From Selaginella moellendorffii (Eukaryota; Plantae; Lycopodiophyta): DNA of 64,000 nt. Made by a program: the position numbers and the translations under genes. Location of the stretch: positions 1,544,293-1,608,292 of the forward strand of contig NW_003314289.1 in NCBI RefSeq assembly GCF_000143415.4, written 5' to 3'. The notes below the pieces were generated by a model. The model ran no database searches and was not told the DNA's origin. It was given only the letters and a program-made list of their open reading frames with translations. Positions 1-64,000 of this stretch are shown here, in pieces (the stretch's first letter is position 1; each line of letters begins with the position of its first letter).

Positions 1-149
1 GATAAAAAGAGACGTTCGATGTGGGCATCGAACTTCTTCTATGGGTGGTGGAGTTGTAAGGAACCAACTTGCCGAGGTGTCGTAGGCTAAAGGAACCCTA
101 AAAGCATGACCAAAATGACAAAGAGTTCATCGGATGGGACCAAGTTGAA

Positions 150-426
150 GATCGAGTCCAAGACCGACTCTAGGACCGAGTTCGAGATAGAGTCCGAAAT
201 CAAGTCTGAGACCGACTCGGGGACCGAGTTCGAGTCCGAGTTCGAGACTGAGTTCGAGACGGAGTCCGAGATCCGAAATCGGGTCTGAGACCGAGTCCGC
301 GATCGAGTCCGAGACCGAATCCGAAGTCGGATCCGAAGTCGGATCCGAAATCGGGTCCGAGACCGAATCTGAAGTCGGATCCGAAATCGGATCCGAGATC
401 GAGCCAAAGACTAAGTCCAAATACTA
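150..426. repeat. Degenerate hexamer-based minisatellite (gtccga/gaccga/atccga/ttcga units) running into an assembly gap
   Basis: Repeated ccga/tcga hexamers are visible directly. The low-complexity ORFs in several frames are by-products. Confidence 0.85.
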
Positions 427-427
427 A

Positions 428-527
428 NNNNNNNNNNNNNNNNNNNNNNNNNNNNNNNNNNNNNNNNNNNNNNNNNNNNNNNNNNNNNNNNNNNNNNNNN
501 NNNNNNNNNNNNNNNNNNNNNNNNNNN
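428..527. other. Assembly gap (N run)
   Basis: About 100 N bases. Confidence 0.99.
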
Positions 528-552
528 CGTGCATCTCCCAGGGGGGGGGGGC

Positions 553-1285
553 TGCAGGGGGTTCCAAAAGTATAGTAGAGATAGTGAGGTCTAGGAACCA
601 GTCTTGAAGGAACTCTCCAGTGGTGCTTCCAAACTGACTTGAGGTTGAGATTGGGGCCGAGGGGCCTTGGGTGGGAGTGAGCATGGGCTTGGGTGGTGCC
701 GGAGGGGCCACCCAGGGAAGTGCTCAAGAGCAGCTCCCACTCCCAAAAGGGAAACCGACTGTGGTGCTCCCGGCTCAGGTGGAGTGGTGCCCCACTTGAG
801 TACCTTGTGGCTCATTGGTCCTCGCCCTTCCTAGGGGCTTGGGCCTTCCCTTCGGGATGGAAGTGGGGGGGTAGAGGTACCCATACCGGGCCGTTAGGCC
901 ACGGTGTTTCGCCCCGACGTCCCGAAGCAAGTGTTGCACCCAAGGCTTGGGATTTAGAGGGTCTCATGATCAAGTCTTGTGGTACCTAGGGGTGTTAGGA
1001 ATCTGGAGGCTTGGTGTGCTTGGCTGCTTGTGCCTGCGGGGAGTGTAGCAAAACCTTAAGTCCAGTCTAACCCGGGGAGGGGATTGGGAGAGATTTGGGA
1101 ATCCGTAGATGGATGGCTAACACTCCGTTGCTTGTGCAGTGAGTAGCTGAAACCAAGTAGGACCAAGTAGGAGCTAGTACCATAGGCGAGAACCTTGGCG
1201 AGGGAACTTAGCACAAGCCAAAGCAAAGTTGGTTGGATAGACGAGGTAAGCTGGCAAATTGGAAAGGAAAAATTTGTGGCTTACA
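553..1285 (+). mobile_element. Probable LTR preceded by a poly-G polypurine tract
   Basis: G-run at 541-551, then tgcagggggttccaaaagtatagt, which resembles tgtagggggttccaaatgtatagt at 7790. Ends ...ggcttaca. Confidence 0.4.
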
Positions 1286-2670
1286 CATTTGAGTAAAGTA
1301 GTCAGTGAGTTTGGGTAATTGGTTGAGCATGCTCAGGCTCAGGATGCTGAGGTGGCCTTTTTGCGAGACCAGATGGAAGCTCCTTTCTTATTAGTGGATG
1401 GGATTTTTCACTACAATGGCCGTGTATATTTACATTGGATGCATTAATTACTCAAGTTTTATTCCACTATCATGATCGTCCAAAGGCCGGTCATTTTGGG
1501 AGGAAGAAGACGTATGAGTTGATTAAGCGCAACTTTTATTGGAGGAATACGAAGGCTAATATCCTCAAGTATTGTAAATCATGCAAGCTTTGTTAGCGGG
1601 TTAAGGTGCCACGAGAGAAGCCGAGGGACTTTTGCAACCTTTACCTATTCCTCAGAGCTATTGGTGTAGTATCTTTATGGACTTCATCACTTGTTTGCCA
1701 TGAACAAAGAGGCAAAAGGAGCAAGTATGGGTCATAGTGGATCGGTTGACAAAATATGTGTGGCTGTTGGTTCTTCGAAAGACTGTCACTGCCTCAGACT
1801 TGGCTGTGGTTTACTTGGAGAAGGTTTTTCCTGATTTTATGAAAGTAGTGATCTCTCATTAATTTTGACTTAGTCTTGGTAGTCTTGTGCCTTGGCTGAG
1901 GATGGTGGGGTCCGACTCTCACATTGAGCAAGCCGGCCAGGAAAGCTATGCTGGTGCCGAGATCCTTGAAAAAACTGATGGTAGCAAGTGACTTTGAAAC
2001 TCTCAAGTGGAGATCATCCTCAGACGGATGGGCAAATTGAGCGTGTGAATCAGGTGGTGGAGGATATACTACGTTGTAGCATTGGTCAAAGGCAAGGACA
2101 GTGGGATTTATATCTTCTGTTGGTGCAATTTTCTTACAACAATAGCCAACATAGTGGAACCAAGTTAAGTCCTTACTTTGCCATATTTGGAAGGCATCCT
2201 CGAACAGCGGTGGAGTTAGGATTGCATTTGAGCAAGGACGTTCAAGATAAGCTTGATTCCGAGGCAACTGATTTGGCCACAAAACTTGATGAGATTCTGG
2301 TGGTGTGCAAACAGAATTTGCAAGCATCTCAGGATAGAGCAGAGAAGTTTGCCAATGAGCATCGCCAATTCTGGGAATATAAGGTGGGTGATCTCGTCTT
2401 TGTGTACGTGATCTTTCCGTCAAATGAGCGGCAGAACACCTTGGTGCCTTTACAGATAGGGAAGAGTGATAAACTTTTCTATTGATATACTAATCCATAT
2501 GAAGTGCTGGAGCACATTGGTAAAGCGGCTTATAGGGTGTGGCTGCCAGCTGGGGTGAAAATTCATCTGGTATTTTATGTCAGCCAGTTGAAAGGTGTAC
2601 TATCTTGGAGTGACGGGCCCAATGCCTCCTTGATGTATACGGTTGTGGAAGATGGACTAGGAGCTTGAGC
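1286..2670 (+). mobile_element. Degenerate Ty3/gypsy integrase region
   Basis: HDRPKAGHFGRKKTYELIKRNFYW (HHCC zinc region), MDFITCLP, VDRLTK and SSGDHPQTDGQIERVNQ. Contains stops and frameshifts. Confidence 0.9.
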
Positions 2671-2729
2671 AGGGTTCCCCAGAAAGGGTGATCACTGGTA
2701 CAACTCGTCCTTGGGACAAGGACTTTGTT

Positions 2730-2979
2730 GGGGGGGAAGAATTGTTAGGCACCAGCTTTGACTACATGGTCAACGTCGGTCAAAGGGAGGCTCAAGGGTA
2801 TATTAAGGCATGTTAGGGTAAGGGACTTAACCTACCCTAGTGGAGTGGCGACGCAGTGGAGCTTTTGAGATAGCTCGGGGGTAGTTGGGTGGTGAGGAAC
2901 CTCAAGAGGTGGCGTAGCATAGTCTAGGGCTACTAGATCTCTGTCTTTTTGCGCCGGATCATAACATTGGTATCAGAGC
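2730..2979 (+). mobile_element. PPT + 224-bp LTR (2743-2966) + tRNA-iMet primer binding site
   Basis: gggggggaagaa PPT; LTR termini TGTTA...TAACA; TGGTATCAGAGC at 2968-2979. Confidence 0.85.
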
Positions 2980-3169
2980 CCAGTTTGATTCTCATGGCTG
3001 ATGAGTGGGGCAAGAATATTCTAAAGGAATATTTAACATGGTGGATCTAGAGGGAGAACTAAGGTTTGGTAGACCCTAAGAGAAGGACCATGGTGACCAG
3101 AGGGTGGCCTGAGTATGATTGCGGACGATCATTCTCTGATGAGGGGGGGGGGGGATTATCTTTGACCAG

Positions 3170-5640
3170 GTCAGGAGAATAGAATAAGGAAAGGGCCCTG
3201 CAATCAAGTGATCACCCCTTTAGCTAGTTGGCTTAGGGTGTTTGGGATAGGATCCTAACATCCTCCCATGTCCCCTCCGAGTGAATCAAGACATCATCAA
3301 TAATGTCAGCAGTCACCTTTGGCATATTGCAAAGAACCTCATTCATCATTCATTGGAACGTTGCTGGAGTATTGTTCAAACCAAACGGCATCACCAAGAA
3401 CTCGTACAAACAATGTACGAAAAGTAGTCTTAGGAATATCTTCTTCGGCCATCAGTACTTGCCAGTACCTAGAAGCAAGATATAGCTTGGTGAACCAACG
3501 ACTTTGCCCCAGATGATCCAAGAGATTAGCAGTGTGAGGAAGAGGGTACACATCTGGGATCGTCACTTTGTTTAACGGATGATAGTCGATGCAGAAACAA
3601 ATACTCCTATCAGGCTTCATCACAAGATGAAGTTCATATGCCCAAGGACTCCGCGACTTCTGAATAACACCCTTCTCCAACATCTCCTTGATGTTTACAC
3701 GTAAAATCTTGATCTCTTTGGGTGACCAACGATGAACAGGAGCCTTGATTGGACGTGCATCCCCGGTTAGAATGGGATGACGTGTGGCAATCTTGGCCCT
3801 AGACGATAGGTCAAATTCAAAGAGATTAGAATACTCTTTCATGAGCCGGTCAACCACTACAACATAAAGATTGTCGGAGCGATCAGAAAAGGGAAAAGCA
3901 GAGCAAGATGGAAACATAGGAGGGAGGAATGGGGGGACAAAAGTAATGAAAGCAGAGGTAAAAGTAGAGGGACGAAGAGGTATGAAAGTGAGAGGAATAG
4001 ATAAAACATAAAGAAGTATGAGACAAGGAGGAGAAGCCTCAAAGTCACACTTGGCATGATTGCGCTGCAACCAATCTATACCATGAATGAGATCAAATGT
4101 TTGACTCGGCACCAACTGCAATGACTATAGCTCAAGCTCGAGATTGCCCACACGCACAACTAAGTCCGCCTCATCCCGTGCACATGCATGTATACAGCCA
4201 TTGCCATAAAGAATGAAAATTGGTTCTACCGCACGATGCAAGTGTAGACGGCAATGTGTGGCAACAGGTGGAGCAATAGAAGATAAGTTCGAACCTGTAT
4301 CAACCAACATGGAGAGAATAATAGGAGACCTCTTTTTATAGAAACGAGCTTGGAAAGTAAACATTGGATGAACCGGTGCCGAGTGAACCCCTTGATGATA
4401 CTCTCTAAAGAAAAATGGAGAGGTCACTAACTTATTCGCACAAGGTCCCTCCATTACTCGCTCGACTCTTTGTTTCTCAAATGCATCTTGGTGTCCAAAC
4501 CTTCCACTGCAGCAGCACCAACAGGACGTTGTTGATGCCAAGGTCTCCACCCAGGAAATGGAAGTCGCTAATCCAGAAAACACCAACAATGAAGATAAGT
4601 GTGACCAACTTCATCACATGCCCATCAGTGAACATCACGGCCACGTCCTCACCCTTGTCCTTGGACTCAAGCAGCAGCAGCATCAACCTCCATTGGAACA
4701 GGACCATCACCCACAGGGAGTGGAGTAGAAGGACGTGTAGTGAGAAGTGGAAGAGGCAACATTTCATAACGTTGTGCTAGGCGAAGAGCGTCATCAAGGG
4801 TGGCTAGAGAAAGTGCATGCACAAGTCCAACAAGATCTTGACGAAGTGCTGGCCACAACATTTCTAGCTTGATCTGCTTCAACATATTTGGCTCCGCATG
4901 AAGCAAGAGGCTTTGGAAACAAATGCTAAATTGCATCACCGACTCAGATGGCCCTTGACAAAGATGATGCAATTGCTAGAAGACATCATCACAATCATAG
5001 GCATGTCCGAATATGCATTTGAAGACATCTGGAAGAACACTCCAATCCCCACGAGTGGCTACACTCAAACCATTGTACCACTGCAGCGCTGTCCCTTGGA
5101 GACACGTGGGAAACTCATGCAAACGTCGAGCATCATCCCAAGAATGATATGTGGCAATCACCATGAAATGATCAAACCAATGGTATACATCATCCCCAAA
5201 ATTCCCACGAAAGAACTCTAGCCGAACGTGAGGATTGGCACCAAGAGCAGGAGGAGTTGTACCATGTGCCATGAATGCCGCTATCAACTGAGTTTGGTTG
5301 TCCAATTGCAATCATATAGCATCAAGCAATTGCACCAACTGCTGCTCCATAGTTGGAGGAGGAGACTGCTACTCTACCATGAAGATGAATGAAAAGGAAA
5401 AAGCAAAAGAAGGGAAATGAGGAAGAACTGGAAGGAAAGGGAGAACTAAACAATGGAAAAGCTAGATTTAAACTAGAATCTTGAGAGGGAAGCACAAAAG
5501 AAAGGGAATGGAAAAAGCTAAATCGAGATGATGCAAACATTTTCTTCCCTCTCAGGATTGTGGCAAATTCTGGCATAAGTACCCTATAGAGGTACTGAGC
5601 TGGGTAACCTCTCGGGAAGTCCAAACTTAGGAACTTATGT
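3170..5640 (-). mobile_element. Degenerate Ty3/gypsy gag-protease-RT with LTR fragments at both ends
   Basis: gag-like ORF 4976-5311 (LQGTALQWY), PVPMEVD, protease VDTGS, RT SRSPW/FCIDY..LNKVTIPDVYPLP/YWQV, and IDDVLIHS near 3280-3300. Confidence 0.9.
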
Positions 5641-5761
5641 GTGGGTGATTATACACTTCTAGGGGGTGCACTCTTATTCTTGAGCCCTTTCCCTCTATAT
5701 TTAAACTCCTATGGATCGTTTCTTAAGTTGTTTTCTTTGGTTGCTTACACAGAAACTTCCC

Positions 5762-6220
5762 GTTAGTGCTGCTGTAGTGGAAGATTTGGACACCAAGATG
5801 CATTCGAGAAAAAAAGAGTCACATGAGTAACAGAGGGACCTTGTGCAAATAAGTTAGTGACCCCTCCATATTTCTTTTGGGAGTATCATCAAGGGGTTCA
5901 CTTAGCACCGGTTCATCAAGTGTTTACTTTCCAAGCTTGTTTTTATAACAAGAGGTCTTCTATTATCCTCTTTGTATTGGTTGATACAGGTTTGAGTTTA
6001 TCTTTTATTGCTCGATTTGTTGCCACACATTGCCGTCTACACTTGCATCATGCAGCAGAACCAATTTTCATTCTTTATGGCAACGGCTGTATATATGCAT
6101 GTGCACAGGATGAGGCGGACCTAGTTGTGTGTGTGGGCAATCTTGAGCTTGAGCTGCAGTCATTGCAGTTGGTGCCGAGTCAAGCTTTTGATCTCATTCT
6201 TGGTATAAATTAGTTGCAAT
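5762..6220 (+). mobile_element. Second copy of the gypsy protease region, inverted relative to 4065-4520
   Basis: ORF 5857-6213 (LVDTGLS...PIFILYGNG) nearly matches the 4125-4589 minus-strand ORF. Confidence 0.9.
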
Positions 6221-7196
6221 GGATGCCATCCTTGGGGCTAGCAAGCCCCAAGTCCTAAATTGGATTTATGGAGGTTGTGAACGAGACTCCTCCAAGTGGT
6301 TAGAGGTGTGGTTAAGTGACTAAAGTAAAATGAAAAATTGAGTTGCTTACAATTTGGTATTGGAGTTATTCCTTACTCTTTACAAAATCACAAAACTCAA
6401 TACTATAATGGCACCTCATGAAGTTTATGAAGTGATAATGCGTTATTAACCAAAGTGGAATACCAAGGTTAGCTGGAGGTGGTGATGATCATTGATATGT
6501 TAATTACAATATCCTCATTAGTGTCGAATTCAACTTTTTTTGTTCTCTTGGCTTCAACAACCTTTTCAGGTGGTATTATTTTCGTTTTTTGTAAGAATTT
6601 TTGTTTTGTTAGTCAAACTATAATAATAACAAATAAGATAAAGGATAAGATAATCGTAAATTCAAACAATCAAAGATAAAAAGACAAGAAGTTTGACCTC
6701 GAGCACTTTGTGTTCTCGGTTGGCCAGGGTTATTCAAATAACCCTAGCCCCTTGGGCACAAAAACTGCTCAAGGTGGCCTGTATCAAGTGTTGTGGCAAG
6801 TTAGACTGCAAGTTTATGAAATTTGATATAACATATAACAAGGTAATCCTCCAAAATTTATATATATGTAATAGCTAAATCACTTTATATAAAGAGAACA
6901 AGAATAATTAGCACTATCTATAGATCTAGTGTGGGTGTTTCTTCTTGATGTTCCTTCAAATCCTAGTCCATCAACTAAAGAACCTTAATTGCTTTCCATC
7001 CTTCTGAGAGAAGGGAATGATGTCAGGTCCAAGTGTATAATTACAATGTTGTATATTAATATTAGTGTAGTGGGATTTTGATAGCCATTAAATTGGTTTC
7101 AATTCTGACTATTCACTCCTATATATAAGCTATGCTTTTTAGGCTAATTAACATATATATTTTTGTATTCCATTTAATAAATTTAAAATCACTTAC

Positions 7197-10100
7197 TGTC
7201 GCGAATGTGACTTCGGGTATCGAAAGTTACCTGTTAGCCAGTCCTTACGGACACTCTTTCCTTACTGCCACGATGGCAGGAGGTTGGTATTGCTGGACCC
7301 TTTATCAGCCGCTCTTGTTCAAGTGTTAGTAAATTGGACTTTGCATCTGTACTTGGCCGGATGAGCATAAGGATGGAATTCCTAAGTGTCTATTTAGCCA
7401 AGCATACTTGGCCTGGCTTTTTAGCTCTCTTTTGCTCTGTCTTGCACTGGTTTGACAAGAACTCTTGCGTATTGAGATTAGTCCCTCAATAATACTGGAT
7501 GATAGCTTATTGTGTCTGCCAAACACCCTCGCTATCATGCCCTTTGTGTTAGTCTCATTTCGGTCCCAAATGTTATTTATGGAAAGTGTCTAGAATTGCT
7601 CATTTGGCATATCTACGAAATGTAGAGATTGACCTGAACACAATGGTGTTCATCTCTTGTCCAAATTCACAATCTAGCACCATTCTATATTTAGTAAGTT
7701 TCGAGCTTGTCCCAGAGACTAACTCCTAGTACTAAGGGAGGCTTGGGGTGAAAGCCCAAAGAGTGTGTTCCTCAAAGGGGAAGGGGGACTGTAGGGGGTT
7801 CCAAATGTATAGTAAGGATAGTGGGTAGGTCGGGCATGCCTAACCAACTTGAGGCATAGTTTAGCTCCCGCTTGCATGCCTATCTTTGTTCTGCGTCCGG
7901 CTTGGGTCTAAGCCCAAGTTCCATTCCATGCTAGCTGGTGGAGTACCTATGTCCTGGTGTTAGGCCACTGGTATGCTGAAACAGCGCCAAACTTCGTTTG
8001 GCTCCATTTTGCGTGCTGGCCCTAGCATTGGGATGCTGGTTGCTTTAGGATTATTCCAAGTCATTTCAGGCTCCTATCCCTTCACTCCTTGGGTTGTATG
8101 CTCAGGAGTTGCTCCGTGGTCCTGTTCCATCACTCCTTGGCTCCATGTTTGGGAGTTTGGCACCGTTCCTTTGTTTAGTGGCCGAAAGCCCTGAACCTCG
8201 GGTTTCACACCACTATCCTATGGACATGTGGCATGTGACATGTGGCATAAAGAGGGTTTAGATTTTTCTTTGTGGTGTTATCCTATGGTAAATCACCATA
8301 GGATAAAGGGTCAAAACCACGTGTGCTATATTTGGTATCAAAGGATGAGTCTCAGCAAGTACTATACAATGAGATTGGGCAACTAGTCTCGTTGCATATG
8401 CAAAGATGAAAATGATGATCCGAGTGGGTACATGTTTGGGTGCAAAGGCTTCGCAATTGTTCCTTGGGTATGGATTTTGGTTACTTTTTTGTACTGCATT
8501 GTATGAGCTTGCTCTTGGGCTCATAAGATGGATTGAGGTGTTCCGTTTGCATGAGTTTTCGCTTGGGCTCATGAGTGAGGCTCATTAACAACTCAAGGTT
8601 ACGTTTTGAGTTGGTAGGATTAATGTTAGCCTATCGATGCTTAGTTAAATAATGATCAACCCCAAAGTAGTTGATAGTGAAGCTAGTCTACTTGCACAAA
8701 GTAGCATTATAGTAGCTTTGACTAAATTCTCAATAATGGTCCATTATGCTAAGCTTATGTTGGTACCTTGTTTCCTTGAGGGTTTGTCCATTAAGGTGTT
8801 GGAAAAGGGTTATAGCATTCATTTGCTATGGCTTATCGGTTGATTAGTTACCACTTGGAGTAGATCGTTGGATGGAGAAGGTGTGTAGTTAAGGCTTTGA
8901 TATCACTAGCACTTTTGTTAGTGGAAGTGGCATTGTTGTTTGAGTGATGAGGAATTTTCCATAGAACTTGATTTTCCATGTCATTTTTTTTGTTAGTGTT
9001 TTGGCTTCATATTAGATCTTGAAGGTGGTTGAAGAAAGTATTAGTGTAATGTGAATATTTGAAAAGGTGGTCTTCATGATCAAGCCTTGGATGTTCACTT
9101 TGCATTTTGCGAATGTCGGTGTTAGATATTAGTTATATAGGTAAAAAATGTTCGAGGCTTAAGCATACTATGGGTCATGAAAATTTGTGTTAGGGTGAAC
9201 CTATGTGAAGTTGTTAGTAGGAGGAAGTTGGTTAAGTTTTGAAAGTTTGCATTCCTGGATTGAGAGTCATTCTTTTTCTAGGATGGAAAATTTCCACAAA
9301 TTTTCTTAAGCTTTTCCAAAGGCTAATCTGTTGATCACTTTGTCTAAAAACTATTTTTTTTTTGTAAGTCAGTACAAACTAGTGAAGGGGTTGGAATTGA
9401 CTTTGGTTAGCTTAGACCTTAGTAGGTAATTTGTATGATGTAGCCTGAAAGGGATGCTGACTTTTAAGGCTAAAGCAATTGAGTTGGATAGAGTCTAGAG
9501 TTAGTGTAGAAAAGTGGCCGTTGTGCTTTTCTAAGAAAGGTGACCCTTATGCCTTTCTTTTGTAGTGTTATGCTTGGTGGCATGTTACACTTTGCATTTT
9601 GTTAAACTCTATGAGAGTAGTGAGCTCTCACTAATCTTGACTTAGTCTTGGTAGCCTTGCACCTTGACTGAGGATAATGATGTCCAACTTTGTTATTTAA
9701 GGTTAGGATGTTAGTACCTGTACTATAGCTTTGTCTATGAGGAGGTTGTGTACCGATATGAGTCCATCTCATGGTCTTTATTTTAGTTTCGACTAAGTGT
9801 TGGTCATGCATAGCTAGCCTCTTCAAAGCATGCTTAGAGCTATTGGCTAAACTCATTTGTGAGCTTATTGCGGTTGAGTTGGATTTGAGTGGTCATTTAG
9901 TTTGTCCTTGTCCATGAACCTTTATCTCATACCTGGGGTGTTACGTTCATATTGGACAAGTATATAACTCGATAATATGAGTTTAGTGTTTGGGTTTTGT
10001 GAAGGCAAGTTGAAGAGTGATTGTTGGTTGCTTTGCAACTAGTGATTGCTTGTAGACTTTGTCAAGGACTTTTGACACTTGCTTCACTCGATGAAGATTT

Positions 10101-13100
10101 AGTAGTGATGGGCTTGCTTTACCAGATGATGTTGCGAAGGATTGTGTCGTTAGACTTACATGGGTTTTCCATGTTAGCATATCGATTCTACCTTTGTCGA
10201 TATCATTTGGTTATGTTTAGTCTGTAGTGTTGGATTTTATTAAGTCTTGGATGTGGTGATTCACTCCTTGAGGAAGTGTTATTTGTAACTGAGTTTTGCT
10301 GAAGGATTGGTCTCAGATACTAAGTTAAGTATCTTCGACTTTGGTTAGCTTGGTTGCAAGAGAGTTTTGAGTGGTGGTTTCACTTTTGCTATCTTTTAGC
10401 TTTGTTATGGTGCTGATGGCATTAATGTGATGCCTTGTCGTTGACATTATTTGATGTTGAGATTCGAGTGAAATGAGATGTCTCTCCATAGAATTGATAT
10501 TGAGTTTCATTAGTCTCGATGCAATTAGTGTTGATGATTAGTTATAGCTTTGTGTTATTAGCATTAGTGCAATTGCTAGTTAACAATTGTAGTGATGTTC
10601 AAATGAGTTGAATGGCAAGTTTGAGTTAGTTGTGTTCTGGACGAGATTGTTTAGTAGGGGTTGAGCTTTGAGCTTTTCCTTGAAAAATGATTTAGTCGTG
10701 GACTATGCTAACTCTACAAGTGGAAGAGTTAGTGATCAATATTGGAATGTTTAAATCCTTATTAGATTTGAGTTGGAATATATCAATCATTAATGATTCT
10801 TCTTGTGCTTGTTATGAAGTGAGTTATGTCTTGCTATAAATGGATTCATGGAGGATTAGTTTAGTGGTCATTTGTTGAGCATAACTTCGTTATGCTTAGA
10901 TTTTGAATTGATGCAAATATGCTCTTCATTAGCTTTGCATTATGAAGTTTGGCTTCTAAATGTGTTGAGGAGGATATTGTGATTTATACCATGATTTCTT
11001 ATTTAGCATTAAAGTTAATTCATGCAAGACTCGTGGTCATTATTTTGGCTATAGACTTCTTCGAGCTTTTGGTTCTTTGAGTTTTGTGCTCATTGTTCCA
11101 TTTGTTAGAAGTTGTTGGGGAAGGCATTTTAACTTATTAGCTTCGATATTGAAGTTAGTATATGCATTTGGCAATCATTGGTGATGATTGACTATCATCT
11201 AGGATAGTTGATTATCCTTGTCAAAAGGATTTGCTTGATTATTGTTGATATTGAATAATTTGCCGTTCTTCAGGATGGTGTATTCTTTCTTTAATGATGA
11301 TTATGCATCTCTTTCTTGATGAAATGATTGATGTTCTTTCATGATAGTTAGTTGTTCTCTTTGATGGCTTATGGCTTTTCGCAATACCACATGTTCTTTG
11401 TGGTTTGCTCTGGATTAGTCTCTTGGGTTTGACACATCAAAGTAGGATGTTGCAAACACTTGCTTGAGCAACTCTGATTCCTTAGTATTGTTGACTAGAA
11501 TTTATTCAAATTAGCTAGTGTGATAGTTAGAAGGATTGAGTGGCTGTTGGTTTTACCACATTCATTCTATTCTATTGATTGTTGCCAGGTTAGCTTTGAT
11601 AGATTAGGATGTTATTTCCTTTAGGTAATACATTTGTGAGCATTTTGCTTACCAATTGATGATACTTTGTGTTCTTTGAGTTTTCATTCGTAAGTTGTTT
11701 GGCATACTGTCTGCAACCTTTGATAGTTAAGTTTTTTATCATTCAGTTTCCTTGATGATATCCTTGCTATTGAATGTTGTTGGATGGTGAATCCTATGTT
11801 TTCCAATGATAGTGATCTTGGTGGTTCCAATCTTATAATACTGATTTATCAGATGATAACTTACTTGGGATAGTTTTGTGTTCTAATCTAATATATATTC
11901 ACTAGTAATTAAGTCTCTAAGATATCATTGTTTATGACTTTGATATTGTCCAATATAGCCTTTAGCTTCTCTCTCTATATCCCTGCGGGCAGAGGCGTAT
12001 CACACTTTTGTAAGCTGGGTGACACCCAGAGCAGCAAGGGTGGCTGACTCCGTTGGTCATTCCCTTGTCGGTGACGGCCGAAAGGTGTCTGAGCTGGTAG
12101 CGCATTCGCGTTAGACAAAAAGGTTGCCTCCTAACTCATTTAAGTTGGTGCATTTCTCATATAGTGTGAGTACCGTGAACTTTTTTTGGAGTTGTTTCTT
12201 TGGCGGTATTCTAAACTCGCTCGAGTATGCATCGACAAGGAAGTCGATCTTCCCTAGGGGGGGAGAGTGTTGCGAATGTGACTTTGGGTATCAAAAGTTA
12301 CCTGTCTACCAATCCTTACGGACACTTTTTTCTTACTGCCACGATAGTAGGAAATTAGTATTGCTGAACCCTTTATTAGCTGTTCTTGGTCAAGTGTTAA
12401 TAAACTGGACTTTGCATCTGTACTTGGCCGGATGAGCATAAGGACGGAATTCCTAAGTGTTTATTTAGCCAAGCATACTTGGCCTGGCTTTTTAGCTCTC
12501 TTTTACTCTGTCTTGCACTAGTTTGACAAGAACTCTTGCGTATTGAGACTAGTCCCTCAATAATGCTGGATGATAGCTTACTGTGCCTGCCAAACACCCT
12601 CACTATCATGCCCTTTGTGTTAGTCTCATTTCAGTCCCAAATACTATTTATAGAAAGTGTCTAGAATTGCTCATTTGGCATATCTACAAAATGTAGAGAT
12701 TGACCTGAATACAATGGTTTGGTGTCCGGCTTGAGTCTAAGCCCAAGTTCCATTCCATGCTAGCTAGTGGAGTACCTATGTCTTGGCATTAAGCCACCGG
12801 TATGCCGAAATAGAGCCAAACTTCGTTTGGCTCTATTTTGCGTGCTAGCCCTGGCATTGAGATGTTGGTTGCTCCAGGACTGTTGCAAGTCGCTCCAGGC
12901 TCCTGTCCCTTCGCTCCTTGGTTGTATGCTCGGGAGTTGCTCCGTGGTCCAGTTCCATCACTCGGCTCTATGTTTGGGAGTTTGGCATTGTTCCTTCGTT
13001 CAGTGGCCCAAGGCCCTGAACCTCGGGTTCCGCACCACTGTCCTATGGACACGTGGCATATGTCACGTGGCATAAAGAGGGTTTAGGTTCTGCTTCGTGG

Positions 13101-13155
13101 TGTTATCCTATGGTAAATCAACATAGGATAAAGGGTCAAAACCACATGCACTACA
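7197..13155 (+). mobile_element. Structurally complete non-autonomous/decayed LTR retrotransposon
   Basis: 5' LTR 7197-8330, PBS tggtatcaaag at 8333, PPT agggggggagag at 12256-12267, 3' LTR 12268-13155 with an internal deletion. CTTAC TSD at 7192-7196 and 13156-13160. Confidence 0.9.
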
Positions 13156-14029
13156 CTTACATCTTGAGTTTTTATGTAATTATTACACATCTAGGTAATG
13201 TAGTTCATACAAGTTCTTCTTTTAGCCTTTCAAAATAAAGTAAAAATAAAAATAAAGTATATATACACTTACTTACTACTCAATAAGAAGTTATAACATA
13301 AGTTTTTTTATGTTTATATTCATATCTTAATAATATAAGATTTCTTTTGTTGATTACATTTCTCTCTCAATATATGGGACTTTTAAATTCCTTGTATTAT
13401 TATTTTGTTTAGAGGAGTAAAGAAAAATTTAAATTTATATCTTATATAATATCACATGCTTGTTAATAAATTTATTCAAAAATATTTAATAAAAATTTTT
13501 AATTCTATACTGTATAAGCTTTATCTTTGATCATATATAAAATCTAGAAAACTATAAAATATTAATTATTGACTAGATTTGTTACTATATATTTGAAAAA
13601 CTCTTAATCATAGAAAAATAACAAAAAATATTTTTATTATTTAACAAGAACTTTACCTTTAAATATCAAAATTAAAATAGAAAGAAAGGAGTAGATGAAA
13701 TCATGTTAGATAAAACACTTTAATATTTAAATATATTGGGTGAGATCCAAGTGTACATCTATAATGCTATATACTAATATTAGTGGAAAGAGAATACAGA
13801 AAATGTGCATATCAATTAGCCCAAAAACCCTAAATTAGATATAGGAGCGAGTGGTCTAGATTGAAATCAATTTATACACTCACATTGGTGGAGGTGAGGG
13901 ACAACTTTGATTGTCCCTAAAGAGTGCTGGGATTTGGGATTTTTTGTTTAAATCTAGCTTTTACATTATTTAAATTTCCCTTTTCTTTTAATTTTTCTCA
14001 ACTTCTTCTCTTTTACTTGTTTCTTTTCA

Positions 14030-15760
14030 TTCATCTTTAGGGCAGAGCAATAGCCTCCTCCTCCTCCTTTGACTTTGGAGCAATTGTTCACTGCTATGGG
14101 TTGCAGTTGAATAATTAAATGCAGTTGATGGTAAGATTTGGTATAGCTCCTCTTGCTTTTGCTACCAATCCTCGCGTTCGGCTAGAGTTCTTCCATGGGA
14201 ATCCTGGTTGATCACTTCATAATGATTGCCACATATCATTCTTGGGATGATGCTTGATATTTGCATGAGTTTCCCATGTGTCTCTAAAAGACAATGTTAT
14301 AATGGTACAATAGTTTGAGCACAGTCACTCATGAGGATTGGAGTATTCTTCGAAATGTCTTCAAACACACATTTGAACATGTTGACAATTGTGATGATGC
14401 CTTCCAATTATTATACCATCTTTATCAAGGCCATTTGAGTTAGTGATGCAATTTGGCATTTGTTTTCGAAGCCTCTTGCTTCATGCAAAGCCAAATATGT
14501 CAAAGTGGATCAAGCTGGGAATGTTATGGCCAGCACTGTGTTAAGATCTTGTAAAACTTGTGTATGCACTTGCTCTAACCACCCTTGACAATGCCCTTTG
14601 TTTGGCACAACATTATGAGACGTCATCTCTTCCACTTCTTGTTGTAGATCTTTTAGCTCCACTTCCTGTAGGAGATGGTTTTGTTCTAATGGAGGTTGAT
14701 GCTGTTACTACCTAAGTTCAAGGACAAAGGCGAGGACATGGTTGTAACCATGATATCCACTATTAAGCATATGATGAATTTAGTCACCCTTATCGGTGTT
14801 ATCAGCATTTTCCAAATTAGCGACTTTCATTTCCTAGGTGGAGACCTTGGCATCAATAACATCTTGTTGGTGTTGCTGCAGTGGAAGGTTTGGACACCAA
14901 GATTCATGAAGAGTTGTATGAGTAGTAAAGGAATTTTGCATAAATAAGTCAGTGACCCCTCCATTTTTCTTTTAGAAGTATCATCAAGGGGTTCATTTGG
15001 CACCAATTTATCCAGTGTTTACTTTCCAAGCTTGTTTTTATAATAAAACCTCTCCTATTATTTTCTCCTTATTGGTTGATACAAGTTTGAGTTTATCTTA
15101 TATTACTTAACCTATTGCCACATATTGCTATCTACATTTGCATTGTGTGGCAAAGCCAGTTCTTTATGGCAATTGCCATACACATGCATGTGCATGGGAT
15201 GAGGTGGATTAAGTTGTGCATATGGGCAATCTCAAGTTTGAGTTGTAATCATTGTAGGTGATGCTGAGTTGAAAATTTTACCTCATCCTTGGTATAAATT
15301 AATTGCAGCATAATCATGCCAAGTGTGACTTTAAAGTTTCTCCCCCTTGTCTCATACTTATATTTCTTTCATTCCTCTCACTTCTATACCTCTTTGGCCC
15401 TCTACTTCTCCCTCTACTTTCATCACTTTTGTTTTACTTCCTTTTACATTTCCGTCTTGTTCCTCTCTTTCCTTTTCCGATCCCTTTGACAATTTTTATA
15501 TTATAGTAGTTGATTGGCTCATAAAGGAATATGCCAGTTTCTTTGAATTTGACTTATAGTCTATCACCAAAATTCCAAGAGTATTCCAACAAGGGATACT
15601 CATCCAATCAAGATTCTAATTCGTTATTGGTCACCCAAAAATATCAAAATTTTACATGAAAATGTCAAGGAGATGTTAAAAAAGGGTATTATTTGAAAGT
15701 TGTGAAGTCTTTAGGCATATGAACCTCATCTTGTGACAAAGCCTGATAAGAATATTTGTT
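14030..15760 (+). mobile_element. Third, more decayed copy of the gypsy gag-PR-RT seen at 3.6-5.4 kb
   Basis: Colinear similarity to the reverse complement of about 3590-5400, with many C>T changes and stops. Confidence 0.85.
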
Positions 15761-15951
15761 TTAAATGATGATCAAACCCAAAGTGGTTGATAGTGAAGCT
15801 CGTTTATTTGCAAATAATAATATTGAAGTAACTTTGACTTGGTTCTTAATGGTGGTCTTTGGATATCCACATTGCAAACTAGATCTACCAAATGTCAATC
15901 AACATATAGTGTGATTCCCCTAAGTCAACCAATAGAGTCGGACTTGAGACC

Positions 15952-16159
15952 GCTCTGATACCAAATGTAAGTTTTTGAATTTGGACTTTCTAGGAAGTTA
16001 TCCAACCCAATACTATTCAAACCCAAGGACGTTTAACCTCAACTATCCCAAAACCTTTAACCAATTGAAAAAGGGGGTGCACTCTTGTTCATGGGCCCTT
16101 TCCCTTTATATTTAAACCCTATAGATCGTCTTTCAAGTCATTCTCATTAGTTGCTTACA
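15952..16159 (-). mobile_element. Short LTR (15966-16159, TGTAAG...CTTACA) with PBS on the minus strand
   Basis: gctctgatacca at 15952-15963 is the reverse-complement iMet PBS. Fragments of this LTR recur at 3180-3250, 5600-5637 and 5681-5749. Confidence 0.8.
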
Positions 16160-19100
16160 GGAAATTGGTTGAGTCTTGAAAGTTTATATTCCTAAACTAA
16201 GAGTTATTCTTTCTCTAAGATGAAAGTTTTTCCATAAACTTTCTTAAGCATTTCCAATAGTTGATCTATTAATCTTTTTCCAGAAAACCATTCTATTTTA
16301 GTAAGCTAGTACAAGCTAGTGAAAAGGTTAGAATCAACTTCGGTAGCTTAGACTTTAATAAATAGTTTATATGATGCAACTCGAAAAGGATATTGATTTA
16401 TGGGACTAAAGCAATTGAGTTGGATAAAGTCTTGGAGATTGCATAGAAAAGTGACTATTGCACTTTTCTAGAAAGGTGACCCTTATACCTTTTTTCTATA
16501 GCATTATGCTTGGTGGCATGTTGTACCTTGCATTTTATTAAACTTTATGAGAGAAGTGAATTCTCACTGATCTTGACTTGATTTTAATAGCCTTGTAACT
16601 TGGTTGAGGATGGTGATGTTTAATAGTTGTTTGAGATTGAGGTGTTAATACCCATACTATAGCTTTGTCCATTAGAAAGTTCTGTACTAATATGAGTCCA
16701 TCTCATAGTCTTTACTTTAGTTATGACTGAGTGTTGATCATGTATAACTAGCTTCTTCAAGGCATGCTTAGAGTTGTTGGATAGACATGTTGGTGAGTTT
16801 ATTGCAATCCAATTAATTGGATTTGAGTGGTCATTTAGTCTGTGCTTCTCCATGTTCCTATATCTTGTACCTGGGGTATTACCTTCTTGTTAGATAAGTA
16901 TATGACTCGATAATATGACTTTAATATTTGGGTCTTGTGAAGGCAAGTTGAAAAATGATTATTAGTTATTCTACAACTAATGATTTCTTGTAGACTTTAT
17001 TAAGGACTATTGACACTTGCTTTACTTGATAATGATTTAGTAATGATGGGCTTGCTTTACTGGATGGTTTTGTAGAGGATTGTGTCATTAACTTACATAC
17101 TTTTTCTATGTTGGCAAATTAATATTTTCCTCTATTGATATCATTTGGTTGTGTTTAGTCTATAGTGTTGGAGTACATTGAGTCTTGGATGTAGTGATTC
17201 ACTCTTTGATGATGTGTTATTTGTAACTGAGTATTATTGAATGATCAGTCTCAAATATTGACTAACATATCTTCAATTTTGGTTAGCTTAGTTGCTAAAG
17301 AGCTTTGAGTGATGATTTATTCTTACTTTCTTTTAGCTTTGTTATGGTGTTAATGGCATTAAAATGATGCTTTGTCATTGACAATGTTGATGTTAAGATT
17401 TGAGTGAAATAAGATATCTCTCAATAGGATTAATATTGAGTTTCATTAGTCTCAATGCAGATAGTATTGATGATTTAGTTATAACTTTGTGTTCTTTGAC
17501 ATTCATGCATTTGCTAGTTAGCAATTATATTGGCATTTGAATAAGTTGAGTGGCATTGAATTAGTTATATTCTAGATAAGATTATTTAATAGAGGTTGAG
17601 CTTTGGCTTTTCTTTAAAAAGTGATTTAATCATAGACTATACTAGCTTTACAAGAGGAAGAATTAATGATCAATATTGAAAATATTTGTTTCTTATTGGA
17701 TTTGAATTAAGGATATATTAATCATTCATGATTCTTCTTATGCTTGTTATAAAGTGAGTTAGGGGTGTTGAATGATTTTCTGTTCTTCAGTATTGTAGAT
17801 TATTTCTTCGACGATGATTATGCATTTTTTATTGATGGGAAGATTGATGATCTTTCATGATAGTTAATTGTTCTCTTTGACGATTTATGGCTTTTCACAT
17901 TACTACATGTTCTTGTGGTTTACTCTGGATTGGTCTCTTGGGTTTAAAATATTAGTAGGATGTTACTGACACTTGCTTGAGCAACTTAAATTCCTTCATA
18001 TTATTAACTGAGATCTATTCAGATTGGTTAGTGCAATAGTTGGCATGAACAAGTATTTATTAGTCTTATAGTATTCATTTTGTTCTGTTAATTATTGTTA
18101 CAATTGGTTCTGATAAATTAGATGTTATTTCATTTAGGTGATACATTTGCAAGCATTTTACTTACTAATCAATGATACTTTGTTTTCTTTGAGTTATCTT
18201 TCATAAATTATTTGGCATTCTATCTATAATATTTAATAGTTAAGTTTTATCATTGAGTGTTTTAGATGATACACTTGCTATTGCATATTGTTGGATGGTT
18301 AATCCTATAACTTTAATCTTTCCTAATCTTGGTGGTTCCTATACTCTAATACTACTTTATTAGATGATAATTTACTTGGAATAATTTTATGTTCCAATAT
18401 AAGATTTATTCACTGATAATTTGGTCTATTAGATATCATTGTCTTTAACTTTGATATTATCCATCTATTAATCTGTGTCGCAAATATGATTTCGAGTATC
18501 AAAAGTTATTTATGGGTTAGTCCTTTTGGATATTCTTTCCTTACTGCCATGATGGCAGGAGGTCAGTATTGCTAAACCCTTTATCAATCCTTCTTGTGTT
18601 ACTGGAGTTAACTGGGCATTTCGAGTGTACTTAGACTAGAAAAGCATAAGGGCGGAATTCCTACATGTTATTAGCTAAGCATACTTAGCCTGGTAAAGAT
18701 TTCTTGTCTTGTTGTGTTTTGCATTGACCCCTAAACTCCCACGTATTGAGATTACTCCCTCAATATTGCTAAATGATAATTTACTGTGTCTACCAAACAC
18801 CCTTGTTATCATGCCCTTTATATTAGTTCCATTCGGTCTTATTGAATATTTATGGAAAGTGTCTAGATTTGCTAATTTGGCATATCTATAGAATATAGAG
18901 ATTGTCTTGAACACAATGGTGTTAGTTTCATATTTAAATTTACAATCTAACACCATTCTATATTTAGTAAGTTTTAAATTTGTCGTAGAGCCTAACTCCT
19001 GGTACTAAAGGTGACAAATGTATAATAGGGACAATGGGTAGGTCAAGCATGGCTGACCAATCTAAAGCATAGTCTAACTTCTACTTGCGTGTCTATCCTT

Positions 19101-19551
19101 ATTTTGCATCTGGCTTGAGTTTAAGCCCAAGTTCCATACCATGCTAGCTGGTGGAGTACTTATATCCTTGTATTATACCACTAGTATGCTGAAATAGTGC
19201 TAAACGTCATTTGGCTCAATTTTGTGTGCTAGTCCTTGCATTGGGATACTAGATGCTTTAGGACTATTCTTACATTGCTTCATGCTTTTGTCCCTTTACT
19301 CTTTGGGCTAAACACTCAGAAGTTGCTTCATGCTCCAGTTCCTTCGCTCATTAGTTGCAAATTTCAAAATTTGGCTTTGTATCTTCTTCATAAAAGGGCC
19401 CTAAAATTTAGGTTTTGCTCTACTGTCCTTGGACATGTGGCATATAACACATGGCATGTGATACATGGCACATAGAAGGTTTAGGTTCTGCTTCATGGGT
19501 ATCCTATGGTAAATCATCATAGGATAAAGGATGAAAACCATATCAACTACA
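16160..19551 (+). mobile_element. Partial second copy of the 7197-13155 element: internal region plus LTR 18476-19551
   Basis: Colinear with about 9225-11960. LTR runs tgtcgcaaatatga...caactaca, followed by a degenerate PBS (tgtatcagag). Confidence 0.85.
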
Positions 19552-19789
19552 TTTTGTATCAGAGGAGTGGTGAATTAGTTGTTTGGCATGGCACTAGTGG
19601 ATCCTTCTTAAGCATGATTATAAATGGATCAATTAAGACTGTAGGAATTAGTTTATTGGTTCAAGTAGTCATTGCCATGCTCTCTCATAAAACTTTTCTT
19701 GGATTGGACTGAAGGCAATGCAAATGCAAGCTTGGTTTAGTCAAAGTTGAGTTCAAAAGAACAATTATTAGGGACGAAGGATCAAACAT

Positions 19790-22095
19790 GTAAATCATGT
19801 CCAAATTCACAATTTAGCGTCATTCTATATTTATTAAGTTTCAAGCTTGTCAAAGACTAAGTTCTGGTACTAAAGGCGTGTCTATCTTTGTTTTGTGTCT
19901 AACTTGGGTTTAAATCTAAATTCCATACCATACTACTTGGTGGAATACTTATATCCTCATGTTATGCCACTAGTATGCTGAAATAGTGCCAAACTCCATT
20001 TAGCTTTGTTTTACATGCTTGTTTTGGCATTGGGATGCTGGATGTTCTAGAACTATTCTTATGTCTCTCCGTGCTCTTGTCCCTTTACTCCTTGGGTTGA
20101 ACACTTAGGAGTCGCTTTATGCTCTCCTTCGCTCCTTGGCTGCAAACTTAAGATTTTGGAGCTATATCTTCTTAAGTGGCCTATGGCCCTAAAACTGGAG
20201 CTTTACTCCACTATGCTTGGGCACATGGTATATGATATATAGCACATGGAGGTTTAAGTTCTACTTTGTGGTTATCTTATGGTAAACTATCATAGGATAA
20301 AGGGTGAAAACCACATGTGCTACAGTCTTGTAAAGCATCTATAGATCAAGGTATCTACCATGGGATTATGGTATAGGTGGATGACTAGTGCCTCATATGG
20401 AATAGTTAATTTACACAATGAAAGAATTTGTAGATTTAGTGCGGAAATGAAAGTGTTGGTCCACTTGGTTTAGGGTTGCTACTCAATAGTCAATGAAAAC
20501 ATTGATATTTCTGAGAGTGTAGTGCATGTGATTATGAGATGAAATTAAAATATACCATCACCATGGATCTTTGGAAGTTTGAGGGATAAATGAAAATAAA
20601 ATAATTATTAAGGGCTCTCTCTTCAAGTAATTGCCCCTTTTCCAATTAGCTTAAGGGGAAAGAGATAGAGTGTGCTACAAAATTGTTTAAATGAGTTTTT
20701 GAGATTGTTCTAGAGTGGGACTAAAGTGAAAAGCCAAAGTGTGTTTACATAATTAATAATTAGGGGGGTAGGGGGGAGCTTTTATGTGTAACTATCCTTA
20801 TTCTCCATTTGGCTTGTACCTAAGCCTAAACCTCATACCATGCTAATTGATAGAGTACCCATCTCTTCATGTGTGGCCACTCGTATGTTGAAATAGTGTC
20901 AAAATTTATTTAGCTTTTTTTATGTGCCAATCTTGGTGTTGGGATGTTAAATGCTCTAAGATTGTTCCAATGTCCCTTATGTTCTTGTCCTTTGCTCCTT
21001 AGCTGTACATTTAGAAATTATTCTGTGCTCATGTTTCTTCAATCCATATATATATACTTAAGTGTTTGGCTTTGTCCATTCGTTTAGGGGCCCTGAGCTT
21101 TGCTCCATAGTTATTCTATGGTAAATCACTTTAGGGTAAAAGATGAAAATCATATGTGCTACATGCTCTAAGTAAGGCTTCTTTGGTGGATCAACTCAAG
21201 AATTCAACATTTTGGGTGATGGTGGCGTGTTTGACTTTGCTAACTAATGTGTTATAAATGTAACTGTGGGCATTGAATGTTATTTATCAATGAGTCCTTT
21301 CATCCTTACTGCCACCACAATAAGCTATTGGTACTACTGGTTCCCTTTATTAGTCCCTCTACTTCAAGTGTAGTAAATTGGTTTTAGCAGATGTACTCAG
21401 TCAGATAAACATACTAAGCATACTCAGCCTAACTTTTAGTTCTATTTTACTCTGTCTTACACTAACTTAAGCACTAATCCCTCAATATTACTATATGATA
21501 GTTTACTATTTTTATTACTATCATGCTCCAATGTGTTGGTTTCATATCAATTATATTAGTCATTTATGAAAAGTGTTTAGATATGTCAATTTAAGCATAT
21601 CTATAGCATGTAAAGATTGCATTGAATATAATAGTGTTGTACCTATACCAAAATACATAATATAATATCATTTCATATTTAATAAGTTTTTAAGCTTGTT
21701 CCATAGACTAACTCTTGGGCCTAAGATGAAAGCCCAAAGTAAACTTTTATATAGGGTGGTGGCTATAAATATATAGGAGAGATAATTAGTAAGTTAGGCA
21801 TGGTTGACCAACTTGAAATATTATTTGGCTCCTTGTTAGATATGTTTCTTTTTTACTTGATTTTAACTCTAGGAATATCTATATCCTCGCAATCAATATA
21901 TTGAAATAGCATTAAACACCATTTAGCTCTATTTTGATTTTGGTGTTTGGATATATGCTAGTCTTGTCTCCCAAGGGCTTGAAATTCAAGTCTCACTCTA
22001 TTGCTTTTAGCACACATGCTCAAGGGTTAGGTTCTACTTTATAGCTCCTATAATAATTTATTATAGGGTATAGAGTGAAAACCACATGTAGCACA
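19790..22095 (+). mobile_element. Three further partial or decayed LTR copies of the same family (about 19790-20324, 20700-21163, 21249-22095)
   Basis: Each ends in an aaaaccacatgtgctaca-like terminus and shares internal blocks with 7197-8330. Confidence 0.75.
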
Positions 22096-22099
22096 CGAT

Positions 22100-23300
22100 A
22101 TAAGAAAAATTCTTGGTTGTTAGAGGAATTGTAAATGCAAAGACTTTAGTGGCTATTCCAATAGTAGTGAAATTTTCTTAAGAAGTCTTCTACTGTAAAC
22201 AAGAAACCACTAGTTGTCTATTATGGATGACTTTGAAGTTGTTTTCAATTTATATTTTTTCCCTCACTATGACATGGAGAATGCTTGTATGGAATTTTGA
22301 TATTTTCAGTAATAAAAAATAACACTTAGGACTACATTGAAAGCTTATTTTCTTGATTAATTGTATTTCAATTAAAGATTCAAAGAATAAATTATACTTT
22401 ATTGATGGCTTTTAAAGTGAGAGCATGAGGCAATACTTATATCATTTTCCTATGAAGCATTTGGAGGAGTTCTTTGATGTGGGTTGTTGATTTGAAAATG
22501 GTAAGCACAAATCTCATAAATATTTAAGGAGCCTTTCAATAAAGAATTATTATGATAATTGTTATAAACACAAGGATGGAAATAGATATCACAAATTGAA
22601 GCCTATAGTGGTTACTTTAGATACAAAATCATTGAAGAAGTATAAGTTCATTATTAAGAATTATAAGCAAGATTGTCATCATTGTAGTAAATTTAGACAC
22701 TACAAGGTTGATTGTTCACAATTGAAGAACAAGTAACAAAGTAAGAAAAATAATTAATCTTTTAATAATGGTAAAGTTGTAAAATTTGCAGTGTGAGGAT
22801 GATGAGAAGGACTATTCTAGTTTTTAAAAGCGGCTCTCGATTGTTTCTCATTAACTAAAAAGGTAGAGGATGAGGATATTTGTGAATCATTTTTAATGTT
22901 AAAGGGTATATTCTATGGTTTAGTGTAAGTTTTACTAAACAGTAGAAGTAATGATAACTTTGTTTTACAAAGTTTATTGAGGAGTATAACTTTGTGACAT
23001 AAGGAATTCTTCTATACACAATGAAAGGTGCAATTACTTTTACACAATATTCAATGCTTGAGTAAAGAGGGTTAGTTGGCAATATCACACTTGTAGAGAC
23101 TTTTTATCTAATAGAAATCCATTATGTGAAACTTATTTTAAGAATATTATAGTTGATAAAGGTGGATCCAGAGATAAAGTGGACCATTAAATATGTCTTA
23201 CTATAGTTTAGTGGCATTAAGTATATATGGGGAGTTTAACCTCAAGTTATTATGTTCTCTACTACATCTTTGAAGCAGGTTTGTTATTGCGTGAAATGTC
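22100..23300 (+). mobile_element. Highly decayed retroelement gag relic (copia-like)
   Basis: CCHC zinc knuckle CHHCSKFRHYKVDC at 22674-22715. No intact ORF. Confidence 0.5.
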
Positions 23301-23316
23301 TTTTCAAGAGTTTCTC

Positions 23317-23349
23317 AGAGAGGGAGAGGGGGAGAGAGAGAGAGAGAGA
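23317..23349 (+). repeat. (GA)n microsatellite / purine tract
   Basis: Seen directly in the sequence. Confidence 0.9.
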
Positions 23350-25241
23350 TCTTGTCAAGTCATATAAAGTTAGAATTATAAGTCATAATTATGGAATATA
23401 TAATATAGTGATCACTTTCATATAGAGTGACTATACTAATTATTAGTTGTGTTAAATAGGGGTTAAACCACTAAATTTCTACTTAAGAAATAAATATTCT
23501 ATCCATTGAGCTACATATGCATTAACAAATTATGCTAATCCATTCTAATCAATATAGTGTTGAAGAACAACATTTTCATTTATGTTCACTAGCAAAATCA
23601 ATTCTTGGTAAGAAAGTAGCATAACTTGAGGTAAGTCAGAGTTATACTACTCAATTAACCATAAACACTTTGTATTCTCTATCTCTTGTATAGGTAATGA
23701 TGGGAACTTTGGCTTGCAAATTTTTTATTATCAACAAAACTAACAAGATTTTGTTTCTCCTGTTTTCCACAATAAGGTGTGGTTTTGGGGGCAAATTTGC
23801 TGGGATCAAAACCATCCAACCATTTTTGAGGCTTCTGTGAGTTGGGGTTAAAGTCCTATAGAATTACATATGATAATTGAACAAGATATAGAGAGAGTGA
23901 TGAGCTCTTTCTCATAGAAGAGGGCTAGTTATGGAAGAACAAAATTTGTAAATATTGTAATTTCAAGCAGCAAGTTCCTTCTTAACTTACTTTCAAGCTA
24001 CTCAATTGCTTTGTAAATATACCAAGGAAGCAAGAATACAAAGACAACCTCAGTCAACACCTAAGATTTATGGGAACCTAACTGTGATGCAATTCATTTT
24101 AAGGTCACATAAATAGAGAGGTGCATTGTACTTAAGATTTGGAATATGTTAGGATCACTATATTTAAATATTATAGTCACATATAAAACATCTACAAAAT
24201 TATATAATATTCATTATTGACTAGAGGTTTTTACTATATGAAAATATCTTATATTGAGGAGAAAAATAATAATCATTTTTCTGAAGTTTTTTATTTATCT
24301 AAGGATGCAAATATCATGAGTTGGATGACAAATAAAAAATGAAGAAAGATAAATACTCTAAGTATAAAATGTTAAAAACTCTACTTTTATAGGGTTTATT
24401 AAATAGTGTTTGATGCACAAAAATCTTAAATTTAAATATCTGAAACTCAGAAAAATATAAAAATAAATTTGAAATTACTTTATTATTTTTCATACAATGT
24501 TAAATTAAAACAATTTGTTGAATATTTTAAAATAACTGTATTTAAAAATATCAAAAAATTATTTTTTAATTTTAGTTTTAATCTGTTACGGAGAAATAAG
24601 TTATTAAGTCATGAATATAATAATTTAAGTAAGTATAGTTTTATTTTTATTTCTAACCTTTTCTAATAAAAACTTATGCAAGACTACTTAGGTGTGTAAA
24701 TGTTATTATGGAATCATCCATTGTTTGACTTCTATATACATGTGGCTTTTCCAACCGGCAAAATGTGAATTTTAGTGGCAGTCATATTTTTAGTGAGAGA
24801 TAGAGTTTTCTGATAGAATTTTCGGCATTTTGATTGCATGCAAGGTTGTGAGTTTCCCTTACAACAGCACCATTCACCACTTCTCACTGCCAAGAGCATA
24901 GAGTATCAGGCTTTGCAATTCAAGTGTTGGCTGTTTAATTTGTAGCTGGGTAGGGCTCCATTCTTGCTGAGCTCACGGTTATGGGGTTGGGGCGAGTGCT
25001 CTCCCTGTCCTTAATGCCATGCAATTTTCCACCACTTATCAACGCTAGAAAAAGTTTTTACAAACTCCCAGCTGAAAAAACACAGGAATCCACCAGTTTT
25101 GGCAAGAGCTCTTTGATGAGAGTTGTGCCCAAACTGCCATCCTTGCACACCAAAGTGATGTTATTGTCACAGGAACCTAAAAAGAAGATTTAATTGCCAT
25201 TGCCAGGGATCATAAACCCGAGACCCGTGTTGTTTGTTACT

Positions 25242-25314
25242 CGCGCCAGACAGGGGTCGAACCTGTGACTTTCTGCTTAGGAAACAGACGCTCTATCCAC
25301 TGAGCTACAGGCGC
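25242..25314 (-). tRNA. tRNA-Arg(CCT)
   Basis: 73-nt cloverleaf, anticodon loop ttCCTaa, A and B boxes. Identical to 38218-38290. Confidence 0.97.
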
Positions 25315-25487
25315 ATTGACAAAGTTGTGAGGGGCTGGTAAACTCTAAGTCCACTATAGTCAATGTAGTGTTGAATGGCAACATTCTCATTTTAGTGTTA
25401 ACGTGTCCAGCGAGAACTTCGCAAATCAATTATTCCTGGCAAGAAAACAACTTAATTTTGGACCTTTCTCCTCAAGCCAAAATAAAT

Positions 25488-25858
25488 ATGAATTCCATAT
25501 CGATGGCTCTCTTATTACAGTGTTGGGGGCTACTACAACTCTCATCGTTTGGGGCATTTTCTTCCATGGATTTGTGAGTGGCGGCTCCTTCGGTGTTTTC
25601 CTCGACCCGGGATGCAACATCTCGGGGCCTCGGTTCGATCAAAAGGAGTGTGGCGAGTGTCACTCGTATCCAAGCTTGTTTGGCTACAGGTTTGATTGGG
25701 ATGGCAAGCACGCCTTGCTCTTGTGGCCTGCTCCCACTTGCAACGCCTCTGACAAGCTCCACAAGACACGGTGGCCCCCCTCCTCTTGGTCGCCCTCTAT
25801 ACCTATCGTACAAAATCTTGTAGAGCAAGCACGTAATTATAGGGCTAAAGCTGTGTAG
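25488..25858 (+). pseudogene. MiAMP1-like antimicrobial peptide gene with an apparent frameshift in the signal peptide
   Basis: SFGVFLDPGCN..RF..KECGEC...FGYRFDWDG..ALLL...TCN resembles MiAMP1 (FTVWSGPGCN..RYSKCGC...GGYDFSYTGQTAALY...GC). The ATGs at 25488 and 25503 are out of frame with the hydrophobic stretch. Confidence 0.55.
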
Positions 25859-26042
25859 TTAAAGCAAAATATAAAATATGAGAAATAAAACTACTTTATA
25901 AAATAGAATTTAAAAGGTTAAGGATTTAAAATATGTAATAATACATCATGTTTATTTCATGTCAATATTTTAATTACCAACCTTTGAAAAGTGGGGAAGC
26001 TAACAACAAATGTGTGTGAAGTGGAAGATGCCTCCCATTTGT

Positions 26043-28562
26043 CTACAATACGTAAACACTGCATAACAAAGGACACATCGCAAGGCCATCTTCTGGAGCC
26101 ACGCACTGCGCAGCCTCCACTCCCATGGCCAGGTTGCTGTGCGTTCTCGACGCACCAAGCAGCATCATCCAGCCCATGCTCTCCCTCTCCAGCCCCACAA
26201 ACTGGATCACTTCTCTCGCCTCTGCCAGTCGCCCAGCCCGCGCCAGAAGATCAACCATGCACAGGTAGTGATCTTTGCTCGGCTCCACGGCGTAGTCCAC
26301 AGCCATGGACACAAAGCTCGCCCAGCCTCTCTCCAGCGATCCCTCGTGACTGCACGCGTGTAGAACGCTCTGGAAGGTGACGGCGTCGGGAGAGACCCCG
26401 CACAGCTCCATCTCTCGGACGAGCTCGAGGGCTCTGGCGCTGTGGCCGTGGTGAGCAAACGCTGCCACCATCCCCGTCCACGAGAAAACGTCCCTGTTGT
26501 GGATCTTGGCGAAGCAGCTCCAAGCGTCTCGCAGGCTTCCACACCGGGCGTACAAGCTGAGTAGCGAGTTTTGCACGGCCACGTCCAGCTCCTCGGCCTT
26601 TCCCTCCAGGCTCGAGTGAATCTTCCTGCCTTCCAGTATGTTTCCGAGGCTCGAGCACGCACTCAGAACGCTCGTGTATGTGACGCTGTTGGGTTTGATC
26701 TCCTCGGAGAGCATCGTCTTGTAGAGCGCGAGAGCTTCTTCGCCACGGCCTGCTTGAGCGTATGACGCGATCATCGCGGTCCAGAAAACTACGTCTCGGC
26801 GTTCGTCCCTGCGGCTGCCAAACACCCTCTTCGCGGCTTCCAAGTTTCCACATGCGGCATACATGTTGAGCAGTGCTGTGTCCGTGACGACGTCCGTCTC
26901 AAATCCTTTCGTTGTGATCATAGCCTCGACTTTGCTGCCTGTTTCGATGTCCTTGATCTTCGAGCATGCCTTGAGAGCGTTGGCAAAGGTGACGTTGTTG
27001 GCCTCGACACCGGCTTCATGCATTCTCGCGTACAGCCTGAGAGCCTCGGTATCGCAGTCGTGATCGATATAGCCCACCATCATGAAGTTCCAAGGTATCA
27101 CATCCTTCTTCCCCATCGCCTCGAAGACCTGGCAGGCGCTCTTCAAGCTTCGGCACTTGATATACAAGCTGAGAAGGGAGGTTTCCATTGTCATGTCGGT
27201 CTCAAGTCCACTGCTCACGATTCGAGAGTGAACCTTCTGCCCCTGGGCCAGGTCCTCCATAGCCGAGCAAGCGATGAGGACGTTGGTGTATGTCACAGCA
27301 TTAGGCTCCACGTCCATAGCGTCGTATGCTTCGATAACTTGCTGGGGAGAACCACGCTCGGAGTAGGCCGAGAGCATAAAGTTCCAGCACAAAACGTCCC
27401 TCTTCTCGACACGATCGAACGCCTTCTTTGCATCTTCCAGGTTTCCGCACTTGACATACAATTGCACCAGAGCACTTCCCACCGCAACGTCGGTCTCAAG
27501 CCCCAAAGAAACTAGTCTTCCATGAACTTGTCTGCCCCGAATCACATCTCCACAGCCTGTGCATGCCCCTATAACTCCAACAAAAGTGACTGCGTTTGGC
27601 TCCACGGAGGTCTCTGACTCCATCAGCCTGTAGATCTCGATTGCCTCGCTGTGACGGCCGGACTGGTTGTACGCCGAAATCATAGTACTCCAGGAGATCA
27701 CGTCCTTCCTCTCCAGCCGGTTGAAAACCTTTCTGGCTCCTTCTAAATCTCCACACTTCGCGTACACGTTGACGAGAGCGTTCTGGACTGGAACGTGTGA
27801 CATATAACCGGATGCGAGGAGCCGCTGCTCCATAGCCCTGCAACCTGTAAGCGTCGAAGAACCCCTGGTGATGCTGGCATAAGTAGTGGCATTCGGCTTC
27901 ACACCCTGTAAGTCCATCTCTCGGAGAAGCTTGTGTGACTGCCCGTTGTGAACAGATGCACCAGCCATTGCATTCCAAGTCACTATATCCTTCCGAGCCA
28001 TGCTGTCGAAGACCGCTTTCGCATCTGCTGGACTACCACACTTGGCGTACATGTTGACAAGAGATGTCTGGAGAGATATGTCCCATTTGAACTCGCTGGC
28101 GGAGATGTAGGCGTGAACCTTCTTCCCGAATGGAAGCTCGTTCTGACAAGAGCACGCTCCCAGAACATGTAGACAGGTCACTGCGTTTGGACGGATTCCC
28201 TCACTTTCCATTCGTTCGAACAGCAAAAATGCCTCGTTGCGACGCCCATTCTGGGCATAGGCTCCAATCATCATACTCCACGAGTAAACGTTCTTCTGCT
28301 GCATGCCATCGAACACCTCGCGAGATTTCTGTGTGTTTCCAAACTTGCCATGTAGCTGAATGAGCCAGTTTCTGAAGTAAACGTTGTCTAAGTACCCGGT
28401 ACCGGTAAACCTTGCATAAAGCACATCTAGCTCCCCTGAATCTTGGCACTGCTGCAAGAGTGTGAGACATTTTTGCTGTTGCTCTAACTTTCCACGATCA
28501 AACGGTGCCCCTGCTTTCGATTCGCGGAGAGTCCTCAACTTCCTGCAATGCATGAGATGCAT
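26043..28562 (-). CDS. PLS-class pentatricopeptide repeat protein with truncated E region and no DYW
   Basis: Intronless ORF with P-L-S repeats (NVYSWSMMIGAY, PNAVTF, LVNMYAKCG) and HYLCMVDLLARAG. First ATG at 28562. Confidence 0.93.
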   Translation of the reverse strand: MHLMHCRKLRTLRESKAGAPFDRGKLEQQQKCLTLLQQCQDSGELDVLYARFTGTGYLDNVYFRNWLIQLHGKFGNTQKSREVFDGMQQKNVYSWSMMIGAYAQNGRRNEAFLLFERMESEGIRPNAVTCLHVLGACSCQNELPFGKKVHAYISASEFKWDISLQTSLVNMYAKCGSPADAKAVFDSMARKDIVTWNAMAGASVHNGQSHKLLREMDLQGVKPNATTYASITRGSSTLTGCRAMEQRLLASGYMSHVPVQNALVNVYAKCGDLEGARKVFNRLERKDVISWSTMISAYNQSGRHSEAIEIYRLMESETSVEPNAVTFVGVIGACTGCGDVIRGRQVHGRLVSLGLETDVAVGSALVQLYVKCGNLEDAKKAFDRVEKRDVLCWNFMLSAYSERGSPQQVIEAYDAMDVEPNAVTYTNVLIACSAMEDLAQGQKVHSRIVSSGLETDMTMETSLLSLYIKCRSLKSACQVFEAMGKKDVIPWNFMMVGYIDHDCDTEALRLYARMHEAGVEANNVTFANALKACSKIKDIETGSKVEAMITTKGFETDVVTDTALLNMYAACGNLEAAKRVFGSRRDERRDVVFWTAMIASYAQAGRGEEALALYKTMLSEEIKPNSVTYTSVLSACSSLGNILEGRKIHSSLEGKAEELDVAVQNSLLSLYARCGSLRDAWSCFAKIHNRDVFSWTGMVAAFAHHGHSARALELVREMELCGVSPDAVTFQSVLHACSHEGSLERGWASFVSMAVDYAVEPSKDHYLCMVDLLARAGRLAEAREVIQFVGLERESMGWMMLLGASRTHSNLAMGVEAAQCVAPEDGLAMCPLLCSVYVL

Positions 28563-28592
28563 TAGGTTAATGGAACTCAGACTGACAGACAA

Positions 28593-31500
28593 TCAATAAA
28601 AACCTTGAAAGAAAACTCTTGCTCCCGTGAAAGTGAATTCAATGAGCTCTACCTCCATAAGAATTGCTGTAATCTTCTTCATCATCTGGAAACAGAGAAA
28701 GCAGAATAAGTTTCTCGTCACTGGCATTTCAAAGCAAACAAACCATTTCCATGTTCTGAGCTTCTTCCTTTGAGAGAGATGCCAGCTTCTGGCTCCAAGC
28801 TTGCAGCCCGTTCATGCCGCTGCCAGTGCTGTCCATGTCTAGGCTCTCCTCGAGGCGTGCTCTCTCAGCTACGAAATGCTGTCTGGCAGACTGAAACCAG
28901 TGCAGAGAATCGAATTGTTTGTCTTGGTCCAGAACCTGAAATCCAGTTTGATATTTGTAACTGTGTCAAAGATTACTAACCTTCAGAATATAGGCAATCC
29001 CAAGAGCAAATCCATCGTCGGTAAACGTTGCATTTACAGCATCTCTTCCGCGTTTATGAAGCTTCTCTTTTGACTGGAGTATTGCATCCGCCGCATTGAT
29101 AGTCAGAGCAGGAACCAACAAGAAAAAATCTCGCAGATGTATGTTGTCATTGCCCTTAAGTTCCTGCTAGAGAACGTATGTATCATTCCACATAAACAAA
29201 TATAGTGTTACCGAGAATATATTTGTAAGGATCGCGAAGTAATCAGTCTCGTTGACTGATAGGTTTTGGCTCTCTAAAGCCTTATCCAGTATCAGACCGG
29301 CATCAATGCCAGCTTTGGGCAAGAAAAATGTCTTGGCTGCTTCCTCAAATCCTTTAGTCATCGGCAGAGACCTGCCAAAAACAAAGGAAGTTATATTTCC
29401 ATTGGACTACATTCTCTTACCCGCAAGCAGTAGTGCAATAATTCAATCCCCCTAGGCGAACCATCCTGACAAAGCCGAGCGCGTTTCCCATCTCCGCAAT
29501 GAGACGTCGAAACTGGTCTAGAAAGCTGAATCCATCATCAGTAACTCCAAGTTTTCTGATATCTTTGTTCAGTTTCTCAGCTCTTTCCACTGGGTAGCCG
29601 CTGTCGGCTTGCAGTTTCTTTTCCTGAAATAAATAACATCTAGTTATTGAGCTTTGGAAAGCATCTTACCTTATAGAATCGTTGTTCCTTCACCATTCGA
29701 GACTTGATGTGATCATCAAATAAGAATTGTGAGAAAACCAGGAACTTCTGAGCGAGAAACTGATACGCGAAGTTCACAGTGGTGCTCATAATTCCAATGC
29801 CATGAGTCCGGATTGAATTTGCAGCGTGCTTCACGTTGACCGTGTTCAGATTTTTCCTGTTTCGTGCATTTGAAGGTCTCTCAACAAATACCTGTAGGAA
29901 GTTGTGAAATGCTAGGCTCGTTTTGAATCAAGGTCTACCTGAGTGTTGAGGTTGTAGGTATAACACGCTACGAATATATGTATGTTGCGCATTATTTCCA
30001 ATACGTCCACCCCTTGCTCTAAAGTTTGACCAGGAAGATGAATTGCATCCAACGAAAGCCCATATTTAAGCTCCGCGATATTTTTCATTTCATTGTATGT
30101 CTGAAAAAACCAGGGCTGTAAATCAACCACTGAAAGTTGTAACAATACCTTCCAGTTGTGCAGCGCAACGGCCGCATGGTCATAAAATGCTGCATTCAGG
30201 TAGACTTCAACCCGAGACTTAATGTGAATGAACGAAGAGAGGAGGCGTAAAGGTTTGATTTTTAGAAACCAGGAGGGATCCCGAACTCCTGTCTGAAAGA
30301 CATATAAGGAAGAGACAATTTTGTGCAGGAAACACACCTTTGTAGGATTTACATTCACTGCTCCTTTTAAATGAGCCGAGTGTACATGTAGCCTCAAATC
30401 CGTCTCTATATCGTGACAGATGGGTTCTACCACCTCCTGTTAAGCAAAACAGTGAGTTAGTATAAAAAGAGCATTCTCTCAATTACTGTAAGTAGGCAAT
30501 CCCGTATCGACTTCTCGTACAATGAGGCATCAGCACATCCACACTGGAGTAGCTTGGCTCCGTCCAAAAATGCAGACACCAAGTACCTAATATGAAAAGC
30601 ATGCCAAGTGAAGAAATGAATTCAAAAGTTGAAATCTTACTGCAAATGTCTGGCTTCGCCGGCTTGTGAATAAACCATAGCAAAGCAGGTTGCCATCATC
30701 TCTTTGTTCCAAAATAAGAAGCTACAGTCTGTGGCCATTTGAATTAAGCTTCCTCGATTCAAAGTCAGCTCTATGAGAGCAATATAGTCTTCAATTTCCT
30801 TGATACGCTCCTCCTGTAACTTGGTTTGCTGTTTAAAAGAACGAAAAGAAAAAGAAAAGAAGAGGAAGGGGGTCATCACAATGCATAATTTCAAATAACC
30901 TTCTGGAATTACCAAGCAAGTCACTACATCGAAGGCAAGGCGAAATGTAAACAATCCTTGAACTGTTGGTAAAAAATCCAGTGCTTTCATTGTAATATTC
31001 AGCTGTTTAAAATGATGCAGATTAGTCACGAGTTAGAATTGCAAAGCACTTACTGCACATAATGCATCCATGAGCTTAAGTTCTGGTTCCCTTGTTTCTT
31101 CATGCCAAAAAACACATTAGATTGGCCAGAAAACCACAGGTTAAGGTAACTTACTGCTCGGCGAACGGTTAAACATGTTTCCATTAGAAGTTTTTAGTTT
31201 TGAATTTAGATCCTCTGCCAGCCAAGACTGCAGCAAATTATCACGAGGAACAGAATTTATTTTGTTTATGTACCTTAAACTGCAATAGACGTTCCCTGAC
31301 GACAGACATAAGATGGCCCACTATCTGGCCAACACTCAGCGCAACCTCCTGCCTCAGTTTGTTGAACATGTACTCAATTGCCTGAGAAATAAAACGCATT
31401 AAGTTTGAAGACATCCCCAAATGCTTACTTTGAGTAGTTCCATTCCGTAACGCAATTGTCTCACTTGCTCCTTGCTTATCGGCACCTTGAATACAATATC

Positions 31501-33287
31501 TAAGAACTTTGTAACCACAGCCTTTAAACGTACCTCGAGAAGAACATGCAGATCGATTGCAGATCTTAGAAACTTTTGAAGCTTGTTTGCAAGCAGAATC
31601 CCCTGTAAAACCTTCAGGCATCAGAGGAAACCTCTTGGTAACGTACCAGGGTTGCTTGTTGCAAATGCCTATCCAGTAGAGACTGACTAGAAAGATTCTG
31701 CGCCTACCTTAAAAGTAAAACGTCAGATCGGAGACGACGACGAGAGGTCACTTACAGGTGATGAAGCTGCCAACGTGCTAAATGAAACCAGCCAATCACA
31801 GATTGAACGATGTGTTTCATGAGAATCTCTAGAACGAATGTGCATATTAGAAATTCAAATATCAGTAGAACGAAAGCCTTACTTGATCAGAGCTTCGTCC
31901 AAACGGGTAAGGTAGCTACGCTTCAAGATCGCAGCATCCCTTCGCACGTCCCTGAACAAGGTTGAGGCGCGAAACCAAGACGGAGAGTGTGCACTTAAAA
32001 ACTCGATCGAGAGAAACCTCACGTTTGAGACCGGATGCAGTACGGGAAAATTTGCAGCTAGTTTCGAGATCATTTTCAGCGTCTTCTTGTCACTAGCTTC
32101 TCCTGGTAGAGACAAATACTATCAAGGAGATGAAAAAGGAGTTCCTACAGCATACCACTGATCCATGAATAGAGCACAAAAACTCCCAAAAGCCCCACGA
32201 GCTTCTCACGGTCGTCAGGTTGCTCCTTGGAGGTTTCTAAAACAAAAGTTCCATTAGGACCATCTACACTCGTAGAAAAGCTCGTACCGATGGCATTTAA
32301 GACTTTGACAATGGCCGTCCTTAAGCCGAAGGATACCTCTTCAAGAAACAAAGCATTGTCTTTGAGTTCTTCCTTTTCTAATTGCAGAGAAAAATCCTCG
32401 TGTATGCATCTCTGGGCCACAAACATATTAGTTCTACTCATCATCACTGCCAAAACGCAAAAACAAAAACCTGAAAGAGGCCGGTCACGAGCAGATCGTC
32501 CATCTCACTCACAGCACGATGGAGAGACTCGATCTGATTAGCTTCCACGTCGAAAGAATCTGGTTCAGCTCTCACAGACTGCAACATTCTAAGAAAGTTA
32601 TTAGATAGAAATCTCACATTGCGAGCAAAGAACACACATACATACCTTGTAAACAGGGACAGGGAATGGCCAATAGCTCCATTATGCGAAACAATCTCGT
32701 CCAGTATCATCAAAATTCCAAGACCTTCGCCGAGGGAGCTGATCGCTGTGTGGAAGTGCACACTCGAGAGAGTCGAGAACGTTTGCTTCTTTCTCGAGAG
32801 TGGAGAGTAGAGTGCTTGCAACTGGCGAAAGAGATTCCCCAGCAACCCTCTCAATCCCACGATCGAAGTTTTAAGCTCGTGGAAGAATCCATACCACCTT
32901 GCGAATGCCAGTTGGACGCTTCCCTCGAGAGAAGCCTTGTCAGAATCGCCAAATACGAGCAGCCGGGGATAGATCTTTTCCAGCGCCTGCAAAATTTCGA
33001 TCAATATCGGAGCTCTGGGACCAGATTTTGCCTACCTCTCGCCTAAATCGCGAGATTTCCACGCAATCGAAGGCCAGCGGCATGAGAACCTTGTTGACAG
33101 TGGCATTGTCGCTGACGATCATCTTTGGAAGCGAAACCCCAGATTCGCAAAGAGTGAGCGCCAAACCAATAGGATCCGCATTGCAAGGAGAGGCGGCTCC
33201 TCCCAGCTTCCAGACCTGATCCCTCCACTCATCCACAAAGCGCCGCAATCGCTCCTGCTGCTCGTAGGCAATGGCGCCATCCTCCAT
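28593..33287 (-). CDS. WASHC4: WASH complex subunit 4 (SWIP/KIAA1033 homolog), multi-exon
   Basis: [68 protein letters not shown]-terminal GARVFF. Confidence 0.92.
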
Positions 33288-33369
33288 AGCCGAAACTTAA
33301 AACCCTAGCCAACGAATATCCGTGTGATTTAAAACTTTTCATCCTTGCAAGAAAGAATATTCACGAGAA

Positions 33370-36300
33370 TCATTTGCCACCTTGCATGGAAAGAGAGTAG
33401 AAGTTATTGTCTCGACATCCAACGAATATTTGTCCTCCAAGAACCATGGGTGTTGAAAATACGTCCCCGGGCAGCTTAAATTTTCCTATCACAGCAACAC
33501 AGCCAGGAACTTGTGATTTGGGCTCGCCCAAGGAATGGTCGCATGAAACCATCGCTGGAGCTTTGAGAACGTAGAGATTTCCAGAGGTAGTACACACGCA
33601 CAAAAGCCTGGACGAAGAGAACCAAGAGCGTGTTATTAGACAGCATTTCTTTGTTTCACCTGTAAGCGTTGTCTTCCTCGACTAGTTGAATGGCTTCATC
33701 GATCCACGGTCCGGCTACTATTGGTTCTTCCAGGCAGATTTTCCATAGAAGCTTGCCAGAAATCTGTCACACAAATCCGTGAGAAACAATGCAATGGACT
33801 ATCCCTTCGTTTTACCTGGCAGTATGAGTAAACATGCCCGTCCCGAGAACATACGAGAACCTGACAGCAAGAAACTTAGGAGTGGCCAAAAACAGTCCAA
33901 TTTACTTGGTGAAAGATTGCCGAGGAGGTGTATACACCAGAGAACACTGGACCAAGTGTGTTCACCTGGAAGTTGGAACGGGAGGCTTGAAAGGTGAAAC
34001 AAAATTATGAGCAAACCTTCCAAGCAATGTCACCAGTAGAAGAAAACGCGGTTACAGAACCATCAACAGCAGCAACGAGAACTGCAAAAGTGTGTAAGTG
34101 AGGAACAGGAGCACAAGCGAGTCAATACCGTTTCCGGTGGAAGAATCTACGTTGGGGGACGCAAAAATAGGTGCCCCTACATCGCGTTCCCAGGATAAAC
34201 CATAGTTTGGCTGAAACATCGTAGAGATAGGCCAGTCAGCCTACAAAGCTATTAGAATACCTGCGTGCAAATGAGATACAGCCGACCACCAGTTGTAGCA
34301 ATGTAGACATTCTTCCGCAACTACAAGGAAAAACATTAATCTCTGGCTGAACAATAGGAAACGCCAATCGACTTACTGCATCAGTTGCTGGAGATCCAAA
34401 AATGCTCCCATGACACAAATACCTCCATATGCACGTACGAGAAATAGGATCCAGAACATACACAATATGGTCATGCGAACCACACCTGCAGGAAACTCTC
34501 AGAGTCTCATACGCTGCTTAATGGCAGCTTACCAGATGTATCCTTCCCAAGTATCAACAACTGGTTGGCATTTTACCTGCGACGTAAATTTGATGCGAAA
34601 CTAAAGTTCCCAGAATAAACATTACCTCGCCATCTGTTTGAAATCTCCACATGACCCTTCCGTCGTCTGGATCCAGAAAATACACAAAGCCATCGTAACA
34701 GCCAACAACAACCTGGAATGTTCACGTTAATTAAGAGATGGAAAGTAAAAGAAGGAAAACTAGTCTGAACCTGTGAAAAGTCGCCTGTCACAGCAGCTGT
34801 AGACTCGACCCGACCTCCCAGACTTGTCTCCCATATTTGTTCCCCACTGCATTAGTTCGACGTTAGATGAAAACCACGTAAAAGGTCCTAAAGGTACCTG
34901 ATAGCATCGATACAGAAAAACTTCCAAGCATGAGAGCCAATGTAGAGCCGATAGCCTGAAGTTGTAGTCAACAATAAAGGCGACGCATCAACACAAGCGT
35001 GCAAGCATTTCCCCCATGTAACTTGAATTTCCCGAGAGCCTGAAGTACCAAGGTTGCATTTTGTTGTTACTACCTGGTTATACTGGTTGTGTCGAACGAA
35101 AACGGAGGGCGTAGGTACCGAAATATGACGAGGCCAAGATGGACGAGGCGAAACATAAGTATGAACAGTCTTGAGTCTCTTTGGGCCGTAGCAAGAGCAG
35201 GTTACTTCTTCACGGCTACCGCCTCTTCTTACCTCAACCTTGTCATCATCCACACGTTGAGCACTCTGCATGGCGTCATAAAGTTCGAGAGCCGTCCGGA
35301 ACTTGAAGAGCAGACGCATGTCAATACCGAGTAAGTGAGCGGCATGGGCTGCAGAAACCGACGTTCCTCCGGACAAGAAAAAATCGTCTGAAGGAGAAAT
35401 GCTGTCAGAAAGTAACACTTCTGAAAAACTCTGCAGGTCCACGAAAAACAGTTGGAACATGGAAAATAAGAATTCTATTTACCTGTATGACCCTTTGAAC
35501 AGATTCCGAAGCAAATGATTGTAATTTTCCATGAGAAGCAACGGTGTTACTCAGCTTCTGAATGGCGGAATAGTCAACCTTTCCAGAGCTCGTCAGTGGG
35601 AAGGCATCGACGAAAATATAACGCTCGGGAACCATATACGACGGGAGTCTTTTCGTCAGCCATTCCCTGAGGTTATCCTCTTTATGATTGTCGTCGTTTG
35701 CCTTCAAGATGACACAAGCTGCTAGTTGGATGTCATCGCTTGCAAGACGAAGAGGGTACACGGCTGATTTCTTTACCTGCTGATTTTCCTCTAGACACCT
35801 TTCGACTTCTTCAGGTTCCACTCGTTGGCCGTGGACTTGAAAAAGCCTGTCCGTCCGCCCGACCAAAATGATGTCTCCGTTTTCTAATCTCCTTGCCAAA
35901 TCTCCGGTTCTGAAAGCCTTTTTCTTTTCGGACTCGAAAAATCGGAGAGAAGTGCCGCTTTCATCGTTCCAGTATCCGTGCGAAACACCTGCACCACTGA
36001 TACACAATTCTCCGAAGTTGACATCGGCTCCATCGACTGGTTGGATATGAATGAAGCAACCTGTAATAGGCGTCCCAATAGGAACATTCGTTTCGCTAAA
36101 CATATCGCTCAACTCGTTGCAGTCGAAACAAGAGCAGTCACCAGACACCTGAAAAAGTAAATTTGCTTAGCATCCCAAGAGTGTAGAAGTGTTTTACCTC
36201 TGTGCTGCCATACAGGTTTAAAACCCGTATCCATGGTAGACTCTTGCGAAGTTCAAGCACCAGCCTGTATGACAGTGCCTCTCCGCTTGATACGAGAAGA

Positions 36301-37287
36301 CACAGCCTCATACTTCCAGAGCTAGAAGCTTGAAAAGCAGGCAAAAGTGCGCGTAGCAACGATGGAACGGCAACCAGTCTTGTCACGCTGAAAGCCTGCA
36401 AGCTTTAAAACAACAATTAAAAGGATAAGAAACGAAAACTCACACGCACTTGCAAATAGTTTAGCAGTCCAAGAGGATTTCGCTTGATATCCCGCTCGCA
36501 AGGAATGACGAGTGACGCCCCGGCAAAGAGCGGACCAAGAGACTCCGTCAAGTGATCGATGAAACCAATCGCAGTCTTAAACAAGCCAACGTCCGATGAA
36601 GAATGCGGATATGAGTCCTCCATCCACTGAAGACGATTGAGCAATCCTAGTTAGAACAGAAACTTTAAAAATCCGGACTACTGCGCAAACAAGCTTACCA
36701 GTATCAGTGCCGCACACGCCTTTGGGCTTTCCCGTGGATCCAGACGTGTACATGATGTAAGAAAATGGTGGTCTAGAGCACGGCCAAGTAGTGCTCTTCG
36801 TCCTCTCCTCCACCTCCAGTTTTCCCAGATCACCAATGCGAAGCTCACGACAAGGTAGACTCTGTGAAACTTCACTGAAATGGTTCTGGTAGTCATCCGG
36901 CAACCATGGCGACTGATCGCATCCTACTATCAACGAAGCCTTCGAATCTACCATGACCTCGGTAATCCTCGAAAGTGGCCACGAAGAATCGAGAGGTACA
37001 AACACCGCTGCTGCCTTGTTCACGGCCAGAATCGCCACCAGATACTCGGCCGATCGAGGAATCATCACTCCAACAGTGCTCACGCCTGAATCAGGGTCCT
37101 TGGAGCCAGCGGCATCGAGAGCGCTTGCAATCTGGCGACTATAACACTTGACAGAGCTCCAAATCTCCCAGAATGTGTAGCGCCGATCAATACCACCATC
37201 ACCCCCGGCGTGGATTACACAAACCTGGCCTGGAAATCTCGCCGCCACGGCGCGGAAGGAATGCGCCAAAGAAGAGCCCTCCTCCAT
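33370..37287 (-). CDS. AASDH/ACSF4-like (AAE19-like) NRPS-type protein: adenylation domain, carrier domain and PQQ-like beta-propeller, multi-exon
   Basis: YIMYTSGSTGKPKGV, NLYGSTE, FRTGDL, FPLTSSGKVDY, carrier DFFLSGGTS, propeller motifs CVDASPL..YIGSH and VFSTP. Confidence 0.92.
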
Positions 37288-37380
37288 GACTGCTAAACCC
37301 TAAAGAATGACTCGATAGATAGAAGATATATATTTACTTGAAATGCTAGAACAAGAGTTAAGATCTTATCATCGACCACA

Positions 37381-38037
<657 letters not shown>

Positions 38038-38217
38038 CTACTACAATTCTCATCGTTATGGTTATGGAATTTATATGTTGGCTGGAGGAGGAAGGTCCAA
38101 ATTTAGCTTTGTTGTTTTGAATCGTCCAGGAATTGATTCGCTAGGAGAGGTTCCAGTCAACAGTACATTGACTAGAGTGGACTAAGAGTTGACCGGGCCA
38201 GTACGACTTCGTGAAAT

Positions 38218-38290
38218 GCGCCTGTAGCTCAGTGGATAGAGCGTCTGTTTCCTAAGCAGAAAGTCACAGGTTCGACCCCTGTCTGGCGCG
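38218..38290 (+). tRNA. tRNA-Arg(CCT)
   Basis: 73-nt cloverleaf with CCT anticodon. Confidence 0.97.
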
Positions 38291-38556
38291 AGTAACAGAC
38301 AACTCCTTATGGTTCACAGCAATCTAAATTTCTCTGTTTCGTTACAAAATGAAAAAGAAGATATAGATATATGCCAAAGACCATGTGTTTGTTTTTGTTT
38401 TCTTTCATTTATAAGAAAGAAAGAAGAGTTAATAGTTACACATTATGCCATACCGGATTTCTGGACATGGTAGTAGAGCAGGTAAGTAACTAGACCCAGC
38501 ATCCACTCCGTAGATATTTACAAAAATTGCTTTGTTTCTGTTACATTTCTAGGAGA

Positions 38557-41242
38557 TTATATCACAGTTCCATCCTTTACTATCGAGTTCTTCACGACAA
38601 CAGTGATTCCAGAACGTATGTAGATTCCTTCGGATGGTCTCTCAGCCTCTTGCACACCCTGGTTGACCCACAGTGGTTGATGAGAGCTCATGAAAAAGGA
38701 ATCGAGAAAAACAAACTTACATCTGTGTTTGTGATAATGACATGGCTGCCGATCCTTGCGTTCTTATCAACCAAGCAGTTCCTGAGATCGAGAAAAAGGC
38801 ATTATTTAGCTTCAGTGACTATAATAACTTGTCATCCATGATTTACCTCATTGTTGTGTGCTCGCCCACACCAAGTGGAACTTTGCCCTGTGCTCTCAGT
38901 GCAGCAATCTCGGCCTCAGTTTCATAGGAATCAGCTCCCATTATGATGGTATCCTGTTTCAAAAAATTTAAGCAGTTCTACCTTTACCACTGTCTTGGGT
39001 ATGATGGAAAGGACAAACCTTAAGCTCTACACCAGACTCTAGCCTGGAACGGACGCCAATGAGTGAATGCTCCACACTGCAGGACTTTAGAAAGCAGCCG
39101 TGCGATACGATAGAATCTATAATCTGCACCGGCGACAAATCATGGTCAAGAATTTTTCTTCATGAGGCAGCCCGACTCTTACCCTGCATTTCTCCATCTT
39201 TGTTGGAGGCAAAAACCGCGGAGATGTGAAAATGGGATTGGAAGCATCGTAAAAGCTGAACTTTGGTGGCTGCAAAGAGATTTTTTTTTTGTATGAGTAA
39301 GTGTTTAACTGCGAAGTTCCAACTCCAAAGGCATTACCTGAGCAGTGAGAGCGAGATTAGCGTCAAAAAACGACTTAATAGTTCCAATGTCTTCCCAGTA
39401 GTCATTGAAGAGATACGCCTGCAATATCAAGTTTTAGGCGTAGAATGCAAGACAAAGCACACAAACTTCCCACCTGAACATTGTACTCGCTCGCTGCAGC
39501 GGGAATGATCTCCGAGCCAAAGTCATTAGAGGTAGGATACCGCCATCTAACAATGATTTAACAAACCGGAAAAAAATAGGTAAAATAAACCAATAAATTT
39601 GGAAGACTGATATCACCTGAGGAGTTTGAGGAGTACGTCTTTGCGAAACACGTAAATTCCCATGGATGCAATGTATGGCATCTTTTTCGCCTCCTCCCGT
39701 GAAAGACCCAACGCAGTTGTGTCAACTTGCTGTTGAACACGAAAAGAAAAAAAGTAAAAAGCACTTTCATGAGAAAGTGAAACAACTGAACCTCTTTCTG
39801 AAAAGCTTACCATTGCTTTCAGATCCATGCCTTTGGGCTTCTCGCTAAACGAGATGATCCGGCCCCTCGCGTCAGTCTTAACGAGCCCGAAATCCGATGC
39901 CCGGCTAAACAAAAAAATGAAAAAAAGAAAACAAGAAACGAATCGTCAAGTGCTCAGCAGAATGCCAGAAACAATTGAATAAAGTACGACAAAGATACTG
40001 TGAGAAACGACACCAAGTGTTCGCCGGAGCGGGCCACAGCTGTCCCCGCTAGCATTTTAACCTCTAGTGGTTCACTTGCATGGGAATTCTAAAAGGTGCT
40101 CACCTCTCGTCCACAGGAACACATGAGATGGTGATGTCTGCACCAGAGTCCTTGTGCTTCTGCGGGAGCAACGCCAGCCACCATACGACTGACATAAGTC
40201 ACACGCCACACAAACTGCGCGCAAGAAAACATACCTGGACAAAGTCCATGTAGTCCATGCGGTAGAGGTGATCACCGGAGAGAACAAGCACGTAGTCGAC
40301 GTCCTTGTTTCTCACATCCTTGTCATACAAAACGAAACCTCAGCATACGAGCCCAACACCTTGGAAATGGTAAAGAGTACCTCGAAAAGCCAAGTGAACT
40401 GCCTTACGGCGTCTGCGGTCCCTTGAAACCAATTCATACCAGACTCCCCTGGGGTTTGCGTTGCTGCCAGTACCTACATCAATCACACGCACAAAGATCT
40501 GAGACCAAACACTCCGTATAACAGATATTTCTAGCTCTTTCATTTCCTCCACCTCAACAAAGCCATCCCCAGCATTGATGAAGTTGTAGGTGCGAGCGAG
40601 GTGGCGGTTGAGCGACGCCGAGTTGAACTGCGTGAGTACGAAAACTCGGTTGATCCCGCTGTTGATGCAGTTGCTCATTGGAACATCGATCAAGCGGTAG
40701 CCACCGCCAATTGGCACCTTGAGGAACAAAGTGTGTGACGAGGAGTTAATACACACACGAGAAAGGAGAGGAAGAAAAGGTGTAGCTCTCGATCATACCG
40801 CAGGCTTTGCCCTTTGCTTTGTGAGGGGAAACAATCGCGTTCCAACGCCGCCTCCCAGGATGATGGAGACGACCGACTTGGGATCCACGCGCGGGGTCTC
40901 AAACACCGAGAATGGTAGCTCGACTTGCTGGAAATCAATCAAACAAGAGGAATCGATGCTTCCATAGGAGAAGAGGCTATACAAACTCACCTTTGCTTCG
41001 CGCGGGGGATAATCCACTAGAACAGCGGACGACAGAGCGGCATTCCCTCCTTTCTGGGCCGCCTGGCATTTGGCGATCCTCGGCTTGGATTTCTCGGGGA
41101 TCTTCTTGAGATGGAGAGCTGCCCCGAATAAATCGCGCTTGGCGAGCGACGAGCTGGCTGATTTGCAGGCATGCAGGTAGTCTTTCCTGCCCCCCGCACT
41201 GACCGATCCCATTGGACTGGAAGAAATCGCGGCGTTGGCCAT
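38557..41242 (-). CDS. APL: ADP-glucose pyrophosphorylase large subunit, plastid-targeted, multi-exon
   Basis: [61 protein letters not shown]-terminal KDGTVI. Confidence 0.95.
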
Positions 41243-42367
41243 GGATGATCTCCTCGAGCGAAATATCGATCAAGAACCCCCTGGCACGTTCCTCTGTTCC
41301 TCGCGAAGATCGAGACAAATAGCGCTCGCGTTGTCACCTCCTCACGGGCTGGGATGTCTGTAACACGAGGAAGGAAAAAAGAAAGCCGGGAGCCGCTCGC
41401 TGCTTGACACACAAGGCGCTACAGGACGAGATCACCGACACACCCTGCGCCTGGCACGCCGATCAATCCCTAAGCGAGAAAATATTTCGCTTTCGATCAG
41501 CAGCGGCATTGATCCATCGCTGGATCGCAAAGGATTTCTAGCGAATCGAGGAGGGGGGGAGAGAAGCCGGCTCTCGATCGATCGAGGAGTCGAAAATGGG
41601 GAGAGCGTTTGCTAGAAATCGTATAAGTAACACTGGCGCTCACCGCCAAAACGCAAGAAAAACAAAAAACCTAGCGCTCGTTCGTGATACGTCGCGGGTT
41701 CACATCCCACGCACATTTCTTCCACTTGCGAGAACATTCGGTGGCATATGCTGTCCCCGTTGTACGCGATTGGACGTACTTTCACTAGTTGGTAGGGGTT
41801 TTTCAGTCACATTTCCTTGATATTTTCCATGGAATCTCACAATGTGTGGTCTCTAAGCCCTAACCAATTGTGGCGCAACACTGTCACCCTCATCCCGTGC
41901 GTGTGGGCCTCTCTTTTTTGCCCTAGAACACTGCTAAATGAAAAAGAGAGCTACCTTTCAAACAAATTACATTTTCAACCCCGTTTTACTTCCCGGTGGA
42001 CGATGCCTATTGGTCGCGATTTGCCATCTTGTTGGTTGTTGTCATGCTTGGATTTGATCACGAGGACCTATAGATAATAATATTGTTTACTCAAACAACC
42101 TTAATACGTGATCTCATCTCGCAATCACACAATGAGAATAGTTTATATTATGGCCTTTAGCGCAGGGATCGCTTTCAGGATCATATGAATTCACGTCGGA
42201 TCCACGCCAGGTGTCGCAATACGATTGAATAGCATACTTTTCGTGCCTGCAATACAGTATTATACGTAAGATCTTTCCTGAAGAAGCATCGGGCCTCGCA
42301 GCACGTTCTGCATGGAGTTTCTTTTCTTGCCACCTTTTTCCCTCTAGCTCACGGGCGTGCACGGGCG

Positions 42368-42418
42368 ACGTGGCAACACCTTCGCCGACCACGTGTCTGG
42401 GCAATCCATTGACGTGGA
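42368..42418 (+). promoter_or_regulatory. Cluster of three ACGT (ABRE/G-box) motifs in the divergent APL / SPX-MFS promoter
   Basis: acgtggc at 42368, cacgtgtc at 42390, acgtgga at 42412. Confidence 0.45.
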
Positions 42419-42538
42419 CGCTGCCAACTGTCAGACGGTTTGCTAGATTGCTGGTCCCACCCGAAAGAGACATACAGGCCTATGATTCGCCCCCCTGAGA
42501 TCCACATTCTCTAGCCGCGAAGATTCGAGCATTGGAAA

Positions 42539-42649
42539 GAATATACACCACAATATCTGGGTATATTCGAATGATTATTGAATCTTCTAATATTCCCCAA
42601 CGGGATCGCGCCAAGTGGCGTAGCCCTAGCCGTCCGTTTTGGTATAAAA
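42539..42649 (+). promoter_or_regulatory. Two P1BS elements (GNATATNC) and the TATA box of the SPX-MFS gene
   Basis: GAATATAC at 42539-42546, GTATATTC at 42561-42568, TATAAAA at 42643. Confidence 0.7.
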
Positions 42650-43187
42650 GGGCGGCGACCCATGCGTACGACTGTACGTCATTGCTAAAACGAGTTGCTA
42701 TGAAGCTCCCCTGGAATTTTGAGTGGCCCGGCTAGGTTTTCCAGGAGAGCGCGCAGGCATTTCGATCGATCGATCGATCGATCTCACCGGCGATTGGCGC
42801 ACACGCGTTGGATCGAATTGATCGTCGTGGCGTGATTAGGTGATCTCGCGTGAATTTTCTAGCCTAGTTTTTGCTTTGAGATGCATGTGAAACTGGAGGT
42901 CTTGTTTTGTCCTGTTCGTAGAGGTCCCAGGGAACAGCTGTGTGATGTGAGCTCCTCTACCAAAAATTTCTCCCAGGATCCATTGTGTTCCTCCTTGCGC
43001 ATTAATTGCCTAAAGCGCTAGATCTTCTCTTCTCGGCCAATTCATTCCCAAGACATAGCTGGCAGTCCCTCATTGCGTACGCATTTGGGGCTTGATCTTC
43101 GGCGTGGCCAAGTCATTGAGCTTTTTGGTTGCTTTTCTTTTCTTCCAGTGGATAGTGGATTGCAACTATAGCAGGAGTTAAGGTATC

Positions 43188-45894
43188 ATGGTCCACTTTG
43201 GACATTATATCTTGGCGAACAGAATTCCAGAATGGGAAAGGTAAGATCACAGGAATGTCGAGGGAATGTCAACTCTAAAAATTTATGATCTTCTTGATGT
43301 TCCAGTCACTACATTGGCTACAAGGCTCTGAAGAAGAGGATAAACGAGTATGCATCTCGCGCGTCTCATGCTTCCTCGGAGGAAAGAGAGCAAATAATAA
43401 GCTCTTTTGCGCAACTTCTCGACTCACAGGTACCAAGTTGAGCTAGTTCTTTGCAAAGCTTGTGATTTTGGCACTCCTGTTTGGAAAGGTGGAGCGAATT
43501 GTGCTGTTTCTCATGGAGAAGCAAGGACTTCTCGCAGAAAAGCTGCTGAAGCTGGCCGAGAAGCAGGAAAAATCCCTTGCCGCCATGGAAATTGACGTGG
43601 AGGCTGCGACAAGCTATCACCTAATTGAGGAATACAGGCAAGAACATCTGTCACTTGAATTCACTGTGTAAACTCCGTGTAAACAACGCAGAGCTATTGG
43701 ACAAGAGCTTCTCAAGCTTTTGAACTTTGTGGAGATGAACACCACTGGCCTCAGGAAGATACTTAAAAAATTTGACAAGCGCGTTGGCTTTCGTTTCAGA
43801 GAACAATATCTGGCTTCCCGAATAAACCACCCTTATTCTCAACTACAACAAGTCTTCAAACAAGTGGTAAGTGTTCTACATTTTCTTCTGTTTCGTTGTT
43901 TTTCCTTCTCTCTCTGGTATTTATTCTTTACAAGCTTGCAGGGTATTGGAGCTCTAATGGGAACTATAGCTCAAAATCTTGCTCAGCTGAGCTCCGGGCA
44001 CAGTCACAGACAGAGTTACTTCTCTCTCTTTAGAAAGTCATCTCTTCCTATCGAGCATGAGCCTATAATCAAGGTCTGTATTGTCTCATCCCAAAACATG
44101 GAAATATAACACTACGTATTGAACAGGCTCTCGAAGGAGCACTACACAGGCTTACAAAAGAAGTGACTTTTATGTCCTTCGTTGCAAACGACCTGCTCTT
44201 ACCTGAACCGTCTGACCATGCTTTAGAAACTGCCGATGAGCGAGAGTTCCATTTTATGTCCGTCCAGCTCAACCTATGGAATACTTTCCTCTACATGGTA
44301 CTGAGATTGCCACATCCATGCTCTAAAAGTTCTAATCGTGGATCTTGTACCAGGCAAACTACTACATTGTAGTTCCCACTTCAGATGATTATGCCGAAAC
44401 TTTACACGTTCCTGGAACCATGAACGGGGTGATTATTGGAGCCATGCCACTGGCAGCACTTGTGTCTGCACTGGTTTATAGCTGGTGGTCGAACTTCTCT
44501 TACAGAGCTCCACTGTTTATAAGTACGCTGCTCTTGATGGCGGGCAATCTCATGTACGCGCTGGCGTTGCCCTTCCACTCGTTCTGGTTTTTGGTCATAG
44601 GACGTGCCTTGAGCGGGTAAACTTGCTTGCGACATTTTAATGTTTTCATATTTTTTTACGTGCTCGAGCCTTGTGTAACAGGCTGGGAGGTGCAAGGGCG
44701 ATCAACCGGCGATATCTTATGGATCATGTTCCTGTTAAGCACCTTACAAACGTATCAGCGTCGTTTGTTATCGCTAGCTCGCTAGGAATGGCGGCTGGCC
44801 CTGCACTTGCAAGCCTCCTCATCAAGCTAGACTTCCAGGTAAGCTGAAAGCATATCGATAGTTTATGAATGACTTCAACCTTTGAAACAGATGCTAGGCT
44901 TTCCAGTGAACCAATTCACAGCTCCTGGATGGGTGATGTTACTTCTTTGGGGAATATATCTGATTGTTTCACTCTTTGCATTCAAAGAACCAAAGCGGCT
45001 GAGCGTCAACCATGACACAGAAAACCAGGTTCACAGTGCTTTTGTAGATGATGGTTCGGATTCTGGCTCTGGTATCACTGACCCTTTATTGGGAGAAGAA
45101 ACGGTTCCGGCCAAAGGCAGGAAACCTGCTGGAACTATTTCAGAACTCTTCAGGGCGATAAATACACCAGTGCAGATCTTGCTCTTGGTGTATTTTATGC
45201 TCAAGTTTGCCGTGGAAATGTTGGTATCCGAATCTGGGATTATCTCCGAGTTTTACTTCCAGTGGAGCTCTTCACAGGTATGCAAACATTTGCAGATTTT
45301 TTAATATGCACATATATTTTGATCAGGTGGGATACTTCTTAGGAGCACTTGGATTGGCTGTGCTTCCAATTTGTGCAGTGGTTGCTAACTATATCAGCAA
45401 CACATTCGCGGATAGGTAGTAACACCTCTTTTTTTTTCTCACTTTTCTACGTTTTTTTCTTGTAGGGTCGTAATTTTTTGGACAGAGATTCTAATTGCAT
45501 TAGGAGTCATTGCAAACATCTGCTATTATCCATTATTCAGATATACCACAGTGCAATATGTTGCTTCGGCTATTGTAATTTTCCTTTCAACAAATGTGCT
45601 TGAAGGTTAGTCTTGGATTTCCTGGAGCTTTTATCTCACTTGGAAAAAGTTTCAGGGGTTAACATGTCACTTCTTTCCAAAGTAATGCCGTCGCGTCTAT
45701 CTAGAGGAGTTTTCAATTGTGGATTTCTTTCCACTGAAGCTGGGACACTAGCTAGAGCATTATCTGATGGATTAATATCTTTGGCTGGTAAAGCAGGAAT
45801 GGAGTACCTTCTTATTGTTACTATGATTCCAACTCTAGTGCTTGTCTTGGCAACAATTGCCTGCACCTGGATTGGGTATTATACACTCTATTAA
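43188..45894 (+). CDS. SPX-MFS vacuolar phosphate transporter (PHT5/VPT family), multi-exon
   Basis: SPX motifs [14 protein letters not shown] and [15 protein letters not shown]; MFS motifs [15 protein letters not shown] and [15 protein letters not shown]. Confidence 0.95.
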
Positions 45895-46249
45895 CCCATA
45901 AATATTTGCACTCTATTTTGAGTTTAAGAAATTGCATTTTGCTGTATAAAATACTGTATTAAACAATTTGAGCAATTAGGCCTTTAATTTGTATTTCTAG
46001 TTATAACATATGCTCTATGTTCAGATTTTCAGGTTTGCCTCGGTCACCTATACAAGGATTAAAATCTGCATAAATATATTTGTGGAAATTTTCTTCGGGC
46101 AATTTTCCCCAGTCTTGCATATATTTCATGTTTTTCTATTGCTAACTAAATATATAGCTTTTTTCGTCGGCAATGTATTTTACAAAACTATGAATTCATT
46201 TGTAACTAATAAATACTTTTTTCAGCTTTTTCCCTTAATATTTTATCTT

Positions 46250-47430
46250 GAGCGTTCTATCAGCAAACATATTGCTAATACCATCTCCATACCTGCGAGT
46301 CTCAAAGGCTCTAATCAGGTCAAAACTTCGCAGATGCTGTGTGGGCGAGAGGCTGGGATCTGGCTGCTAAGTCCAAGTCGCTTATGAGGTATGCTGGGAA
46401 ATTGGTCATGCCCAAGCTCCCTTTGACAAGGATTTTGTAGCGAGGAGGTGATCAAGACGCTGGTGGAGACACTGAAGAGGGATGTCGTCTCGATCTCACG
46501 CCGAGACCATCTTTGAAAAACTTGGCCATAGACTTGTGGGGACTGGGGACCGTAAGAAAAAAGGAACATCACATGAACAGCAGTTTGGAACTTTCAGGTC
46601 GCTTGTTTGTCCTTCCTTTCTCATCTGGACTTTGAAAAACTTTTGGTGTCCCAGAAAATGACATGGATATAAAAGCATTCAAATATGAAACTTGTGCCCA
46701 CACATTGGGCAGTCTAGTCTTCATCTCAACGTCACCTTTGAGGAGACAAGTTTTCTGCTTCCAAAGGCAACATCCCTTTAAGCTATTAAAAATGTCATTT
46801 AAATAAGTGCTGAAAATTACCAGTTAATATGAGATCGCAATCACTCATTGTTTACAATTGCGACCGACGAATTATAGCACCCAATCTCTCACGTGGAGGC
46901 CACATGTGCTCCTTGGCCTTATGTGCACAAGATAACCCACGAGACACACGCCTTTTCATTTGTGTAGACATTGCAATATGTAAAATAAAAGTAATTTGTC
47001 TTAAAATTAATCAGAAATATACTTTATATAGGCCTTTGGTGTTGCAATCTCTCGTCATATCTCCTTGGACTTTAGTCTTATTGTTGAGCATCCAGGGAGT
47101 ATAAATTGCCAAACCCCACAAAGCCCGAGAGGTTGTTGCAAAGAGCTGCTCGCTCATGTCCAAAACGTCCACCGGGCCAAGGCTCGCTTGCAAGTCTGCA
47201 AGAGAGGCACCAATGTCTTGTATCAGCATGTTGACACCTTCCACTAGTACCGGCTCGAGCTTCGATCGAAAAGCCACCACGTCATGCAGGAGGTCATGGC
47301 GCAGGATGTCCCTCTCCGCCTTACCAGAGTTCTCTGTTCCATTCCAGAAACATTAGGGCAGGGTGCCATTCCTCCCGCTCCTTTTCAAGGTGGAATCCAA
47401 AGTTTCCCCCGGTCTGTCCCGTTATGGTAA
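46250..47430 (-). pseudogene. Degenerate coding-like fragments of unknown family
   Basis: Protein-like ORF 47011-47280 extends upstream (CFWNGTENSGKAERDILRH) through a stop. A frameshifted GC-richer block lies at 46250-46560. Confidence 0.3.
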
Positions 47431-47722
47431 ATTAGAATGCTCATGCTCAATTATCTCAAGGAGCTCCTAAAGTTTTCTTCATGCTCCAGGTATTGCTGCC
47501 ATTGGGATGAGGAATGTAACCGCTTGAGTGAGCGTGACAACTATCAGTTCTCTGATCTTTCAATTTTGAAGTTCGTTAATATTGCAAGAATCATGAAAAT
47601 CTGGTAAGTTTTTCTTTAAAATGAGAGCTTGTGAGATTCGTTTTTCTGGTTCTTGGATGCAAGGTGCTTGAGGGCGAGCAGGAGTTCATGTTGCTACTTT
47701 TGCAAAAACAAAAGATGCCGAA

Positions 47723-47793
47723 TGCACTGCCCGGGAATCGAACCCGGGTCTGTACCGTGGCAGGGTACTATTCTACCACTAGACCAGCAGTGC
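47723..47793 (-). tRNA. tRNA-Gly(GCC)
   Basis: 71-nt cloverleaf, GCC anticodon, downstream T-runs. Confidence 0.97.
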
Positions 47794-47948
47794 TTAATTG
47801 ATATTAACACTAAATTGTTTCCGAGCCTTGAGGGATATTATTTCCATCGTTGGTCGAGCCAAAGGCAAGGGGGCGGAGCACGCTCGGAAGCAGTCCTCCA
47901 GGTCAGTGAGATCGCTTGCGCATCGCATCGAGCTCATTCCCCATCGCA

Positions 47949-49390
47949 ATGAGCGAGCGCATTGTGAGATCTTTGATGCAGGCCGTGGTGACCGTTGACC
48001 TTGGCAAGCTCGTCGAGACGCTGCTGGATCTCGCTTACAGCGCCCAGCATTGCAGGGAAAAATCCAAGACGCTGGCACTCAAGGTGGAGCTCCTCAGCGA
48101 GTCCATTGCGGAGCTCATCGAGAAGAGGGAGCACTTTACTCGAGAAAACTTTGGAACACACGTTAGAAGGCTCGAGGTAAGATCCTGTTGTTCTTCCAAG
48201 ATTTAAATGTTTTCTCTTCCCAGGTGGTGTTTAACGATGCTATCTATCTTCTCCGGAAGTATAGAAACGGTAGCATCTTCGTCAAGATCTTCAAGGCACC
48301 ACACTCCGAGGATGGATTCGACTCTATCAATCAGAGACTGGAGATTTGCATCCAGTACTTTGGATTCAGCCTGCAAGTCAGGAACGAATCCAAAGTCTCG
48401 AATCTCGCGGAAGAGAATCGGCAGCTGCGCTCCATGATCCAGTCCATTATCCAGCAGCAGCAGGTTGATATGAGAAGATTGCTCAGTGGGGAGCTAATGT
48501 CCGAGGAGAGAGATGCGGTGAACGCGATGCTGGAAGGACTAACTTTCGACGACGATGACGAGGTTTATGACGAACACACGCTGTGTGCCACTCTCGAACA
48601 GCCTGGTTCTTCTTCCGCAACGCGAGTTCTACTCTTATACTCGGAGGATCTTGGAGAGAAAGAGCTGGCCATTCTCAAGCGGCTCTCAGAGTCTCACGTC
48701 AACATTCTCCAGTTCTTTGGGACTTATGTGGATGGCAAAACGAAGTATGCTGTCATGGAGAGGCCGGGGAAAGAAATCTCGACGCTAGACGAGTTTATAC
48801 ACAACAAGCCAGAGCTCAAGGATGGCCACTGGAGTCTCAAGAAGAACTTTGCTCTGGAGATCGCCATGGGGCTGCAATACGCTCACGCTGTGGGTGTCGT
48901 CCACAAGAACCTCCGGAGTCCAAACATCTTCATCGACGATAGCCAGGATCTCCGTCCCAAAATATTTGGATTCAACCAAGGAAGGATTGAAGCGTTGAAA
49001 AGTGACAAGCGGCCGCAGAGCAAGGAGCAGGTCCGGTGGAAGGCTCCCGAGATGTTGCCGCAGGCAAACCGAGCGATCAGGCGCCCCGAGTATAGTTACG
49101 CGTGTGACATCTTCTCGCTGGGAGTCGTCATGTGGGAGATCGTCACTTGGTCGTTTCCATTTGAGCAGATCAAAGGGGTGCGAGGCGTGCTCGAGGCAAG
49201 GGCAAGGAGGGGAATGACGCTCGATTTCTCGGCTCTTCCGCCGGGGGATCGCTCCCCAGCGCTCCAGTCCTTCGTCCAGATTAGCATGGATTGCATGGAA
49301 GAAGATAGCGGCAAGAGGCCCAACGTTGACGAAGTCGTGGAGAGGCTGTCACAGCTTGTTCCAGAGGACATGACGTTTTCTTCTTTGTAA
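47949..49390 (+). CDS. MLKL-like protein: N-terminal four-helix-bundle-like domain plus pseudokinase (464 aa; intron 48177-48223)
   Basis: The helical N-terminus (CREKSKTLALKVELL...LLRKY..GSIFVKIFKA...FDSINQRLEICIQYFGFSLQV) fits the MLKL N-terminal pattern. Kinase motifs HKNLRSPNI, KIFGFN, WKAPE and DIFSLGVVMWE. Confidence 0.8.
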
Positions 49391-49799
49391 TCAATCGGCA
49401 CGTAAAATATAAAATATAAAAATAAAATGGAGAAATGTGCTAAATTATTGTAGCATCGAAGATGGGGCCAACCATTTTTTGTCTTTAAAGAAGTCAGAAA
49501 TCCTGTTTGATGATTTCGAGCATATAGGAGGCTAGTTGGAATAGCCAGAAAATCATAGCAGCAAGAAGGAGCTTGCGACCTTCTTGGGCAAGTTGGGCAG
49601 AATCTTTCAAGGCAATTGTGAACAGCTCTGACTAATTGTCAATGGTGTGGACCCCTTTCGAATGGCCAAAACAACTTTAATTTATTGCATTGTAATCCGA
49701 ATTGAAGTTTTCTTGTGAAAAAATCAACTGTGAAAACGTGCTTTCTAGAAACGGGGACTTCTTCTTAAGTAGAAAGAATTGTGGATCTTAAGTTTTGAG

Positions 49800-50909
49800 A
49801 TGTCGAACGGCAAGAAGTCTATTTTGCAGCCTTCAACTAGTGGTAGTATGAGCCAGCCACCATTTTCTGTTCAAGCCTTTCATGCAAACAATTGGTCAAG
49901 ATTGCCAAGTTATGACACACATGCCCAAAACTTGAGATCACGGAGGACAAGTGGTGATAACAGAAGTTTGAGTTTGCAGCCTTCAATTAGTGTTTACAGC
50001 AGACGAAGCAGTGCTTCCAGTGGCAACCAGTTCTATACTAAAAGTGATGGGTGGGCTGGATCATGGTTAAATTCGTCCAGATCTTCAAGCTTTTCAACTA
50101 CCAGCAGCACTAAAAGTGGATCTTCTGGAATCAGCCAAATTTCCGTCCAGGCTGTTGCTTCTACCGGACCAGTTCTGGAAAGGAGTGGTCACATCTTACC
50201 AAGATGCGGATTTAGCTCAAGGCCTCCATCTTCTGTTTCCGTCCAGGCTGTTTCTTCTGTTCCGGAAAGGAGTGGTCACGATCTTGTACCAAGATGCGGA
50301 TTTAGCTCAAGGCCTCCATCTTCTGTTCAAGCTTTCAAAGATGGTCACAACAACTGGTGGAGCCTAACCAGTGATGGATCTTCAGCTTCCAGCTTGCAGT
50401 CGGCTCAGAAGTCCTCAGCACCTGACTCAGCTTCAAGAATTAAATCTGCAGCGTCTGTCCAGAACTCGGGCAGAGCATTTAGACGTGATTTGGATCAGCT
50501 CACACACACAAGCAGCACCAAGTCTCAATTTAGCTCAAGGCCTCCATCTTCTGTTCAGGCTTTTAAAGATGGTCGCAACAACTGGTGGAGCCTAACCAGT
50601 GATGGATCTTCAGCTTCCAGCTTGCGGTCGGTTCAGAAGTCCTCAGCACCTGACTCAGCTTCAAGAATTAAATCTGCAGCGTCTGTCCAGAACTCGGGCA
50701 GATCATTTAGACGTGATTTGGATCAGCCCACATACACGAGCAGCACCCAGTCTCAGTTTAGCTCAAGGCCTCCATCTTCTGTTCAGGCATTCGAGAGTGG
50801 TCGCAATAACTGGCCCAGTTCATCGGCTTCAAGTATTAGACCTGTCCAGAACTCACATGGTTCGGGTATGAGAAGGTGGAGAAGGTTTTTTGTGTCCTGT
50901 TATTGTTAA
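49800..50909 (+). CDS. Orphan Ser-rich protein with internal tandem repeats
   Basis: Open frame of about 370 codons. The 90-bp and 228-bp repeat spacings preserve the frame. Confidence 0.55.
   Translation: MSNGKKSILQPSTSGSMSQPPFSVQAFHANNWSRLPSYDTHAQNLRSRRTSGDNRSLSLQPSISVYSRRSSASSGNQFYTKSDGWAGSWLNSSRSSSFSTTSSTKSGSSGISQISVQAVASTGPVLERSGHILPRCGFSSRPPSSVSVQAVSSVPERSGHDLVPRCGFSSRPPSSVQAFKDGHNNWWSLTSDGSSASSLQSAQKSSAPDSASRIKSAASVQNSGRAFRRDLDQLTHTSSTKSQFSSRPPSSVQAFKDGRNNWWSLTSDGSSASSLRSVQKSSAPDSASRIKSAASVQNSGRSFRRDLDQPTYTSSTQSQFSSRPPSSVQAFESGRNNWPSSSASSIRPVQNSHGSGMRRWRRFFVSCYC
50140..50815 (+). repeat. Tandem duplications with 90-bp and 228-bp periods
   Basis: tttagctcaaggcctccatcttctgtt at 50211, 50301, 50529 and 50757. 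Confidence 0.95.
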
Positions 50910-50946
50910 AAAACTTAAACAAGACTATCAAAGTCCATTGTAAATA

Positions 50947-51252
50947 TTATTTCTGCAAGATTTTTACCCCATTTGTGCAGCTCTCCAAAGCAACAAGACA
51001 ATGCTGCCACGCATCAACTGATGGATAGTTCATGTCGAGCAGAAACTGGACCAGAGAATGGAGCTCATCACAAGAATCGCCATTTTCGTATCTCTCCACA
51101 AGCTCACACCTTGTTTCAAGCGCTGCCACTGCTGCAATCCTCTCATCTTCTGCCTTGAGATGGCCCGTTGCTGCTAACGAAACTCCACAGTGAATTTGAG
51201 CAGACACAAGAAGCACTGTTAGTAGCAGCAACAAGAGCGCCTTGCTCCCCAT
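50947..51252 (-). CDS. Small putative secreted Cys-containing protein (101 aa)
   Basis: Signal-peptide-like start MGSKALLLLLLTVLLVSAQ, four Cys in the mature helical part. Confidence 0.5.
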   Translation of the reverse strand: MGSKALLLLLLTVLLVSAQIHCGVSLAATGHLKAEDERIAAVAALETRCELVERYENGDSCDELHSLVQFLLDMNYPSVDAWQHCLVALESCTNGVKILQK

Positions 51253-51383
51253 AAAGGAAGAATGAAGAAATAGAACTCCTAACAGCTTTTTGGCTTTTTT
51301 CCTGGGCAGAAGTGCACATTTCAACCAACATTTAAGTCACCACTAAAGTTCAAGTTGTGTTTGTAAATTCAATTAGCTCAGGT

Positions 51384-53603
51384 TTACAGAGTATACATGT
51401 TAGAGAGAAGAACATACGTAGCTGAAAATCTGGACAAGTTCCGATCGAGGATAGCCTCATTTGCAGCACATCTGGCACTAGTAACTTTCACATCTGGTTG
51501 TCTTCCACACGAACCCAGGAATGCCGCCACCGCCACCTTGCCCGGATCGTAAGGCATGCTATCAAACAGGTCCTTGGCCTCGTTCACAAGTCCAGCTCTA
51601 CCAAGAACATCAATCATACAACAGATGTGCTCTTCCTTGGAAACCACAAAGTAATCAAACTCCATCGAGCCAAAGCATTGACAAGCCTCTTTCAAATGAC
51701 CTGAGTGGCTCAATGCCGTAAGAATGCTCATAAACGTTACTTCGTCCCGACTAACACCCTCTAAATTGAGAATGTAGAGGAGAGTCTTGGGGCTCTGTGG
51801 ATGCCGCGAATGGGCATATGCTGCCACCATGGCTGTCCAGGACAGTGTGTCTCTCGCGGGCATCTGGCTAAAAAGGTGCCACGCCTGAAACACGTCACCG
51901 TGGTGAGCATACGTGGCAAGCATGGCATTCCACGTCACCCCGTCCCGCTCCGGAATCCAGTCAAAGCTGGCCCTGGCCTCGTCAACGCAATGACTCTGAC
52001 CGTACGCCGCGATCAGCGCATTCCACGTCACCACGCTACGGTACGGCATCGAGTCAAACAGCTTCCTGGCCTCGTCAACCAGGCGAGCCTCGCCGTACGC
52101 ACCAACCATCACGTTCCACGTCACCACACTCCTCAGCGGCATTGTATCAAACATGACACGCGCCTCCTCCAAATGCCCGCCCCGGGAATATGCCGAAACC
52201 ATGCTGGTCCAAGATACCAGGTCGTGCAGTGGCATCCGATCAAATACCTTCTTTGCTTCATGGAGATTCCCAGCCTGGGCATATGCTGTGAGCAGAATCG
52301 TCCACGAGACCAAGTCCGCTTGTGGCATCTTTGTAAGTGTGCTATCCAAAGATTCTAAATTCTGGGCATGGGCATATGCTCTAAGCATCGCATTCCAAGA
52401 GACTACGTTCCTCTCAGGCATTGCATCAAAGATTCCCTTCGCCTCTCCCAAATGCCCGTCCTGGGAATATCCCTGAAGCAGCGAAGTCCACGACACAATG
52501 CTTTTGACCAGCGCAGAGTCAAAGAGATTCTTAGCATCCTTTAGATGCCCATTTTGGGCATATGCCTGTATCATAGTGCTCCAAGTTACCACATTCCTCT
52601 CAGGCATGGAATCAAACACCCTCTTCGATTCTAGCAAATGACCCTTCTCGGCATAAGCTTTCACCATCATCGTCCACGAGACAATCGTCCTCTGTGGCAT
52701 CCCATCAAACGTTTCTTTCGCATCTTTCATATGCCCAACGAGGGCATACGTCTGTGCCATGACCGTCCAAGTCATTACGTTTGGCTCCGGCATCTCTTTC
52801 AAGAGCTCGAGAGCTTTCCTGGGCTCCCCATTTTGCCTATACATAGTCACCACCGTGTTCCACGACACAACGTTTAGCCTCGGCATTCGCAAGAACAGCT
52901 TCTCGGCCTCTTCGACATCGCCCTCTTGCGCATAGGCCCCGATCATCGCGTTCCAGGAAGCTATGCTTCGATCCTCCATCTTGTCAAACAATCTCCTGGC
53001 TTCCTGGAGCTGCCCGTTCTGAGCATACCCAGTGATCAAAGTGTTCCACGAGACTGCGTCCCTGTCTCGCATTCCATCGAAAAGCTCCCTGGCTTCTCGT
53101 GTCCGACCGTCTTGAACGTACGCTGCGATGAGCGTGTTGCACGAGACGATGTTCTTCTCCGGCATTCTCTGGAACACCAACCTTGCCTCGTTGGTATGCC
53201 CGCTCTGGGCATACGCCGAGACGATGATGCTCCACGAGTAGACATTCGGTTGGGCGATGCCGTCAAACACCGCCCTCGCTTCCTGCAAGCTCCCAAGTTT
53301 GCCATACATCTCCACCAAAAGGTTCAAGAGGTACCTGTCCTGCAAATGGTGCTCGCTCTTCCGGATCCGACCGTGTAGCTCTCGGCCCTGGAGGAGATTG
53401 TCACACGACTTGACGAGTGTTGCGAGCTGGAAGGCTCCCTCGGCTCCGCTGCGCTGGTCTAAAACTTCTCTGGCCAGCCGACCCCATTTGAGACCAGGAA
53501 CCGAGCTTGCGAGACTTGTCAAGTAGTGATCCGGGAGTGTTCCCAGCGCCAGACCTTGGTGAGGACCAAATGGTATCCTGAGATCACTGGCACTCAGCGC
53601 CAT
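51384..53603 (-). CDS. PLS/SS-rich PPR protein with truncated E region, no DYW, and an extra N-terminal domain
   Basis: Long run of 31-aa repeats (FD.MPER.VVSW), HICCMIDVLGRAG, ends TYVLLSNMYTL. Confidence 0.93.
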   Translation of the reverse strand: MALSASDLRIPFGPHQGLALGTLPDHYLTSLASSVPGLKWGRLAREVLDQRSGAEGAFQLATLVKSCDNLLQGRELHGRIRKSEHHLQDRYLLNLLVEMYGKLGSLQEARAVFDGIAQPNVYSWSIIVSAYAQSGHTNEARLVFQRMPEKNIVSCNTLIAAYVQDGRTREARELFDGMRDRDAVSWNTLITGYAQNGQLQEARRLFDKMEDRSIASWNAMIGAYAQEGDVEEAEKLFLRMPRLNVVSWNTVVTMYRQNGEPRKALELLKEMPEPNVMTWTVMAQTYALVGHMKDAKETFDGMPQRTIVSWTMMVKAYAEKGHLLESKRVFDSMPERNVVTWSTMIQAYAQNGHLKDAKNLFDSALVKSIVSWTSLLQGYSQDGHLGEAKGIFDAMPERNVVSWNAMLRAYAHAQNLESLDSTLTKMPQADLVSWTILLTAYAQAGNLHEAKKVFDRMPLHDLVSWTSMVSAYSRGGHLEEARVMFDTMPLRSVVTWNVMVGAYGEARLVDEARKLFDSMPYRSVVTWNALIAAYGQSHCVDEARASFDWIPERDGVTWNAMLATYAHHGDVFQAWHLFSQMPARDTLSWTAMVAAYAHSRHPQSPKTLLYILNLEGVSRDEVTFMSILTALSHSGHLKEACQCFGSMEFDYFVVSKEEHICCMIDVLGRAGLVNEAKDLFDSMPYDPGKVAVAAFLGSCGRQPDVKVTSARCAANEAILDRNLSRFSATYVLLSNMYTL

Positions 53604-53718
53604 GCATGGTCTCTGAAGATCACTGAAAACTACGTTGATCTCTAGCCTGGAACTTGGAACCAAAAAAACGTTTCACGATTTATTAACATACCACTTTACG
53701 CACAAAGCTCTCGTCGTC

Positions 53719-54561
53719 CTAGTCCTTGATACTCTTCTGCAAAGACAATGAGCAAACAAAATGGTAAGAAATGGATCAAACGATTTGAGGGAGTACCTTG
53801 TCTTCGTCCTTGTGTTTCTCCTTGTCTTTCTTCTTGTCATCGCCCTCCAGCTTTGCTTCCTTCTTCTTGTCTTTCTTTTTCTCCTCCTCGTCTCCATGCT
53901 TCTCCTTCTTCTCCTTTTTCTCGCCATCGCCCTCGCCCTTGTCCTTTTTCTCCTTCTTCTCTTTTTTCTTCTCTTTCACTTCGTCTCCCTCGTCCTTGCC
54001 TTTCTCTTTCTTCTCCTTGTCTTTCTTCTCTTTCTTTTTTTCCTTCGATTCATCACCCTCTTCTCCATCCTTCTTCTCCTTGTCCTTCTTTTCCTTCTTC
54101 TTCTCCTTCCTTTCATCGCCCTCGCCTGATCCTTCCTTCTCTTTCTTCTTCTCCTTCGTGTCATCGCCATGCTTGTCCTTCTTCTTCTCTTTCTTCTCAT
54201 CTCCCTTGTCATGCTCAGCCTCTAACGTTTTCTCTTTCTTTTCCTTCTTTTTTTCCTTCTCATCATCAACTTCCAAGCTTTTCTCTGTTTTCTCCTTCTT
54301 CTTCTCCTTGTCGCCGTCCACTTCCACGCATTTTTCCTTCTTCTACTTCTTCTCCTTCTTCTTCTCCTTGTGATCTTCGTCCACCTCCACGCACTTCTCC
54401 TTCTTCTCCTTCTTCTCCTTCTTCTTCTCCTTGTGATCCTCGTCCACCTCCGCGCTCTTCTCCTTCTTCTCCTTCTTCTCTTTCTTCTTCTCCATGCCAC
54501 TGTCCTCCAGATGCATCTTCTTCTCCACGTCCACCTCCAAATGCTTCACTTGCTGCGCCAT
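53719..54561 (-). CDS. Lys/Glu-rich low-complexity repeat protein with an in-frame TAG at 54343-54345
   Basis: KEKKKEKKEK repeats, intron about 53737-53797, last exon KSIKD*, and two 5'UTR introns. Confidence 0.65.
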
Positions 54562-55644
54562 GTCCAAGGCCTGGAAAAAATCACAAACAAAACTCTCAGC
54601 AAAGCATGGACGATCGAGCTCTCTTATCAATTTCGCATTTGGATCGCCATTCCTATATAGATCTAACTTCTAACTGAGATCGATCATCGCTTACCAAGAG
54701 ATCCAAGGCCTAGAAAATCACAAAAAAAATAAAATAATGGCTCTCTATCAATTCCGCAACGATCGCTTTTGATCGCGATTCCTACATAGATGTAGATATT
54801 CTAGCTGAGATCGATCATCGCTTACCCGGAAGTAAGAGATCCACGCGCCGCGATCCAAAAACCCTAGCCAAATGTAGGCAACGCGCTTCCTTCCGCGTGG
54901 AGATTCCATCGCATCTTTGTGGATACGTGGCAGCCAGCTGTGGACTATGGTTTGACTAGGGTAACCGTATTTGACTATCATTGACCGGAGGGGTGATTCT
55001 TTCGCCATCAAATAACAATAAAGACACACACGCTCCCATTTTATGGCCTTTGACACCGATGTTCCGTCACCTTGTCATCTTTTAGGGCAGTGCATGCATG
55101 GCACGCACTGCCATTGTCGTTTTGCCCTTAACTTTCTCTTCTATCACCCTGCATGGATGGCGAGAGAAAGAGAGAGCAATCAGACCAGCGAGGAGAAGGA
55201 GGCTTCTTTTTAAATGCACACCGGAGACAGCAACTGCAAAGAAGATAAAGGACTAAGAAGTCTCGATCGATCATCAAGCTGAAGCAAGGATTCTCATTTT
55301 TGTTTCCTGGCTCTCCATGTTGTTCTCGCTCAAGAGCTCTGTTTGTTGGGCATTTTGAGAGTGACAAGGCCATGGCATTTTAAAGGCGTGACCCACACCT
55401 TTGTCCTTCGGTCTAGCTCTTTGTCCTCTGAAAACTCGAGGAAAAGATTTGGTCGGTACGTTGCTCCTCTCGGACGATCTAAGCATCATAAGATACAAAT
55501 CGTAGGACTTTGTGTCTTCTTTTCTGGGCTGGCTGTGGTGGCTGCAATGGTGAGCCACAAGTGCCTTTATCTCGTTTCTTCGACTGATGAACTCGACCTT
55601 ATATCTTTGTTTCGCGTGTGTGCCAGGACCCAGAAACTCCCGGG

Positions 55645-56972
55645 ATGACCAACGAGGGATTCTCCTCGCAAGGCTGCGATGATTTCCTGGAGCTCCTGCC
55701 GATTCTGCTCAACACCCACAACCAAAAGGACGTGATGCACAGCATGGGGATGCTGTCCGCGGCGGCATCGTGCTCTCCCCAGGATCACCACGGCAATGCG
55801 GCTAGAAACGCTGCAGCACTCGCGGTGGCTACTCCGGACCATCAATCCGGCGATAGAAAAGAGCATGGCTCTTTGGACACTGTTGTTCATCCCGGGGACG
55901 AGCTCTATGGCAACCCAGTGTACAGTAGCGCGAGTTGTAACAGCTCCAAGACTCCAAAGGCTGGGAGACTTAAGGCAATGGTTCCTCCGGCCTTGGGCGG
56001 AGTTCTCTCCGCCCAAGAGGACCTCGGACCCAAGAGTGGCGATGGCAAGAAAGCCACCGTGAAGCGCGATGTTTGCGGCGACGAGGTGAAGAAGCAGCAG
56101 CAGCAAGGTCAAGCGAGCAAAGTTTGCTCCAAGGCCGCCGGGAGCGCGTCCAAGAACCTGGTGTCAGAGAGGAAACGACGCAAGAAGCTCAACGAGAGGC
56201 TCTACTCACTGCGAGCAATCGTCCCCAAGATTAGCAAGGTTTATCATTCTCTCTTCTTGCTCCCCTAGAACACCTCTCGAGCCAGAGCTAGAACTTTCAC
56301 TCTCTTGCAACGTAGAAACCTTTCAAGATGAAACCTTTGATTGGATTGGATTGCATCGCAGATGGACAAGGCGTCAATCGTGGCCGACGCTATTGATTAC
56401 GTGCAAGAGCTGCAGGGAAAGGTGCAAGAGCTTCAGGAGGATGTGTCGAGCCTCGAGGCGGCGGAGAGGCGAGAAGTGGAGCTCGGGAGCGTCGTCGACG
56501 CCTGGAACGAGATGATCGTCAGTGACCACCGGGGTTGCAGCTATTCCACCGACATCGACCAGCACTACGCCAAGTTGCGCAACCAAGACTCCCGCAAAGC
56601 AGTCGAGGTAGTTCTCTTTCTTTCGTATCCATTTACAAGTTTGTTCTTCTCCAGCTCGAAGTTTCCAAGCTCGAGGAGCAAGTGTTCTACTTGAGAATCA
56701 ACTGTGGGAACTCGGACGGAGTTCTCATCCAGCTCGCGAAGGCCTTTGAATCCATCGGGCTGGAGTTTAGCAGCGCAAGTCTCTCGTCCTTCCAAGGCAA
56801 GATCATCAACAGCTTCATCGCGAAAGTAAGCTCCTTTCCATCTTATAGTTCCAAGATCTCCTCATGGAAACGAGAAAACTTTGTCCAGATGGAAGAATGG
56901 AAGTCCTTGCACACCGACGAAGTAAAGAAGATCCTCCTTGAGCTCGCCTCCAAGTATGGAATCTATGGCTAA
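55645..56972 (+). CDS. bHLH transcription factor, subgroup IIIa-like (bHLH27/35/FIT), with a C-terminal ACT-like domain
   Basis: SKNLVSERKRRKKLNERLYSLRAIVPKISK|MDKASIVADAIDYVQELQ and LEVSKLEEQVFYLRINC. Confidence 0.9.
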
Positions 56973-57092
56973 ACAAGATATGGCCGTTGTGCACGACCAA
57001 TGGCTAGACAATCTGGTAATTTTTACTCTGTAAAAAGGTATATCGCATCGTACAAAATAAAGTTGTGACTAGCAACGGTTAAAATGCACACA

Positions 57093-57164
57093 AGCCCCTA
57101 GCGAGGATCGAACTCGCGACCTTTCGCTTACGAAGCGAACGCACTACCACTATGCTATAGAGGC
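57093..57164 (-). tRNA. tRNA-Thr(CGT)
   Basis: 72-nt cloverleaf, anticodon loop ttCGTaa. Confidence 0.95.
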
Positions 57165-57197
57165 CATCCTTGCTAGGAACCCCTCCGTGGCCGGAAA

Positions 57198-59086
57198 TTA
57201 GTCGCGAGCTTCCAATGTAATGGTCATGGTCACCGTCTCTTCTCCACGAAGAACTTCGAGATTTACCTGAAAAGGTAAAAACAAGAGTTTATGAGGACCT
57301 CGACCGCTTTCCAAAAGCTCTCTCTCTCTCTTCCTGTGCGAAGAAAATGTGAAAGTTACTTACAGTCTGCCCGACTTTGCAGGCGTCAAGAATTTTGTAA
57401 AGGTCGCTGCCTTTGCTAATCTTCTGCCCGTTCATGGACACGATAATGTCGCCCATGACAAGCCGGCCATAGGCGTCCCTCGTTGTCGATCGCAATCCCT
57501 GCGCGGCGCCAGTCAGCTTTAAAGTTCTGATAGAAGGAGTAGAAGTTTCGTTTTAAGATGCTTACGGCTTTGCCAGCAGGGCCATCAGGAGAGGCGCCGA
57601 GTACGAGGACTCCACTCACGCCAAGTTGCTCCACTGATTGGTCCGGCGCAAACGAAATCCCCAGAACCGGTCTCGTCACTTTGCCATACTTGATGATCTG
57701 GTCGACGATGCCAGCCACCTCCAGACAAGAACCGAAGTTTTAGTTCTTTCACGCTTATGCAGCCGAAAGCAGCGCGAAAAACGTACCGTGTCAACGGGGA
57801 TGGAGAAGCCAACGCCGGATGACGCACCTGATGGCGAGTAAATTGCCGTGTTGATGCCGATGAGGTTACCAGAGCTGTCGAGCAGCGGACCGCCGCTGTT
57901 ACCGGGATTTATTGCTGCATCGGTCTGAATTACGTCTTGTATTGGACGACCGTTTGCAGCAGATGTGATCTCTCGTCGCAGGCCACTGGAAAAGGAAAGC
58001 ATATAAAACTTTGCATCCGTACTGAAAAGAGGACATTTAATCTCACCTGATGACTCCCGTGGTTAGCGTGTGATCCAGTCCAAACTGTGCATATACGTAA
58101 GGACGTCAGGAAAAGATCGCCGAAAAAGCTGCAATCGAAGCTGCTTACCGGATTTCCTATAGCGAATACTTTCTGCCCAACGAGAAGCTCTGAAGAATTC
58201 CCTAGTGGCAGCGGTCGTAATGTTTTGTTGCTGCTGGCATCGATTTTTAAAACCGCAACGTCCTTGTCTTGGTCATAGCCGACTATGGAGGCTTCGTGCG
58301 TAGATTGGTCTCCCATTGTGATTCTATTTATCAAGAAAACGTGAGGAGTTATTTCTTCTTCGTTGTTTGCAAACGTAAAACACAACTTACTTCAAGTCAG
58401 AGGCTCCTCGAATAACATGATAGTTTGTAACAATGTGCCCGTCTTTGTCCCAGACAAATCCCGATCCCGATCCTTGAGGGACTTCCATTATGTCCGAGGT
58501 GAAGGCGTCTCGCCTGTAGCAGCACAAAATGAAAAACGATTGTTAAAACTCTTTGCGAACGAAAGCAAAGAAAGAAAAGCGCAAAGTTTGCAAACCTGAC
58601 TGCTAGATTTGTGATGTACACGACCGATGGAGTCGAATTCCGGAATAAGTTGATAGTCACAAGCTCATCCGACAGGAATCTTTGCGTTGACGTATTCACA
58701 AAAGCTTGCGCGTCCGCCGGTGTGATCATCACGGAGATCATAACCGCGAGCGACATGCACCACGTAGCATACGAATCCAGTTTGCCATCGCTCTTTTGCT
58801 GTGTCGATAGCCATCTGAAAATCTCGTCGCCCAAATTATTTTGCCGGGCTTGAAGATGTCTGATCTTGAGGAAAAAATTCGAAGAAGAAGAAAAATCTCG
58901 CCTGTCTTTGAGAATTCCGAAGCTCTTGCTAGATCCAGCAGCTGGAATGCCCTGCTCCAATTTGCTCACCACGACAATTCTAGAGCTGGAGCAACTAGAA
59001 TCCCTATGTCGCCTCTCGCGCCGGGAAGAATCTAGGCCCTGGATGTTCGATGCGCTGGAAGAACAAGCTGCGGCGACTAGAGCCAT
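57198..59086 (-). CDS. DEG1: Protease Do-like 1 (thylakoid lumen Deg/HtrA), multi-exon
   Basis: [44 protein letters not shown] domain, bipartite transit peptide ending AQA. Confidence 0.93.
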
Positions 59087-59416
59087 GCGATGCGATCGCG
59101 GCAGCTAGATCCAGAGGATGCTGCCCCGGCCGATCGATTCGATGGATCGCGAAATTTCTACTTACAAGAGAGCGCTGCCAGAGAGGATCTTCTCCTAGGG
59201 CAAAGAACTCCGTGGCACACAGAAATACGACACATAGCGCTCCCATTGACACGCTACACCCTTGAGTGACGGCTGGGATACCTTTGAAAAGACGTTGCGT
59301 GGGCATCTTACCGTTGGATTATGTGTTCCAGATGCCCGGGAAAAGAAATTCTTTTTCTAATTTTATTATTGCTTGAGAAGCTTAGGAAGTTTTGCCTGGA
59401 AAAGGGTTACATCACT

Positions 59417-59489
59417 TCCGTTGTAGTCTAGTCGGTTAGGATACTCGGCTCTCACCCGAGCGACCCGGGTTCAAGTCCCGGCAACGGAA
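59417..59489 (+). tRNA. tRNA-Glu(CTC)
   Basis: 73-nt cloverleaf, CTC anticodon, T-run terminator. Confidence 0.97.
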
Positions 59490-59994
59490 TGTATCCTTTT
59501 CAGGGCCTTTTTTCATTGAGAGCTTTTTATGGCCGTCCAGCTGGACGGCTGGATTCAGCCACATTTGAAATTTTCCTAATGCACGGAATATGCCGGAATA
59601 GTCTTATGGCCATGGGCTGATCGCCATGTATGCCCATGAAACACACACCACTAGGTTATTTTCTCTCGCCGGAGCCCCTGTTCTTCGTAGTCCCTGCTTC
59701 TCTCCCCGCTCTCCGTGTCTAGGGCGCCGATCTGATGCCGCGGCGGCGCTCCCGGTGATCTCCGTTTCAATTTGAGCACTCTTTCTCTCACATTTGCTCG
59801 CCGCGCCGCGATTTTCCTTGCTTCCGGGATGCAGATCGGGCGGCGCAGCTTGTGCTTGACCGCTGGGTGCCGAAAAACGCAAGATTTGGGGTTGGAATCT
59901 TGGTAGGAGGCATTGCCGATCCAGGGTTTGCTGCCGCGAGCCAACAGGGTTTCCAGGGAAGGAAGCTTTTCTCCGCGGGCGAGGTATTCTGGAG

Positions 59995-61123
59995 ATGGAA
60001 GGAGGCGCCGTGGCCAATCCCCGCACAGTAGAAGAAGTCTTCAAGGATTTCAAGGGGCGGCGAGCCGGGATGCTTAAGGCGCTCTCTGGAGGTAAGCTAA
60101 GCTCTCTCTATTTTTTTTTCTTTCTTTGCGCCTCTTGCTAATCTTACCACTTGCGATTGTATGTAGATGTGGAAGAGTTCTACCGACAATGTGATCCAGG
60201 TTTGTACTCTTTCTTATCCTTTAGTCTAGTGTGGTGCTACTACATGTATATATAATGGTCGGGTCTTTTGTTTAAGTGTGATATTGACTTTGGTGTATGG
60301 TGTCACTTTTTCTCTTATTGACTCCAGAGAAGGAAAATTTGTGCCTTTATGGTCTCCCCGACGAGACTTGGGAGGTGAATCTTCCAGCCGAGGAAGTGCC
60401 GCCGGAGCTCCCTGAGCCAGCGCTCGGTATCAATTTCGCGAGAGATGGCATGCTCCGAAAGGACTGGCTTTCGCTTGTGGCGGTACACAGCGATGCTTGG
60501 CTCTACGCAGTCGCGTTTTATCACGGTGCCCGCCTCGACAAGAGTGAAAGGTTAGTGCTTTTGTTTATCTTCCAAGTTTTGTCCGACAGTTTGATTAGTA
60601 TTCTTCTTGTTGGTACTCGCTGTTCCTTTTTTCTTGTCAACGATTGTGGTAGATCTGAGATTTTGTCTTTTTTCCATTTGATGCAGGAAACGACTGTTTG
60701 GGATGATGAATGAGCTACCAACGGTTTTCGATACTGTCACTGGAAGGAAACCTGTGAAAGAGAAATCCAGCGTGAACAACAGCGGAAGCAAGAGCAAGAC
60801 CTCTGTTGTCAAGGTGGGTCTTCGATCTTTCTCCTTTCTCTGTTTTTACTAACAGCTACTACCAGAACGAAGGCGGTGTAAAGTCGTCCAAGGCACCCCC
60901 CAAGGAGGAGGACGAAGCCTTTGACGACGAAGACGAAGAGCACGGTGACACACAGTGTGGAACTTGCGGGGGGAATTACACGTCCGACGAGTTTTGGATA
61001 GGCTGCGATGTCTGCGAGAAGTGGTTTCACGGCAAGTGCGTCAAGATCACACCGGCCAGGGCGGAGCACATCAAAAAGTACAAATGTCCATCGTGTAGCA
61101 ACAATAAGAGAGCTCGGGGATAG
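59995..61123 (+). CDS. Alfin-like PHD finger protein, multi-exon
   Basis: [40 protein letters not shown] finger [24 protein letters not shown]. Confidence 0.96.
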
Positions 61124-61808
61124 CCGCCAAAGGGAGAAGCTCGACGTAGCGTTATCCTTGGGAGCTCGTTTAGTTGGTCGGGGTGGGCATCAGTCATCAC
61201 TTTGAAGGGCCGGTTCTGGACATCGTCTGTACTATTTATTTTCCTTCCTCCTCTTCCTTCATCGTAGTACCTTTTGCTTTCTTCCTTAGTTGAGCGCCCT
61301 GTAGTCGAGCTAGAATTTTCTCTAGCAGTGGTTCTGACCGATTTTCGTTTGTGTTCAGCTAGTGACAATCATGCATAGCGAAAAGGCCTTCACTATGCAA
61401 ACCGGGCAATCTGGGTTGTCACCAATTGACATGAGCATGTTGTATACTACAAAGTGCTCAATACCAGGTTCATTTTATATTTATTTTCTTTCTCGTTCGT
61501 CCTCTTCTTCAGTATAATGTCGTGCGTGATGTCTTCCTTGTTTCAGCTGGTTTTAGTGGAATGGAAGTTTTCTCACTTGAGTTTTGCTCTCCGGTTTGGG
61601 TTCGCCTTTAAGAATGGTTTGTAGTGTGGGTCATTAATCCTCTCCGTGCTCTCTTTTAGGACTTCCCTGTAGCTCTGCTGCTGCTGTGTTTGCCTTCCAA
61701 GACGAGGGGGAGAGAAAAAAAAAAGTGTGAGGAAAGACTGCGTCTTGCGTTGTTTGCGTAACTTTGTTCTGCAGTTAAGCTAAGGACGAAGAAAATACAG
61801 TGGTTCGG

Positions 61809-62810
61809 TTAAAGAACGTTGGGAATAAGAGCCTTCCGAGTCTTTGGAAAGCCTTCCAACTTCTGAACATACCAGTCCCGGGTGGAGAAGCTCCTTGCAG
61901 TGAGGTAGAGCATGACGAACACCGCACAGGCAAGAGACATTGTTGTTTGGCTGATCATTGAAATCCCAATGAAGGTGCCTATTTCGAACAGGTACTGCGG
62001 GCATGCCACCTTGTCGAACAATCCTCCGTGTGGAACAATGTACTTCTTGGTGGTGATGCTGTCCCGTCGGGCCGTCGCAGCAAGCCCCTCGGCCGAGTTT
62101 CGTATCCGGGCAAGTATGCAGTGGTGGTAGAAGTTTCCAACTATTCCCACCATGAACACTACAACTCCTAACCACATTGTGTTGTACGTAGGCTGGTAGC
62201 ACATCGCCTCGGCAATCTCTTGGGCGTAAAAGAGATTGAGTGACAGTAGCGCGAAAGTCAGCGACACTAACATGCTCGTCACTCCGCATATTGTTCCGGT
62301 ATACTCATGAAGAAAATTCACCTAGCAGTTGCAAGTAAGTTAGCTTTGCTTCAATGGAGTTTGTTTTTCTCTCTTTACTATGTGAGCTGCAATGCAAATA
62401 GGTACCTCGAGGACTCGTTTGACGAAATGCAAAGTCATGGCTGCCGAGACGAGTACTATGCGCAAACTGGCACTGTTGTGGAGGCGGAGATCGTATGCCC
62501 AAGTGGAGAGTCGCATCGCCTCCATGAACGTCGGTGCGTCAAAGTACTCGAGTTTGTGGAGCAAGAAAGCCGAGCAGAGCAACGCCGCAGGGAGGTAGAA
62601 CATGAGCATTCCAATCTTGCTGGGCAACTGGAGGATCTTCTGCTGGCGACCGGCAAACTTGGAGTAAGGCAGTGCCGCGCCACGAAACTCCTGGAGCGAG
62701 AGGAGGACGCCGCCGACGAAGAGCAGCATCTCCGATCCCCATACGTACCTGGAACCCGAGCCCGTGAAGAAGAGGTACGAGGAATCCGGGCGGCTATCGC
62801 CGAAGAACAT
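61809..62810 (-). CDS. 3-oxo-5-alpha-steroid 4-dehydrogenase (steroid 5-alpha-reductase) family protein; intron 62322-62405
   Basis: HFVKRVLE|VNFLHEY, GNFYHH, YIVPHGGLFDKVACPQYLFEI, RKALIP. Confidence 0.92.

Positions 62811-64000: not shown

Follow-up and report, generated by a model that had tools for sequence, protein, structure and literature searches.

The locus described here, in a window of 64,000 nucleotides of Selaginella moellendorffii DNA (all coordinates are those of the window, and every feature of the gene lies on the forward [+] strand), encodes an expressed 464-aa protein in which an MLKL-type four-helix bundle (4HB) is followed by a brace and a dead kinase domain. With a probability of about 60%, we read it as a member of a non-seed land plant family that is sister to a Glomeromycotina orthogroup, that is distinct from the ordinary seed-plant MLKLs and not closely related to animal MLKL, and whose product acts as a pseudokinase-gated membrane executioner. 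MLKL-type executioners have been studied in vertebrates and, as very divergent proteins, in seed plants; judged by sequence, there is an expressed 'classical' MLKL in non-seed land plants too, which a plain sequence search ties to animal MLKL. It is conserved as a pseudokinase from mosses to ferns, and the single-intron Selaginella gene offers a compact test case for the MLKL switch, a pseudokinase-gated four-helix bundle, outside animals.

The gene has two exons, which together encode 464 aa, the length given in the initial annotation, and a stop codon; the statements of that annotation about the sequence all hold. Exon 1 (47949..48176) contributes 76 codons (aa 1-76), covering helices 1 and 2 of the bundle and the start of helix 3, and exon 2 (48224..49390) encodes aa 77-464 and a TAA stop. 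Between them lies a phase 0 GT..AG intron of 47 nt (48177..48223), placed by reading the sequence and by joints in RNA-type contigs. The MLKL-like gene is expressed in S. moellendorffii: in RNA-type contigs from four runs, each of a different study, the intron is skipped exactly, and the absence of transcripts, which had been named beforehand as grounds for dismissing the MLKL-like reading, is not what we observe. Contigs also continue unbroken from 47873 to 48176, giving a 5' UTR of at least 47873..47948, and the intergenic DNA has no contig coverage. The contig start lies at 47873 in runs X1 and X10 and, within repeated tRNA-Gly sequence, at 47764 in X2 and X4. No ATG precedes the start codon at 47949 within 47764-47948, which makes it the first in the transcript, and a TGA lies in frame at 47907. 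The 3' UTR (49391..49732) is that of the longest contig, the remaining contigs stopping at 49394-49400.

Residues 11-464 are 100% identical to residues 161-614 of S. moellendorffii XP_024536224.1, which turns the 'probable lycophyte' of the initial annotation into a named species. In both NCBI gene models, of 513 and 614 aa, the N-terminal extension is a translation of the antisense strand of the tRNA-Gly at 47723-47793, and the upstream intron that the models require is absent from every RNA contig, so the extensions are false. Both models, with their wrong N termini, currently carry the names TMKL1-like or GCN2-like.

The closest non-plant relatives of the protein belong to fungi that live in plant roots, as would be expected if the locus were a fungal contaminant; together with a pseudogene or a chance ORF, this reading is effectively refuted by the genomic and transcript evidence. 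The 64-kb window holds plant genes, with an SPX-MFS-like gene, a tRNA-Gly and, downstream, a PPR gene as neighbors, and the upstream ORFs resemble an SPX-MFS transporter and an ADP-glucose pyrophosphorylase when their translations are judged by eye. The gene is present as two 98%-identical copies on two scaffolds of ~2 Mb, which are probably two haplotypes; the ORF is intact, the 47-nt intron is spliced out, and the protein groups with plant orthologues in a clade of their own. No partner kinase gene was found among the genes adjoining the MLKL-like gene, and the kinase content upstream of the paralogue locus (L002) is a 105-aa fragment only.

The N-terminal domain (aa 1-121; 47949..48358, a span that includes the intron) was initially described as amphipathic, helical and MLKL-like, a description borne out by profile searches and by structure prediction. 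Pfam PF22215 (MLKL_N) matches at 45.1 bits, where the cut-off is 27; HeLo (PF14479) has no match in the 464-aa protein, and RPW8 (PF05659) is not significant, appearing only in one orthologue (E 0.033). With a family N-terminal profile, MLKL 4HB chains are the only matches in the PDB (human, 1e-6; mouse, 2.5e-4). AF2 predicts a bundle of four long helices and one short helix at aa ~12-121, followed by two brace helices at aa ~134-163 and 166-175 (48395..48520) of modest pLDDT, 50-70; these are helices 124-153 and 156-165 in the model, in which residue numbers are lower by 10 than those of the window. The best Foldseek match of the full-length model (pLDDT 80, pTM 0.82) is full-length MLKL 4BTF, and that of the N-terminal model is the human MLKL executioner domain. 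VIA-align likewise places the N-terminal model on 4BTF (Z 12.8) and 6UX8 (Z 12.6), but because unrelated helical bundles can reach Z values of ~13, we weigh the bundle fold match only jointly with the sequence evidence. An ESM-Atlas shape search with the N-terminal model was uninformative, its first row being a plant DUF7032-Arm cluster and the others bacterial sensors.

The second part of the protein is a pseudokinase of TKL/RAF-like fold (aa ~178-455; 48527..49360), recognized by Pfam Pkinase and PK_Tyr_Ser-Thr and by its match to BRAF. In the model both lobes of the fold are complete; it superposes on BRAF with Z 28 and an rmsd of 2.2-2.5 A over ~250 aa, and the Pfam Pkinase alignment begins only at profile position 47. 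The degenerate motifs reported in the initial annotation are all present: there is no Gly-rich loop, the beta3 strand reads RVLLLY (48623..48640) and is missing the VAIK lysine, HKN stands for HRD (aa 303-305; 48902..48910) with loss of the catalytic Asp, and GFN stands for DFG (aa 325-327; 48968..48976) with loss of the metal-binding Asp. APE is retained. The activation-loop motif K-S-D-K-R (48998..49012) is conserved in the family, with the consensus P-S-[DE]-K-[KR]-W, in which Ser and Lys are invariant; the Ser (aa 336) is a candidate regulatory phosphorylation site. All family members have lost the beta3 Lys and the Asp residues of HRD and DFG, and all have kept APE as well as this activation-loop consensus. 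No catalysis is predicted for the domain, and with the beta3 Lys gone it would probably not bind ATP. The protein terminates directly after the kinase domain with V-P-E-D-M-T-F-S-S-L, of which V-P-E-D-M (49358..49372), a conserved tail motif, corresponds to R-P-E-E-L in the Glomeromycotina sister group.

In animal MLKL, the 4HB, brace and pseudokinase act as a switch, and the Selaginella protein is likely to be a regulated membrane-permeabilizing executioner. By homology, the pseudokinase and brace would keep the bundle inactive until a signal, probably phosphorylation of the activation-loop Ser by some upstream kinase, frees it. The freed bundle would then oligomerize, and its basic helix 1 would contact acidic membrane lipids, so that the membrane could be permeabilized or conduct cations, with immune signaling or cell death as the outcome. 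No RIPK3/RHIM system is known from plants. The HeLo domain of Arabidopsis MLKL has cell-death activity (bioRxiv 10.1101/681015).

A rather unlikely alternative is that the protein is non-lytic, serving as a signaling scaffold or a decoy pseudokinase (a guarded effector bait, or a regulator of trafficking or the cytoskeleton), with the bundle making protein-protein contacts. The bundle is indeed not net basic, with 18 K+R versus 17 D+E in aa 1-121, and in Arabidopsis the role of MLKL in immunity is separable from cell death and the protein associates with microtubules (bioRxiv 10.1101/681015). The gene is moreover commonly transcribed, since contigs occur in runs of four studies, and this would suit a killer only under tight auto-inhibition; animal MLKL, however, is constitutively expressed and yet auto-inhibited. 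Helix 1 carries the motif H-C-R-E-K-S-K (aa 34-40; 48048..48068), which aligns with K-Y-C-K-K-Q-C-R-R of human MLKL, and both the conservation of this basic motif and retention of the whole MLKL architecture across anciently diverged land-plant lineages argue for the executioner rather than for the scaffold or decoy.

The family is small and low-copy, and its range covers mosses, one liverwort, lycophytes and one fern. Its members come from Selaginella (two loci), Diphasiastrum, Sphagnum, Ceratodon, Riccia and Pteridium. Orthologues in six other plant genera are 33-39% identical to the Selaginella protein. A probable moss orthologue, intronless, was also seen on a metagenome contig. When 1.84 billion representatives were searched exhaustively with a profile, only 105 matches were obtained; no seed-plant member was present among the ~30 of these whose cluster names were looked up, nor in word-based searches, and no algal member turned up in the profile and word-based searches. 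Our literature search found no paper describing an MLKL-like family of non-seed plants, and the nearest trace is a supplementary NLRtracker table in which (MLKL)(PKin) proteins are tallied for Sphagnum, Azolla and Salvinia, with zero for Selaginella and Diphasiastrum (PMC11218826).

In maximum-likelihood trees the plant sequences form a clade with 100/100 support, which is sister, at 99/96, to a pan-Glomeromycotina orthogroup of MLKL_N-pseudokinase-Sel1 proteins, one of several Glomeromycotina paralogue groups; these trees are unrooted, contain long branches, and cover plant, fungal and animal sequences other than seed-plant MLKLs. Fish and brittle-star MLKL lie across a 99/97 branch from the plant clade, and a clade uniting plant and animal MLKL is rejected by the AU test (p 0.0009). 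The 'animal-style' degeneration of the kinase in the initial annotation is thus accurate as to the lost HRD and DFG Asp residues, but it does not reflect ancestry shared specifically with animals, and the similar GF- and H-x-N motifs of the two groups are parallel changes, since the phylogeny rejects their union.

How the plant and fungal genes came to be sisters may be explained by horizontal transfer of an MLKL-type gene between the arbuscular mycorrhizal fungal and land-plant stem lineages, most plausibly from fungus to plant; seed plants would then have lost or replaced the gene, and bryophytes, lycophytes and ferns would have retained it for >400 million years as an executioner of cell death or ion flux. 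We offer this tentatively, as a possibility with the odds somewhat against it. MLKL homologues are reported to be exclusive to Glomeromycotina among early-diverging fungi (PMC8778642), and the transfer reading draws on this distribution, on the occurrence of the plant family in non-seed land plants only, on the lack of algal members in our searches and on the sister position itself. It draws also on the marginal rejection of a constraint that places the fungal sequences in a single clade (p-AU 0.0225), a group that was defined after the tree had been seen. Given the sister link to a Glomeromycotina-specific family, the idea that plants and their oldest fungal symbionts exchanged a gene in the distant past can be tested directly.

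The relationship to seed-plant MLKLs (AtMLKL1-3; PDB 6KA4) bears on a simpler history, in which the family is the vertical non-seed-plant orthologue of the seed-plant proteins, the latter having evolved rapidly and acquired a Ser-rich tail, which would leave no separate lineage. Both groups are plant 4HB-brace-pseudokinases with a HeLo-type bundle, the AtMLKL3 bundle matches structurally (Z 9.6), and the taxonomic ranges are complementary, the AtMLKL family having been described across seed plants only (bioRxiv 10.1101/681015). Word-based searches returned no seed-plant MLKL sequences for the trees, so the comparison is made with PDB sequence and fold scores. These make vertical orthology improbable. 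With the broad MLKL_N profile, animal MLKL is matched at 1e-28, the RPW8-like CC-R domains of ADR1/NRG1 at 3e-5 to 1e-3, and AtMLKL3 at 0.53, so that similarity to the AtMLKL3 bundle is essentially undetectable, at 10% identity versus 16-18% to animal MLKL. With the family N-terminal profile 6KA4 is absent from the PDB matches at E<=10, and with the full-length profile AtMLKL3 is outside the top 60 PDB matches. AtMLKL3 is a protein of 701 aa whose brace has five helices and whose C-terminal region is Ser-rich, and the link of seed-plant to animal MLKL was itself made solely by HMM-HMM comparison (Mahdi et al., bioRxiv 10.1101/681015). The Selaginella protein, in contrast, lacks a Ser-rich extension and ends a few residues past the kinase domain. 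We therefore keep to the reading of a lineage distinct from seed-plant MLKLs, as first suggested, with the amendment that it is not specific to lycophytes. The ADR1/NRG1 CC-R domains (PDB 7L7V, 8ZW9 and 9JBN) share the four-helix bundle (Foldseek TM 0.66, VIA-align Z 10.1) and a weak but real similarity in the broad profile, but there the bundle is fused to NB-ARC-LRR instead of a pseudokinase.

The Glomeromycotina orthogroup (e.g., Geosiphon KAG9295780.1, with orthologues in Rhizophagus, Gigaspora and Paraglomus) has in common with the plant family a C-x3-C in helix 1, H-K-[NY] in place of HRD, loss of the DFG Asp, the motif E-Q-x-R-W-x-A-P-E and a C-terminal P-E-[ED]-[LM] tail. The fungal proteins differ in being ~700 aa long, in keeping the beta3 Lys and in carrying C-terminal Sel1 repeats, none of which were found in the 464-aa protein or its plant orthologues, which end right after the kinase domain. 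The likeness to animal MLKL, for which PDB 4BTF (mouse) and the human 4HB structures 6UX8, 6ZVO and 2MSV served as references, is one of overall architecture: nearly equal length, with a colinear 4HB, two brace helices and pseudokinase and nothing after, a basic Cys-containing motif in helix 1, and loss of the HRD catalytic Asp and the DFG Asp. Identity is 16-19%, and the beta3 Lys that is kept in animals is lost in the plant family. Nonetheless, a full-length family profile places mouse MLKL 4BTF first in the PDB (E 8.8e-32), in one colinear stretch over profile positions 28-441 that passes through the brace region, and 4BTF and 6LK5 (4e-29) outrank every PDB kinase; together with the MLKL_N score and the MLKL 4HBs as top fold matches, this marks the Selaginella protein as a genuine MLKL-type 4HB-brace-pseudokinase.

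The MLKL-like gene consists of two exons on the forward strand that together encode a 464-aa product. Exon 1 (47949-48176) contributes 76 codons from the ATG at 47949, and exon 2 (48224-49390) closes with a TAA stop at 49388-49390; the intervening intron (48177-48223) is 47 nt long, of the GT..AG type, and in phase 0. To follow transcription, Logan contigs of four runs, each from a different study, were aligned across positions 46500-51500, and in all four runs one contig precisely lacks the intron. These contigs start at 47873 (or 47764), are continuous up to the intron, and end at 49300-49732, and the upstream intergenic segment at 46834-47668 has no coverage by contigs of the four runs. The spliced form and gene-shaped coverage argue that these runs are RNA, and the transcript support comes from all four studies. 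Because the sequence from 47764 to 47948 contains no ATG and has an in-frame stop codon, TGA, at 47907, translation starts at 47949.

The two corresponding NCBI models differ at the N-terminus. Residues 11-464 of our protein are identical to residues 161-614 of XP_024536224.1 (S. moellendorffii, 'GCN2-like', 614 aa), and XP_024534395.1 ('TMKL1', 513 aa) is about 98% identical to them and maps to a different scaffold (about 2 Mb) that probably represents the other haplotype. Both models use an upstream start, skip the real ATG, and translate the antisense sequence of a tRNA-Gly(GCC) gene (47723-47793, reverse strand; affected region 47653-47980), and the additional upstream intron they require is supported by none of the RNA contigs from the four runs. 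Since the orthologues also begin about 20 residues ahead of a conserved D-[IL]-G-K-[LV]-V motif, as the 464-aa model does, we favor the two-exon gene at 47949-49390, in agreement with the initial annotation. The names TMKL1-like and GCN2-like are misleading for this gene.

The near-full-length protein matches the Pfam MLKL_N domain (PF22215) with 45.1 bits (cut-off, 27), and the Pkinase and PK_Tyr_Ser-Thr models align only from profile position 47-50 on. A profile built from the N-terminal 190 aa of four sequences and compared with all PDB sequences has significant matches only to MLKL four-helix-bundle chains (human, 1.1e-6; mouse, 2.5e-4), with no others below E 0.1. With a 12-sequence full-length profile, full-length mouse MLKL (4BTF) ranks top of 177,635 PDB sequences (8.8e-32) and aligns as a single block covering profile positions 28-441, followed by MLKL entry 6LK5, with BRAF, RAF1, and ZAK below. 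In the full-length AlphaFold2 model (39-sequence alignment; pLDDT 80, pTM 0.82), four long helices and an additional short one make up aa about 12-121; a brace of two helices follows at aa about 134-175, and then a kinase fold complete with both lobes. Foldseek again gives 4BTF as the top PDB match for this whole model (474 columns, E 3e-12), and the kinase lobe, when superimposed, is closest to TKL kinases of the RAF family (BRAF, Z 28). For a separate N-terminal model (pLDDT 83), Foldseek places the human MLKL executioner domain first (TM 0.66) and the NRG1.1 CC-R domain next; exhaustive VIA-align comparison gives Z 12.8 for 4BTF, 12.6 for the human MLKL bundle (6UX8), 10.1 for NRG1.1, and 9.6 (10% identity) for Arabidopsis AtMLKL3 (6KA4), although Z values of this size are possible between unrelated helical bundles, such that the fold match counts only together with sequence evidence. 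That evidence, drawn from sequence comparison, is strong, and the MLKL-like four-helix N-terminus proposed initially is borne out. The motif description was also right throughout. HKN replaces HRD, GFN replaces DFG, APE is retained, and the beta3 strand, RVLLLY, is without a Lys, the loss of which predicts little or no ATP binding.

An exhaustive HMMER search of 1.84 billion cluster representatives with the N-terminal profile returned 105 proteins at E<=1e-3, including seven at E<=1e-30, and members were named through cluster look-ups and two word-based searches. The plant family comprises the Selaginella gene and its paralogue SELMODRAFT_428198, together with proteins of Diphasiastrum complanatum, Sphagnum species, Ceratodon purpureus, the liverwort Riccia sorocarpa, the fern Pteridium aquilinum, and several metagenome proteins that cluster with mosses; there are no seed-plant proteins among the strong matches or among the approximately 30 matches whose cluster names were looked up. 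Lengths are 443-465 aa except for a 611-aa Riccia protein, which is probably mis-modelled, and identities to the Selaginella protein are 33-39%. The beta3 Lys and the Asp residues of HRD and DFG are missing from all members, and all retain APE, the activation-loop motif P-S-[DE]-K-[KR]-W (with its Ser-x-Lys invariant), and, at the C-terminus, a P-E-[ED]-M tail. Accordingly, the family inherited its pseudokinase state from its common ancestor, and lineages from bryophytes to ferns have conserved it. SELMODRAFT_428198 (445 aa; 8001-9338 of its GL377664.1 locus) falls inside the same clade, with a degenerated helix-1 motif (A-R-N-S-I-G-R-C) and an MLKL_N score of 17 bits, under threshold; upstream of it, the opposite strand encodes a kinase fragment of 105 aa. 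An intronless orthologue, P0004 (6001-7356 of its locus on a 1.26-Mb ENA metagenome contig), clusters with mosses in trees; at a distance of about 2.5 kb, the other strand carries a gene for a 921-aa ankyrin-repeat protein kinase.

Beyond the plant family, the N-terminal profile ranks Glomeromycotina proteins next, and then fish, shark, and brittle-star MLKLs. The Geosiphon match belongs to an orthogroup of MLKL_N-pseudokinase-Sel1 architecture, also present in Ambispora, Rhizophagus, Acaulospora, Racocetra, Gigaspora, Diversispora, Dentiscutata, and Paraglomus. In maximum-likelihood trees of bundle plus kinase (LG+C20+F+G4), which are unrooted, have some long branches, and cover the plant family, Glomeromycotina proteins, animal MLKLs, and metagenome sequences, the plant clade and the fungal orthogroup each have 100/100 support and are sisters (99/96), and a 99/97 branch separates these and other Glomeromycotina paralogues from animal MLKLs. 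The initial annotation had described the motif degeneration as animal-style. A clade of plant and animal MLKLs is rejected by the AU test (p 0.0009), and the plants and their fungal sister group have several derived motifs in common, namely a helix-1 C-x3-C, H-K-[NY] where HRD would stand, a DFG without its Asp, E-Q-x-R-W-x-A-P-E, and a P-E-[ED]-[LM] tail; HKN and GFN are thus parallel changes rather than signs of animal kinship. The gene, its motifs, and its MLKL type are confirmed, and the initial interpretation holds in part. The sister relation to proteins of mycorrhizal fungi is unexpected. MLKL homologues with Sel1 repeats were exclusive to Glomeromycotina in a survey of early-diverging fungi (PMC8778642), and the plant-family searches gave no algal matches, which makes an ancient plant-fungus transfer, in either direction, a live hypothesis. 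Rejection of the fungal rows as one clade is marginal (p-AU 0.0225), for a group chosen after seeing the tree. A sizeable group of metagenome and Logan MLKL_N proteins (P0034, P0035, P0053, P0096, and P0080) has apparently active kinase motifs (VAIK, HRDLKS, DFG) and is placed on the animal-MLKL side; at least P0035 also has Sel1 and TPR repeats.

As a homologue of MLKL, the protein probably keeps its bundle inactive through the pseudokinase and brace until a signal frees it. The most plausible signal would be that a kinase phosphorylates the invariant Ser of the activation loop (aa 336); the freed bundle would oligomerize and then act on membranes. In helix 1, the basic segment H-C-R-E-K-S-K (aa 34-40) corresponds in the alignment to K-Y-C-K-K-Q-C-R-R of human MLKL, where this region contributes to phosphoinositide binding. 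No adjoining kinase gene was found among the neighbors.

The immediate neighbors are an SPX-domain/MFS-like transporter gene (43720-45900, forward), the tRNA-Gly gene, a Ser-rich repeat ORF, and a gene for a 759-aa PPR protein (51384-53663, reverse). Farther out are an ADP-glucose pyrophosphorylase-like gene (40340-41242, reverse), read by eye from the ORF translation as was the transporter, and an ORF that weakly matches bHLH (55618-56268, forward). The surrounding genes look like housekeeping genes, and there is no NLR or immune-type cluster among those neighboring in the window. The 376-aa Ser-rich ORF (49779-50909, forward) lies directly downstream, has no Pfam match, is aligned by low-depth contigs, and contains a 228-bp tandem repeat (50300-50813; 2.3 copies, 94% matches); it is separate from the MLKL-like transcript, which ends by 49732, and its position is curious given the Ser-rich tail of seed-plant MLKLs. 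Four other tRNA genes are dispersed in the window (25241-25315 and 57092-57165, reverse; 38217-38291 and 59416-59490, forward), namely two tRNA-Arg(CCT) in opposite orientations, tRNA-Thr(CGT), and tRNA-Glu(CTC). Positions 8001-26000 form a long AT-rich stretch with a GC content of 0.30-0.39, versus 0.42-0.56 elsewhere. Parts of it show a strongly positive GC skew and a negative AT skew, and it may consist of repeats or derive from transposons.

No paper describing the plant family was found in the literature searched. Proteins of the (MLKL)(PKin) type are tallied for Sphagnum, Azolla, and Salvinia in an NLRtracker supplementary table (PMC11218826), without discussion, and the count there is zero for Selaginella and Diphasiastrum. 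The Selaginella gene adds a new member (subfamily) to the MLKL kind, one that has been mis-annotated. Plant MLKLs have been described 'across seed plants', where they bear a Ser-rich C-terminal extension and were linked to animal MLKLs only via HMM-HMM comparison (Mahdi et al., bioRxiv 10.1101/681015). AtMLKL3 is undetected at E<=10 by the family N-terminal profile among all PDB sequences, and has E 0.53 with a broad 44-sequence MLKL_N profile, which gives 3e-5 to 1e-3 for the ADR1 and NRG1 CC-R domains. With AtMLKL3 barely detectable and the extension missing, the Selaginella protein is, as far as tested by PDB comparison, not nested among ordinary seed-plant MLKLs, consistent with the distinct lineage suggested initially. 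Unlike seed-plant MLKLs, the protein has no C-terminal extension, and its family is tied plainly to animal MLKL, the reverse of the seed-plant case.
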